A DNA stretch of 64,000 nucleotides from Candidatus Enterousia sp. (GTDB lineage: Bacteria > Pseudomonadota > Alphaproteobacteria > Rs-D84): positions 7,363-71,362 of the forward strand of contig JAZTWM010000004.1 of the NCBI GenBank assembly GCA_045635825.1. The letters run 5' to 3'. How positions within the stretch are numbered: the stretch's first letter is position 1; each line of letters starts with the position of its first letter. The translations under genes were made by a program, and so were the position numbers. Below the pieces are notes generated by a model. The model did no database searches. It was given only the letters and a program-made list of their open reading frames with translations, and had not been told where the DNA came from. This document shows, one piece after another, positions 1 through 64,000 of the stretch.

Positions 1-101
1 CCGTCGCCCAACACACATATCTGCAACATTATCTTAATTTTTCAAATAAGGTAGAGATTAACACCATAGTTAATTGAAGACATCGAAAAAGGTTAAAAAA
101 A

Positions 102-485
102 ATGGCAGTTACAAAAGCTAAGAAAAAAGTTGTTAAGAAAGTATCACATGGCATTGCACATGTTGTTGCGACAAATAACAATACACGTATTACAATTACA
201 GACCAGTCTGGTGCTGTCTTGACATGGGCAACCGCTGGGGCAAATAATTTTAAGGGCGCAAAAAAGTCCACACCATATGCCGCAACAATCGTTGCAGATG
301 CAGTTGGTAAGAAAGTCGCCGAAATGGGTATGAAAACAGTTGATGTTTTAATGCGTGGTATTGGTCAGGGTCGTGAATCTGCTGTACGTGGATTGGCAAA
401 CGCTGGTCTGATTGTGCAGTCCATTACTGATACAACACGTATTCCACACAACGGTTGCCGTCCAAAGAAGGTTCGTCGTGTGTAA
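102..485 (+). CDS. rpsK: 30S ribosomal protein S11
   Basis: 127-aa ORF with S11 hallmarks GIAHV..NNTRITITD, KGAKKSTPYAA and C-terminal TDTTRIPHNGCRPKKVRRV. Confidence 0.97.
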   Translation: MAVTKAKKKVVKKVSHGIAHVVATNNNTRITITDQSGAVLTWATAGANNFKGAKKSTPYAATIVADAVGKKVAEMGMKTVDVLMRGIGQGRESAVRGLANAGLIVQSITDTTRIPHNGCRPKKVRRV

Positions 486-517
486 TAAGATTAAATCAAT
501 TTGATTTATCAATAAAA

Positions 518-549
518 GTCCGCAATCTAGTATGTTTGCGGATTTTTTT
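518..549 (+). terminator. rho-independent terminator directly after rpsK
   Basis: GTCCGCAA-loop-TTGCGGAT hairpin followed by a run of 7 T. Confidence 0.75.
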
Positions 550-632
550 ATGGGTTTATTTTTTAAAAAATACTTGCGGATTAATTTTTTTCGTACTATC
601 TTGACTCTTAATACACAAAAAAGGATTTATAA

Positions 633-1163
633 ATGAAGAAAAACGCATTGCCACAACTGAATGTGGCCAAACAGGAAGATTTGTTAAGTACGCCAATTAA
701 TCAAATGGTGGTATATGATCATTTAACAAAATCTTTAAATAGAACGCATTATGCAGGTCGTGATTTGTATTGGTTTGCAGGTGATGCGATTGCCAACATA
801 GCAAAAAAGCGTATTGATAATGCTTTGTTAGCAGAAGGTAAACAGGTCGTTGCAAGTGCTGTTAAAGGTGTTCCAGAAATGTCTTGGAACGGTGATTTGG
901 AATTGATTCAATATCCTTTGGCTGAAAAGTTTTCACAAAAGATGGCGGGTAATTTAATTGTTTTTAATATCCATACCGGCTTGTATGAAGTTTTGCCAGA
1001 TGGTAATTGGTTGGGTGTTGATCCTGTTGTTAATGGTATTATACCACGTTTGACCAGCATGAATCAGCATTCTGGCATGCATGCATTTTTGGTTGCAATG
1101 GGTCGTAACGATAAGGCACGCGACAAGATTGTTGCAGAGTTTGCAAAGTCACGTCAAAAATAA
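633..1163 (+). CDS. hypothetical protein, cytoplasmic-looking, no recognisable family
   Basis: 176-aa ORF, ATG preceded by AAGGA; no signal peptide or TM segment; no motif I recognise. Confidence 0.55.
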   Translation: MKKNALPQLNVAKQEDLLSTPINQMVVYDHLTKSLNRTHYAGRDLYWFAGDAIANIAKKRIDNALLAEGKQVVASAVKGVPEMSWNGDLELIQYPLAEKFSQKMAGNLIVFNIHTGLYEVLPDGNWLGVDPVVNGIIPRLTSMNQHSGMHAFLVAMGRNDKARDKIVAEFAKSRQK

Positions 1164-1180
1164 TATTTGTGGGACAGTTG

Positions 1181-1597
1181 ATGAAAAATTACTTCAGTAC
1201 TGTTGTAGAGTATGTAAAAAACTTGTTTCCTGGTCGTGCAGCGGTGGTTGTGCCAAGTGATAACCCAAAACTGGATGCAGAGGTTTTGTATTCTTTGGCG
1301 ACGGATTTGTTTTATACGAATACACTTGGTGGGGGACGGGACTGGTACTGTTTCACACGTGTTTGTGATATGCCGATTGCAAAATATATTTTGGCCAGTA
1401 ATGGTATAGATCCGGCAAAGTACGGTCGTCGTTTTTTGTGTAACCCGACCCCTATGTTTCGTGTACGTATGTCCGAGTTGCATAATAATTTGTCGGCACG
1501 TGACTTTGTAGAGCGTGTTATGGATGTGGATGCCGGTAAAATGGATATGGTGCGTGTGAATGCCCGTATTGCAGAGATTAGGCAAAAATTGAAATAA
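1181..1597 (+). CDS. hypothetical protein
   Basis: ORF-track 1169-1597 begins with GTG; first ATG at 1181 (MKNYFSTVVEY...); 18 nt after previous stop, probably co-transcribed; terminator follows. Confidence 0.5.
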   Translation: MKNYFSTVVEYVKNLFPGRAAVVVPSDNPKLDAEVLYSLATDLFYTNTLGGGRDWYCFTRVCDMPIAKYILASNGIDPAKYGRRFLCNPTPMFRVRMSELHNNLSARDFVERVMDVDAGKMDMVRVNARIAEIRQKLK

Positions 1598-1627
1598 AAA
1601 AAATCCCCGTTTTGGGGATTTTTTTTA
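1596..1627. terminator. bidirectional hairpin terminator
   Basis: A-run, ATCCCC-GTTT-GGGGAT, T-run; lies between convergent genes ending at 1597 (+) and 1625 (-). Confidence 0.8.
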
Positions 1628-2482
1628 TCGTTGTCTTTGTAACATTATTACGTGTTCTTCTTTGTTGGTTGTGTCCATATACATTTTGGCCCAATCCCTG
1701 AAGCGTCTGGATAATGTTCGGTATTGTTCAAGGTTTTTGTCCAATGCCAGACCAGGGCCAGTTTGAACCAGTATGAATCCGCCAGGACGTACGTGTTGGC
1801 GTAGGTTTAGCAGTGTTGGTTCGATTTTTTTAGGTGCCCATTCAAAAATATTGGACAGGTTGATTACATCATATTGTTTATCTAGTTTTGTATGAACATT
1901 GATTGCATCTGACCATATGAATGGGAACGGTGTTTGAACCTGTGATTGCAATTGTTCGTATGATGTTGGGGTCAAAGAAGGGTACAGTTCTGTGCCCAAG
2001 CCATTTGAAAATATTTTGTAACCATCCATAGATTGCAGTACGTGGGCGCTGTCTGGGGACAGGTTTGGTAAAACTTTGTCCATGCCTTTGACCTGGGCGT
2101 GGTGTGGTGCACGATGCAGTTCATGCAACATTTTGTTGTATTGTTCATATGGCATTTTGGATTGCAGTGCGGCAACCTTAATATCTGATATCACCTTGGC
2201 AAATGCGCTGATGTCAAATGTATCGATGTTTTTAGCCCCCGCCAGTTTATAATACAGCGCCTGGTCGCCACTGCCAGCGATTGTTAACACATTGTCGTGT
2301 GGTACATTTTGTGTCAGGCCTGTGGTGTATGCCAGTTCTTCATTTGTTGAAACATATGCGGGCATATATTTTAAGTCTGAATCTGGAAACATAAAGTATG
2401 CGGGTACCAATGCACCATATGTATCTGTTGGTTTGCCGTAGTGTATTTTTGCATCTTGTGCGTTAAACTTTGATAAAGCCAT
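1625..2482 (-). CDS. SAM-dependent methyltransferase-fold protein, DUF3419/BtaA-like
   Basis: 285-aa ORF with GGAGGA RBS. VLTIAGSGDQALYYKLAGAKNIDTFDISAFAKVISDIKVAAL resembles the DUF3419 N-terminal SAM-binding region, and DVINLSNIFEW / LRQHVRPGGFILV resemble later methyltransferase motifs. Confidence 0.55.
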   Translation of the reverse strand: MALSKFNAQDAKIHYGKPTDTYGALVPAYFMFPDSDLKYMPAYVSTNEELAYTTGLTQNVPHDNVLTIAGSGDQALYYKLAGAKNIDTFDISAFAKVISDIKVAALQSKMPYEQYNKMLHELHRAPHHAQVKGMDKVLPNLSPDSAHVLQSMDGYKIFSNGLGTELYPSLTPTSYEQLQSQVQTPFPFIWSDAINVHTKLDKQYDVINLSNIFEWAPKKIEPTLLNLRQHVRPGGFILVQTGPGLALDKNLEQYRTLSRRFRDWAKMYMDTTNKEEHVIMLQRQR

Positions 2483-2628
2483 ATTTATCCTCCATTGCTC
2501 CTGTTAATATAGTACAAAAATACAGAATGTCAACAGTGTTGTTGTTTGGGTTTACAGAAAGTCGTGATTTTTTGCTTTTATAAAATTGGAATGTGTGATA
2601 AAATCCAATAAATTGGAAGGGATATTTT

Positions 2629-5589
2629 ATGAGAAAGATTGCAATTTTATCTATGTTGCTGGCTGTTTTTGTGGCGGATTCGCATGCTGCGATACGTCCA
2701 ACAGGTGGGCGTGCATCACGTGGTCCATCGTCTGCTGGTTCAACTGCAACAACATCAACCAAGGCGGTTGGTGCACGTTCTGCACGTACATCGACAACTG
2801 CAAAAAAGCCTGCTGTTGCGGCACGTGCGGCATCTAATTCTAAGACCGCGCCCAAGGCAACAGTTGCGGCACGTGCGGGGGTGACACAAAAGGTTATTGG
2901 TACAGGCACCAAGGTTGCAGCGGCGGCAAAGAATGTTGTGGTCAGTGAAGAATGTCAGGCCAAGTATGATGGATGTATGGATTCTTTTTGTATGCTGGAT
3001 AACGAGACCGGGGGCAGATGCTTATGCAGTGATAAAAATGCAGAGTTAGATGCAATCTTGGCTGAAATTGAAAAGTTAGATCAGCAATCTTATCAAATGG
3101 CGACATTTGGGGTCGAAAAAATTGAAATGGGTGCAGATGCAGATGCCGCGATTGCCAGTGCAAATGCAGCGGCACAATCTGTTATCAAGGAAACGGAATC
3201 AAAAAAAACAGCACGTAAAGCATTGGATTTATCGCTGTGGGATGAACCGGTTGATTTAGATGATACGGATGATGTTTTTGGTGGAATGGCATCATCACCG
3301 GTTGATGGCAAAGAAGGGGATGCGTTGCATCGTGCGGCAGCCCAGTTGTGTGTTGCCCAGATTCCAGAATGTGCGGGTGATTTAGATATGCTGCAGATGA
3401 TGTATGCACAGCGTATCAAGTCTGATTGTACGGCATATGAGAACAGTTTGAAGCAGCAAAAAAAATCCAGTACACAAAAATTGGCGACTGCAGAAAAAGC
3501 ATTAAGAGAGGCGGCGTTAGAGCAACTGCGTACAGCAAACAAATATGATTTAGGCCAATGTACGGTTGAGTTTAAAAAGTGTATGCAGACAACCGGTGGT
3601 TGTGGTGATGATTTTGCACAATGTGCATCGGTTGTTGCGTCTGATAATACGAATTTGAACAAATCTACATCCAGAAAACAGAAAAATTATGCGATCAAGG
3701 GGGCTGTGACCACGATTGAAATCTCTGCATCTACGTATGATGCATTGATGGCTAAAAAGCCCTTGTGTGAATCTGTTACAAAGTCTTGTGTTAATGTCGC
3801 AGGACAGGTGTGGGATACTTTCCTGCGTGAAGTCGCACCGCAAGTTAAAAATGCTGAATTGATTGCAGAAGATAAAGCAAGACAAGACTGTATCGGTAAT
3901 ATCTCTTCCTGTTTCCAAAAGGCCTGTAAGGATACAATGGATCCTAATGACCCAGATGGTTCATATGATATGTGTTTGTCCAGACCAGAAACCATGCTGA
4001 ATCTTTGTAAGATTCCTTTGAATGCATGTGGTATTGATGCTTCTTCTGCAGACAAGGCACAAGATTCTATGATCTGGGACTTCGTGGTCGCTAGACTTGC
4101 TTCTATGAGAGTTGATTCCTGCACAACAGAGGTTAAACAATGTTTGCAAAGCGATGATAGATGTGGTGAAGATTATGCTAATTGTATCGGATTGGATACG
4201 GATACAATAATTCGTATGTGCCCATATGATAAATTGACTGGCTGTCAAAAGGTTTATGGCGAAACTGATATTCGTGGTGATGCGGTTTATGAAGAGTTGG
4301 CCATGATGGTTCAGGGAATTATGCTGAATATTGATAATAACTTTATGGTTCAATGTCAAAATGCAGCGAATGAAGCCATGTTAAAGGTGTGTGGTGATAC
4401 AGAAAACTGTAATGCATTGACCACCGATAGCGGAATTGGTGCACGTGCATTGGATTATAAGATTTGTGAATATTCTGGTTCAGAAGATAGTCTGGATATT
4501 GATTATAACAAGTGTAGAACAGATATTTCACAAGTTTTGGACAGCGAATTGGGGCGTGTTGAAGGTGCAACCAGTGCCGGTTTGGGTGCGGTCACACCAT
4601 TCGCAGGCGTTATAGATGGTGTTATTTATTGGGAATCTGTGGACTTTGATGATGATGGAAAACTGATTTCTGTTGATGAATATTTGGCCAAGTTGGATGA
4701 CGCCAACATTTCTGCCCAGCAAAAAGAAAAAGTAAAATCTGAATTGGCGGTTTTGCAACGTAATATTGATGTTGCAATAAGTGCAATTGAATCTGATCCA
4801 ACGGTTCAATATTGTATGACAGGACGCGAAGTTCAGGGTATGAAAAAAATTGACAAAGACGGCGTTGCTACACGTACGCGTATTGGCGAAAAAAGTGCAG
4901 ATGCGGCACGCTTCCCAGAATTGACCAAGCAAATGCGTATGGTTATTGCGTCCGCGGCATTAAAAAAGGCCAAGGATAACTATTACAAAAAGTATGACGA
5001 GTTAAATGATAAAATGTTGCAGGATTATGCGACCTTGGGCGAGCGAATTTCAAAGATTCAAGGCGAAAATTCATTGGATGTAAAACGTGAATTGGCACGT
5101 AAATCATGTGTTGCATTTGTAGACATGGCATCTTTGCCAAAGTCACCAAATCCACCAAAAAGTGCATTTGGTAAAATTGCGGCCATGGTTGCAATTGTTG
5201 GTGCTGCGGTTGCAATTCCATTTACGCTTGGTACATCAACAGTTGTAATTGGTGCATTGACAGTGACAACTACTACAGGTGTAGGTGCATCCGCTGCAAT
5301 TGGTGCAGGCGCGGCAGTAGTTGCAGGTATTGGTATGTTGGGTAACGCTGGTTCTGGGAAAGCAAATGGCGAAGATAGCAAGGGGGTATTGGATTTGGTT
5401 GGTTCCAAGCAGCTTAATCAATGGAATTACAAGGAAACGATCACCACAACATTTGATTGGGATAAATTGATCTGTAAAAAATGTACACGTACACAAAAAT
5501 GTTCCAAGACCAAGAATCCGTTGTTTGGTAATAAATATTGTAAAACATGGGCGGATGCGGTTGAAACATGTAATGACACCCAGTTCTAA
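2629..5589 (+). CDS. secreted cysteine-rich repeat protein (family member A)
   Basis: 986 aa, RBS GGAAGGGA. Signal peptide MRKIAILSMLLAVFVADSHA, then an S/T/A/R-rich linker and CQAKYDGCMDSFC-x9-CLC. Modules QCTVEFKKCMQTTGGCGDDFAQC and SCTTEVKQCLQSDDRCGEDYANC. Gly/Ala-rich hydrophobic segment at aa 847-910 and tail VETCNDTQF. Collinear paralogue of 24966 and 27187. Confidence 0.85.
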   Translation: MRKIAILSMLLAVFVADSHAAIRPTGGRASRGPSSAGSTATTSTKAVGARSARTSTTAKKPAVAARAASNSKTAPKATVAARAGVTQKVIGTGTKVAAAAKNVVVSEECQAKYDGCMDSFCMLDNETGGRCLCSDKNAELDAILAEIEKLDQQSYQMATFGVEKIEMGADADAAIASANAAAQSVIKETESKKTARKALDLSLWDEPVDLDDTDDVFGGMASSPVDGKEGDALHRAAAQLCVAQIPECAGDLDMLQMMYAQRIKSDCTAYENSLKQQKKSSTQKLATAEKALREAALEQLRTANKYDLGQCTVEFKKCMQTTGGCGDDFAQCASVVASDNTNLNKSTSRKQKNYAIKGAVTTIEISASTYDALMAKKPLCESVTKSCVNVAGQVWDTFLREVAPQVKNAELIAEDKARQDCIGNISSCFQKACKDTMDPNDPDGSYDMCLSRPETMLNLCKIPLNACGIDASSADKAQDSMIWDFVVARLASMRVDSCTTEVKQCLQSDDRCGEDYANCIGLDTDTIIRMCPYDKLTGCQKVYGETDIRGDAVYEELAMMVQGIMLNIDNNFMVQCQNAANEAMLKVCGDTENCNALTTDSGIGARALDYKICEYSGSEDSLDIDYNKCRTDISQVLDSELGRVEGATSAGLGAVTPFAGVIDGVIYWESVDFDDDGKLISVDEYLAKLDDANISAQQKEKVKSELAVLQRNIDVAISAIESDPTVQYCMTGREVQGMKKIDKDGVATRTRIGEKSADAARFPELTKQMRMVIASAALKKAKDNYYKKYDELNDKMLQDYATLGERISKIQGENSLDVKRELARKSCVAFVDMASLPKSPNPPKSAFGKIAAMVAIVGAAVAIPFTLGTSTVVIGALTVTTTTGVGASAAIGAGAAVVAGIGMLGNAGSGKANGEDSKGVLDLVGSKQLNQWNYKETITTTFDWDKLICKKCTRTQKCSKTKNPLFGNKYCKTWADAVETCNDTQF

Positions 5590-5593
5590 TAAA

Positions 5594-5614
5594 ATCCCCC
5601 GGATGGGGGATTTT
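5594..5614. terminator. hairpin terminator between convergent genes
   Basis: TCCCCC-GGAT-GGGGGA followed by TTTT, preceded by AAAA. Confidence 0.7.
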
Positions 5615-6653
5615 AAATTTCCGTTATGTCTGTTATGACGGTTATGCCGGCGGATTGCCATTCTGTGATATAGTTGTCCAGATCCAGAATATTTGTCGCC
5701 CCCAGATAAATTACGGGGTGTAATTCGTGGTCGTTGGCATATTGTGTGACCTGGGCGATTGGGGATGGGCGAACCTTGCCTGATGCAAACCAGTTTTCTG
5801 TGTCAATAACCCAAAAGTCGGGGTCTGTATGGCATGCGATTGCATGGGTGTCTGTTACGATTAAGTCATTGATAATTTGGTATGGACGGTTGTTGCTTTC
5901 CAGATGCTCAACCAGTTTTGTTAGGTCTGTTGCGTAATCGGTGTTTGGTGTGTTGTTTGGGGCCTCTGTTTCTGTTTCTGTTTCTGTTTCTGTTTCTGTT
6001 GGGGCGTCAAAATCTATGGTTGAAAATGTTGGCATTTCTGTAAATACTGGTGTGTTGTCCATTTCAACAGGTATGTCAAAATCGGTTGGTAATGGGAATG
6101 TGTCGCCAGACATGTCTGTTATGTCGGATGTATTTTGTGGTGCTGTATTGATGTCGGGTGTTTGTTTGATATCAATACTGTTGAAAATAGAAGTTTGTGA
6201 TTGGCCCATGTGGTGGTGGGCGCGTCTGTATGCGGGACGTAATTCCGCAGGAATATCAGGTGATAAATCAACCTTGATGGTTTCTTCGTCTGGACCCAAA
6301 GATGGCGTGTCGCCACTTGATTCTGGTGTGGTGTCATCTGTTGCTTTTTTTGTTGGGCGTAAAAACTTTGGTAATGGGATTTTGGGCAGTGGTACCGTTA
6401 TCAATGGTTTTTTTGTGCGGATGATTAATGTTGTGCTGGCCATGTACAGGGGCAGGGCGGCCAAAATTAATAGGCCAAATACGTGCCCTGCAAATCCATG
6501 CAGGCGTGCGTGCATCAGACGGTGCCACATGTGTCCATCAAACATATTAAAATTAAACAAGAAATACAAAATTGCCCACATGACGATGATATAGCCAATC
6601 GTCCACTGTATGGCGTGTTTGTGGTTCTTGAAGATGTCTGTTATCTTTTTCAT
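5613..6653 (-). CDS. membrane protein with acidic low-complexity linker and (TE)6 repeat
   Basis: 346 aa; two N-terminal hydrophobic segments (WTIGYIIVMWAILYFLF, VFGLLILAALPLYMASTTLII); P/D/T-rich linker including TETETETETETE; globular C-terminal approx. 110 aa of unknown family. Confidence 0.7.
   Translation of the reverse strand: MKKITDIFKNHKHAIQWTIGYIIVMWAILYFLFNFNMFDGHMWHRLMHARLHGFAGHVFGLLILAALPLYMASTTLIIRTKKPLITVPLPKIPLPKFLRPTKKATDDTTPESSGDTPSLGPDEETIKVDLSPDIPAELRPAYRRAHHHMGQSQTSIFNSIDIKQTPDINTAPQNTSDITDMSGDTFPLPTDFDIPVEMDNTPVFTEMPTFSTIDFDAPTETETETETETEAPNNTPNTDYATDLTKLVEHLESNNRPYQIINDLIVTDTHAIACHTDPDFWVIDTENWFASGKVRPSPIAQVTQYANDHELHPVIYLGATNILDLDNYITEWQSAGITVITDITEI
5965..6000. repeat. 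(TCTGTT)6 hexanucleotide microsatellite
   Basis: Six perfect tandem TCTGTT units read on + strand; encode (TE)6 in the minus-strand gene 5613-6653. Confidence 0.95.
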
Positions 6654-6661
6654 TTTGATAT

Positions 6662-6689
6662 ATTATAGACAATGTATATAATTTGTCAA
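6662..6689 (-). promoter_or_regulatory. near-consensus sigma70-type promoter, TTGACA-N16-TATAAT
   Basis: Read on minus strand; the -10 hexamer ends 8 nt before the ATG at 6653, and no Shine-Dalgarno sequence is present, suggesting a leaderless or near-leaderless mRNA. Confidence 0.6.
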
Positions 6690-6785
6690 TATTAAAAATA
6701 AAGCGGAAAATATATAAAAAGTGCTTTTTTTATAACTGTTTTTATGTCATAATAATAGGGATAATATTGAAAGGGGGGTATTTTA

Positions 6786-17491: not shown

Positions 17492-18628
17492 TAAACTGTT
17501 TATTAGTTCAAGAATTTCTGCGGTTATTTTTTTGGGGTTAAAACGGTTTAATGATAACTGACTGTTTTTGATTATTTCTTGTCGTGGAATACGATTATGA
17601 TATATGTTTGACATGATTTGTGATAAAGCATGTTTGTCGCCAATATTAAATAATAGACCTGCTGTGCCATTTAAGAGTATTTCTTGTGCACCGTTTTTGT
17701 GCTGTGTTGAAATGTTTAGTGTGCCAACAGATGCCGATTCTAATAATACCATTCCAAAACCTTCGCTGTGACTGGATAATATGTGTGCCATAGATTTTTG
17801 CATATAACCAAAGGGATTAGTTTGTGTGCCTAGGAAGATAATATGTTCTTTGGCGGTGCTTTGATTTGCATGTTGTTCAAGACCGGTTCGATTTGGGCCG
17901 TCCCCAATAATCAATAGTTTTATATCGGTTGTATTTTCAGTTCTTAGGAAAATGGTAAATGCATCAATTATTGTATGGATGTCTTTCGGGCTGCCTAGTC
18001 TAGATATAGAGCAGAAGTATCGACCGGGATATGTGGGGCCTGTTTTTGCTTTGGTAATAATATGTTCTGGTGTAATAGGATTATATATCCGAATGATTTT
18101 GCTGGAATGTGATGGATAGTGTAATGTAAACTCGTCTTTAAATTCATCTGTTAATACAACCATTTTATCATAATATTTCAACCTGTTGATAAGTTTGCTT
18201 TTTTGAAAGAAGTCAAAAGAGCCATGACACCATGTTATTTTTGGGGTTTTGATATGCCGTAGTTCCTTGAAAAAGGATGCGTTTTTATAGTCTATGTATA
18301 TATCATGATTGTTGATATGGAATATTGAACGTCTGTACATTTTATATAAACTGAAGATTAGTTTACGCAGATTTTTGAGAGGGAAAAAATTTGTGCTTTT
18401 TTTTAGGTTTTCAAAATATGGTAACATGGGATAGATGACTTTTAGTTTTATTTCTGGGTGATGGTTAAACCAATCTTGGTAATATTTTTCTTGTAGTTTG
18501 GATTGCATATATACTGATATTTTTAGGTCGGGATATTTTAATAGTTCTTCTAGGGTGGAAATAAATACTGTTTCAACGCCCCCAACAATCATGTCGGGAA
18601 TACAAAAGGCAATTTTTTGTTTGTTCAT
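17489..18628 (-). CDS. glycosyltransferase, GT4-like (GT-B fold)
   Basis: ORF-track start 18709 is rejected because a terminator hairpin lies inside that extension. ATG at 18628 gives MNKQKIAFCIPDMIVGGVETV... EGFGMVLLESASVGT matches the E-x7-E GT4 motif. Confidence 0.85.
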   Translation of the reverse strand: MNKQKIAFCIPDMIVGGVETVFISTLEELLKYPDLKISVYMQSKLQEKYYQDWFNHHPEIKLKVIYPMLPYFENLKKSTNFFPLKNLRKLIFSLYKMYRRSIFHINNHDIYIDYKNASFFKELRHIKTPKITWCHGSFDFFQKSKLINRLKYYDKMVVLTDEFKDEFTLHYPSHSSKIIRIYNPITPEHIITKAKTGPTYPGRYFCSISRLGSPKDIHTIIDAFTIFLRTENTTDIKLLIIGDGPNRTGLEQHANQSTAKEHIIFLGTQTNPFGYMQKSMAHILSSHSEGFGMVLLESASVGTLNISTQHKNGAQEILLNGTAGLLFNIGDKHALSQIMSNIYHNRIPRQEIIKNSQLSLNRFNPKKITAEILELINSL

Positions 18629-18658
18629 TTTCTTACTTCTTTTTTGTTCGTTTTTTAT

Positions 18659-18886
18659 TGGAAAAAGAAAAGACCACATATTTTGTGGTCGGGAAGTTAA
18701 GAAAATCATACACTAAATGACCCCACCGGTTTTTGGAGTTTTTCCTGTTGTATGACCGGTGGCTTCCCGACATTATGGTGTCGAGAAAATGGCACGATGT
18801 GTGCCTGGTATTAATGGATTACGACAGTTAATGCCGTAGTGTACGGGTTTTCTTACGACCCCGAAGCCTTATCCCTAAGGTTTCGA
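18659..18886 (-). promoter_or_regulatory. candidate structured 5' leader (riboswitch/attenuator-like) or independent sRNA upstream of the glycosyltransferase gene
   Basis: Downstream of the promoter at 18893-18921. The minus-strand RNA has local hairpins CCUUA/UAAGG, GGGU/ACCC, CGUA/UACG, GGCAC/GUGCC, CGACA/UGUCG and CCACCGGU/ACCGGUGG. It ends in GACCACA-loop-UGUGGUC plus UUUUCUUUUU (18659-18690), 30 nt before the ATG at 18628. Confidence 0.5.
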
Positions 18887-18892
18887 TTTTGG

Positions 18893-18921
18893 ATTATATA
18901 TAGTAGGGCGTTGGATTTCAA
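18893..18921 (-). promoter_or_regulatory. sigma70-type promoter, TTGAAA-N17-TATAAT
   Basis: Read on minus strand: perfect -10, 5/6 -35 and 17-nt spacer. Divergent from the rpoA promoter. Confidence 0.65.
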
Positions 18922-18934
18922 GTCGTTTATCTAT

Positions 18935-18963
18935 TTGACTTTTGGGTTTTGTTGATATAAAAT
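18935..18963 (+). promoter_or_regulatory. sigma70-type promoter for rpoA, TTGACT-N17-TAAAAT
   Basis: 5/6 matches in both hexamers and a 17-nt spacer. About 70 nt upstream of the rpoA ATG. Confidence 0.6.
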
Positions 18964-19034
18964 ATCGACCGCATGTGCGTTGTGTACATGGCCGTTTTGG
19001 CGAAAATGATAAACTAAGCTAAAAGGAAACTTAA

Positions 19035-20063
19035 ATGATTGAAAAAAATTGGATGACCTTGATTAAGCCAAAAAAGCTGACAATCAAGCAAGATGAACAT
19101 AATCCTAATATTGCAACTTTGATCGCAGAACCATTGGAAAAAGGATTTGGTTTGACATTGGGGACTGCTTTGCGTCGTGTATTGCTGTCTTCTTTGCAGG
19201 GCTGTGCACCAATTTGCATTAAAATTGACGGCGTTCAGCATGAATTTTCCAGCATTTCTGGTGTTCGTGAAGATGTAACAGATATTATCTTGAACTTGAA
19301 GGGTGTTTATTTCAAGGCATTAACAGAAGGCCAGCACAAGGCATTTTTAAAGGTTAAAGGTCCCGCAGTTGTTACAGCAGGTATGATTGAAACAACAGGT
19401 GGTGTCGAGGTTATGAACAAAGATGCTGAAATATGCACTTTGGATAAGGGTGCAAATTTGGATATGGAAATCACATTGGGTACAGGTCGTGGTTATGTTC
19501 CTGCATCACAACATGCAGATGGTTTACCATTGGGTGTTATTCCAGTTGATTCTATCTTTTCACCAATCTTGAACGTTGCAAGTGATGTTTTGCCAACACG
19601 TGTTGGTCAGTCAACAGACTTTGATAAGTTGGAATTGACAGTTAAGACAAATGGTTCTGTTACACCAGAAGATGCGATTGCATTTGCGGCACGTATTTTG
19701 ACAGACCAGTTGGTTGTATTCATTAATTTTGAAGATCCTGCACAGTTAAATGCACCAACCGAAGAAGAAAAAGCAAAAGATGCATTGCCATTTGATCCAA
19801 AGTTGTTAAAGCATGTTGATGAATTGGAATTGTCAGTTCGTGCGAATAACTGCTTGAAGAATGATAAAATCAATTGGTTGGGTGAATTGGTTCAAAAGAC
19901 AGAAGCCGATATGTTGAAGACACCAAACTTTGGTCGCAAGTCTTTGAACGAAATCAAGGTTCAGTTGGAAGCCATGGGATTGGGCTTGGGTATGGAAGTA
20001 CCAGGTTGGCCGCCAGAAAATATTGCTGAATTGGCCAAAAAGTACGAAGACCCATACAAATAA
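19035..20063 (+). CDS. rpoA: DNA-directed RNA polymerase subunit alpha
   Basis: 342 aa. N-terminal domain [22 protein letters not shown]-terminal domain [45 protein letters not shown]. Confidence 0.97.
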
Positions 20064-20075
20064 ATTAAAATATAT

Positions 20076-20385
20076 GGATTCTTGTTGTGTTTGTCGGTCC
20101 TTATGTAGGTCAACTACACTGCGGACCGTCAAGCACTTCCAATAATCTCATATCTTTTAATTTCTTGGCTGGGCAAGGGGATTCTTGTTGTGTTTGTCGG
20201 TCCTTATGTAGGTCAACTACACTGCGGACCGTCAAGCACTTCCAATAATCTCATATCTTTTAATTTCTTGGCCAGGCAAGGGGATTTTTGGTATGTTTAT
20301 CGGTCCTTGTGTGGGGCAACTGCAACGGGGACCGGTAAAGCATTTCTAATAATCTTATATCTTATAGTTTCTTAGCAGGGCAGGG
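20076..20385. repeat. 3 x approx. 103-bp tandem direct repeat in the rpoA-rplQ spacer
   Basis: Copies start at 20076, 20179 and 20282. Copies 1 and 2 differ only by TG>CA at unit positions 95-96. Copy 3 is 104 nt and roughly 80% identical by manual alignment. Each unit contains an imperfect hairpin closed by CGGTCC...GGACCG. Confidence 0.95.
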
Positions 20386-20402
20386 AGTGAAGTAATATTT
20401 TC

Positions 20403-20430
20403 TTGCAATTTGCATGAAATTATATAGAAT
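20403..20430 (+). promoter_or_regulatory. possible promoter for rplQ, TTGCAA-N16-TAGAAT
   Basis: Moderate matches to -35 and -10, 97 nt upstream of the rplQ ATG and downstream of the tandem repeats. Confidence 0.35.
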
Positions 20431-20526
20431 AGAACGGATTTAATTCCACAATACTGGTTGAAATCAGGTTGTGGGCGTCTCAAGAATCCCACTAATTTCG
20501 GTGGGCAGAAACAAAAGGAGTAATCG

Positions 20527-20967
20527 ATGAGACATATGAAAGCAGGTCGTACATTCAATCGCGACACAAATGCACGCAAGGCCCTGTTTATTGGTCTGGC
20601 AAAAAACTTGATTGAAAAAGAACAGATTAAAACAACTTTGCCAAAGGCAAAAGATTTGCGTAGTGTCGTTGAAAAATTGATTACTCGCGCCAAGGTTGAT
20701 ACAGTTGCAAATCGTCGCTTGACAGCATCTGAATTGGGTAATTCTTCTGCAAAGACAGTTAAGAAATTGTTCGAAGTTTTGGGCCCACGCTATGCAACAC
20801 GTCCAGGTGGTTATACACGTGTTTTGAAGGCTGGTTTCCGTTATGGTGACGCAGCACCAATGGCGATTATCGAATTGGTTGATCGTGATGTAAATGCCAA
20901 GAAAGCAGCACCTGTTGCAGAAGTTGTTACAGAAGAAGTTGCTGAAACAAAGGCAGATGCAGAATAA
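20527..20967 (+). CDS. rplQ: 50S ribosomal protein L17
   Basis: 146 aa, [30 protein letters not shown]...[23 protein letters not shown] is typical L17. Confidence 0.95.
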
Positions 20968-20986
20968 TATTTTGCAGAAATTATAT

Positions 20987-21010
20987 GCCCGCCATTTGGC
21001 GGGTTTTTTC
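20987..21010 (+). terminator. rho-independent terminator after rplQ
   Basis: CCCGCC-ATTT-GGCGGG followed by T6. Confidence 0.85.
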
Positions 21011-21044
21011 TTGATATAATACCCACAAGCAGGGTGGTGTATGA

Positions 21045-21761
21045 TTAATTTGTTTTGTTTTTGAATGCAATGCTTTTTTTGTCTGCAGATGTTTTATACA
21101 TATCTTGGAATTTATTTTTGGCATCTGCCATTGTTTGTGGTGCGTTGCCCTGGGGGGCGTAGATGTCGGCACCGTTTAGTACAATCAGTCGTGATGGTGT
21201 GATTGTGTTGCCTTCGCAGTCAATATAATATTTGTTCTGGTCAAAATGTTTGCCATAACATTGGCCGTTTTCCACTGCAACATAACCATATTCTGCCAAC
21301 TTTGTGCATGTTGGTTGGGTGCCAAATGTTATTTCGCCATTTGGTGTTGTTTCGTCAACCCTGTCCAGAATGCCATGGCACCATACTTGGACATATTTGC
21401 CGTTTACCATTGTTTCTGTGCCGTTGTTTTTGGTTTTTCTTTGTCCATAGCAGTCGCCATATGCAGATAGTTTATTTGTGTCAAAGTCGGCATTGACATA
21501 AGAGGTGTTAGATATTTCTTTTTTTGGTAATGGGGTGTTGCCAGAACTGTTCTTTAATGCTTCGGCACATATAATTTTTTGTCCCCAACATTTTGAACCG
21601 TTGTCCCATAATTCGGTGTCAAATCCGGCCCCCATTGCAGAGTAGCAACGACTGGGGTCCAGGCGGCATACAGTTGGTTGTTCCCACCATGGTGTAAATG
21701 CGTTGGCGGAATTGTATATTCCCAGGATTGCTGTAATGAAAAAGATATATTTTTTATTCAT
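21045..21761 (-). CDS. secreted protein with about 10 Cys
   Basis: ATG at 21761 (RBS AGGAA) gives the signal peptide MNKKYIFFITAILGIYNSANA. The ORF-track start 21842 adds an unlikely polar extension. Lies immediately downstream of member D on the same strand. Confidence 0.7.
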   Translation of the reverse strand: MNKKYIFFITAILGIYNSANAFTPWWEQPTVCRLDPSRCYSAMGAGFDTELWDNGSKCWGQKIICAEALKNSSGNTPLPKKEISNTSYVNADFDTNKLSAYGDCYGQRKTKNNGTETMVNGKYVQVWCHGILDRVDETTPNGEITFGTQPTCTKLAEYGYVAVENGQCYGKHFDQNKYYIDCEGNTITPSRLIVLNGADIYAPQGNAPQTMADAKNKFQDMYKTSADKKSIAFKNKTN

Positions 21762-21847
21762 TTTTATTTCCTGTTTTCTGTTCATTTTATCATTTTTTGT
21801 TGTTTTTCGCAAGGTTTGGTGGTTTGTGTCATTCTTGCTCAATTAGT

Positions 21848-24469
21848 TTATTTGTGGTCCGCACAATATCCCCATTGTGTGTTTGCGGCTGTTTCTTTGT
21901 TGAATGTTGGATGTATTGGATCGCCTGTGATGTCGTGGCAACCATCGGTCTTTTCTGTTATGCCGTCGCCCTCCGTTGAACATGTGCCGTATGCACAACA
22001 TGTTTTGTTTTGTACTTTATCTACCCAGACAGAGTCGACCCAAATACCCCCCAGGCGTTCACATTCTTGTGACAGGGCGTTTGCCATATCTATGTGCAGT
22101 TGGTTCATAACAATGTTTACGTCTTGCAGGATGTTTGTTGGTAATACATCGCTGGATTGGGATGGGCGGACGCATGTTTGCATGGCATAACGAACAAGTT
22201 TTTGATAAAGACTGCCGACATAGTCGTCGCATTCGTTATCTTCTGTGGTTGGGGAATCGCTAATTACTATTTCTTTAGGTTTGTCGGTTCCGCCTGCACA
22301 GGTGTAGCCCGAAGGGCATGGTTCGCATGTGTTGTCGACTTGAGGGGTGCTATCGGCCTTGCCGTTATATTGCATATAGTATCCAGCAGCACAACTGGTG
22401 TATGCACAAATTGGGGCGGCGGTTCCACCAGGGTATGTGCATATTGCACCTTCGCGGGCTTTTATGCATGTGTTTCCAACGGTTGGGGTGCCGTTGTGTT
22501 CTGTGCCAGATGGGCCTGCCATATAGGAACCTGCAGGGCATGATGTGTATATTTTGCCACAAGTGTATGTAGGGTCCGTTACCGGTGTTGGGCGTGTTCC
22601 TTGATAATCGTCTTGTGTTGTAGTGTTGGATTCGCCAGGGGAACCGTTACCGCCGATTGTTTGGTCTGTGCTGGTGGATGTGGTATCCTGGTTGCATTTG
22701 GCAATTGTGGCGTATTGCTGACTGCCGGGGGCATAGACACGACATGTATATGGGTAGGCGTGCAGAGTGTCGTTGCTGGGGACGGCACACATGTTTTTTG
22801 CAAAGTCTATCAGGGTTTCACGACATTGTAGGCCGATTTGCAGGTCTGTTTTGTCGTGCATTGCGGTCAGTAGTGCCTGCATCCCATCAGGGCCGCCACC
22901 ATACAGGTTTGAACATGTGTCTAATTTTTCTTGGCACATTTGTTCGGCCAGTTCCAGGCGTGCACCAATTAATAGTTGTTCGTTTGTATTGCTGAAATCT
23001 TTTAGGGATTGGGTTTGTTCGTCATAGCATTTGTTAACCACGTCAAGACATTCGTTTTTTACCTGGCGGATGCGTTCGTGTTGACCTTGGTAGATTTCTG
23101 TGATTGCCTGGCGTAGAAATTCGTCCCATACATCATCGGCCAAATCGCGACATGTGTCTAGACTGTTCTTGGCAAAAGGGCGCATGGAGTTCAGTTTTGC
23201 AATTAACATTCTGTTGGTTTGGTTTGTTAGGATGTCGCCAGATAGTGAGATTTGAGATTCCAGTTGATAAAAATTAGGGCTGTATATTGGTTCGCCGGTT
23301 TCGTATGTTAGGTACAATCCAGTGATGTCTAGACAGTGGACATAGTCTGTGCCGCATGCAGTGTTGGCTGTGATATCTGTGCGAACCAATGACATGCAGT
23401 CATTGATTGAAGATGAATTGTGGGTGTTATAGTTTTCAAGGCGGGCCAGATTCATTTCACGTTCTGTTGAACGAATGGCGCTGTTTGCTTCAACTAGTTT
23501 TTTGTCCAGACCGTTTAGTACAATTGAGCAGTCGTTTTCTATATACATGCCGTATGCAGAGACCACCATATTTTGTGTGGTTTTGTCTGGACATTTATCG
23601 ATTGTTATTTCGGCACATTGTGCGTGTACGGCATTATACAGTGCTTCGCCAGATAGGTTTGCAATATTTACGCCGCCCGTTAAATCTGTGGTTGCCCAAA
23701 TAGAGTTTATGTTGCCTGCAATATCAAGTGTGCCTTGGGTTGATAATGATTTGGTTTTGGATTTGGATAATACATCAGTGATGCCTGCAAGTTGTAGTGC
23801 GGCATCGGACGAGTCTTTGTTGGCAGATTGGTATAGTTCACCACTGGATGCGGATATCATTGCGTTAACTTCGTCTGCGGATTTATCAATTACAGACAGG
23901 TTCAGTATATGGAAATCTTGTAATGAATTTGATGACTGGCTTAGGGCGCGTTCACGTTCTTGGACGGCAGATAGTTTGGACGAGCATACGCAGCGACGGT
24001 ATGTGTCGTTGGCGGTTCCGCAAAATTGATCCATGCATGTAAAATATGCGTCACGACAAGTGTTGTATCCGGTGCCGAATGTGTTCGATTGTGTGGTGTT
24101 AAGTGTTATTGTTGCACGTGCGGTGTTTTTTGTGTTCTGGGGATTAGAACTGAGACGTATGGCTGTCTTGTTTTGTTGTGTGCGTAGGCGACTGTTGCTT
24201 GGTGTTGTGCGTGTTGTAACAGATGCGGGGGTTGCAGTGCGTGCAGATACTGTGTTTTGACGATTGGTATTTACGGGTTTTGTGGTACGTTGTAATTTGC
24301 GCTGGACCGTAGCACGTGCAGCGGTGCCTTCGTTTCGTGTGTTTGTGATGGTTCGTTGTGTGTTAGTGTTCGTGTCGCCACGATGTATAGTGTTTGCATC
24401 ACGAACAGCAGCGTCAGCATTGCAGACGCCCAGGATAATAGCCAGGGAAAGTTTTATAATCCTTCTCAT
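21848..24469 (-). CDS. secreted cysteine-rich protein (family member D) with C-terminal C-x-x-G-Y-type repeats
   Basis: Start chosen at MRRIIKLSLAIILGVCNADA (24469). T/N/R-rich linker, then TCRDAYFTCMDQFC-x9-CVC. C-x6-C pairs (ECLDVVNKC, MCQEKLDTC). C-terminal SCPAGSYM, SCAAGYYM and EPCPSGYTCAGG repeats. Confidence 0.8.
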   Translation of the reverse strand: MRRIIKLSLAIILGVCNADAAVRDANTIHRGDTNTNTQRTITNTRNEGTAARATVQRKLQRTTKPVNTNRQNTVSARTATPASVTTRTTPSNSRLRTQQNKTAIRLSSNPQNTKNTARATITLNTTQSNTFGTGYNTCRDAYFTCMDQFCGTANDTYRRCVCSSKLSAVQERERALSQSSNSLQDFHILNLSVIDKSADEVNAMISASSGELYQSANKDSSDAALQLAGITDVLSKSKTKSLSTQGTLDIAGNINSIWATTDLTGGVNIANLSGEALYNAVHAQCAEITIDKCPDKTTQNMVVSAYGMYIENDCSIVLNGLDKKLVEANSAIRSTEREMNLARLENYNTHNSSSINDCMSLVRTDITANTACGTDYVHCLDITGLYLTYETGEPIYSPNFYQLESQISLSGDILTNQTNRMLIAKLNSMRPFAKNSLDTCRDLADDVWDEFLRQAITEIYQGQHERIRQVKNECLDVVNKCYDEQTQSLKDFSNTNEQLLIGARLELAEQMCQEKLDTCSNLYGGGPDGMQALLTAMHDKTDLQIGLQCRETLIDFAKNMCAVPSNDTLHAYPYTCRVYAPGSQQYATIAKCNQDTTSTSTDQTIGGNGSPGESNTTTQDDYQGTRPTPVTDPTYTCGKIYTSCPAGSYMAGPSGTEHNGTPTVGNTCIKAREGAICTYPGGTAAPICAYTSCAAGYYMQYNGKADSTPQVDNTCEPCPSGYTCAGGTDKPKEIVISDSPTTEDNECDDYVGSLYQKLVRYAMQTCVRPSQSSDVLPTNILQDVNIVMNQLHIDMANALSQECERLGGIWVDSVWVDKVQNKTCCAYGTCSTEGDGITEKTDGCHDITGDPIHPTFNKETAANTQWGYCADHK

Positions 24470-24539
24470 TCGTGTATATATATAATATACTTTACCAAAA
24501 AATGGTTTTTTTAACAAGAAAAATACATAAAGATGCTAT

Positions 24540-24563
24540 TAAAAAATGCCCGTTTCGGGCATT
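24540..24563 (-). terminator. rho-independent terminator after infA
   Basis: ATGCCC-GAAAC-GGGCAT followed by T6 when read on the minus strand. Confidence 0.8.
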
Positions 24564-24569
24564 GAAAAA

Positions 24570-24815
24570 TTAGTTGGTGTTTTCAGTGGTTGGACGGTTG
24601 CGTTCAACAAACGTGATGCGACCCTTGTCCAAATCGTATGGTGTCATTTCAACGCGTACACGTTCGCCAACATTAACCCAGATGCGTGCTTTGCGCATTT
24701 TTCCGCATACTGTTGCCAAGATTTCGTGTCCGTTTTCAAGTTTTACACGAAACATGGTGTTTGGCAGTTTGTCTTCGACAGTGCCACTAAAAACAATTAC
24801 ATCGTCTTTTGCCAT
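24570..24815 (-). CDS. infA: translation initiation factor IF-1
   Basis: [78 protein letters not shown] upstream of the ATG at 24815. Confidence 0.95.
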
Positions 24816-24965
24816 TTGTTTATCCCTTGGATTTTTCTGCAATTTCTGGGGTGTATGATATTGGTTTTGGGTGAAAAAAGCAAGAGTTTTTTATTTGCTT
24901 GTTAAAATTGTTAAGTTTTGATAAAATAAAGTAATAAAATCTATCTTGATGAGGGGTGTAGTCTA

Positions 24966-27152
24966 ATGAAAATAAGAATTCTTGCGACCTTGCTGGTGTT
25001 AATACCGGGTGTGTCTTTTGCTGCACAGCGTAGTGAACAATCGCGTGTTGGGGTTAATCGTGTGGCAATGGCGGGTGTTCGTGGACCGAATATGACCAAG
25101 ACGTTGTCTTCGACGACTAAGCCGACTGTGCCCTTGAATCCAGGTGACGGTACGGATAAAAACCCAGGGGATGCGGATGATGAAGATGATGTTGTAGATT
25201 CTGGTGATAAAGAAGATTCAACAGATAATGATGCGGATGTTAATCCAGATGCCGGTGATGAAGTGATTACGGACGGTGACTGTCGCGAGGCGTATCGTGC
25301 ATGTATGGATGAGTTTTGCTTGTTAGATGAATCAGAAGGGTATCGTTGTGCGTGTTCGGATAATATAAATCAAGCAAAGTCCTTGATTCAAGAAATTCAG
25401 CGTATTCAGGCAGAGGCGGATAAATTGTACACCGAAGAAGTTGAGCGTATTCAATTGGGGGCCAAGGCTAAGTTGGTATTTGGTGAAAGTGAGGCGGCAA
25501 AGAAGAGTTCGCGTGCATCGGGTTTGAGTTTTGCAGAATGGTTAAAGAGTGGTGATGACGATTCTGAATCTTTGGATGCAGACGAGTATATTGGTGATGG
25601 TTTATATGGAATGGCTGCTGATTTTTGTCAGGCGGAATTAAAGGCGTGTGGTGCCAAGGCAGATATGGAAGAAATGTTGTATCTGCGTCAGGTGACGGCA
25701 GATTGTAAGACGTATAATTATTATTTGGCGGATCAAAAAACAAATGCAGAGTCGAATAAGAGGACGGCAGAAGCGGCGGTTCGTCAGGCCCGTTTGGCGA
25801 TGCTGGATACAACGGATAAATATAATCGTGGTGAATGTTTGTTGGCGTATCGTTCTTGTATTGCAGACAAGGGTGGGTGTGGTAACAATTTTGAAAACTG
25901 TTTAGATGCAGATTTGCTGGGGCGTCGTGCACATGCGTGCGAAAATGTATTAGATCAATGTATGGCGTCACGCAGTTATGTTTTGCAGGACTGGGAGGCC
26001 GAGGCTGAGGCTATTTTAGTAGATGCTGCAAAATATGCGGATAAATATCGCAGACAGACATGTTTGGCACAGATTCAGGTTTGTTTAGAAGATGGTTGTT
26101 CGACTGCAACGAATTCGGCGTGTTTGTCCGATGTGAATGTTGCAGCAGGTGTTTGTCCGATTATTGATGAGTGTGATTCTATTATCCCAGGGTTAAAGAC
26201 AGTTGTTAATGATAAGTTGGGATATTTGCGTACACAGTTCTGTCAAAATGATGTTGATGCGTGTTTGAAGGATAAATGTGGTGCGAACTTTACGGCACCC
26301 GAATGTATCGGTAAAACGCCTGCACAAATTGTTGAATTGTGTCCACAGACAATGTTCCCATCATGTAAGAACGAAACGCAATATGATATTATTGTATCGG
26401 CGGCGGTATTGCAGATGGATTATCAGTTGATGCAGGGGTGTGTGAATTATTTTGGTGAACAGTTGGGTAAGACATGTGGAACAGACATGTCATGTTTGCC
26501 AAGCGATGATACTGTTGTTGGGTTGACTGATGTTCCGGGGTCTGAACAAGAAATGATTGAATTGCGTGCACGTGTGCGTGATAATGCCAAGGTTGCGGTT
26601 GATGGCTTCTTTGAAAAGTTTGAACAGGATAAGACGGTTGCAGCCTGTGCTGATGCTGAAAAACCAACAGGTAAAAATAGTTTAGGGGTCACTGTATTTA
26701 ATACGGCAAAGTTGATTGCGTATATTGGTGCAGAAAATCGTGCAATGCGTGAATTGGAAACCAAGATTTCCGAATTGTCGCGTAAACAGGATTTGGCCAA
26801 GGCAGAAGAAACATGTTATTCTATGTTCAAGCCAGAGACGCCAAAAACAGGTGATAAGAACTATAGTTATATTCGCAGTGTAGTTTTTGAACCAGCGTTG
26901 CGTAATTGTCATGTGTGCCGTATGCAACAGGTTTGTGAAACGGGTGGTGAATCCAAGGCAACGTCTGCATTAAAAGCGGCCGGCGGTGGATTGGCCAGTG
27001 GTGCTGCAATGGGTACAATGGTTAATGCAGGTTGGGGTACGGCCATTGGTGGTATCGTTGGTGCGGTTGGTGCCGGTATCGGTGGTGCATTGTCTGGTGG
27101 ACAAGAAGAGTTCTGTCAGCAGATTGAATCTTGTGAAGATGTTAATATGTAA
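24966..27152 (+). CDS. secreted cysteine-rich repeat protein (family member B)
   Basis: 728 aa. Signal peptide MKIRILATLLVLIPGVSFA and an acidic linker, then DCREAYRACMDEFC-x9-CAC. Modules ECLLAYRSCIADKGGCGNNFENC and FCQNDVDACLKDKCGANFTAPEC. Gly-rich hydrophobic segment at aa 668-712 and tail IESCEDVNM. Confidence 0.85.
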   Translation: MKIRILATLLVLIPGVSFAAQRSEQSRVGVNRVAMAGVRGPNMTKTLSSTTKPTVPLNPGDGTDKNPGDADDEDDVVDSGDKEDSTDNDADVNPDAGDEVITDGDCREAYRACMDEFCLLDESEGYRCACSDNINQAKSLIQEIQRIQAEADKLYTEEVERIQLGAKAKLVFGESEAAKKSSRASGLSFAEWLKSGDDDSESLDADEYIGDGLYGMAADFCQAELKACGAKADMEEMLYLRQVTADCKTYNYYLADQKTNAESNKRTAEAAVRQARLAMLDTTDKYNRGECLLAYRSCIADKGGCGNNFENCLDADLLGRRAHACENVLDQCMASRSYVLQDWEAEAEAILVDAAKYADKYRRQTCLAQIQVCLEDGCSTATNSACLSDVNVAAGVCPIIDECDSIIPGLKTVVNDKLGYLRTQFCQNDVDACLKDKCGANFTAPECIGKTPAQIVELCPQTMFPSCKNETQYDIIVSAAVLQMDYQLMQGCVNYFGEQLGKTCGTDMSCLPSDDTVVGLTDVPGSEQEMIELRARVRDNAKVAVDGFFEKFEQDKTVAACADAEKPTGKNSLGVTVFNTAKLIAYIGAENRAMRELETKISELSRKQDLAKAEETCYSMFKPETPKTGDKNYSYIRSVVFEPALRNCHVCRMQQVCETGGESKATSALKAAGGGLASGAAMGTMVNAGWGTAIGGIVGAVGAGIGGALSGGQEEFCQQIESCEDVNM

Positions 27153-27186
27153 GTTGTAATTGTTACGAGGTTTATGGAGAGAGAAA

Positions 27187-29682
27187 ATGAGACATTTTGG
27201 TTTTTTGTGTTCTGTTTTTGCGTTGTTGGCTGCGTTGCCTGTTGCTGACGTGTCAGCAGCGGCTGCAAAAAAGGCGACAAAACAGTCTGCGATTCAGTCT
27301 GGAACCAAGGTTCGTACCAAGACAGATGCGTCTGGTTTGTATGATCAGGAATGTTATGATGCGTATTATGGCTGTATGGATCAATTCTGTATATCTGAAA
27401 ATGAAAATGGTGGCAGCTGTGCGTGCAGTGATTTAAGTTTGCAATATGATAAGCAATTTTTGGAAATTCAGGAAATCTTGGCCGAGGCAGATCGTATTTC
27501 AACGGAAGAGGTGGAAAAGGTAAAAGCCGGTGCAAATGCGGATATTGTTTTCACAGGAAAACGTGAATATGATGATGATGGAAATCTGGTTGATGTAGAT
27601 GATATTGGGAAAAATGATAAGTCTAAAAAACGTGCAGATTTGTTGTCGTTGTGGGATGAAAATGTTGAGGAAGACGAAGAAGAATTTGGCAATACAATTG
27701 GTAATATTGCAGATTTGACGGGTGCGGCTTTGTACAAAGCGGCAGAAGAACTGTGTTTGGATCAGGTTCCAGATAGTTGTGAATCAGATTTGCCTTTGTT
27801 GCAAAGTATGTATTCCAGACAGATTACATCGGATTGCAAAGGTTTTGAAAATAGTTTGAAGGCCAAACGTATAGAGGCGGATAATGCATTGGCGGCTGCA
27901 AATGCAGATGTGCGTAATGCATTAAAAGAAAGTTTTGACAGTGCAAATAAGTATGATTTGGGTCAATGCATGGTTGCCTTTAAAAAGTGTATGCAGACCG
28001 ATGATGCCTGTGGTAAAAATTGGGAAAATTGTGTTGCGACAATAGCCTCGGAAAATATGCAGAATAACAAAGCACAGAGTACGGCTGGCACAAAGGTTAA
28101 GACGGTTGATGTTTATGATATCACTGCATCAACAATGGAGGTTTTGGATTCCAAGCGTATGATATGTGAAAACGTATTGGGGCAGTGTATGGCGGTGCGT
28201 GATAAGGTTTGGCCCGCATTCCTGCGTGAGGCGGCACCAACAATCAAGGTTGCAGAAGCGTCTGCAGAATCAAAGTTCCGTCAATCGTGCTTAAGCAGTA
28301 TTTCCACATGTATTCACAAGGCCTGTAAAGATGATATTGCAGGCAAGGGGGTAGAGACAATGGATGCGTGTTTGTCACGACCAGATATGGCACGCAGTTT
28401 TTGTAAGGTTGAAATTGACCCTTGTGAAAGAATGGAACCGCTGATTTGGGGATATGTTGTTGATAAATTGGCGGCGATGCGTGTTGATGCATGTACACAA
28501 GAGGTCAAAGATTGCTTTACAGCAGACACACGTTGTGGCAAGGATTTTGAAAATTGTATTGGTATGGACTATGACTATATCCATGATATTTGTCCAGTTG
28601 ATAGTTTGGTTGTCTGCAAGGCGAATAATCCTGCTTTTTCAATGGATGATTTAGATTCTATGCTGATGGGATTGTATTTGAACATTGATAATGCAGCACT
28701 GGATCAATGTCAGGATTTGATTGACCGTAAAATGGCCGAGGTTTGTGGCAGTACAACAGACTGTAACAGGTTCGCGGCCGATGATACCATTGGTGCGGGC
28801 AGTATTCGTTCCCAAAAAGATGGGACTAAATATCGTGTGACGGGAATGATTTCATTTGGATCAATTAAAATGGGATCGGCCAATGGTTTAACACGTGACG
28901 AAGGGGATGATGAGACAACACGTTTGAAGCCAGGTGAGATTGGTGTGCAGGAATATTTGACACGTGTTCGTGAATTGAATGCAGGTGTGCCAAATGCGGA
29001 TGGCATTATTGCATCGATTGAAGAAGAATTGAATAATATTGCGGGTACCATTAATCGTACAATTGAAATGATTGAACAGGATCCAGAAATTCAGTTCTGT
29101 GTAAGCGGGCGTGATTTGTCACAGATTACAGGAAAGAAGGGCGATAAAACAAGTGCCCGCTTCCCAAATCTGCTGAATCAGGTTAAGTTACAGATTGCGG
29201 TCTCGGCATTGCGTCAGGCACAGGATAACTATAATGCCAAGTTTAATCAGGCAGTATCTGAGGCGACCAAGGATGCGGATGCGGACCTGGCACAGTATAT
29301 GTGTCATAAGATGGCTGAAAACAGTGCGACAACTTTGAAAAGTCCAACGGTTGATTTGGCACCGCCATATGCAATTAGTTACGAGGTTGGAACTGGACTG
29401 ATCGCAGAAGATTTAACAGCCGGTGGTCATGGTAAGACGGATTTAGGTAAGGTTAGTTATAAAAATAGTGGTTATTTGGGGAAAAGCAGTGGGGATTTGA
29501 ATGCTGGTACCAAAGAAACAACAGCGATATTTAATCGTGATACCAGGGTTTGTCACATCTGTACAACAACTGTTACCCAGTCTTGTAAAACAACAGGGTC
29601 TAAGTCGTGGTTCCATAATAACAGAAACACGTCTTGTACAACAAATGCACCGATTGAAAAGTGTGAAGATGTACAAATGTAA
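27187..29682 (+). CDS. secreted cysteine-rich repeat protein (family member C)
   Basis: ATG at 27187 (RBS GGAGAGAG) gives MRHFGFLCSVFALLAALPVADVSA, followed by ECYDAYYGCMDQFC-x9-CAC. Modules QCMVAFKKCMQTDDACGKNWENC and ACTQEVKDCFTADTRCGKDFENC. Tail IEKCEDVQM. Collinear with member A but lacks the Gly-rich hydrophobic segment. Confidence 0.85.
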   Translation: MRHFGFLCSVFALLAALPVADVSAAAAKKATKQSAIQSGTKVRTKTDASGLYDQECYDAYYGCMDQFCISENENGGSCACSDLSLQYDKQFLEIQEILAEADRISTEEVEKVKAGANADIVFTGKREYDDDGNLVDVDDIGKNDKSKKRADLLSLWDENVEEDEEEFGNTIGNIADLTGAALYKAAEELCLDQVPDSCESDLPLLQSMYSRQITSDCKGFENSLKAKRIEADNALAAANADVRNALKESFDSANKYDLGQCMVAFKKCMQTDDACGKNWENCVATIASENMQNNKAQSTAGTKVKTVDVYDITASTMEVLDSKRMICENVLGQCMAVRDKVWPAFLREAAPTIKVAEASAESKFRQSCLSSISTCIHKACKDDIAGKGVETMDACLSRPDMARSFCKVEIDPCERMEPLIWGYVVDKLAAMRVDACTQEVKDCFTADTRCGKDFENCIGMDYDYIHDICPVDSLVVCKANNPAFSMDDLDSMLMGLYLNIDNAALDQCQDLIDRKMAEVCGSTTDCNRFAADDTIGAGSIRSQKDGTKYRVTGMISFGSIKMGSANGLTRDEGDDETTRLKPGEIGVQEYLTRVRELNAGVPNADGIIASIEEELNNIAGTINRTIEMIEQDPEIQFCVSGRDLSQITGKKGDKTSARFPNLLNQVKLQIAVSALRQAQDNYNAKFNQAVSEATKDADADLAQYMCHKMAENSATTLKSPTVDLAPPYAISYEVGTGLIAEDLTAGGHGKTDLGKVSYKNSGYLGKSSGDLNAGTKETTAIFNRDTRVCHICTTTVTQSCKTTGSKSWFHNNRNTSCTTNAPIEKCEDVQM

Positions 29683-29683
29683 T

Positions 29684-29712
29684 AAAAAACCGCCAATTAA
29701 TGGCGGTTTTTT
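29684..29712 (+). terminator. rho-independent terminator
   Basis: ACCGCCA-ATTAA-TGGCGGT followed by T6. Confidence 0.85.
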
Positions 29713-29795
29713 GATTGTAAAAAAATCCTAGACAAAAGGTGTTTATGCTGTGATATAATTATCGCATAAACCAAAATAAACCAAAGGGGACAAAT

Positions 29796-30182
29796 ATGAA
29801 AAAAATTTCAATGTCTGTTTTGATGGCTGTGTTGGCAATTGGTTCTGCGTCTGCGGAATTTGATGGGCCAAGTATGCCACAGGCAACTGCGACAAATCAA
29901 AAAGGTGGTTTTGTTGGTGGGGCCGAAACAATTGTTACTGTTAAACAGGTAAATGAAATGCGTGATGATGTGCCCGTGATTATCAAGGGCAAGATTGTTC
30001 AGCGTATGGGCGATGAAAAATATCTGTTCGAAGATGGTACAGGATCAATCACCATTGAAATTGATGATGACAGTTGGCGTGGTCAAACGGTTAGTCCAGA
30101 AGATACAGTCAAAATGTATGGCGAGGTTGATCGTGGATTCTTTACAACAGAAATTGATATAGATTATGTTGAAAAAATGTAA
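29796..30182 (+). CDS. YgiW/YdeI-family periplasmic OB-fold (BOF) protein
   Basis: 128 aa with a signal peptide. TVKQVNEMRDDVPVIIKGKIVQRMGDEKYLFEDGTGSITIEIDDDSWRGQTVSPEDTVKMYGEVD matches the YgiW pattern. Confidence 0.85.
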   Translation: MKKISMSVLMAVLAIGSASAEFDGPSMPQATATNQKGGFVGGAETIVTVKQVNEMRDDVPVIIKGKIVQRMGDEKYLFEDGTGSITIEIDDDSWRGQTVSPEDTVKMYGEVDRGFFTTEIDIDYVEKM

Positions 30183-30183
30183 A

Positions 30184-30210
30184 TAAAAATCCCCATTATG
30201 GGGATTTTTA
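30184..30210. terminator. bidirectional hairpin terminator
   Basis: ATCCCCA-TTA-TGGGGAT with flanking A and T runs, between convergent genes. Confidence 0.8.
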
Positions 30211-32982
30211 TTTGCCCCAGACTGGGCCAATGACATATTCTGCCACCAATGGTATGCTTAATTTTGTGATGTTTTCCATGGCAGATTTAATTTGTAATGC
30301 AAAATCGTTGGCGTGTTCGGTTTTGCATTCAAATATTATTTCATCGTGTACCTGCATTATCATTTGGATTTTGTCAGGGTTTTGCTGTATGATATTTTTA
30401 TCAATTTCCACCATTGCACGTCGCATCAGGTCCGCTTCGAAACCTTGGATTGGGGCATTTACAGCTGCACGCATTGCATATGCACGCATACGTGGATTTT
30501 TTGCATCTGGTAGTTCAATGCGGCGGCCCCATGGTGTGTAAACACAGGCGTGTTCGGTTGCGAAAGCCTTGGTTTTATCAATATATTCTTTTATTTCTGG
30601 CAGGCCAGACATATATGAATTAATTATGTTTTGGGCGTCTGTCCTGCTGATTCCCAGTTGACCCGCCAATCCAAATGAAGATATTCCATAAATGATGGAA
30701 AAGTTTACAGTCTTGGCGGCACGACGTAAATCGCGTGGTACGGATTGATTGTCTGGGATGTTAAATATTTTACGTGCGGTTTGTTCATGTATGTCTGCAC
30801 CGTTATTAAATGTTTCTTTGAATGTTTGGACATTTGCCATATCGGCCAATAGACGTAATTGAATCTGAGAATAATCAACTGATATTAAGGTGTGTTCGGG
30901 GGATGCGATAAAACATTTGCGAATTTCTTCGCCCAGTTCTGTTTTTATTGGTATGTTTTGCAAGTTAGGGTCGCGACTGGACAGGCGTCCGGTGTTTGTA
31001 CTGGTTTGTAGATATGTTGTATGTATTCTGTTGTCTGTTGCAATTTGGTGCGGCAATGCGTCTGCGTATGTGCCAGCCAGTTTGGCGATTGAACGCCAAT
31101 TTAGTATTTTTTCAATGATTTGGTGTTGGTCAATCAAATCGTTCAAGGAATCTGCATCGGTTGAACGCTTCTTGTTTGCGGGTAACATTAGTTCGTCAAA
31201 TAGGACAGCCCCCAGTTGCTTTGGGCTGGCGATGTTAAATTCGTGACCGGCCAATTGCCATATTTCTTGTTCAAGTGTACGCAATTGTTCATGAAAGACG
31301 AAGGATAGGTGTTGCAGTTTTTCTTTGTCAACCATAACCCCCAGTTTTTCCATTCGCATCAATATTGGCATCAAAGGCAAATCGCATGTTTCGTATAAAT
31401 TACACAATTCTTCATTGGCATTTAGTTCTGGACGCATTTTGTTGTACAGGGCATAACATATGCATGCGTCTTCGGTTGCATATGGTGTTGCAACGTCAAT
31501 AGCCAGTCTTTCAAAGTGCATGTCTGCGTCACGTGTTTTGGGCGGGAATAAAGATGCAAATGTAATGGTGTTATGCCCCAGGTATTTCAGGGCCAGTTCG
31601 TCCAGACTGTGTCCATGTTGTGCGCCGTTAAGTATATATGATAGTAACATGGTGTCGTCAATTGGATGAATTTGCTTGGTGTCCCATCCTTCGTTTTCCA
31701 TTATGTGTAAATCATATTTTAGATTGTGGCCGATTTTTGTAATCTGGGGGTTGGTAAGTATTGGCCACAGGTGCTTGTATACTGTATCGGGGGATAATTG
31801 ATTTGGGGCGTGTTCGTCTGTGCCGAATAAGTCTGTGCATCCAATAGTGTGACGGATTGGAATATATACGCCATGTGTTGAATCGGTTGCCAATGATACG
31901 CCGACCATACGTGCGTTGGTTTGGTTCAGGCCGGTTGTTTCTGTGTCAATGGCTAATATTGTTTTTACGCCTGATAAAAATTGTGTTAATTCATTCTCTG
32001 TTGTAATTGTTGTGTATTTGATGTCCAGTTGTGTTTGTGTTTTTTGGATGTCTGTGTCATTTGTGACTGGGGTTGGACATGCGTTGCCGGTAAAGTTAAA
32101 TTCAAGGGCAGGGGTGCTGAACTTTTCTATCGGGAATAATTTTTCAATTTTTGCAATTAATGATTTGCTTTCGATTTTCTTGCGAATAAAGTCCAGTGCA
32201 GATGGTGTATTGAATCTAAAAGGTTTCAGTTCCAGACCAGATAAATCAACATCGTCTTTTAGCGTGACCAGTTGTTTTGATATGTATGCCATGTCACGAT
32301 TGTCACGCAACAGATTGCGGGTACGTTCATTTTTTACCTGGTCCAGATTGGCATATAAATTATCTAAGTTGCCAAATTGATTTATCAATTCAGCGGCTTT
32401 TTTTGGGCCGATTCCTGGAACACCGGGAACGTTATCGGATGAATCGCCCATTAATGCCTGAACATCTGTTACCTGGGATGGGGTGACCCCAAACTTTTCA
32501 AAAACAGCGGGTTCACGAATGTCGCATCCCTTCATCCCGTCATAAAGGTAGACACAATTTGATACCAATTGCATCAAGTCTTTGTCACTGCTGATGATTC
32601 GGGTGGCGTCAGTACGATTGCAGTGTGTGCGTGCCAGTGTGGCAATGACATCATCTGCTTCGACACCGGAGACGCACAGAACAGGTATGCCCATCGCAGC
32701 CAGACCTTCGCGTATTAGCAAGCCCTGGGATATTAAATCGTCCGGTGTTTGGGTGCGATTCATTTTATAGTCTGGGTATATATCTTGGCGGAATGTGATA
32801 CGTGATGCATCAAATATACATACGAATTCGTCTTCTGGTTTGGCGGTGGCCAAGATCGGCAGAATCATATTGTAGAAACCATATACCGCACCTGTTGGTG
32901 TGCCATCGGTTCGTGTTAGGCGACTGTGTACACCGTAATAGGCACGAAATAATAATGAATTTCCATCAATCAGCGTCAGCAT
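30208..32982 (-). CDS. polA: DNA polymerase I
   Basis: 924 aa. 5'-nuclease N-terminus MLTLIDGNSLLFRAYYG. 3'-5' exonuclease region AIDTETTGL. Polymerase motifs SVDYSQIQLRLLA, RRAAKTVNFSIIYG and QVHDEIIFE. Confidence 0.97.
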   Translation of the reverse strand: MLTLIDGNSLLFRAYYGVHSRLTRTDGTPTGAVYGFYNMILPILATAKPEDEFVCIFDASRITFRQDIYPDYKMNRTQTPDDLISQGLLIREGLAAMGIPVLCVSGVEADDVIATLARTHCNRTDATRIISSDKDLMQLVSNCVYLYDGMKGCDIREPAVFEKFGVTPSQVTDVQALMGDSSDNVPGVPGIGPKKAAELINQFGNLDNLYANLDQVKNERTRNLLRDNRDMAYISKQLVTLKDDVDLSGLELKPFRFNTPSALDFIRKKIESKSLIAKIEKLFPIEKFSTPALEFNFTGNACPTPVTNDTDIQKTQTQLDIKYTTITTENELTQFLSGVKTILAIDTETTGLNQTNARMVGVSLATDSTHGVYIPIRHTIGCTDLFGTDEHAPNQLSPDTVYKHLWPILTNPQITKIGHNLKYDLHIMENEGWDTKQIHPIDDTMLLSYILNGAQHGHSLDELALKYLGHNTITFASLFPPKTRDADMHFERLAIDVATPYATEDACICYALYNKMRPELNANEELCNLYETCDLPLMPILMRMEKLGVMVDKEKLQHLSFVFHEQLRTLEQEIWQLAGHEFNIASPKQLGAVLFDELMLPANKKRSTDADSLNDLIDQHQIIEKILNWRSIAKLAGTYADALPHQIATDNRIHTTYLQTSTNTGRLSSRDPNLQNIPIKTELGEEIRKCFIASPEHTLISVDYSQIQLRLLADMANVQTFKETFNNGADIHEQTARKIFNIPDNQSVPRDLRRAAKTVNFSIIYGISSFGLAGQLGISRTDAQNIINSYMSGLPEIKEYIDKTKAFATEHACVYTPWGRRIELPDAKNPRMRAYAMRAAVNAPIQGFEADLMRRAMVEIDKNIIQQNPDKIQMIMQVHDEIIFECKTEHANDFALQIKSAMENITKLSIPLVAEYVIGPVWGK

Positions 32983-33016
32983 GTTGGGTTCCTGTTTTTT
33001 TTGTGTTTGTTAAATA

Positions 33017-33565
33017 TTAGAACATATAACGCAGTTTTATACGGCCGTCATATTGCAATAAGTCTGTGTCAATGTCCTTGGATAGGTTTGGTGTGTATAG
33101 TATTCGACCCTCGATATCGATGTTAAAGGGCATGATTGGCAGATCTAGTGTTAGCCCAACCATTGCTTGGTATGCTAATTTATCTGTAATTTTTATGTGG
33201 GTGTTTGTACTGTTGTTTTTATATTTGCTGTTGAATGTGATACCAAATCCAGCCCCTAAATATGGCTTTACAATTGGTGTTGGGAACTTGAAATAGGCGT
33301 TTGCCATGCCAAGGTTCATTTCCAGTGAATCTGCGTCCAGCTTATTGTATTCCAATTCCAGTCGGAATAGGGGGATGTCCATGCCAATCAGTACGCCATA
33401 TGCATTTGATGATGCGGATGTGTGGTGGTCGTTCATAAATATTGTATGTCCCCCAATGCCATATGTGGCCCCACCATAAAGGTCAAATAATAAATTGGCA
33501 TGTGCGTTGGCTGTGCCAAGTGCAATCATTGCTGCGGTTATTATGGCTGGTGTTTTTGCTTTCAT
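33017..33565 (-). CDS. small outer-membrane beta-barrel protein (OmpA-like/opacity-type 8-strand family)
   Basis: 182 aa. Signal peptide MKAKTPAIITAAMIALGTANAHA, alternating hydrophobic strands and a C-terminal ...KLRYMF. Confidence 0.75.
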   Translation of the reverse strand: MKAKTPAIITAAMIALGTANAHANLLFDLYGGATYGIGGHTIFMNDHHTSASSNAYGVLIGMDIPLFRLELEYNKLDADSLEMNLGMANAYFKFPTPIVKPYLGAGFGITFNSKYKNNSTNTHIKITDKLAYQAMVGLTLDLPIMPFNIDIEGRILYTPNLSKDIDTDLLQYDGRIKLRYMF

Positions 33566-33611
33566 GTTTTATCCTTTGTGTGATAATATATTAAAAAAAA
33601 GAGCAAGAAGT

Positions 33612-34133
33612 ATGCAAGAAAATAAACCGTTTTTGATTGTGGGGTTAGGAAATCCAGGGGGGCAGTATGCCAGTACGCGTCATAATGTTGGATTTATGGC
33701 GATTGATGCCTTGGCTGGTGATGATGTGACGTGGAAGTCGGAAAAGAATGCGATGACGGCACGTGGTGAATTGGATGGGCGAAAGATAATTTGGGTAAAA
33801 CCACAGACCTTTATGAATAATAGTGGTGTGGCTGTTCAAGCATTGATGACTTTTTATAAGGTGCCGTTGGAAAACCTGGTTGTTATTCATGATGATATGG
33901 ATGTTGCAATTGGTGCTATGCGTGAAAAAGTTGGTGGTGGCAGTGCAGGGCATAATGGTATCAAGTCGATAGACACACATGTTGGACGTGATTATCGTCG
34001 CATTAGAATTGGGGTTGGGCATCCACGTGATTTTGGTTTGCCAATGGATCCTGCAGATTGGGTACTGGGACGTTTTGGTGCAGAGCAGTTAGATGCGATT
34101 GGGTGTGCCATTTCGAATATTAAATTATTTTAG
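33612..34133 (+). CDS. pth: peptidyl-tRNA hydrolase
   Basis: ATG at 33612 gives MQENKPFLIVGLGNPGGQYASTRHNVGF, the canonical Pth N-terminus. The ORF-track upstream extension overlaps the OMP gene. Confidence 0.9.
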   Translation: MQENKPFLIVGLGNPGGQYASTRHNVGFMAIDALAGDDVTWKSEKNAMTARGELDGRKIIWVKPQTFMNNSGVAVQALMTFYKVPLENLVVIHDDMDVAIGAMREKVGGGSAGHNGIKSIDTHVGRDYRRIRIGVGHPRDFGLPMDPADWVLGRFGAEQLDAIGCAISNIKLF

Positions 34134-34220
34134 AGTGTTTTGTATGTGTTTTTTATGCTTTACTAAGTGTATGAAAAATCGTATAATAACAGGGATTAAA
34201 GAGAAAGAAGGAATTATACA

Positions 34221-35855
34221 ATGAATTACAAGTCAGGTGTAGCAACATGGATTGTTTCGCGTATGCTGATGTTGGCGGGGGTGGTTGCGCTGGGGGCATG
34301 TGCAAATTCAGGTTATGATGCAACCCAATATACGGGTGTGGCGATTACGCCAACAGTTGATTATGTTGAAGGATTGGATGTCTATGCTGCACCGCACAAG
34401 GATTCTTTCTTGAACCAGTTGGCGATGAATTATCGTTCTTATGCAATTTATAATGCACGTACCAGTGGTTATGCAGATATGGGTGAATTGTTTGCGAATA
34501 AGGCGGTGGCGGCATTTAGTGGTGATGTTCCGTTCCCAGAAAACCTGGATAACTGGCCAATAGAAGATGAACAAGAAGCGTTTGAGTTGAATGCAGCATA
34601 CAATGATTTGATGGATTTGTTCAAGAATGATGCCACACATCGTAATCCAGAATTGGCTGCAGAAGCACAGGCGAAATTTGATTGTTGGTTATCTGCCAGT
34701 GCCAGTGGGCAGTTTGCAACGGCCGAGCAATGTCGTGACAGATTTAATAAGGCTTTGCATGCGTTGCGTGATGGTGTGGGTGCAAAGGTTTTAAATAAGG
34801 GCACAGAGACAGTTACAGAAACTGTGACCGAATCGGTTGTTGAAAATAATGGTGATGTTTTTGATTTTGTAGAAACAAAACAGAAAACAAAATATTATCC
34901 AGATACACGTAATATGTCTGCAATGCGTGGTGCGGGTCAGGCACGTGAAGGGGTTATTATTGTCAACAATGTTAATGTGCCAGAACACTTGATTAATCCA
35001 CAACCTGTTCAGCCATTGGTCTTTAATCAGAATATTTATGGTGGTGACAAGACGGTTACCAAAAATGAAACTGATAATAGTGTAAAGGATAGTAATAATC
35101 ATTTGATGTTGCTTGATTGTCCAATGGGCGATGTGGAGTGCGAACAAAGAAATCAGGAAGTACGTGAATATAATTGTAAGCAAGGTGATCAGAGTGCGTG
35201 TCAGCAGGCTGCACCAGCGGTTGCGGTTGTTATTACAGAAAAAGATCAACCGGAAAATCCAATGCTGGGTGATGAATTGGTTTCACGTGAAGAGTTTATT
35301 AATATGATGATGGCAATGCGTGCAGAATTGGCGGCGATAAACTCTCGTTTGGATCAGATTCAGGCAATGGCTGGTGAAAAAACAATGATTAAGGTTCAGC
35401 AGATTCCATTGGAACCACAGCAGCATGTTATGGAAGAAGTATTTGAAGTTCGATTCGATTTTAACAAGGCGGTAATTAAACCTGAGTATCAAGACTTGAT
35501 TCGTCAGTTGGCCAGTGCAACACAGGAAAATAAAAATATCAAAGTGTCAGTTGTTGGGCATACAGATACAACGGGGACTGAAAATTATAACTATGCATTG
35601 GGTGGAAGACGTGCAGAGGCGGTACAAAAAATGCTGATTAAATATGGCATCCCAGCCAGTCAGATTGTTGCAGTTTCTGCAGGCGAGGAAGACTTAGCGG
35701 TTCCAACACCAGATAATACACCGAATGCACAAAATCGTCGTGTTCGTGTTGTTAAAGAGGTTCATTATACAGAAACACCAAAACCTGTCCCAATGGCGAT
35801 AGAGGTAGAAGAATATACTGCCGATACATGTGGCGACTATGGTTGTGAAATGTAA
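34221..35855 (+). CDS. OmpA-family lipoprotein with long N-terminal region
   Basis: 544 aa with lipobox ...VALGAC. C-terminal OmpA domain (VVGHTDTTGTENYNYALGGRRAEAV...NAQNRRVRVV). Cys-containing insert LLDCPMGDVECEQRNQEVREYNCKQGDQSACQQ and tail TCGDYGCEM. Confidence 0.85.
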   Translation: MNYKSGVATWIVSRMLMLAGVVALGACANSGYDATQYTGVAITPTVDYVEGLDVYAAPHKDSFLNQLAMNYRSYAIYNARTSGYADMGELFANKAVAAFSGDVPFPENLDNWPIEDEQEAFELNAAYNDLMDLFKNDATHRNPELAAEAQAKFDCWLSASASGQFATAEQCRDRFNKALHALRDGVGAKVLNKGTETVTETVTESVVENNGDVFDFVETKQKTKYYPDTRNMSAMRGAGQAREGVIIVNNVNVPEHLINPQPVQPLVFNQNIYGGDKTVTKNETDNSVKDSNNHLMLLDCPMGDVECEQRNQEVREYNCKQGDQSACQQAAPAVAVVITEKDQPENPMLGDELVSREEFINMMMAMRAELAAINSRLDQIQAMAGEKTMIKVQQIPLEPQQHVMEEVFEVRFDFNKAVIKPEYQDLIRQLASATQENKNIKVSVVGHTDTTGTENYNYALGGRRAEAVQKMLIKYGIPASQIVAVSAGEEDLAVPTPDNTPNAQNRRVRVVKEVHYTETPKPVPMAIEVEEYTADTCGDYGCEM

Positions 35856-35874
35856 ATAAGTTGGGGAAAAATAC

Positions 35875-35903
35875 TTGACAAAAAGTTTTTGTTGGTATAA
35901 ACT
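35875..35903 (+). promoter_or_regulatory. possible promoter, TTGACA-N17-TAAACT
   Basis: Consensus -35, 17-nt spacer and 4/6 -10. 36 nt upstream of the small ORF at 35940. Confidence 0.4.
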
Positions 35904-35939
35904 CCGCTTGTCAGAGAGATGTTTTTAAGAGGCATTAGA

Positions 35940-36104
35940 ATGACTGATATAGTAAAAGAGTTGAAGATGGGAATTGAAAATTTGGCACGTGGTACCAAGG
36001 CCAGCAGATTTGGCAAGGGTGTTGAGGCAATCAACCTGGCACAGATTTTCGAAAAACGTGGGATAACATTTGGGCCGTCCGATTTTAACGGTAACGAAAT
36101 GTAG
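35940..36104 (+). CDS. small hypothetical protein (54 aa)
   Basis: MTDIVKELKMGIENLARGTK... with RBS AAGAGG 7 nt upstream. Has its own candidate promoter and a strong terminator. Confidence 0.45.
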   Translation: MTDIVKELKMGIENLARGTKASRFGKGVEAINLAQIFEKRGITFGPSDFNGNEM

Positions 36105-36130
36105 TCTGGTGATAACAATAGTTTTATAGA

Positions 36131-36162
36131 CCATGGGGACAGAAATGCCCCCATGGTTTTTT
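36131..36162 (+). terminator. rho-independent terminator
   Basis: CCATGGGG-loop-CCCCATGG 8-bp stem followed by T6. Confidence 0.8.
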
Positions 36163-36282
36163 GCTTGTTATAATAAATGTTTTCTTATTTCAATCATAAA
36201 AATAGGACTTTTTTGTTGATAATAAAAATATGTGTGATATGAATATATATAACCTATTTTTGGATTTGAGAAAGGAGAAATC

Positions 36283-39200
36283 ATGTCCCATACAAAACAT
36301 TTGGCGGATTTGTTGAAAGTCTGCAGTATTTTGCCAGCCTTGGTAATTATGCCTGCAATGGCGGAAAGTCTTTCGGAACGTCAGGTTATAACACAAGATA
36401 AAACATATAAGAATTTGACGATTGATGGCATCTCTTCTTCTGTTGCAAATAACGGTGGTGTTTTTTATTTAGAGGATGTTCAGGATGTGCTTTTGACTTT
36501 TAAAGGCGAAAGTAAGTTTGTTAACAACTCTATTCTTAATGGTGGGATGGGAGCTGTTATTGGTAATGGTTGGTTGTCTACGAAGGATGCTGATAAATGG
36601 AATCCATATACACCAGGCGGTCATATACTTTTTGATGGTGATACATTATTTATGAATAATACAACTAATAATGCAAATGGGGCTGGGGCGATATTTAATT
36701 ATGGTATTGGAACAGTGGATAATCCAGATATTTTATTTAATGGAGAGGCGGAGTTCATTGGAAACTCGTCTACTGGGGTGAGTAATTCTTTTTGTGTCGG
36801 TGGTGGGGCGATATACCATCGTGATGGGATGATTGTATTTAATGATGATGCGAATTTTGTTGCTAATTCCTCGGCATCAAAGGGTGGGGCGATTATGGCC
36901 GCTGGTGATATTGTATTTAGGGGCGAAGCAGATTTTGAGGAAAATAAGGCCTCGTCCCAGGGTGGTGCATTAGCCATTTTGGGTGGTAATGTTGTTTTTG
37001 AAAAGGAGGCAAGTTTTAAAAATAATTCTGCGAATGCTGGGGCAGCGATATCTATGGATGCATCAAATGCGTCTGTAACATTTAAGGATTTTGTGTTGTT
37101 TGATAGAAATACAGGGACTGCTACATTGTGGAATAATTCTTCTACTGGGACAGTTGTGTTTGAAAATGGTGCCAAGTTCTATCAAAATACAAATACTCAA
37201 AATGGAACTTTGCAGAATGCGGGTGATGTGACTTTAAATTCTGGTGATTTTGTATTTATGCATAATACAGGTGGAAATGGTGGCGGTCTAAAAAATGTTG
37301 GGACGGTTACTGTAAATACCGATGGTGATGTGTTGTTTGATACAAATATTACCAAGTCTACTGGTGCTGCGGTTGATAATGGTGGGACTTTAACATTAAC
37401 GGCAGCAAATGTATCGTTCTTGGGAAATACATCTGATGCAGGGTATGCAGGTGCGATATTTAATTCAGGTGATATGAGCATCTTGGGCGCAACAAATGTG
37501 TTCAGCAATAATATTGCTAAGGATACAGGAACAACCAAGCACGGTGGTGGCGCAATTCATAATCGCGGAGCTAAGGGGACTACAACATTGGTTCTTGGAA
37601 CGAAAGACAGTGTGAATGTCTTTAGTGCTAATCAGTCGAATGCACATGGTGGGGCAATTGTTGCACGTGCGTTTGATGGAGATACACAAAATTCAGAAGT
37701 AGTTATAAATGGTGATACAACATTTGTTGGTAATACTGCGGCATTAAATGGTGGTGCAATTTGGAATAATGTGGCAAAAAGTGGATCTACAACAGGGACA
37801 GCAAGTTTTGCCATAAATGGTGAGGTTGAATTTAAAAATAATATTGCAAATGGTGTTGGCGGTGCAATCTTTAATGGATCGCAAATGACAATTGCCAAGG
37901 CAGAATTTGATGAAAATATTGCGTACGGTAATTATGCGGGTGCGATTTATAATTCTGCATCTGGTGATATTGCAAATGTAGTTGCGGATTTTGATGAAAA
38001 CAAGGTCTTGAATGATAACTTTGCTGCGGGTGGTGCAATTGCTAACATAGGAAAAATTGGTAGCCTGACAGGTTTATTTGAAGAAAATGTTGTAAATGCA
38101 ATGGCAGGCGATGTTTATGCGACTGCTAAGGGAGGTGCGATTTATACATATGCAGGTTCTTCTATTGAATCAATTGTTGCGGATTTTGATGGCAATTCAG
38201 CTGTAAGTGCTGGAGATGCAATAGGGGGGGCAGTAGTAAATGATGGGGTTGTTGGTGTGTTGAGTGCCGAGAAATATGGTTTTGTAAACAATGCTGTAAC
38301 TGCCAAAGCGAATGCATGGGCAGGTGCATTGTATAACAGCCAAGATGCGATCATTAATGAGTTGTCCGCAAGCTTTACTGGAAATTCAGCAAATGGAACG
38401 GATTGGGCGATTGGTGGTGCAGTGGTTAACTTTGGTACATTGAATGTGACATCTGGGGTGTACGCTAATAATTCAGTTAGTGCTTCTGCTAAAGAAGGTT
38501 ATGCTATGGGTGGTGCAATCTATAATGCCAATGTGCTGAATTTTGTTGGTGACGTTGAATTTAGAAACAATGTGGTAAGTGGTGCAAGAGATTATGCATA
38601 TGGTGGTGCGATTTATAATGACGGCACACTGAATTTTGATGCCAATGCGTTGTTTGCGAATAATACGGTGGCAGGTGGTGCAAATGATATTTATAACGCA
38701 GGAATTATAAATGTTAATAAAGATGCTGTTTTGACATTGGATGGCGGTATTATTGGCGAAGGTTCTGGTGTGATAAACATTGCCCATGGTGCCACAATGA
38801 ATATCGGTACTGCAGTAGTCGAGCAGGCAGAAATAAATATTGATGGTACTGTTGTTGCATCTGTTTTAAGCAATCGTTCTTATGGTCGTTTGTTTGGTGA
38901 CATTAATGCAGGTCAGCTTGCTGAGTTGCAGTTAAATGTTGGTGCAGCTGGTTCTTATACAATATTTAGAGATGACGTGGATATTAAAGTGTCGGCTGGT
39001 AAGGCATATGATGCAGCGGTTTTAGAGGATGGTACAGTTGTTATTACAACAAAATCTGTTGCAGATATTGCGGATGATGCTGGTATTTCAACACAGGCGG
39101 CGGGTGCAGTTGCAAGTTTGGCAAATACAACCAGCAACAAAGCACATCGTGTATCATTGGCGTTGCAAGAAGCATTGAATGCAGGTGATGCAGCATATGT

Positions 39201-40125
39201 AGAGGCAGAGACAGCCAAATTGAACCCAACAGATAAGCCTGTTGCCCAGGCGGCGACAACATCTGTGCAGAATCAGGTTTTGTCATTGGCGTCAGGCCGT
39301 ATGAGCGGTGGCATGTCCGTTGGTCGTTCGGGTGGTGACGAGTATGCCCAAGAAAATGGTTTCTGGATTCAGGGGCTGTTTAATAAGTCAAAGTTTGCAG
39401 ATCAATTCCATGGATATACACGTGGGGTTGCATTGGGTGCGGATACTTTGATTGATCGTAAATGGACAATTGGTGGTGGTTTGGCATTTAATGGCAGCGA
39501 TGTTCATGCCAGAAATGGTGCACATACCAGTATTGATACCAAAACATTGTTCTTGTATGGTCAGTATAAGCCAAACAATTGGTTCGTAAATGCGACTGCA
39601 ACATATTCTATGTCTGAATATACAGAAAATAAAACTGTTGCAGGTGTTGGACTGGGGGCATCCTATGATGTTGATGCATATGGTGCACAGTTTATGACCG
39701 GTTACGATTTTGCGACAGGTATCACAACACAGGCGGGTATGCGTTATCTGTATATTGCCCAGGATTCGTACATTGATGATCGTGATGCACAAATCATGGC
39801 GACAGATACGGATTTCTTGACAGGTGTTGCAGGGCTGAAATATGCGTTCGCAATTGAAAATGATTGGGCAATCCAGATTCGACCAGAATTGTCAGCGTCT
39901 GTGACATATGACTTTGTCAGTGATGATTCTGCAACAACGGTTGTGACCCCAGGGGTAGAAGCGTATGCGGTAAACGGTAATCGTTTGTCACGTATTGGTG
40001 GGGAATTTGGTATTGGCTTCACCGCACAGTATAAAGGTGTTGAAATGTCCCTGATGTACGATTTGGATTTGCACAAAGATTATACATCCCAGACAGGTAT
40101 GTTGAAATTGCGTGCCCAATTCTAA
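36283..40125 (+). CDS. autotransporter with Pmp-type (GGA[ILV] / FxxN) passenger repeats
   Basis: 1280 aa, RBS AAGGAG. Signal region ...ALVIMPAMAES. Dozens of GGAI[YFW]N and F[VIEK]xN repeats. C-terminal beta-domain (GFWIQGLFNKS...LKLRAQF). Confidence 0.9.
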   Translation: MSHTKHLADLLKVCSILPALVIMPAMAESLSERQVITQDKTYKNLTIDGISSSVANNGGVFYLEDVQDVLLTFKGESKFVNNSILNGGMGAVIGNGWLSTKDADKWNPYTPGGHILFDGDTLFMNNTTNNANGAGAIFNYGIGTVDNPDILFNGEAEFIGNSSTGVSNSFCVGGGAIYHRDGMIVFNDDANFVANSSASKGGAIMAAGDIVFRGEADFEENKASSQGGALAILGGNVVFEKEASFKNNSANAGAAISMDASNASVTFKDFVLFDRNTGTATLWNNSSTGTVVFENGAKFYQNTNTQNGTLQNAGDVTLNSGDFVFMHNTGGNGGGLKNVGTVTVNTDGDVLFDTNITKSTGAAVDNGGTLTLTAANVSFLGNTSDAGYAGAIFNSGDMSILGATNVFSNNIAKDTGTTKHGGGAIHNRGAKGTTTLVLGTKDSVNVFSANQSNAHGGAIVARAFDGDTQNSEVVINGDTTFVGNTAALNGGAIWNNVAKSGSTTGTASFAINGEVEFKNNIANGVGGAIFNGSQMTIAKAEFDENIAYGNYAGAIYNSASGDIANVVADFDENKVLNDNFAAGGAIANIGKIGSLTGLFEENVVNAMAGDVYATAKGGAIYTYAGSSIESIVADFDGNSAVSAGDAIGGAVVNDGVVGVLSAEKYGFVNNAVTAKANAWAGALYNSQDAIINELSASFTGNSANGTDWAIGGAVVNFGTLNVTSGVYANNSVSASAKEGYAMGGAIYNANVLNFVGDVEFRNNVVSGARDYAYGGAIYNDGTLNFDANALFANNTVAGGANDIYNAGIINVNKDAVLTLDGGIIGEGSGVINIAHGATMNIGTAVVEQAEINIDGTVVASVLSNRSYGRLFGDINAGQLAELQLNVGAAGSYTIFRDDVDIKVSAGKAYDAAVLEDGTVVITTKSVADIADDAGISTQAAGAVASLANTTSNKAHRVSLALQEALNAGDAAYVEAETAKLNPTDKPVAQAATTSVQNQVLSLASGRMSGGMSVGRSGGDEYAQENGFWIQGLFNKSKFADQFHGYTRGVALGADTLIDRKWTIGGGLAFNGSDVHARNGAHTSIDTKTLFLYGQYKPNNWFVNATATYSMSEYTENKTVAGVGLGASYDVDAYGAQFMTGYDFATGITTQAGMRYLYIAQDSYIDDRDAQIMATDTDFLTGVAGLKYAFAIENDWAIQIRPELSASVTYDFVSDDSATTVVTPGVEAYAVNGNRLSRIGGEFGIGFTAQYKGVEMSLMYDLDLHKDYTSQTGMLKLRAQF

Positions 40126-40152
40126 ATAAATTATAATAATTTATCTGCAAGC

Positions 40153-40198
40153 GAACCCGCCGGTTTATGTAGCGTCTGTACACTGCACCGGCGGGTTC
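40153..40198 (+). other. 12-bp-stem hairpin downstream of the autotransporter gene
   Basis: GAACCCGCCGGT - 22-nt loop - ACCGGCGGGTTC; no T-run follows. Confidence 0.5.
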
Positions 40199-40260
40199 AT
40201 CTTGCATCTAAATCATTCTAATTTATTTACAATAAAATCTAATTTTCGTGTTTATGGGTT

Positions 40261-40289
40261 GGATGGCGTAAATTGCCATCCTTTGTTTT
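40261..40289 (+). terminator. rho-independent terminator-like hairpin
   Basis: GGATGGC-loop-GCCATCC followed by TTTGTTTT. Confidence 0.55.
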
Positions 40290-40406
40290 AATGTGGGTGA
40301 ATGCTTTGATTTGTAATGGGGATTTGACCGATGATCGTGGGCATAGATGTTTTATGAATAAAGCCAACCCTGGGGGTGTTTTATTGTATTATTATTAAAA
40401 AAAATG

Positions 40407-40415
40407 TGGTATAAT
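40407..40415 (+). promoter_or_regulatory. extended -10 element TGGTATAAT
   Basis: TGnTATAAT match that overlaps the ORF-track ATG at 40404. This argues the real start of the downstream gene is further 3'. Confidence 0.5.
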
Positions 40416-40445
40416 TTTTGGGAAATTGATAAGTGGAGAGAACCC

Positions 40446-41678
40446 TTGCAGCAGTTTGCAGATTTAGTTTTTATCAGGTTGTTAAAATTAATGGCTGTGG
40501 TGGCTATGGTTCTGGGTGGTGCCGCCTTTGCAGATGATGGATCTGCTATATTTTTGCCGCGAATTGGGGATGTTTCGCCGGAATCTGTGCCTGCATCTAT
40601 GTCGCCTTCAACCACAGCACCATCTGCTTCGGAGTGTAGTTTATATCAAAAAGAGTCTGTTGCTTGTCCTGCGAACTATAGTCATGCGGCAACATGTGAG
40701 AGGCGATGTGGTGGTGACTTGCGATGGAAAGTAGTAGTGGTAACATGTGAGCATAATTATAGGCTGGGTCGTGACGAGTTGACGTGTACGCAGATTATAT
40801 CATATACACATTTGGTTGGGCGTGCTTGCCAAAATCCTGTTCCGTTGCCGGCACATGCAACGGTTGGGCGTATTGTTGAAAATAGTCTTAGCCCATATGG
40901 TATTGCGTGTGGGGTGACTGCATGCGAGGATGGCTGGCATGTTGATACCAGGAATCATGGACAATGTCTGAAAGGGGCGGGAACACAAACGACTGCGTCG
41001 TGTGATGCGGGGTTGTTTATGGTGGCGTCTGGCAATCAATGTGAGTGTATGCAAAATTACGAGTGGCGTGACCCGAATAATCACGCATTGGGCTGCGTAG
41101 AGTCGACTGTGGCAAGATTAAAGCAAGAGTGTGCAGCTGCAGGTGGGACAACATGGAACGAAGAAACAAGTGTTTGTACATGCAATGATACAAATTATGA
41201 ATATAATACCGATACCAAGATTTGTACAGAAACTGAACTATATGCACAGTGTCAATCATTGGTGTCGGCAGGTCAGGCAGAGTGGGATGACGCGTCAAAG
41301 GTTTGTACATGCACACAGACAAATTATCTGTTTAGTAATGGTCAGTGTATTGAAGATCCGGCAATTGTTGCTGCAAGGAATGCGGAAAATGCAAGGGTTG
41401 CAAAGCAAAAGATAGAGAATGTGCATGCAAAGTTAAAAAGAAAACAGGATACTTTAAAGGTCAGTGCATGGAAAGATGCAGATGGTCAATTTAATACTGC
41501 ACGTTTGGCGTCTGATTCTATTGCAGGGGCTGCGGTTGGTGCGGTTGGGGGACTGTTGATAAACAAACATGTAAAAAAGAATCAGGTTGAAGATGGGTTC
41601 GAGGCCCTGGGGTGTACGGTCAAGGGTGAAACTGTGGCACAGTGGGGTGAAGAGTTTAGTATAGATATTAAAAAATAG
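40446..41678 (+). CDS. secreted/anchored cysteine-rich protein with C-x-C EGF-like modules (member I)
   Basis: Start proposed at TTG 40446, with GGAG 7 nt upstream, giving (M)QQFADLVFIRLLKLMAVVAMVLGGAAFA; an ATG at 40491 is the alternative. Modules CECMQNYEWRDPNNHALGC, VCTCNDTNYEYNTDTKIC and VCTCTQTNYLFSNGQC. C-terminal IAGAAVGAVGGLLI hydrophobic segment. Confidence 0.7.
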   Translation: MQQFADLVFIRLLKLMAVVAMVLGGAAFADDGSAIFLPRIGDVSPESVPASMSPSTTAPSASECSLYQKESVACPANYSHAATCERRCGGDLRWKVVVVTCEHNYRLGRDELTCTQIISYTHLVGRACQNPVPLPAHATVGRIVENSLSPYGIACGVTACEDGWHVDTRNHGQCLKGAGTQTTASCDAGLFMVASGNQCECMQNYEWRDPNNHALGCVESTVARLKQECAAAGGTTWNEETSVCTCNDTNYEYNTDTKICTETELYAQCQSLVSAGQAEWDDASKVCTCTQTNYLFSNGQCIEDPAIVAARNAENARVAKQKIENVHAKLKRKQDTLKVSAWKDADGQFNTARLASDSIAGAAVGAVGGLLINKHVKKNQVEDGFEALGCTVKGETVAQWGEEFSIDIKK

Positions 41679-41688
41679 TTGTGATTAT

Positions 41689-41712
41689 TCCCCATGCTAT
41701 GGGGATTTTTTT
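41689..41712 (+). terminator. rho-independent terminator
   Basis: TCCCCAT-GCT-ATGGGGA followed by T7. Confidence 0.8.
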
Positions 41713-41750
41713 ATAAACAATTTTCTTTCATTTTGTATAATGCATGTGTT

Positions 41751-42401
41751 ATGAAATTAGAGTCAAATGGTATTTTAATTGGATTGCGTCCATTTAATGA
41801 ACGTGATGCAATTGCACAAATCTTTAGCCAGGATTTTGGTGTCGTGGTGGGGATGTTGCGTGGTGCAAATATTGCAAAAAAGAATAAGCCTTTGTTGGGG
41901 CAGTATGGTCATATGGTGTGGAATGCGCGCCTGGATTCGCAATTGGGGACAATGCATTGGGATATAGAAAAGAATTTGTCGGTTGCATTGTTAATGTCGC
42001 CTGACAAATTGTCCTGTATGAATGCGGGATTTGAATTGTTGGTCACATTGTTGCCAGAACGTCAGGCGTATCAAGAATTGTATGAAGAAACGATTCGTTT
42101 AATGTTTGGGTTGGCGTCAGATATGCCGAATGCATATTTAAATTGGGAAGTCGCTTTGTTGCGTGAATTGGGCTATGCACTGGATTTGTCCAGGTGTTCA
42201 GGATGTGGGACATTAAATGATTTGAATTATTTGTCGCCACGTACCGCACGTGCGGTTTGTGATTCGTGTGCCAGACCATATTTGAATAAACTGTATCGAT
42301 TGCCTGTGGATTTAGGGGTGACGGGACGCTTTCTGGAAAGTGTCTGTAATCAACAGGGTGTTAATATTCCAGTAATGCGAAAAATGTTAAAATTGGATTG
42401 A
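41751..42401 (+). CDS. recO: DNA repair protein RecO
   Basis: ATG at 41751 gives MKLESNGILIGLRPFNERDAIAQIFSQDFGVVVGMLRG (OB-fold N-terminus). C-terminal Cys cluster CSGCG...CDSC. Confidence 0.8.
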   Translation: MKLESNGILIGLRPFNERDAIAQIFSQDFGVVVGMLRGANIAKKNKPLLGQYGHMVWNARLDSQLGTMHWDIEKNLSVALLMSPDKLSCMNAGFELLVTLLPERQAYQELYEETIRLMFGLASDMPNAYLNWEVALLRELGYALDLSRCSGCGTLNDLNYLSPRTARAVCDSCARPYLNKLYRLPVDLGVTGRFLESVCNQQGVNIPVMRKMLKLD

Positions 42402-42478
42402 TTTTATCCAGAATTATTTCTTGCGATTTTGATAATTTTTGCTATGGTGATTTTGTTCAACAGAAGAAGGAGAAAATC

Positions 42479-43303
42479 ATGACTTGGACAATCTTGGTGC
42501 TGGTATTGGGTATTGCGCTGTTCATGTTTGGCGGTATGTTGCTGAAACAGGATGCGAAAAAACCATCTGCCGGTGTAAAAATGGTTAAAAAAGCAATCAA
42601 AGTTATTGCAATCATCATGGTCGCAGGCAGTGTTTGCCGTCTGTATGTTCCATATTATTTGACAAGCGTTAACCCAGCAATCATTCAGGAAATGGTTGAA
42701 GGTATGCAGGCACAGCAGAATGCAGAAAAGAATAAAGCGATTCGCAAATATGTTCGTGAATCTGCAGATGAAATGACAGAAAATGCACCAATCTTGGGTA
42801 ACAAAGACGCAGAAAAAACAATCTATGTTTGGACAGCTGCTTCTTGTGGTTACTGCCGTCGTGTACACGGTGAATTGGATCGTGTTTTGAAATCACGTGA
42901 TGATGTGAAGGTTGTTTTGAAAAACTTCTCTATCCATGGCGTAATGTCTGATGGCCCAGCACGTGCAATGATTGCTGCAAAAATGCAAGATGGTGACAAG
43001 GCAGCAAAGTTTGCAGACTTGGTTATGACACGTGAATATCGTCCATCTGAACAGATTAAAGATCAGGACAAATTGGCGGCTGCAATTGAAAAGAACTTGA
43101 TGAAGTTTGCAACAGAAGCAGGTTTGGATGCAGACCAGTTGAAAAAAGATATGACAAGTGATGTTGTCGCACGTGAATTGACAAATGTTCGTGAATTGGC
43201 GAATCGTTTTGAAATCACAGGTACACCATTCTTGATTATTGGCGAAGAAGCGTTCCCAGGTGCAATCCCAGCGGATCAAATCAACGCAGCATTGGATAAA
43301 TAA
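42479..43303 (+). CDS. membrane-anchored DsbA-family thiol:disulfide oxidoreductase
   Basis: ATG at 42479 with RBS AAGGAG. Two N-terminal TM segments, CGYC active-site motif (VWTAASCGYCRRVH) and ITGTPFLIIGEEAFPGAIP (cis-Pro loop region). Confidence 0.85.
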   Translation: MTWTILVLVLGIALFMFGGMLLKQDAKKPSAGVKMVKKAIKVIAIIMVAGSVCRLYVPYYLTSVNPAIIQEMVEGMQAQQNAEKNKAIRKYVRESADEMTENAPILGNKDAEKTIYVWTAASCGYCRRVHGELDRVLKSRDDVKVVLKNFSIHGVMSDGPARAMIAAKMQDGDKAAKFADLVMTREYRPSEQIKDQDKLAAAIEKNLMKFATEAGLDADQLKKDMTSDVVARELTNVRELANRFEITGTPFLIIGEEAFPGAIPADQINAALDK

Positions 43304-43326
43304 TTTTGTCTGATGTTCGGGTTAAA

Positions 43327-43359
43327 ACAGGCCCTAAAAATGGGGCCTGTTCTTTTTTA
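43327..43359 (+). terminator. rho-independent terminator
   Basis: ACAGGCCC-loop-GGGCCTGT followed by TCTTTTTT. Confidence 0.8.
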
Positions 43360-43424
43360 TATTGGTTGCCTTTTTATTTTTCTACGATATAATTCACATG
43401 CTTTTTTAGACATAAGGAGAACAC

Positions 43425-44663
43425 ATGAAAATCAAACCTTTTGCAGGTGTAAGACCACCAAAAGAACTGGCGGCAGAGGTTGCGTCACGCCCATATGATG
43501 TCTTGAATTCAGTAGAAGCCAAGGCAGAGGCAGGTGAAAAATCTTTGTTGCATATTATTAAACCAGAAATTGATTTTGACCCAATCGCAGATGAACATTC
43601 ACAGCCTGTGTATGACAAGGCGGTTGAAAACTTTAAGTTGTGGCAGGAACGTGGTTGGTTGGTGCAGGATGATACAGAAATGTACTATGTCTATGCCCAG
43701 ACAATGGATGGTCGTACCCAGTATGGTTTGGTTGCAGCAGCAAATGTTGATGATTATATGTCTGGTAAAATCAAAAAGCATGAATTGACACGCAAGGATA
43801 AAGAAGAAGATCGTATGATTCATGTTCGTATCCAGAATGCGAATATTGAACCTGTATTCTTTGCGTATCCAGACGTTGATGAAATGAATCAAATTGTTGA
43901 AAATATTGTTAAAAACCAAGAACCAGAATATGATTTTGTTGCAGAAGATGGTTTTGGCCATACATTCTGGGCGATTCGTGATGCGGATGTTAATGCACGT
44001 ATCACAGAAATTTTTGAACAGATTCCAGCGTTGTATGTTGCAGATGGGCACCATCGTACAGCGGCCGCTGCATTGGTTGGTGCAGAAAAACGTGCCAATA
44101 ATCCAAATCATACGGGGGACGAAGAATATAATTATTTCTTGGCTGTGATTTTCCCAGAAAGCCAGTTGAAAATTATTGACTATAACCGCGTGGTTAAAGA
44201 TTTGAATGGTTTAAGTAATGAAGAGTTTTTGGCAAAGTTAAACGAATCGTTTGATGTTGTAGAAATGGGTGCCGATATTTACAAGCCAAATGCATTGCAT
44301 AATTTTGGTATGTATTTGAACGGTAAGTGGTATTCTTTGACTGCAAAGCAGGGTACATATAACGATGATGATCCAATTGGTGTATTGGATGTGACAGTAT
44401 TGTCAAATCTGGTATTTGATAAAATCTTGGAATTGGGCGATTTGCGTACCAGCAAGCGTATCGATTTCGTAGGTGGTATTCGTGGATTGGGTGAACTGCA
44501 AAAGCGTGTGGACAGTGGTGAAATGGTTGCGGCATTTGCATTATATCCGGTTACAATGCGTCAAATTATTGATATTGCAGATACTGGTAACATTATGCCA
44601 CCAAAAACAACATGGTTTGAACCAAAGTTGCGTAGTGGTTTGGTGATTCATAAATTGTCGTAA
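43425..44663 (+). CDS. DUF1015-family protein
   Basis: 412 aa, RBS AAGGAG. MKIKPFAGVRPPKELAAEVASRPYDVL and ...YVADGHHRTAAA match the DUF1015 pattern. Confidence 0.85.
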   Translation: MKIKPFAGVRPPKELAAEVASRPYDVLNSVEAKAEAGEKSLLHIIKPEIDFDPIADEHSQPVYDKAVENFKLWQERGWLVQDDTEMYYVYAQTMDGRTQYGLVAAANVDDYMSGKIKKHELTRKDKEEDRMIHVRIQNANIEPVFFAYPDVDEMNQIVENIVKNQEPEYDFVAEDGFGHTFWAIRDADVNARITEIFEQIPALYVADGHHRTAAAALVGAEKRANNPNHTGDEEYNYFLAVIFPESQLKIIDYNRVVKDLNGLSNEEFLAKLNESFDVVEMGADIYKPNALHNFGMYLNGKWYSLTAKQGTYNDDDPIGVLDVTVLSNLVFDKILELGDLRTSKRIDFVGGIRGLGELQKRVDSGEMVAAFALYPVTMRQIIDIADTGNIMPPKTTWFEPKLRSGLVIHKLS

Positions 44664-44669
44664 TAATTA

Positions 44670-44696
44670 AAATCCCCCGTTTTGGGGGATTTTTTA
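44670..44696 (+). terminator. rho-independent terminator
   Basis: ATCCCCC-GTTT-GGGGGAT followed by T5. Confidence 0.85.
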
Positions 44697-44713
44697 TGAA
44701 GATATATTGTATA

Positions 44714-44739
44714 TAAAAAAACCGCCAATTGGCGGTTTA
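44714..44739 (-). terminator. rho-independent terminator after rpsU
   Basis: ACCGCC-AATT-GGCGGT followed by T7 on the minus strand. Confidence 0.8.
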
Positions 44740-44742
44740 TAA

Positions 44743-44949
44743 TTAGAACCCGAATACCATACGTTGTTTTGATTGACGTTTTTTTTCGTTACGTACAGCT
44801 TCTTCTTTCAAACGTTTGCGTTTGGTTGTTGGTTTTTCATAACGCTGACGTTCTTTCATTTCGCGGTACAGGCCTTCTTTTTGTGACTTACGTTTTGCAA
44901 CGCGCAGTGCCTGTTCGACGTTATTGTCACGAACCAGAACTTTCACCAT
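44743..44949 (-). CDS. rpsU: 30S ribosomal protein S21
   Basis: 68 aa: [58 protein letters not shown]. Confidence 0.93.
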
Positions 44950-44984
44950 GTTTTATTCACCCCCTTTAACGCAATTTATTGGTT

Positions 44985-45014
44985 TTAACCGAAAGAAAGG
45001 GAACATATGTTCCC
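44985..45014 (-). terminator. rho-independent terminator after tRNA-Ala
   Basis: GGGAAC-ATAT-GTTCCC followed by TTTCTTTC on the minus strand, 12 nt after the tRNA CCA end. Confidence 0.7.
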
Positions 45015-45026
45015 CCTCCGTTGTCT

Positions 45027-45102
45027 TGGTGGAGCCAATCAGACTCGAACTGACGACCCCCTGCTTGCAAAGCAGGTGCTCTACCAACTGAGCTATGACC
45101 CC
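45027..45102 (-). tRNA. tRNA-Ala (anticodon UGC), CCA encoded
   Basis: Minus strand reads GGGGTCATAGCTCAGTTGGTAGAGCACCTGCTTTGCAAGCAGGGGGTCGTCAGTTCGAGTCTGATTGGCTCCACCA. G3:U70 identity pair, anticodon loop TTTGCAA and TTCGAGT T-loop. Confidence 0.95.
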
Positions 45103-45134
45103 AAAACTTTGCACTTTCATATGAAAGCGAATGC

Positions 45135-45163
45135 ATTTTAGTTTTTTTTTGATTAAATGTCAA
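45135..45163 (-). promoter_or_regulatory. sigma70-type promoter for tRNA-Ala, TTGACA-N17-TAAAAT
   Basis: Read on minus strand; the -10 ends 32 nt upstream of the mature tRNA 5' end. Confidence 0.65.
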
Positions 45164-45242
45164 TAGAAAATTAATAAAAATAATTACATGTTGACAATAA
45201 TGTTTTTTAGTGTAATATAAGTCGAACAAAAAAGCAGAGAAA

Positions 45243-46208
45243 ATGTACAAAATACATCAATCGACATTTATACCAGATAATTATTCTGATGTCCTGAAAG
45301 ACTTGAAGGGCAAGCATTTTCGTTGGGAAATGAACTTTTGTTCGCGTACAGAAAATAAGACGATTGGTCACGTGACGCATTATTCAATCGGTGATGGACC
45401 AGCCAAGAATTGTTTGATTTTAATTCCTGGGTTGGCATCTAATACACGTACAGAGCCTTTGATGAAGGTGATTGAATATTGGGCATTGATGAATAAGCAT
45501 GATGTATATTGTTTGGATACTTTTCTGGGCGATTTTTTACCAGATATATCACAAGATTTGGCGGAAAAACACACTTTTGCAGAATATGTTGATTTGATTG
45601 ATGCAGGTTTGGATGTTATTGAAAAAGATGTAAAAGACAAAAAGTATGAACATGCATGTTTGGTGGGACATTCGGCTGGGGCGACCGGCGTGTTCGAGGT
45701 GTATAATAAACGTATTCGTGAACGTAAAAAATTGCGTTTTAATGCGTCTGTAATGTTTGCACCATATTTGACACACGAATTTACGGACTTTATTCATGCT
45801 TTTTATAAACGTTTTTCATTTGGTGGACAGATTAGCGATTCGCAATTCAAGCAATCTGCAATTGGCATCAACAGTCCGCATGAATCTTTGCCGGATTGTG
45901 CGTATCCAAAGGTTTCTATTTTGCCAACATTTTATGATGATATGGATTCCGTTGAGTTTCGTCCAGATTTGATGGATAAGTATTGTATTCCAATTACTCT
46001 GGTGGCGGCAGGGCGTGATAGAAAATCACCGCCAGATGAATTACGCAAAAAATATAATGTTCTGCGTGAAGGAAAAAATGGTAGTTTATGGAAATTCTTG
46101 GTGTTTAAAGATTCAAGGCACAGTTTTATGGATCAACACAAAGACTGGAATACTATTTTGCGATTGATTCAATCACAAAAGCGGTTATCATTAAAGCGTA
46201 CAAAGTAA
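45243..46208 (+). CDS. alpha/beta-hydrolase-fold protein
   Basis: 321 aa with nucleophile elbow LVGHSAGATG (G-x-S-x-G). C-terminal FKDSRHSF could hold the catalytic His. Confidence 0.65.
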   Translation: MYKIHQSTFIPDNYSDVLKDLKGKHFRWEMNFCSRTENKTIGHVTHYSIGDGPAKNCLILIPGLASNTRTEPLMKVIEYWALMNKHDVYCLDTFLGDFLPDISQDLAEKHTFAEYVDLIDAGLDVIEKDVKDKKYEHACLVGHSAGATGVFEVYNKRIRERKKLRFNASVMFAPYLTHEFTDFIHAFYKRFSFGGQISDSQFKQSAIGINSPHESLPDCAYPKVSILPTFYDDMDSVEFRPDLMDKYCIPITLVAAGRDRKSPPDELRKKYNVLREGKNGSLWKFLVFKDSRHSFMDQHKDWNTILRLIQSQKRLSLKRTK

Positions 46209-46254
46209 TTTAGACTTTACTTAATGTTTAATATTTGGTTATAATCTTGTTGCT

Positions 46255-48072
46255 ATGAAGAAAGTAATAAATAAAGTTAAAGCCTTTGTTAAAGGCGATG
46301 AATCAAACGGTCGAATTAAATGGTCGCTGTATGGGCGTGTATGGAATGAAATTGGTCGGTCTTATTGGAAATGGTTGTTGGCGGGTATTGTTTTTACTAT
46401 TTTAGCCGCCGCCGCAGAAGCATATACAATCACCATTGTTCAGCAGGTGGTGGATGAGGCTTTTATTGAAAAAAGTATGAATGCGGTTTATTGGCTGGGG
46501 ATTCAGGTAATCGTTGCGTTTGGTGCCAAAGGTACGTTTACATATGCCAAAGCCTTGATTATGTCCAAGGGTGGTTTGGTTGCCAGTGCAGATTTGCAAA
46601 AGAAGATTTATCGTCACATGACACATATGAATCTGGCACGTTTTTATGCGGATGGTATTGGTAAAAACCTGAATTATTTCGGGGTACAGTCTGGGGCGGT
46701 GTTGAATTTGGTGACAGGTACTGTTATCAAGGTTGTTCAAAATATTGCCACATTGATAATGACATTGGCATTGATGTTTTATTATGCACATCAAATGTGC
46801 TTGGTGTTGATGTTCTTGGCACCGGCAATTATGATTCCAATGGTTGTTATTATGCGTAAAAGACGTAAATTATCGCGTCAATCATTTGGTATTGCAAATA
46901 GTGTCTCGCAACAATTAAATCAAACCCTGCATGGTATCAAGACAATTCAAGCATTTGCGGCCGAATCACGTGAAGAAAAGAACTTTGCCGATGTGTTGAA
47001 TAGATCCATGGTAAATGCTTATAAAAGCACCCAGGCCAATGCATTGCGTTCACCATTGATGGAGTTTATGATTTCAATTGGTTTGTGTATTGCAATGATT
47101 ATGGGTGGGCATTTTATCGCCAGTGGTGCAATTACAACAGGTGATTTTACAGCGTTTTTGTTGGCACTGACTGCGGCATATAAACCTGCAAAGTCAATTA
47201 CAGGTACAGGTGATACTGTACAGCATGGTTTGTTGGCAGCCGAGATTTTGTTTAACTTTTTGGATAGCAAACCAGATATTACAGATTCGCCGGATGCACG
47301 TGTATTGAATGCAAAAACAATGTCTGTTGCGTTCAAGGATGTGTCTTTTGCCTATAATCCCAATGAACCTGTTTTGAAAAATATTAATTTGAATGTACCT
47401 GCAGGCAAGGTTTGTGCATTGGTTGGGCCATCTGGTGGCGGAAAGACAACTTTGTTTAATTTGTTGGAACGTTTTTATGATCCGCAAATTGGTACTGTGT
47501 CTATCAATAGAACGGACATAAAGAAGTATAAATTAAAATCTTTGCGTGAAAATATTGCAGAGGTTTCGCAATCGGTGTTCTTGTTTAATGGATCTATTGA
47601 AGATAATATTAAATATGGTCGTCCAGATGCCACACATGAAGAGGTTGTTCTGGCGGCAAAGGCGGCAAATGCAGATGGATTTATTAACGAGTTCCCAAAT
47701 GGCTATGCAACATCTGTTGGTGAAGGTGGTGGATTGTTGTCTGGTGGACAGAAACAGCGAATCGCCATTGCACGTGCGATATTAAAGGATGCACCAATTT
47801 TATTGTTAGATGAAGCGACATCTGCGCTGGATACACAAAGTGAAAAATTGATTCAGTCAGCATTGAATGATTTAATGCGTGGTCGTACCACATTTGTTAT
47901 TGCACATAGATTGTCTACGATTTTAGACGCGGATATAATTTGTGTTATCAAAGAAGGTCAAATTGTAGAAATGGGTACGGATGCCGAGTTGTGTGCACTG
48001 GATGGAGAATACAAGCGGTTGCGAGATATTCAGTTTAAGACAGATGCAAAACAAAAATCTAAGAAAAAATAA
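46255..48072 (+). CDS. ABC exporter, fused permease/ATPase (MsbA-like)
   Basis: 605 aa. Six-TM N-terminal half, Walker A GPSGGGKTT, signature LSGGQKQRIAIARAIL and Walker B ILLLDEATSALD. Confidence 0.9.
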   Translation: MKKVINKVKAFVKGDESNGRIKWSLYGRVWNEIGRSYWKWLLAGIVFTILAAAAEAYTITIVQQVVDEAFIEKSMNAVYWLGIQVIVAFGAKGTFTYAKALIMSKGGLVASADLQKKIYRHMTHMNLARFYADGIGKNLNYFGVQSGAVLNLVTGTVIKVVQNIATLIMTLALMFYYAHQMCLVLMFLAPAIMIPMVVIMRKRRKLSRQSFGIANSVSQQLNQTLHGIKTIQAFAAESREEKNFADVLNRSMVNAYKSTQANALRSPLMEFMISIGLCIAMIMGGHFIASGAITTGDFTAFLLALTAAYKPAKSITGTGDTVQHGLLAAEILFNFLDSKPDITDSPDARVLNAKTMSVAFKDVSFAYNPNEPVLKNINLNVPAGKVCALVGPSGGGKTTLFNLLERFYDPQIGTVSINRTDIKKYKLKSLRENIAEVSQSVFLFNGSIEDNIKYGRPDATHEEVVLAAKAANADGFINEFPNGYATSVGEGGGLLSGGQKQRIAIARAILKDAPILLLDEATSALDTQSEKLIQSALNDLMRGRTTFVIAHRLSTILDADIICVIKEGQIVEMGTDAELCALDGEYKRLRDIQFKTDAKQKSKKK

Positions 48073-48090
48073 TTAAAACAGGATTGTAAT

Positions 48091-48116
48091 AAAAAACGGG
48101 CAAAGCCCGTTTTTTA
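48091..48116. terminator. bidirectional hairpin terminator
   Basis: A6, ACGGGC-AAA-GCCCGT, T6, between convergent genes. Confidence 0.85.
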
Positions 48117-48124
48117 TTTAGTGT

Positions 48125-48853
48125 TTACATAACAAAATCTTCGCCCAGATATACTTTTTTTACCATCTCGTCTTGGACGATTTCGGGTGTTGTGCCGTGT
48201 TTCAGGATTTTGCCATCGTGCAGAACATAACTGCGGTCGGTAATACCCAATGTTTCACGAACGTTGTGGTCGGTGATAATTACACCCAGACCACGATTTT
48301 TTAATTGTGATACCAATGAACGAATTTCGTTTACTGCAATTGGGTCGATTCCTGCAAATGGTTCGTCCAGTAATATGAACTTTGGATCGTTTGCCAAGGC
48401 GCGTGCAATTTCAACACGACGACGTTCGCCCCCAGATAGGGCAGTTGCCGGACTGCGACGCAGGGAAGAAATAGAGAACTCTTCAAGCAGAGAGTCTAGT
48501 TTCTTTTGGCGTTTTTTGCGGTCTGGTTCAATAACTTCTAAAATTGCCATAATATTTTGTTCAACGGTTAGCCCACGGAATACACTGTTTTCTTGGGGCA
48601 GGTATCCAATATGCAGGCGGGCACGCTGATAAAATGGCAGGTGTGTAATATCCTGAGAGTTCAGGAATATTTGTCCACCTGTGGCTGCAAGTTGTCCCGT
48701 GATACAATAGAATGCAGTTGTTTTACCTGCACCATTTGGGCCCAATAGACCAACAGATTCGCCTTGGCGTGCTTCTAATGATATATCTTTGATAACCATA
48801 CGTTTGCCGTATGTTTTGGATAGGTGTTGAACACGTAGTACTGATTGCTTCAT
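48125..48853 (-). CDS. lptB: LPS export ABC transporter ATP-binding protein LptB
   Basis: 242 aa: GLLGPNGAGKTT, LSGGERRRVEIARAL, FILLDEPFAGIDP and the LptB-type C-terminus VYLGEDFVM. Confidence 0.9.
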   Translation of the reverse strand: MKQSVLRVQHLSKTYGKRMVIKDISLEARQGESVGLLGPNGAGKTTAFYCITGQLAATGGQIFLNSQDITHLPFYQRARLHIGYLPQENSVFRGLTVEQNIMAILEVIEPDRKKRQKKLDSLLEEFSISSLRRSPATALSGGERRRVEIARALANDPKFILLDEPFAGIDPIAVNEIRSLVSQLKNRGLGVIITDHNVRETLGITDRSYVLHDGKILKHGTTPEIVQDEMVKKVYLGEDFVM

Positions 48854-49329
48854 AGTCTTATTACCAATTCTGTTGTTCTGACTTTGTCGCCGTTGCTGGA
48901 ATCAACACGAACATTGCCAGTCAATGTTATTTTTTTGTTTTTACGATTATATTGGCCGCTGTTGGCGTGTATATTATCTGTAACATTTGTGCCATTGGAT
49001 TGGCGTGTAATTTTACCAGATACTGTATTTAGGTAAATTATATCGGGTTCTTCATAGGATTGATATCCAGATTTTGCATGTATTTGGAATGGGTTGCCAT
49101 TTTTATCGGTGCCGACAAATGAGGCACCGGTCATTTTGAATTGGTTGGTGACGATGTCGGTCATGTTGATTGCGGTAATTGGTGTCCATAATATTTGTTT
49201 GGTGAATAAAGAGCCTGCAACCAGTGCAGCCACCATAACCAGTCCCCATCCTGTAAAAAAGAATTGCCACAGGCGTTTTAGGCGTCTGTGTTTGGTAAAT
49301 ATAATAAAATTTCTTTTATCTTTATGCAC
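48850..49329 (-). CDS. LptC-like (OstA-fold) membrane-anchored LPS transport protein
   Basis: 159 aa. N-terminal TM LWQFFFTGWGLVMVAALVAGSLF, beta-rich remainder with ITLTGNVRV. Overlaps the lptB start by 4 nt (ATGA). Confidence 0.55.
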   Translation of the reverse strand: MHKDKRNFIIFTKHRRLKRLWQFFFTGWGLVMVAALVAGSLFTKQILWTPITAINMTDIVTNQFKMTGASFVGTDKNGNPFQIHAKSGYQSYEEPDIIYLNTVSGKITRQSNGTNVTDNIHANSGQYNRKNKKITLTGNVRVDSSNGDKVRTTELVIRL

Positions 49330-49415
49330 ATGTCCAGTTTAAACCCTTGGAATTGAAAATGCAATTTTTATATTTATTAGTGTGTGTTTTTGTGTTATAA
49401 TTTGTTTTAAGAGAG

Positions 49416-50219
49416 ATGAATACAAAAATACTGTTTTTTATGGGGATGTTTTCCATGGCATTTATTGGTGCTGTGGATGCTGTTACTATTAAAAAGGCGG
49501 CTTCTGTTGAAACTAAAAAGGCAGATACGTCCGAATTGACAGGCAGTATTGCCCCAACAGTTATGGGTTTGGTTGCCAGTGTTCAGCAAATTAATCAACA
49601 GCAAAAGGCATTAAGTGCAGAATGTCGTCCATCTGGTCAGGAAGTTGAGGCTGTAAATAAACTGGTCAAGGAATGGGCCAAGACGGGTGCCGCAACAGCG
49701 GATGAGGTGCAACAGCGTTTGGGAATGCGGCGTTGTGCTTCGTCAAGTGGTGGGTATCAAGCATCCGTTCAAATTGCTGCGGGTGAAGATGACGGGTCGA
49801 TGATTTGTTATGATTATTTTAGCGATAGTGGTGCTGTTTGGTATGAGTTTCCAATTGTGGTCAGCACATATTATTGCACCGATGGTTCAATAAGTGGGTG
49901 TTCAGATAAGCATCGCAAGGATGTTTCAAATATCTATGACGTATTTAATCTGATTGATTTTTCAGATGCAGACTATACGGCGGATGAATTGAAAACAGTG
50001 GCAAAATTGCGTGAAAAGGCTGAGAAATGTTCGGATGCCAAAATAGGTGCCCAAAAGAAGGCCATGTGGTCTGAATTGCTGGTTAATACCATTGGTGGTG
50101 CAGGTCAATCAACGAATACAGGGGCAATTATGCAAACGGTTAGTGGTGTTGCAAATGGCGGTGTGTCCGGGGTATTGTCTTCATTTGGTTCAATGGCCGG
50201 TCAATTGATGGGGCAATAA
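49416..50219 (+). CDS. secreted protein with 6 Cys and Gly-rich C-terminal tail (member J, loosely related)
   Basis: 267 aa. Signal peptide MNTKILFFMGMFSMAFIGAVDA. Tail NTIGGAGQSTNTGAIMQTVSGVANGGVSGVLSSFGSMAGQLMGQ. Confidence 0.65.
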   Translation: MNTKILFFMGMFSMAFIGAVDAVTIKKAASVETKKADTSELTGSIAPTVMGLVASVQQINQQQKALSAECRPSGQEVEAVNKLVKEWAKTGAATADEVQQRLGMRRCASSSGGYQASVQIAAGEDDGSMICYDYFSDSGAVWYEFPIVVSTYYCTDGSISGCSDKHRKDVSNIYDVFNLIDFSDADYTADELKTVAKLREKAEKCSDAKIGAQKKAMWSELLVNTIGGAGQSTNTGAIMQTVSGVANGGVSGVLSSFGSMAGQLMGQ

Positions 50220-50240
50220 GATATTTTTATGGATAAAAAG

Positions 50241-50263
50241 AAACCGCCGAAGTGGCGGTTTCT
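50241..50263. terminator. bidirectional hairpin terminator
   Basis: AACCGCC-GAAGT-GGCGGTT with flanking A and T tracts, between convergent genes. Confidence 0.75.
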
Positions 50264-51433
50264 TTATTTGTCTTCTAAGATTGCAATACCAGGCAGGGTG
50301 CGACCTTCGACAAATTCTAAAAATGCGCCACCACCGGTGGATACATATGTAATATCGTCTTTGGTCTGGGATGCGACCAGTGCGGCAACTGTGTCGCCGC
50401 CACCAACAATACTGGTCAATTTGCCGGCACGTGTTTGTTCGGCAATTGTGTTTGCAATTGCAAATGAACCGTATGACCATGTTGGTTGCCACTCAGCCAT
50501 ACCAACAGTGCCATTCCAGATAACAGTTGCGGATTTGCGAATCGCATCAATGTTGCGTTCGGTTGTTTTTAATCCTGCATCGATGATGATGTCGTTGTCT
50601 TGGATTTCTGTGAAATCTTTGTTTGTGCGAACCGCGTCACGTGCGAATTCTGTGGCGACCCCTTTGTCCAGGGGCAGTAATACCTCGCAATTATTTTGGT
50701 GTGCAAAATCTAATATTTCCAGTGCAGTGTCACGTTGGTCGGCTTCGTACAATGAATTGCCAACACGTGCACCAGTTGCATAGTTAAAAGTTGTTCCCAA
50801 TGCACCACCAATAATCAGTGTGTCAGATAATTTTGCCAGTGCCTTTAATACACCGATTTTTGTCGAGACTTTGCTGCCTGCGACAATGGATAACAGTGGA
50901 CGTGCCGGATTTTCCATAACTGCGGTCAGGTGTTCAATTTCAGATGCCAGCAATTTTCCTGCGTATGATGGCAGGATTTCTGCAACACCAACGGTGCTGG
51001 CGTGGGCGCGGTGTGATACGGCAAATGCGTCGTTGATAAAGATATCAAAGCCACGTGCCAATTGGGCAGAAAATGCAGGATCATTTTTTTCTTCGCCTGC
51101 ATAGAAGCGGACGTTTTCCAGCAGCACAACATCCCCATCTTGCATATCCGCCATAAAGTCTTTGTTCAGGCAATCTGGAATCAGTTTTATGTTCATAAAG
51201 TCTGCAATTGGTTGCAGTGTGTATTCCATATTGCGTTCACCCTTGGGGCGGCCGCGGTGGGCAACAATTGCGACACGTGCGCCCATTTCGCGCAGTGCAT
51301 TTATTGTTGGCATACTTTCTTGGATTCTAAATGGGTCGGTAATAACACCATCGACAATTTGTACATTAAAGTCGTCACGTAATAATACGTATTTCCCACG
51401 CAAATCCAGATTTTCCATTGTGCGTAATTTCAT
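50264..51433 (-). CDS. pgk: phosphoglycerate kinase
   Basis: 389 aa: LRDDFNVQIVDG.ITD..RI, VAHRGRPKG and GGGDTVAA motifs. Confidence 0.97.
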   Translation of the reverse strand: MKLRTMENLDLRGKYVLLRDDFNVQIVDGVITDPFRIQESMPTINALREMGARVAIVAHRGRPKGERNMEYTLQPIADFMNIKLIPDCLNKDFMADMQDGDVVLLENVRFYAGEEKNDPAFSAQLARGFDIFINDAFAVSHRAHASTVGVAEILPSYAGKLLASEIEHLTAVMENPARPLLSIVAGSKVSTKIGVLKALAKLSDTLIIGGALGTTFNYATGARVGNSLYEADQRDTALEILDFAHQNNCEVLLPLDKGVATEFARDAVRTNKDFTEIQDNDIIIDAGLKTTERNIDAIRKSATVIWNGTVGMAEWQPTWSYGSFAIANTIAEQTRAGKLTSIVGGGDTVAALVASQTKDDITYVSTGGGAFLEFVEGRTLPGIAILEDK

Positions 51434-52047
51434 TTCTTTATCCTTTCTTTTATTGGTCCAAAACTTTTACGATAGTGTTCATTTATACCATATTGTTCAA
51501 TGGCCTGTAAATGAGATTTGGTTGGGTATCCTGCATTTTTGTCCCATCCGTATTGGGGAAATTGTTGTGCCAGGTCGTGCATAATCTTGTCGCGTGTTTC
51601 TTTGGCGATAATGGATGCGGCCGCGATAGATATGGATTTTGCATCGCCATGAACAACGGGTGTGCCAATTAAATCGTTCGGCAATCTGTTCCCGTCAATT
51701 AGACAATGTTGTGGTTTTGAACTTAATTTTTCAACTGCACGTGTCATTGCCGTCATAGACGCCCACAGGATGTTTAGTTCATCTATTTCGGCAGGTGAAC
51801 ATTCGGCAACGGCCCATATAGTATTTTTGGTAATCCATTCATATGCCATGGCACGTTGACGTGCGGTCATTTGTTTAGAGTCACGAATAACAACAGGTAT
51901 TTCAATATCGTGTCGTGGGAATATAACCGCCGCGGCAACAACCGGTCCGCACAGTGGGCCACGTCCGGCTTCGTCAACACCGGCAACCAGTTTTGCACCA
52001 GATTCGATTTCCAATGAAAAGTCAGGGTTTTCTTTCTGCATAGCCAA
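51430..52047 (-). CDS. rnhB: ribonuclease HII
   Basis: 205 aa with GVDEAGRGPLCGPVVAAAV and DSKQM motifs. Stop overlaps the pgk start (ATGA). Confidence 0.93.
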   Translation of the reverse strand: MAMQKENPDFSLEIESGAKLVAGVDEAGRGPLCGPVVAAAVIFPRHDIEIPVVIRDSKQMTARQRAMAYEWITKNTIWAVAECSPAEIDELNILWASMTAMTRAVEKLSSKPQHCLIDGNRLPNDLIGTPVVHGDAKSISIAAASIIAKETRDKIMHDLAQQFPQYGWDKNAGYPTKSHLQAIEQYGINEHYRKSFGPIKERIKK

Positions 52048-52145
52048 ACAATAGCAGGTTTTGTAAAAGAAACAAAATACTTTTTGTTGTTGACAAAAAA
52101 TGTTTTGTGGGCTAGGGTTATTGTGATGAAAATAAGGCCGTAATA

Positions 52146-52430
52146 ATGTTTAGAGAAGAAAAACAGATAAAAAAATTAGAAAAAGATGCAGCATTGTCAC
52201 GGGAAATTGGTGCAATAGGTGTGGTTGCCGGTGTTGGTGCATTGGCGGTGGCGCTGTACAATGTGTGCACCCAGGATTATGATTTGGCGGCAATTTGCGC
52301 TGTGTCGGGGGCGTTCAGTACGGTTGTTGGGGCAATGAACCTGAATAATGCACGCAAGACATTTGCACGTGCCAAAGAAGTGTATAATAAACAATTTGAG
52401 GACCCTTGGCGGTATGGTAGGGAACCCTGA
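52146..52430 (+). CDS. small two-TM membrane protein (paralogue 1 of 3)
   Basis: 94 aa. Two hydrophobic segments flank a DYD motif, with a basic C-terminal tail. Confidence 0.5.
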   Translation: MFREEKQIKKLEKDAALSREIGAIGVVAGVGALAVALYNVCTQDYDLAAICAVSGAFSTVVGAMNLNNARKTFARAKEVYNKQFEDPWRYGREP

Positions 52431-52522
52431 TATTTTTGTCTGGGTGTTAGAAAAAAGTGGGATAATAAAGGATTTAGAATATCAAAAGGCAGATTTGCCA
52501 AAATAGTGATAAGAGGTAAATT

Positions 52523-52774
52523 ATGAAAGATAATGATATTTTTGCGGAAGATAAAAAGAAGTTAAATAAGGCTATGTCAGTATATGGTGTGTTTAATGGC
52601 GTGTGTGTTGTTGGTGCGTTGCGGCAATGTGCGCATATGGTAAAAGACGGGTATGATAATGGCTTTTTGTTGATGCTGTTGATGTATTTGGCTGCTGCTG
52701 GGGTGTCTGCACATAAAATATATAAATTACGTCAGTATAAAAAGGACCTGATGGATAGTCAAAACCAGCGATAG
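52523..52774 (+). CDS. small two-TM membrane protein (paralogue 2 of 3)
   Basis: 83 aa, RBS AAGAGG. VVGALRQCAHMVKDGYDNGFLLMLLMYLAAAGVSAHKIYKLRQYKKD aligns with the next gene. Confidence 0.55.
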   Translation: MKDNDIFAEDKKKLNKAMSVYGVFNGVCVVGALRQCAHMVKDGYDNGFLLMLLMYLAAAGVSAHKIYKLRQYKKDLMDSQNQR

Positions 52775-52783
52775 AGGTTAATT

Positions 52784-53056
52784 ATGCAGGAAAATCATAA
52801 GTTTGATAATTTAACAGACGAAGCAAAAAATCGTATAGAACGTACCTATAATATATTGATGCCTTTGAATGTCATCTTAAACGGTATTTCTGTTGGTGGG
52901 ATGATTCGTAATTCTAGGTTTATGATAGAAAACGGTTATGATGATCAAGCAATGCTTAGTGTGCTGTTGTATTTGGGATGTGCACTGCATACAGGTCGTA
53001 GTATATATCGTATGTATCAGGATAAAAAGCATATGGATAACAATCGACAAAGATAG
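52784..53056 (+). CDS. small two-TM membrane protein (paralogue 3 of 3)
   Basis: 90 aa, RBS AGAGG. SVGGMIRNSRFMIENGYDDQAMLSVLLYLGCALHTGRSIYRMYQDKKH. Confidence 0.55.
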   Translation: MQENHKFDNLTDEAKNRIERTYNILMPLNVILNGISVGGMIRNSRFMIENGYDDQAMLSVLLYLGCALHTGRSIYRMYQDKKHMDNNRQR

Positions 53057-53155
53057 CAGGGTGTCACTTTACAGATAAATATTTATTTGGTTGCCCCCCT
53101 TGCATGGGGGGCAAATGCGTGTTATCATTTCCTTGATAATTATGGGGTTTTTAGT

Positions 53156-54370
53156 ATGCAAAACGAATTGTTGAATGAATTACAGGCACGTGGTTTTATA
53201 AATCAAACATCTAATCTGGATGGTTTGAATGATGCATTGAACGCAGGTAAGATTACAGCATATTTGGGATCTGATCCAACGGCGGATTCGTTGCATGTTG
53301 GGCATTTGGTGCCGGTTATGATGATGCGTTGGTTGCAGAAATATGGTCATCGTCCGATTGCGTTGGTTGGTGGTGCAACGGGGCGTATTGGTGATCCGTC
53401 TGGTCGTGACAGTGGTCGTCCAATGATGACCGAAGATGTTTTGGCAAAAAATGTTGCAGGATTAAAGCGGTCTTTTGCCAAGTTCTTGCGTTTTGATGAT
53501 GCGGAAAATGGCGCGATTATGGTTGACAACTATGATTGGATGCGCGCATACAGTCATTTGGATTTTTTACGTGATTTTGGAACGGACTTTACTGTGCCAC
53601 GTATGTTGTCTATGGATTCTGTAAAACGCAGATTAGATAATGGTATGACGTTTTTGGAGTTTAATTATATGACATTCCAGGCGGTGGATTTCTTGACATT
53701 ATATAAACAGCATAATTGCATCTTGCAGACCTGTGGTGCAGACCAGTGGGGTAATGCGATTATGGGGATTGAACTGGTTCGTAAAAAGTTGGGCAAGGAA
53801 GTATTTGTTTTATCTACGTCACTGATTACAGATGCAAATGGTAACAAGATTGGAAAGTCTGCCGGTAATGCGGTTTGGGTAAATGAAGACAAGACATCTC
53901 CATATGAATATTATCAGTATTTCCGCAATATATCTGATGATTTGGTGGAAAAGTTCTTGAAGATTTTTACCGAGATTCCATTAGATGAAATTGCGCGTTT
54001 GTCTGCATTACAAGGGGCAGAGTTAAATGCAGCCAAGAAGGTATTGGCATTTGCAGCGACCGAGATTGCACATGGTCATGATGCAGCAGTTATGGCACAG
54101 CAGACGGCGGATGCATTATTCGGTGGTGGTGCAAGATTGGAAAATATGCCATCTGTTGAAATTGAAATGTCGGCAGATATGGGCGTATTGGATTTCTTGG
54201 TTGCAGCCGGTTTGTTCCCATCAAAATCCGAAGCCCGTCGTATGGTAGAGCAGGGGGGCATTCAAATTGATGGTACAAAAATCACAGACCCAAAGTTTGT
54301 GGTTGCGGTGGCCGATGAAATTATGGTGCAAAAGGGTAAAAAGACATTCTTGAAAGTGATTAAGAAATAA
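53156..54370 (+). CDS. tyrS: tyrosine--tRNA ligase
   Basis: ATG at 53156 (MQNELLNELQARGFINQ). HIGH-type motif HVGHLVP, KMSKS-type motif KIGKS and a C-terminal S4-like domain. Confidence 0.95.
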   Translation: MQNELLNELQARGFINQTSNLDGLNDALNAGKITAYLGSDPTADSLHVGHLVPVMMMRWLQKYGHRPIALVGGATGRIGDPSGRDSGRPMMTEDVLAKNVAGLKRSFAKFLRFDDAENGAIMVDNYDWMRAYSHLDFLRDFGTDFTVPRMLSMDSVKRRLDNGMTFLEFNYMTFQAVDFLTLYKQHNCILQTCGADQWGNAIMGIELVRKKLGKEVFVLSTSLITDANGNKIGKSAGNAVWVNEDKTSPYEYYQYFRNISDDLVEKFLKIFTEIPLDEIARLSALQGAELNAAKKVLAFAATEIAHGHDAAVMAQQTADALFGGGARLENMPSVEIEMSADMGVLDFLVAAGLFPSKSEARRMVEQGGIQIDGTKITDPKFVVAVADEIMVQKGKKTFLKVIKK

Positions 54371-55443
54371 TGAAGAAAATTGTGGTTATATTTTCTTTGT
54401 TATCTGGGTTTGTGGGACCGTCTTTTGGTGCCAGTGAATTGTCCAAGATAAACGCCCAGATTCGCCAAACAGAACAGCAGAATAAAAAACTGGAACAGCA
54501 GGTAAAAACGTCCGAGCGTGAGGTTTCCAAAACAAAAAAACAGTTGGTTCAGGCGGCCGACAAAGTAAGTTCTTTGGAAGAACAACGCAGTGCCATGGCA
54601 AAAAAAATTGCGGAATTGGATGCACAGCGTGATCGAATAAATCAGGAAATGGATGCGAATCGGGAACGTATCGCAGATGCCGGGGCCAGTATTTTGTTTG
54701 TCGCATCCCACCCCAGTTTTGATACAGATTCAATGCGCGAATATGTGTTGATGTCGGCGGTATTGTCTGGGACGGCACAAATGTTGGATGAACAGGTTCA
54801 ACAGGCGGAAAATCAGATTCGTGAATTGGGACGTATTCGTGATGCACGTGCCATTGAAAAAGAAAAGTTAGACAGAACCGCCAAGAAATACACCAAAGAA
54901 AAAAATCATCTGGATAAATTGTTAAAGACACGCAGTGCGCAAAATGAAAAGTTAAAAAATCAGCATTCGGCATTACAGAAAAAGTTGCGTGATTTATCGG
55001 CACGTGCGAAAAGTATTTCGGAATTGTCCGCCGGTGTCGGCAGTTCCCAGATGTCGGGTGATGCACGTTTTTCCAGACGTAAATTGAACCTGCCGGTTCG
55101 TGGGCGTGTAACGGTGCGATTCGGTGAAAAGACGGCGTTGGGGTTAAAGTCTGATGGGTGGCGTGTTCGCACACGTGGTGATGCGTTGGTTATGGCGCCG
55201 GCGGATGGTGTTGTAAAATTTGCAGACAGTTTTCGTGGCTTTGGTCGTGTGGTTATTATGTCGCATAAAAATGGATATAATACGGTTATGACAAATCTGG
55301 GTGATATTGATGTTATGCTGGAACAGGAAGTCTTGGCCGGTGAACCAATTGGTCGTATGAATCCGGATAAGCCTGAAATGTATCTAGAGGTTCGGCGTGG
55401 CAATAATGCCGTTGATCCGGCACGTTTGTTCAAAGAAGAATAA
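54370..55443 (+). CDS. EnvC-like coiled-coil / degenerate M23 (LytM) domain protein
   Basis: 357 aa with a signal peptide and a long coiled coil. C-terminal LytM-like domain ends in YLEVRRGNNAVDP rather than a His-containing catalytic motif. Start overlaps the tyrS stop (TAATG). Confidence 0.8.
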   Translation: MKKIVVIFSLLSGFVGPSFGASELSKINAQIRQTEQQNKKLEQQVKTSEREVSKTKKQLVQAADKVSSLEEQRSAMAKKIAELDAQRDRINQEMDANRERIADAGASILFVASHPSFDTDSMREYVLMSAVLSGTAQMLDEQVQQAENQIRELGRIRDARAIEKEKLDRTAKKYTKEKNHLDKLLKTRSAQNEKLKNQHSALQKKLRDLSARAKSISELSAGVGSSQMSGDARFSRRKLNLPVRGRVTVRFGEKTALGLKSDGWRVRTRGDALVMAPADGVVKFADSFRGFGRVVIMSHKNGYNTVMTNLGDIDVMLEQEVLAGEPIGRMNPDKPEMYLEVRRGNNAVDPARLFKEE

Positions 55444-55567
55444 TTGGTGTATTTAACTGTTGTAAAAAATGATTTTTCATATTATCATACGTGGTGATAT
55501 GTGGAAATTATGCCAATTAAACCGAAATAATTGTGGTTTGATTTGTAAAGTGAAAGGAGAGTGTAAA

Positions 55568-56275
55568 ATGCAAAAAGTCACTGGGTTTATTCAAAAAAGT
55601 TTGTTGGGGGCGGTGGTTGCTGTCTTGGTCTGTTCTGGAAATGCATATGCGGCGACATGTACGACCGCTAACAGTTCGGCAACATCAAATTGGATAAGTG
55701 TTATGCAGCAAACCACATCAACGGGGTCAACAGGTACAAGTTTATGTACAAGTTATACAACCAAGTATTATAAGTGTGGAACGGCATATTACAAGGTTCA
55801 GGATTGTAATACATGTGGGTCAGGCAGTACAAGAACCTCAACAAACTTTGCATCGGGTTATACAAATACTTATTATATTTGTAAGGCTTCTAGTGTGTCG
55901 CCAGTTTTGCCACCTGTAGCTTTATGTGATCCAGGTGTGGATTGTGGACTACCCCCTGCGGTTTACTGGAGTTCTTTTGGTACTGTGTATCAGCGTAAAA
56001 CTGCATCGAAATGTGATGTCAGCACGGATTGTGAATGGGTGACGGATGGATATGATTATCGGTGTGCGGCGGGGTATTATGGTAGTGCCAATTGTACAGG
56101 GACCACTTCATCAACATGTAGTGGGTGCAGTCGCTGTGAGCCTAAAGATGGAATATATGGCACATCTGCGGCGGGCAGTGATGCGAAAACCGATTGTTAC
56201 ATAAGTTCATCAACCAGTCTCACCAACACCACGGGTACGTATAAGTTTATCAGTAATTGTTATTACACCAATTAA
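55568..56275 (+). CDS. secreted Cys- and S/T/Y-rich protein (member K)
   Basis: ATG at 55568 with RBS AAGGAG gives MQKVTGFIQKSLLGAVVAVLVCSGNAYA. Contains YRCAAGYYGSANCTGTTSSTCSGCSRCEP, like the C-terminal repeats of member D. Confidence 0.7.
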   Translation: MQKVTGFIQKSLLGAVVAVLVCSGNAYAATCTTANSSATSNWISVMQQTTSTGSTGTSLCTSYTTKYYKCGTAYYKVQDCNTCGSGSTRTSTNFASGYTNTYYICKASSVSPVLPPVALCDPGVDCGLPPAVYWSSFGTVYQRKTASKCDVSTDCEWVTDGYDYRCAAGYYGSANCTGTTSSTCSGCSRCEPKDGIYGTSAAGSDAKTDCYISSSTSLTNTTGTYKFISNCYYTN

Positions 56276-56278
56276 AAA

Positions 56279-56310
56279 TATCCCCACGTTTTGTGGGGGT
56301 ATTTGTTGTA
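56279..56310 (+). terminator. rho-independent terminator-like hairpin
   Basis: CCCCAC-GTTTT-GTGGGG followed by a T-rich tract. Confidence 0.6.
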
Positions 56311-56336
56311 AAAAACCGCCGATTGGCGGTTTTTTA
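56309..56336. terminator. bidirectional hairpin terminator
   Basis: A6, ACCGCC-GATT-GGCGGT, T6. The 16-nt core is identical to the one at 59069-59084. Confidence 0.85.
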
Positions 56337-56852
56337 TTTTGCAACAATAACCATTGCAGTTCGCAGAACGGTGTCGCCGAACATGTATCCGGTTTGCATT
56401 TCGTCCACAATTGTATTTGGGGTGGCGTCTGGTGATTCAACAACCTGAATCGCATTGTGAAACATTGGGTTTAATGGTTCGCCAATCGATTCGATTTTTG
56501 TAATGCCAATCTGTGCAAATGCGGATTCCAATGCACGTGCCATTGACTGAATGCCGGCATCGTCTGGGGCGTGTTTCAAGGCGGCGTTTACCGCATCCAT
56601 CACCGGCAGGATTTTTTCCGCCACACCCATTGCACGATTGCGTGCACGTGATTCGGCGTCCAATGCACTGCGACGGCGTGTGTTTTCCAGTTCTGCCACC
56701 GCACGCATGTATTTGTCATTCATATCCGCCAGTTGGGCAGTTAAACTTTCGATTTCTGGATTTATATCCGGTGTGGTTACATCTGGTGTCACATCGTCAA
56801 CAGATACAGATTCTATTTTTACTTCTTTGTCTTTGTTCATACCGTTTCCCAT
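56334..56852 (-). CDS. grpE: nucleotide exchange factor GrpE
   Basis: 172 aa: KYMRAVAELENTRRRSALDAESRARNRAMGVAEKILPVMDAVNAAL and C-terminal GYMFGDTVLRTAMVIVAK. Confidence 0.92.
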   Translation of the reverse strand: MGNGMNKDKEVKIESVSVDDVTPDVTTPDINPEIESLTAQLADMNDKYMRAVAELENTRRRSALDAESRARNRAMGVAEKILPVMDAVNAALKHAPDDAGIQSMARALESAFAQIGITKIESIGEPLNPMFHNAIQVVESPDATPNTIVDEMQTGYMFGDTVLRTAMVIVAK

Positions 56853-56876
56853 TTTGTTCGTGTTTATAGCATATAT

Positions 56877-57581
56877 TTATTTAACACTGGTTATTATAGG
56901 TATGAAATCGTCGCTTTTCAAGGATGCACCGCCAACCAATACGCCATCAACATTTGGAATTGACATGATTTCGTTGGCATTGTTGCCTTTGACTGATGCA
57001 CCGTACAGTACAGGTGTGCCACCCAAGCCCATGTCGGTCAATGTGTTTGCGATTAATGTGTGGGCGGTGGCGATTTCTTCGGTCGTTGGGGTGATGCCGG
57101 CACCAATTGCCCAACGTGGTTCGTATGCAATGATAATATCTGTGTCAATATTTGCAGGCACAGATTCACGTACGCCCGATTCGATTATTTCCATTGTTTT
57201 GCCGGCTTGCTTTTCATCCATTGTTTCGCCAACGCATATAATTGGTGTCAGGCCGTTCGCAATTGCATGTTCTGCCTTTTGGCGGACGGTGTCATTTGTG
57301 TCGCCATGATATTGACGGCATTCGCTGTGACCAATAATAACATATTTTGCACCGGTGCTTGCGACCATTTGGGCGGATACTTCGCCTGTAAAGGCACCGC
57401 TGGTGTGGGTGCTGATGTCTTGGGCACCAATTGCAACATGGTCGTTGCCACTGCACAGCATTGTGTATGGTACACATAAAATTATGCGATTATTTGTTTG
57501 GATTTTCATCAGGTCGTTCAGCATTGTTTCCAGGCCATCACGTGAACCGTTCATTTTCCAGTTTCCTGCAATAATTTTCAT
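56877..57581 (-). CDS. tpiA: triose-phosphate isomerase
   Basis: ATG at 57581 (RBS AGGGGAA) gives MKIIAGNWKMNGS. Also IIGHSECR, YEPRWAIGAG and GGASL motifs. Confidence 0.95.
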   Translation of the reverse strand: MKIIAGNWKMNGSRDGLETMLNDLMKIQTNNRIILCVPYTMLCSGNDHVAIGAQDISTHTSGAFTGEVSAQMVASTGAKYVIIGHSECRQYHGDTNDTVRQKAEHAIANGLTPIICVGETMDEKQAGKTMEIIESGVRESVPANIDTDIIIAYEPRWAIGAGITPTTEEIATAHTLIANTLTDMGLGGTPVLYGASVKGNNANEIMSIPNVDGVLVGGASLKSDDFIPIITSVK

Positions 57582-57650
57582 AAGTATTTCCCCTTTTTTT
57601 ATTTGCATTTTATTGTATCGTTTTGCTATGGTAACGCAAAAGGGGAATAA

Positions 57651-59063
57651 ATGCTAGAATATTTAAGAAATGCATCAGAAAAGCCAATTGCCAAGATTTT
57701 GATTAGTGTTTTGGCTTTTTCTTTCGTGGGGTGGGGCGTTGCCGAATGGATTTTTGGTGGTGTCACAGGTGATAATACACTGTTAAATGTTGGGGATGCG
57801 GAAATCTCTGCACAGCAGTTTAATGCAGAAAAATCACGTGAATTGGCACAGTTGTCACGTGAACAACAGCGTGATATATATACTGATGCCGGTACACAGA
57901 ACGCTTTTGCACAGCAGGTGATGACCAAGATTGCAACCCAGCAGATGGTTCAAAATCGTGCAAGTGATTTGGGCTTTGTGGTCAGCGATAAACGAATCGC
58001 ACGTGAAATTCGTGATTATCCAGAGTTTCAGGTCAATGGTCAGTTTTCAACATTGGCGTTTGATAGGGTTTTGAATAATTCCGGATATACAGAAGCCCAG
58101 TTTGCAGACGTTCTGCGTTCTCAGGTTTTGCGTTCAATGGTATTGGGTGCCATGTCTGCGTCTGTGCCTGTGCCAGATTTTGCAGTGCGTGCAGCGTATG
58201 ATGCACGTTATGGTTCACGTGAAATTGAATATGCAACGGTTAAATTCGATGATTTCAAGATTGCAAAACCAACCGATGATCAGTTAAAGGATTTTTATAA
58301 GCAGAATCCACAAACAGTGCCAGAGGTGCGTACTGTATCCTATGTATTTATACCGGCAGAAATGTCACAGCCAGATAAATATGATGCAGGTTATGCGACC
58401 GCGGTCAAGGTAGAAGATGACATTATCGCAGGTGAAACAATGGCGGACGCTGCAAAAAAGCATGGTGCAAAATATGTTGCGTTGCCTGCATTTGGTCGTG
58501 ACAAGCGTCCTGTGGACAAGGTGTTGACCGATAAAATGGTTGCAAAAATCTTTGACATGGATGCAGGCTTGGAAAGTGAGATGATTGAGACCAATGACGG
58601 ATTTGTTTTTGTTCGTGTTGATAAGGTTGTGCCAGCACACGTCGCAGACTTTGAAAGTGTAAAGAAGTCTTTGGTTGCGGACTGGGTTCGTGCTGAACAG
58701 AAAAAGCAAGCCTATGTTCGTGCCAATGAAATGTTGGTTGATTGGAAAAAAGATGGCAGTTTGGCAAATAAAAAGAATGCAACTGTATCACGTACCAAGG
58801 GTGCACCAACCGAATTGTTGGTTGCGGCATTCCGTGGTGATATAGATGCCAAATCCATTGTGCCTGCAACAGATGCGTTTTATGTCTTTAATGTGACCAA
58901 GACGGTTGCACCATCGGTTGATGATAAAAAAATGGCAGAATTACGTAAAGAAATGCAGAATATGAGTGATACAGGTGTTAAGGATGATTATAATTCTTTC
59001 TTGATGCGTTTGTATCCAGTTCAGGTAAACGAAAAGGTATTTAATCGTTACTTTGCGAATTAA
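57651..59063 (+). CDS. PpiD-like periplasmic chaperone (SurA-N-domain protein), membrane-anchored
   Basis: 470 aa. MLEYLRNASEKPIAKILISVLAFSFVGWGV is a PpiD-type N-terminus with a TM anchor. I did not recognise an obvious parvulin catalytic domain. Confidence 0.7.
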   Translation: MLEYLRNASEKPIAKILISVLAFSFVGWGVAEWIFGGVTGDNTLLNVGDAEISAQQFNAEKSRELAQLSREQQRDIYTDAGTQNAFAQQVMTKIATQQMVQNRASDLGFVVSDKRIAREIRDYPEFQVNGQFSTLAFDRVLNNSGYTEAQFADVLRSQVLRSMVLGAMSASVPVPDFAVRAAYDARYGSREIEYATVKFDDFKIAKPTDDQLKDFYKQNPQTVPEVRTVSYVFIPAEMSQPDKYDAGYATAVKVEDDIIAGETMADAAKKHGAKYVALPAFGRDKRPVDKVLTDKMVAKIFDMDAGLESEMIETNDGFVFVRVDKVVPAHVADFESVKKSLVADWVRAEQKKQAYVRANEMLVDWKKDGSLANKKNATVSRTKGAPTELLVAAFRGDIDAKSIVPATDAFYVFNVTKTVAPSVDDKKMAELRKEMQNMSDTGVKDDYNSFLMRLYPVQVNEKVFNRYFAN

Positions 59064-59090
59064 AAAAAACCGCCGATTGGCGGTTTTTTT
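59062..59090. terminator. bidirectional hairpin terminator
   Basis: A8, ACCGCC-GATT-GGCGGT, T7. Confidence 0.85.
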
Positions 59091-59096
59091 AATTTG

Positions 59097-59306
59097 TTAA
59101 CGTTGGTTTTCTTGTTCTTTTGCCCTGTGTTTTGCTTTGCGTTGTGCAAAAGATGCTTTTAGTTTTGCAATGCCGTTCATTATTTTATCCAGTGTGCTTG
59201 GCTCTGCAAACCAACGTTCTTCGCGTTTTTGTGCGTGTTCCAGTTTTTTTGCGGTTATTTTATCTAGTTTTTCTGCCAAATCACTATTTGTTCTTTTGTT
59301 TGTCAT
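59097..59306 (-). CDS. small basic coiled-coil protein (69 aa)
   Basis: Strong RBS AAGGAG 9 nt upstream of the ATG. Lies 27 nt downstream of the VirB11-like gene on the same strand. Confidence 0.6.
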   Translation of the reverse strand: MTNKRTNSDLAEKLDKITAKKLEHAQKREERWFAEPSTLDKIMNGIAKLKASFAQRKAKHRAKEQENQR

Positions 59307-59332
59307 TGGTTTAATCTCCTTTGATTTGTGTC

Positions 59333-60292
59333 TTATACCACTTCGGTTACGGCACGTAATGCGCCGTCACGTGATAATTGAACAACACGTATTTTCTTGC
59401 GCATTTCTGTCATTAAATCTGTTCGGTTGTATGCAGGTTGGGTATGCAGGATTCTGTCCGCAAAGGCAGCGTATGCGGCATCTGCGCTTTCTGCGTGGAT
59501 GGTTGTATAGAAATGATCGTGACCCGTTCCCAACATTTCCCACAGTATTGATGCGTTGTCTGTTGATATTTCGCCACCAATAATAACGTCTGGGGTCATG
59601 CGTACGACCAAGTCCAGTAATCGTGCATAATTAAAATCGTTGTTTTGTTGTGTTCGTGACAGCAGGAAATGTACACGATTTGCCTGGGGAACACGAATTT
59701 CACGTGCGTCTTCGACTGTGATAACACGACTATTTTTATCAATCAGTGTCAGCATGTGGTTCAAGAATGTTGTCTTACCCGTTGCCGTTGCACCAGATAT
59801 CAAGATAGGACTGCCGTCATTAATGGCGCTCATCAATCGTTCGTATGGGTCGTCTGGGCGTATGTTGTCACGTGGTTTGACCTTTAATAATTCATGGCCA
59901 CGACGCAGGTGATAGTTTTCAAAACTGGTGTCATGGGCATTACCACCACGAATGTTTAGGGCAACGCCACCGGTAACGTCACGTTCGTCATACTGGACAT
60001 TTGGGCCTGCAATTGCGGAAAAACGGTGATTGCCCGGTAGTGTTGCGTATACAACAGGTATCCCATGGATGGGATCAAAAGGCTGCTCATAAATATTTGC
60101 AACGGTGTGTATCAGGTCAATTAAATACTGTTTGCTTAATTTTTCTGCCTGGTATGGGGCCCATGGTACGCGTGAACCATGCAGACGCATCCATACTTCG
60201 CCCGCATGATTGATGGCGATTTCTTCTACGAACGATGGTTTGTAGAACTCTTCCAATGGGGCCAGTAAAGATTCTAGGACTACATTTGACAT
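59333..60292 (-). CDS. virB11: VirB11/TrbB-family type IV secretion ATPase
   Basis: First ATG at 60292 (MSNVVLESLLAPLEEFYK...); the ORF-track start 60331 is TTG. EEIAINHAGEVWM, Walker A ISGATATGKTT, VITVEDAREI, RMTPDVIIGGEI and GHDHFYTTIHAES. Confidence 0.85.
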   Translation of the reverse strand: MSNVVLESLLAPLEEFYKPSFVEEIAINHAGEVWMRLHGSRVPWAPYQAEKLSKQYLIDLIHTVANIYEQPFDPIHGIPVVYATLPGNHRFSAIAGPNVQYDERDVTGGVALNIRGGNAHDTSFENYHLRRGHELLKVKPRDNIRPDDPYERLMSAINDGSPILISGATATGKTTFLNHMLTLIDKNSRVITVEDAREIRVPQANRVHFLLSRTQQNNDFNYARLLDLVVRMTPDVIIGGEISTDNASILWEMLGTGHDHFYTTIHAESADAAYAAFADRILHTQPAYNRTDLMTEMRKKIRVVQLSRDGALRAVTEVV

Positions 60293-60372
60293 ATTTATCT
60301 TGATTTTATCATAAATCGTGACTTGAATCAAAATGCTTTATTTGTTAAAATAATAAAAAAGAGAGATTGGAT

Positions 60373-60933
60373 ATGAAAAAGTCTTTGTTGTTCTTGATTT
60401 TGGGTGCCTTGGTAATGGGTGGCTGCATGAATGGTGATGTGCCGTATAATGAGGCAGATTTTGCACATGGTGGTGAAGATGCACCTTTGTATAATGAACG
60501 AACCAGTACTTTTATGCAGGCAGATAATCAGTATTCTAATATCGATTCGTATAAGCCTAAAACAAGTGAAGAAAAAGAAAGAAATTCAAATCGTTGGAAT
60601 ACCGCACGTATGGAAACACGCTGGCAAGAATACAAGGGGACAATGGTTCGTGTGCAGATCTTGTTGGGTAATACTGATTTGCGTGAAATGCGTTTGCGTT
60701 TGATGCAGAATGCAGATGGTATGGATGTTGATGGCGATTCGCGTACCGTCTTGGGCGAGGTTGCAGACTATGAAATGAAGCGTGTTTGTGGACGTAACGC
60801 AGATAGTATTGTTATGGTGTATGATAGACCGTCTTTTGATGTTATGCGACCAACACCATATTTTGACTATAGAATTGAAGCCGAAGGTGCCACAATGCGT
60901 GAGTATGGTTTCAGATGTGTTTACAATAAATAA
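60373..60933 (+). CDS. putative lipoprotein
   Basis: MKKSLLFLILGALVMGGC lipobox; no recognisable domain. Confidence 0.65.
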   Translation: MKKSLLFLILGALVMGGCMNGDVPYNEADFAHGGEDAPLYNERTSTFMQADNQYSNIDSYKPKTSEEKERNSNRWNTARMETRWQEYKGTMVRVQILLGNTDLREMRLRLMQNADGMDVDGDSRTVLGEVADYEMKRVCGRNADSIVMVYDRPSFDVMRPTPYFDYRIEAEGATMREYGFRCVYNK

Positions 60934-60954
60934 CAAAAACAAAAAGGGTGAAAA

Positions 60955-61287
60955 ATGAAAAAAGTTGTATCTATTATGGGCATCTGTGCAATGTTGGGTT
61001 TGACAGGTTGTGGTGAAAAAACACCTGTTGCAGAAAATGGTGACACAGTTGTTATTAACTTCTCGGGTTTCTTGGATGGTGTTCAGTTCCCAGGTGGTAC
61101 TGCAGAAAACTTTGCCTTGAAATTGGGTAGCGGTCAATTTGTCCCAGGTTTTGAGGATCAGGTTATTGGTATGGCCGAAGGTGAAGAACGTGATATTAAC
61201 ATCACATTCCCAGAACAGTATGTAGAAGGTTTGGCAGGTAAGGCAGTTGTCTTTAAAGTCAAGGTTGTAGATATTGTAGAAAAATAA
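60955..61287 (+). CDS. FKBP-type peptidyl-prolyl isomerase, lipoprotein, trigger-factor-like PPIase domain
   Basis: 110 aa with lipobox [83 protein letters not shown] closely follows the trigger-factor PPIase pattern. Confidence 0.85.
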
Positions 61288-61293
61288 ATGTTT

Positions 61294-61322
61294 ATCCCCG
61301 ATGAAAATCGGGGATTTTTTTT
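61294..61322 (+). terminator. rho-independent terminator
   Basis: ATCCCCGAT-GAAA-ATCGGGGAT followed by T8. Confidence 0.85.
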
Positions 61323-61330
61323 GAGTTTGT

Positions 61331-61362
61331 AAAAAAAAATACCGACATTGTCGGTATTTTTT
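61331..61362 (-). terminator. rho-independent terminator after ssb
   Basis: TACCGAC-loop-GTCGGTA followed by T9 on the minus strand. Confidence 0.8.
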
Positions 61363-61366
61363 ATCC

Positions 61367-61825
61367 TTAGAATGGGATGTCGTCACCAATATCGGCAGGG
61401 GATATTTCTTCGCGTGGTGCGGATACAGGTGCAGGTGATGATACATATTCGCCACCCATGCCATCAATTGTTTTTGCACCGCTTAAAATTACCATTTGGC
61501 CGCCAAATGGGTTCAATACAACTTCGGTTGTGTAAACGTCTGCACCAGATTGGTTTTGCCATTTGCGTGTACGCAGGGAACCTTCTAGGTATAATTTTGT
61601 GCCTTTTTGTAACATGCGTTCTGCGACTTCAACCAGGTTTGGGTTAAAGATTACAACACGATGCCATTCTGTTTGTTCTTTTTGTTCGCCACTGGTGCGG
61701 TCACGCCAGCGATCAGATGTTGCCAAAGAAAAACTGACAACCTTTTGGCCGCTGCCCATTGTGCGTGTTTGTGGTTCTTGGCCAATATTGCCGACCAAGA
61801 TGACTTTATTGATACTGCCTGCCAT
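61367..61825 (-). CDS. ssb: single-stranded DNA-binding protein
   Basis: 152 aa: MAGSINKVILVGNIGQEPQTR..., TEWHRVVIF and acidic tip DDIPF. Confidence 0.95.
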   Translation of the reverse strand: MAGSINKVILVGNIGQEPQTRTMGSGQKVVSFSLATSDRWRDRTSGEQKEQTEWHRVVIFNPNLVEVAERMLQKGTKLYLEGSLRTRKWQNQSGADVYTTEVVLNPFGGQMVILSGAKTIDGMGGEYVSSPAPVSAPREEISPADIGDDIPF

Positions 61826-61942
61826 TTTCGCTTCCTTTTAGTTTTATTTCGTATGTTATGATTTGACCAAGAATCCCCGTAAAAAGCAAGTTTTTTTTAC
61901 GGGGTGTTGGATTTTGCTATTCCTGTTTTGGCTTGGCGTATT

Positions 61943-63805
61943 TTAAAACTGTAACTTTGTTTTAGTTAACATATATATTTCGTCTGTGCCGTAGGGGTTG
62001 TCTACAAAGCCCATTGTAAATGATTTGTAGGATGCAGTGATTTCAATAGATGGACGGGCTGCCATATTGATAGTTTGGTTGGTAAATGTATAGTTTCCGT
62101 TTACACTGCGTCCAGTTGGCGTGTTCAGGAACATGTTGCCGTTGATAATTGTGTCTGGTGCACCAATACTGAATGTAAAATCACCATATTTTGCACCGAT
62201 AGATACGGATGCGGTGTATGTATCAGAGAAATCATTAACCATTGATTCTGCTGATGGGGTTGGGTTCATTGTGCCGAATGTTGCAGAATAAAACAGTTTT
62301 GTGTCTTTGATGTTGATTTCATCACCCCAGCCCAGATAGGCGATTGTGTTTTTTGAATCTGTTGCTAAAAAGCCATCGGACATCAGCAGGTCTGTATTTT
62401 TGAACCCGAATTCCAGGTTCCCGAATTTGATGCTGTGATTATCTGAGTGATTGCGTAGGCGTTCAAATCCCAGACCACGATTTTTAATGCGGATGTTGTC
62501 GTTCAGGTTTGTTTCAAATGCACGACCATAACTGTCGATAAATGCGAATTTAATGTCGGCAGATTTAATGTTGTGTGCCATTGTGCCTGTGACGGTTGCA
62601 CTGCGAAGTGTTGTGGTTGTGCCATCGGCCAATGGGATTAGTTCTGTGCCAACTGGACGGGTGGCACGTTCCAGGTCCAGCATACCATGGCCATATATTT
62701 CATCGACCCCGGCAACACCTAAGTCACGTGCGGTTTCGAATAACAGTGCGGTAATTTGTGTTGCCTGCATGTATGGGAATGCTTCGCGTAAAACAGCAAT
62801 TGCGGCGGATACAATTGGGGTGGCAAAGCTGGTTCCGTTTAGTGTTCCTTCTGCTTTGGGTGATTCGATGTTTGTGCCAGGTGCGGTTATGCAATATTCT
62901 TTTGTGATGCCACATTGGTTGCTGAAATCAGCCAATGTGCCGGCATCTGTATCCCATGCGACAACATTTACAAAGTGACCTGATAATTCTGTGACATGCA
63001 GGGGCAGGGCAGATAGGGCGCTGGATTGACTGTTGTAATCATTGCCGGCGGCCCATACAAATATTGCATCGTTTTTTGATGCGGCGTTTGTTAAGGAATT
63101 GATAAAGTTTGTATCTGTTAAGTGTTCCAGATGGTTGCGGTCATGGATTTGTGTGGCAGATATGTTTGCAGACCAACTGAAATTGTAAATGTTGGCACCT
63201 TGGGCGGTGGCAGTGTTAATTGTGTTGCCGATTGTGTTATATGTTTCAAACACGCCGTCCCGATTTGCGACCTGATATGATTGGATTGTGGCGGATGGGG
63301 CGATTGGTGTTCCGGCCAGATATGCAACATTGCCACCATGAAATGTATTTTTGCCAGAGTCAAATACTGCGATGGTCGAGCCTGCACCCGTATATCCACG
63401 TGCCAGGGAATATGCCAGAAGAATGTCATTGTATTGTTCGGTGTTGCGTGCATATTCGGTTGTGTTCATTATGGATGCCAGTTGAATATTGTCAATGTCG
63501 TTGCCAACCAGTCTGTGGGTTGGTGCCATTGGCAGGGCGACAGATGGTCTTTCGCTTTGGGTTTCGTTATCACTGTTAGAAGAAGATGAACCGAATAGGG
63601 CGATTGTGCCACCGATTAATGCGGCGGCACCAGATGTGATGGTGGCAACGCTGGCAAAGGAAAGTGCAGAATCTGTATCATAGTTTTGGCATTTTTCTGG
63701 ATTATAGCGACGATACATTTCATTGTCGCAATTATTTGCCAAGGCAGTGGTGCAGAATATTGCACCTGATAGCAATCCAACCAAGAATCTAGCGTGTCGT
63801 TTCAT
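61943..63805 (-). CDS. subtilase (S8) serine protease with C-terminal beta-barrel-type domain
   Basis: ATG at 63805 gives MKRHARFLVGLLSGAIFCTTALA. Triad context IAVFDSG, NTFHGGN, WAAGND and GTSFATP. C-terminal alternating beta-strand region ends in TKTKLQF. Confidence 0.85.
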   Translation of the reverse strand: MKRHARFLVGLLSGAIFCTTALANNCDNEMYRRYNPEKCQNYDTDSALSFASVATITSGAAALIGGTIALFGSSSSNSDNETQSERPSVALPMAPTHRLVGNDIDNIQLASIMNTTEYARNTEQYNDILLAYSLARGYTGAGSTIAVFDSGKNTFHGGNVAYLAGTPIAPSATIQSYQVANRDGVFETYNTIGNTINTATAQGANIYNFSWSANISATQIHDRNHLEHLTDTNFINSLTNAASKNDAIFVWAAGNDYNSQSSALSALPLHVTELSGHFVNVVAWDTDAGTLADFSNQCGITKEYCITAPGTNIESPKAEGTLNGTSFATPIVSAAIAVLREAFPYMQATQITALLFETARDLGVAGVDEIYGHGMLDLERATRPVGTELIPLADGTTTTLRSATVTGTMAHNIKSADIKFAFIDSYGRAFETNLNDNIRIKNRGLGFERLRNHSDNHSIKFGNLEFGFKNTDLLMSDGFLATDSKNTIAYLGWGDEINIKDTKLFYSATFGTMNPTPSAESMVNDFSDTYTASVSIGAKYGDFTFSIGAPDTIINGNMFLNTPTGRSVNGNYTFTNQTINMAARPSIEITASYKSFTMGFVDNPYGTDEIYMLTKTKLQF

Positions 63806-63933
63806 ATCTTTTCTTTCCCTTGGGTGGGGTACCATACCCGCACACTATTTAATATAGTACTAATGGCGTGTTTGTCAATAGAAAAAGGGTGTTTTTTTAT
63901 GGTTTTGGTTGGGTGATTTTTTTATATTTTTAC

Positions 63934-63962
63934 TTGATTTTTTGATGACTATCGGGTATTAT
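63934..63962 (+). promoter_or_regulatory. possible promoter reading out of the window, TTGATT-N17-TATTAT
   Basis: 4/6 and 4/6 hexamer matches with a 17-nt spacer. The downstream target lies beyond position 64000. Confidence 0.3.
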
Positions 63963-64000
63963 CGTGGCACGCACTTTGTGCGAATAACACAGCCGTTCTG

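Follow-up and report, generated by a model that had tools for sequence, protein, structure and literature searches.

Known C-terminal sorting signals of secreted bacterial proteins consist of a motif, then a transmembrane (TM) helix and then a basic end, and such tripartite signals (LPXTG/sortase, PEP-CTERM/exosortase, GlyGly-CTERM/rhombosortase) are common to several unrelated cargo families per genome. The β-signal of outer membrane (OM) β-barrels ends in an aromatic residue (F, W or Y), preceded by hydrophobic residues in alternation at positions -3, -5, -7 and -9. Cys-rich envelope proteins are known from Chlamydia, where OmcB and OmcA are part of a disulfide cross-linked outer membrane complex. 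The order Rs-D84, Candidatus Enterousia included, consists of widespread, uncultured gut Alphaproteobacteria. Rs-D84 genomes are <1 Mb, without respiratory chains and with few recognisable transporters; the organisms are thought to be partner-dependent, and their numerous ‘hypothetical membrane-bound proteins’ have been flagged as a likely partner interface (PMC12306168).

The 64-kb stretch of Candidatus Enterousia DNA analysed here (the window) encodes eight Cys-rich secreted proteins, which make up about a quarter of it. Four of these belong to one family of paralogues (A, B, C and D), with B and C forming a tandem pair. The main features are as follows.

2629–5589, + strand: gene A, 986-aa paralogue
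5167–5352 (aa 847–908), + strand: hydrophobic Gly/Ala segment of A, upstream of the intact cassette
5422–5586 (aa 932–986), + strand: intact cassette of A
5560–5586, + strand: tail of A, VETCNDTQF
21848–24517, − strand: gene D, full-length paralogue, 889-aa ORF with probable start at the ATG at 24469
24899–24947, + strand: two sigma-70-like promoter matches that overlap each other, upstream of B (matched by consensus only)
24966–27152, + strand: gene B, 728 aa, 36 Cys
25278–25355 (aa 105–130), + strand: family-defining N-terminal Cys motif of B, DCREAYRACMDEFCLLDESEGYRCAC, in the most conserved island between paralogues
26862–26939 (aa 633–658), + strand: β-hairpin of the B cassette, YSYIRSVVFE / LRNCHVCRMQQVCE, with C-x2-C-x5-C; AlphaFold2 (AF2) strands E633–642 and E645–658
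26940–27110 (aa 659–715), + strand: Gly/Ala-rich, glycine-zipper-like hydrophobic insertion of B, in the loop between hairpin and tail strand; AF2 pLDDT <50
27111–27149 (aa 716–728), + strand: tail of B, FCQQIESCEDVNM, predicted last β-strand, nearly invariant in orthologues
27153–27186, + strand: B–C spacer, 34 nt, with Shine-Dalgarno-like GGAGAG at 27176–27181
27187–29682, + strand: gene C, 831 aa from the ATG at 27187, 36 Cys in the mature part
29506–29679 (aa 774–831), + strand: C-terminal cassette of C, strands GTKETTAIFN and VCHICTTTVTQSCKTT, loop GSKSWFHNNR, strands NTSCTT and IEKCEDVQ(M)
29653–29679 (aa 823–831), + strand: tail of C, IEKCEDVQM
29684–29712, no strand assigned: terminator-like palindromic hairpin, AAAAAACCGCC-ATTAA-TTGGCGGTTTTTT, directly after the C stop codon
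36283–40125: Pmp-repeat autotransporter (PF02415 at 31.7 bits, PF03797 at E 4e-31)

Gene B encodes a signal peptide, an acidic disordered linker, a Cys-rich helical rod and a cassette split by the glycine zipper, and gene C a signal peptide, a Cys-rich helical rod and an intact C-terminal cassette without a glycine zipper. The true start of C is the ATG at 27187, not the TTG at 27160 of the listed ORF, since GGAGAG precedes this ATG and C orthologues are 817–856 aa long; with this start, B and C do lie 34 nt apart, collinear with A, as the initial annotation had proposed. No terminator was found in the spacer, so B and C are probably one transcript. Their adjacency is conserved wherever testable (the window, related loci L016, L077 and L004, and consecutive NCBI locus tags in three genomes). 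Gene D is divergent to B, with infA between them.

Homology of the paralogues is evident along their length: pairwise BLASTP gives 33–35% identity for A and C (E about 1e-124), 29% for B and C (E about 1e-50) and 25% for A and B (E about 1e-46). All four have a Sec signal peptide, the motif Y-x-[GAT]-C-M-D-[QSE]-F-C...C-x-C and a collinear Cys pattern, with 32–34 invariant Cys columns in alignments of 84 and 90 sequences. The initial annotation had correctly grouped A, B and C and had overlooked D, a full-length paralogue without cassette and tail (end, WGYCADHK). It had also listed a short protein at 12026 (288 aa) as a tail-bearing member; this has a conserved end of its own (CKFYxxACxx[IL][DKN], orthologues in 38 loci) and only a 23-aa internal Cys module in common with the family. 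The motifs quoted for A, B and C are all present, but AMRVDxCTxEVKxC and IExDPxxQ[YF]C are truly common to A and C only, their counterparts in B being weak (LRTQFCQNDVDAC and FEQDKTVAAC). Nor is the tail the one stand-out conserved stretch of otherwise diverging paralogues. There are other islands, the strongest being the N-terminal CMDxFC motif, and the 9-residue tail window ranks 40th (82 ties) of 823 for identity across A, B and C, 27th for B and C, and 220th for A and C.

Comparison with sequence databases places B and C in a large, uncharacterised, lineage-specific family of Cys-rich secreted proteins, with about 1000 clusters at 50% identity. All members with a named source are from gut Alphaproteobacteria with reduced genomes, namely Candidatus Enterousia, order Rs-D84 and “Rickettsiales” genomes of the termite gut. 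At E up to 1, the eight Cys-rich ORFs matched Pfam and NCBIfam models only as noise below threshold (e.g. EGF_Pikachurin, CCDC28, TIGR04104), and the family profile had no match among PDB sequences (best E 3.3). Foldseek searches of the PDB with AF2 models of B and C found nothing at E up to 0.001; the best matches were generic helical rods for B (E >1) and, for C, short matches to secretin β-domains and levivirus coat proteins (E about 0.7–3), which are non-significant and are not relied on here. No description of the family was found in the literature on Enterousia, Rs-D84 and cysteine-rich envelope proteins.

The C-terminal tails reported for the three paralogues (IESCEDVNM in B, IEKCEDVQM in C, VETCNDTQF in A) were confirmed, and the family consensus at the protein end is C-K-x-W-x-[DE]-P-V-E-x-C-x-D-[IT]-Q-[FM]. 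The tails of B and C are identical at 7/9 positions, a match that is not decisive when taken alone (P = 0.0035 per window at 29% background identity, with ~3 such windows expected by chance per 800-residue alignment), as would suit a trivial origin, either by chance similarity or by conservation at DNA level, e.g. if the tail codons also formed part of a downstream terminator or ribosome-binding site. This explanation is effectively refuted by the wider family. The strict motif C-x-x-[ITVLYF]-x-[FMY] ends 60/113 full-length family ORFs and 0/481 other ORFs of at least 250 aa, as counted over 77 related loci plus the window, so that the tail is conserved well beyond the copies originally compared, and hundreds of orthologues carry it at 62–99% overall identity. 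C orthologues end in C-x8-C-E-D-[IV]-x-M in 120/120 cases, and B orthologues in ...CQEIESCED[IV]NM. Synonymous tail codons vary (Ser TCT/TCC/AGT, Ile ATT/ATC/ATA, four Pro codons), which rules out a constraint on the DNA and, on this codon evidence, indicates that purifying selection acts on the tail at the protein level across hundreds of relatives; the terminator and the ribosome-binding site also lie outside the coding tails. Among B orthologues conservation of the tail is exceptional (entropy 0.13 vs a mean of 0.66, rank 68 of 717), while among A orthologues it is not (1.13 vs 1.03, rank 641 of 975).

The motif is terminal in 423 of ~430 occurrences (632 family sequences), a few members having 3–38 additional residues beyond it. 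No internal repeats of the tail (W-x-[DE]-P-x-[ET]-x-C) were found among family sequences, so it is not a copy of an internal module. Of 71 different tails, 44 terminate in F, 24 in M and 3 in Y; position -3 is always I, T, V or L, positions -5 (T/E/S/N) and -7 (T/S/K) are polar and position -9 is V or I; terminal F or M is found in >95% of tail-bearing members. In an ‘IKM’ subclass E-P...[IV]-K-M is kept and the last Cys is lost, and a disulfide is thus not the sole constraint on the tail. The tail is part of a C-terminal cassette of ~55 residues that comprises a β-hairpin with C-x2-C-x5-6-C, a loop with a basic/hydrophobic tip and then the tail. The cassette with C-x-[DTE]-[ITV]-x-[FM] at its end is present in A, B and C, and the cassette is absent from about a third to a half (about 35–50%) of family members, D included.

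A conserved C-terminus of this kind had initially been taken to suggest a sorting, secretion or assembly signal, and the tail resembles the tripartite signals in that a short conserved motif accompanies a hydrophobic segment near the C-terminus of secreted proteins. However, neither architecture nor distribution supports this step. The layout is reversed, with the hydrophobic segment first and the motif last, and the end is acidic (E/D-rich, F or M last) instead of basic; the hydrophobic segment is optional (none in C) and differs in site between A and B; and the tail itself is predicted, in two independent AF2 models, to be a last β-strand. In tripartite systems the signal is common to unrelated cargo, whereas here it is confined to one protein family: the tail regex, run over 17,543 ORFs, matched only family members or frameshifted fragments, and a cassette HMM run over all ORFs of the 77 loci and the window likewise found family members or fragments only (60/67 matches terminal). 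Neither the autotransporters nor the remaining secreted Cys-rich families of the window have the tail. Since it is restricted to one family and always lies within the ~55-residue cassette, it is not a portable tag. Among the larger ORFs of the window, scanned for domains against two libraries (some against one of the two), none was reported as a sortase, exosortase or rhombosortase.

AF2 models of B and C consist of a helical rod and a small 3–5-stranded sheet, the strands being Thr-rich and polar. In the model of C, the tail is predicted as a strand (E823–830) in a sheet with E774–783, E788–803 and E814–819 (block pLDDT about 83, range 74–84). In the model of B, strands E633–642 and E645–658 and the tail strand E716–727 have pLDDT of about 54–71 only, and the glycine zipper (aa 659–715) loops out between them. 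Overall confidence is moderate (mean pLDDT 70.8 and 74.5, pTM 0.40 and 0.44 for the two models). The split cassette of B is seen only via AF2 secondary structure and manual comparison, the MAFFT alignment (A1) misplacing its hairpin. Mature B and mature C each have an even number of Cys (36). Five Cys lie within the last 62 residues in 70/86 strict-tail sequences, with one more ending the preceding helix, and the resulting six cassette Cys are 617, 648, 651, 657, 717 and 723 in B and 706, 789, 792, 800, 817 and 826 in C. The site of the loop before the tail strand is fixed and its length varies from 7 to 178 residues across the family, with 7–12 residues in A-type members vs the 59-residue glycine zipper in B. 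The loop tip is always basic/hydrophobic, and a hydrophobic pair is found in 189/209 distinct loops; in C the tip is KGSKSWFHN in the window and KKGFLGIGxK in most C-type orthologues.

From these features we infer the disulfide partners, the membrane contact, the membrane involved and the localisation, and favour, with a probability of roughly 0.55, a reading in which the tail is a disulfide-stapled clasp that shuts a membrane-interacting loop, conserved as half of a split structural domain and not as a detachable address label. B and C would be co-transcribed, Sec-exported, disulfide-rich envelope proteins with ~36 Cys each, in which a long α-helical rod, stapled through pairs of Cys, leads into the C-terminal cassette. 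The tail would form the last β-strand of the small cassette sheet, its two Cys being disulfide-bonded to the hairpin and to the Cys at the end of the last helix, and so clasp the base of the loop covalently. Contact with the membrane would be made by the loop, as a short interfacial tip (A-type, C-type), a glycine-zipper hairpin (B) or, in distant relatives, up to 178 hydrophobic residues; as the tail must return and pair with the hairpin, insertion would be re-entrant or involve an even number of crossings. Genes in the window for a membrane-anchored DsbA/DsbG-like thioredoxin with a CGYC site, a SurA/PpiD-like chaperone and LptC/LptB fit a diderm with periplasmic disulfide formation.

A structural strand has no obvious need for an exact C-terminus or a terminal F or M, and a recognition motif with a free carboxylate would give the same pattern. 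The tail could accordingly be read as a signal recognised through its free C-terminus, similar to the β-signal for BAM or to a Y-x-F end for the PDZ domains of periplasmic proteases (e.g. DegS, DegP or Prc), directing assembly, quality control or surface delivery. Like the OM β-signal, it lies at the exact C-terminus and has a β-branched residue at -3, a predicted β-strand conformation and a terminal Phe in most A-type members; the genuine barrel proteins of the window end in ...KLRAQF and ...KLRYMF, and in the IKM subclass the hydrophobic pattern at the end persists in the absence of the Cys. Unlike the β-signal, one third of the tails (34%) end in Met, positions -5 and -7 are not hydrophobic, the strand bears conserved Cys and acidic residues, and the models of B and C are helical rods with a small sheet in place of a transmembrane β-barrel. 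Signals read by such machinery are normally common to unrelated cargo, whereas this motif is found in one family, where some members extend past it, and no dedicated sorting gene was seen next to family genes. We regard this reading as unlikely, although the free C-terminus may have a recognition role.

The loop of B has its closest parallel in glycine-zipper OM proteins (Rickettsia 17-kDa antigen/Pcp/SlyB; Pfam Gly-zipper, NCBIfam YiaD_Gzip_OmpA), with which it has in common ~45 residues of G-x-x-x-G/A repeats (GGIVGAVGAGIGGALSGG) and both ends on the same side. Within it, aa 670–712 (LKAAGGGLASGAAMGTMVNAGWGTAIGGIVGAVGAGIGGALSG) repeat G/A-x-x-x-G/A over ~40 uncharged residues, and the flanking strands are predicted by AF2 to pair with each other; by analogy, this pattern would fit a glycine-zipper hairpin of two helices that dips into a membrane leaflet. 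B differs from these proteins in having no lipobox, in that the zipper is a loop insertion in a disulfide-rich β cassette ending a 600-residue helical rod, and in that its relatives have zippers of anything from 0 to about 180 residues. Matches of B to glycine-zipper profiles are below cut-off (NF053611, E 0.052, 13.2 bits, cut-off 175; PF10439, E 0.58, 10.6 bits, cut-off 27.1). Similar glycine-zipper-like segments are found in two other Cys-rich ORFs of the window (6786–8879 and 9950–12004), the 6786 protein also scoring below cut-off (E 0.0029, 17.7 bits, cut-off 28.9).

The Gly/Ala-rich segments in B (aa 659–715) and A (aa 847–908) and their absence from C are as first described. The division into anchored and released forms drawn from them is too simple, however, because C has a short basic/hydrophobic tip at the loop position of B’s glycine zipper, and free release of C is less likely than a peripheral association with the membrane or a partnership with B. 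Such a partnership is central to another explanation, in which the cassette would serve as the interface between subunits: tails and hairpins would pair across chains (β-augmentation, possibly with intermolecular disulfides), and tandem anchored and anchorless partners (B/C; A'/A in other genomes) would assemble into hetero-oligomers, or into a ring that the anchored subunit keeps in the membrane. The conserved B–C adjacency is consistent with this, as is the finding that in 14/20 tandem pairs on the same strand one member is anchored and the other anchorless, both with the tail; however, the 14 pairs represent two ancestral pair types and not independent events, and AF2 monomer models already accommodate the tail within one chain. 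Foldseek hints to the oligomeric β-domains of the secretins PilQ, GspD and InvG (E about 1, probability 0.8–0.9, ~85 columns) point the same way and are non-significant. Pairing between chains appears somewhat less probable still than recognition of the C-terminus, and the intramolecular clasp is preferred.

At the level of the envelope, the nearest analogy is with Chlamydia OmcB and OmcA. In both cases a diderm that has a reduced genome and probably depends on a partner makes a set of abundant, Sec-exported, Cys-rich envelope proteins, with a Pmp-repeat autotransporter and a periplasmic thiol-disulfide oxidoreductase alongside. Unlike the chlamydial proteins, the Rs-D84 family has a fold predicted to be α-helical, and no sequence or fold homology to chlamydial Cys-rich OM proteins or Giardia VSP-type proteins was found (Pfam and NCBIfam at E up to 1, PDB profile search, Foldseek vs PDB); the likeness is one of analogy, not membership.

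More speculatively, and with a low probability, the cassette could be a new membrane-attachment and oligomerisation module, in which long polar β-strands of anchored and anchorless tandem partners would join in a ring or barrel-like collar with [IT]-Q-[FM] as the closing strand. Loop tips and zippers would then sit in the outer membrane and hold the 600-residue disulfide-stapled rods on the surface, where, in a bacterium with a genome of <1 Mb, no respiratory chain and almost no standard transporters, the rods could be the main apparatus for contact with a partner cell. Should the tail be no more than a structural strand, the outcome is a solid description of a family and not a new sorting pathway. 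No database model covers this family, and its architecture (signal peptide, disulfide-stapled helical rod, and split β cassette with a variable-length loop probably contacting the membrane) offers an annotation handle on roughly 1000 sequence clusters. It also raises the question of how a fermentative anaerobe without quinone-linked respiration oxidises proteins with 36 Cys.

Genes B and C lie head-to-tail and belong, with A (2629–5589), to one family of Cys-rich secreted proteins; a full-length fourth paralogue, D, was overlooked in the initial annotation and is divergent in orientation to B.

Family genes at the tandem pair (window positions).
24966–27152, + strand: B, 728 aa, head-to-tail with C
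27160–29682, + strand: C, as listed from TTG 27160; 831 aa from ATG 27187
21848–24517, − strand: D, fourth paralogue, probable start ATG 24469

ATG 27187 is almost certainly the true start of C, since GGAGAG (27176–27181) precedes it and the 120 orthologues measure 817–856 aa; with this start, the 34-nt gap previously reported between B and C holds. No terminator-like site was found between the two genes, a strong palindromic hairpin with a T-run (29684–29712) lies directly 3′ of the C stop and promoter-like matches are present at 24899–24947, so B and C probably form one operon.

By BLASTP, A and C share 33–35% identity across ~750–930 residues (E ~1e-124), B and C 29% (E ~1e-50), A and B 25% (E ~1e-46), and D 20–23% with A and C (E ~1e-21). 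The motifs quoted earlier as common to the paralogues are present, but AMRVDxCTxEVKxC and IExDPxxQ[YF]C belong to A and C and are weak in B. The C-terminal third of D contains repeated C-P-x-G-[ST]-Y / C-A-A-G-Y-Y modules that recall the furin-like or VSP-type Cys repeats of eukaryotes, with a weak hint in Pfam (DUF7631, E 0.19). D ends in WGYCADHK; in D-type orthologues the WGYC motif is likewise near the end, and the extension beyond it varies. The short protein at 12026 (288 aa), earlier counted among those sharing the tail, instead ends in a different motif (CKFYxxACxx[IL][DKN]; recurring in 38 loci) and has only one 23-residue Cys module in common with the family (E 8e-5).

None of these proteins matched Pfam or NCBIfam models. 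A collection of 5.8 billion proteins yielded ~1000–1300 homologues per query, all unnamed or ‘hypothetical protein’, with named sources all Alphaproteobacteria metagenome-assembled genomes. A profile of the four paralogues detected 996 representatives at E ≤1e-3 (50% clustering), 476 of them reaching E ≤1e-30, and scanning species-representative genomes confirmed at least 589 relatives. The 77 top-ranking loci, taken for comparison, come from assemblies of gut, rumen or faecal origin that carry the labels Candidatus Enterousia (order Rs-D84), Alphaproteobacteria or ‘uncultured Rickettsiales’, and include a complete circular genome of 958,618 bp; the most distant named representatives are termite-gut ‘Rickettsiales bacterium’ assemblies.

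The final residues of A (VETCNDTQF), B (IESCEDVNM) and C (IEKCEDVQM) had been proposed as a sorting, secretion or assembly signal, and this tail proved to be conserved beyond the window copies. An HMM from the four paralogues, run on all ORFs of the 77 loci and the window, identified 121 family ORFs (113 full length). The strict end motif C-x-x-[ITVLYF]-x-[FMY] is found in 60/113, compared with 0/481 non-family ORFs of ≥250 aa (weak motif, 7/481); a further 14 lack the last Cys and keep the end [ITVL]-x-[FMY] (‘IKM’ class, ...C-x-x-F-x-E-P-x-x-x-T-x-x-I-K-M), and 39 have neither ending. The 71 distinct tails give the consensus C-K-x-W-x-[DE]-P-V-E-x-C-x-D-[IT]-Q-[FM]. All 120 C orthologues end in C-x8-C-E-D-[IV]-x-M, and the B orthologue end (...E-F-C-Q-E-I-E-S-C-E-D-[IV]-N-M) is nearly invariant. 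In 632 family sequences, 423 of the ~430 occurrences of the motif coincide exactly with the protein end, with 3–38 residues beyond it in rare members and no internal-repeat copies; the best 150 of the 50%-cluster representatives include 28 with a strict and 18 with a weak tail. Synonymous variation is free in the tail codons, which shows that selection operates at the protein level.

Judged by sequence conservation, the tail is less special than first implied. Its 12 terminal residues rank with the best-conserved part of B orthologues (entropy 0.13, mean 0.66; rank 68 of 717) and are average in A orthologues (1.13, mean 1.03; rank 641 of 975). When paralogue consensus sequences are compared, the 9-residue window at the terminus comes 40th (82 ties) of 823 for identity in A, B and C, 27th for B and C and 220th for A and C, and the Cys-centred islands CMDxFC, NKYDLGQC, CENVLxQC and RQxCL are conserved as well as or better than the tail.

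Comparison of tails identified a ~55-residue C-terminal cassette (predicted β-hairpin, loop, predicted tail strand) of which the tail is part. In A-type members the hairpin half reads W-N-Y-K-E-T-I-T-x-T-F-x-W-x-x-L-x-C-x-x-C-x5-6-C, and C-K-x-W-x-D-P-V-E-x-C-x-D-T-Q-F follows the loop. The cassette is unbroken in C (aa 774–831); in B it is split into hairpin (aa 633–658; ...NCHVCRMQQVCE) and tail (aa 716–728) by a 57-residue Gly/Ala-rich segment, and in A a hydrophobic Gly/Ala segment (aa 847–908) lies upstream of the intact cassette, so that A and B carry their hydrophobic ‘anchors’ as insertions at different sites. Length change is concentrated in the loop that joins hairpin and tail strand: 7–12 residues in A-type members (K-x-K-N-P-[LWFM]-F-G-x-K-Y), 14–19 in C-type members (KGSKSWFHN in the window, KKGFLGIGxK in most orthologues), 59 in B and up to 178 in termite-gut relatives. 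A hydrophobic pair, Lys-flanked as a rule, is present in 189 of 209 distinct loops, and loop composition seems typical of membrane-interface loops. Five cassette Cys, plus one closing the preceding helix, are found in 70/86 strict-tail sequences; in both B and C this region contains six Cys and the mature protein 36, counts compatible with complete pairing. The family is undescribed and lineage-restricted, with an unusual split C-terminal cassette.

AlphaFold2 models of B (84-sequence alignment; mean pLDDT 70.8) and C (90-sequence alignment; mean pLDDT 74.5) both contain an all-α rod, at aa 106–621 in B. In B this is followed by strands 633–642 and 645–658, a low-confidence glycine-zipper loop (660–715) and the tail strand (716–727). 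The C-terminal sheet of C consists of strands 774–783, 788–803, 814–819 and 823–830, the last being the tail IEKCEDVQ (block pLDDT ~83). The tail is thus predicted to be the final strand of the cassette sheet in both models, neither of which has significant structural neighbours in the PDB.

General sorting signals are expected to be portable. Searches with a regex (17,543 stop-to-stop ORFs) and with an HMM of the cassette found only family members or their frameshifted fragments, and within the window the tail is missing from the remaining families of secreted Cys-rich proteins and from two proteins of autotransporter-like type; confined to one family, it is not portable. LPXTG, PEP-CTERM and GlyGly-CTERM signals have the opposite layout to this family, where an optional hydrophobic segment precedes a motif that is acidic, contains Cys and terminates in F or M. 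Resemblance to the outer-membrane-protein β-signal is only partial: the tail is terminal, with F at the end of most A-type members and a β-branched residue at −3, but Met is the last residue in 34% of tails, polar residues occupy −5 and −7, and the models predict no barrel. The shared tail is thus confirmed and extended as an observation, the sorting proposal is supported only in part, and a structural role is favoured (probability ~0.55): the tail strand, with two Cys, would return after a membrane-contacting loop and clasp this loop to the hairpin. Strict placement at the terminus, an F/M end and a pattern that survives in the IKM class, which lacks the Cys, would also suit a free C-terminus acting as a recognition element, which we consider unlikely, and a tail or cassette acting between subunits, which seems quite improbable. 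The latter would also fit the combination of anchored and anchorless members in 14/20 same-strand tandem pairs (11 A′, without anchor, then A, with anchor; three B, with anchor, then C, without), but these collapse to two ancestral pair types and carry small weight.

The tandem A′-A pair is found in many related genomes and is absent from the window. The 11 pairs (related loci L014, L017, L020, L022, L024, L025, L026, L029, L034, L008 and L066; ~7–16 kb in each) have an upstream copy without and a downstream copy with the hydrophobic segment, both ending ...C-x-D-[IT]-Q-F.

Other genes of the window.
5613–6653, − strand: 346-aa membrane protein, (TE)n repeat, acidic tail; convergent to A
6786–8879, + strand: Cys-rich secreted protein separate from A–D, 697 aa, 24 Cys, two short glycine-zipper-like segments
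9950–12892, − strand: two conserved Cys-rich secreted proteins in tandem (684 and 288 aa), syntenic in ~38–40 loci
13042–13719, + strand: 225-aa ORF, (PQPK)n repeat, two N-Q-V-V-A-N-G-N-R-[AG]-A-V-V-T-G-N copies
13838–17461, + strand: 1207-aa signal-peptide protein, weak N-terminal ankyrin-repeat matches (E 0.003, below cut-off)
36283–40125, + strand: autotransporter, 1280 aa, Chlamydia Pmp-type repeats (PF02415, 31.7 bits), β-domain E 4e-31
42398–43303, + strand: DsbA/DsbG-like thioredoxin-fold protein, N-terminal membrane segment, CGYC active site, probable start Met27
61943–63835, − strand: subtilisin-like (S8) serine protease, 630 aa, E ~1e-23, below equivalog cut-offs

GC skew is positive in all 2-kb bins (0.05–0.35) and cumulative skew climbs monotonically from 1 to 64,000, so a single replichore contains the whole window and + is the leading strand. 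The 346-aa protein has a homologue adjoining a family gene in 37 of the 49 loci carrying it; no family match was found for the 225-aa ORF. A distinct conserved end, C-[IV]-E-N-Y-P-V-A-K-S-[YH]-G-A-C-[EK], closes the 697-aa protein, which has homologues in 48 other loci, mostly a few kb downstream of an A-type gene. In the 684-aa protein a stretch of low complexity (poly-Q/PAQQ) is present and the C-terminal half varies. The autotransporter ends ...KLRAQF; the 1207-aa protein, β-rich and barrel-like in its C-terminal part, is possibly autotransporter-like with a eukaryote-type interaction domain, and the protease, resembling mycosin and autotransporter proteases, is a candidate surface-protein processing enzyme.

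Alongside the DsbA/DsbG-like protein, the window encodes a SurA/PpiD-like chaperone, LptC, LptB, an OmpA-family protein, a small β-barrel protein and the Pmp-repeat autotransporter, a gene content indicating a diderm envelope with periplasmic disulfide chemistry; respiratory chains are reported absent in the lineage. The A–D family is rated as a variant within a broad class, that of envelope proteins rich in disulfides and anchored by glycine zippers, with putative function and localisation. Eight ORFs, ~25% of the 64 kb, encode signal-peptide-bearing Cys-rich proteins without a database family, a very large investment for a genome of <1 Mb.
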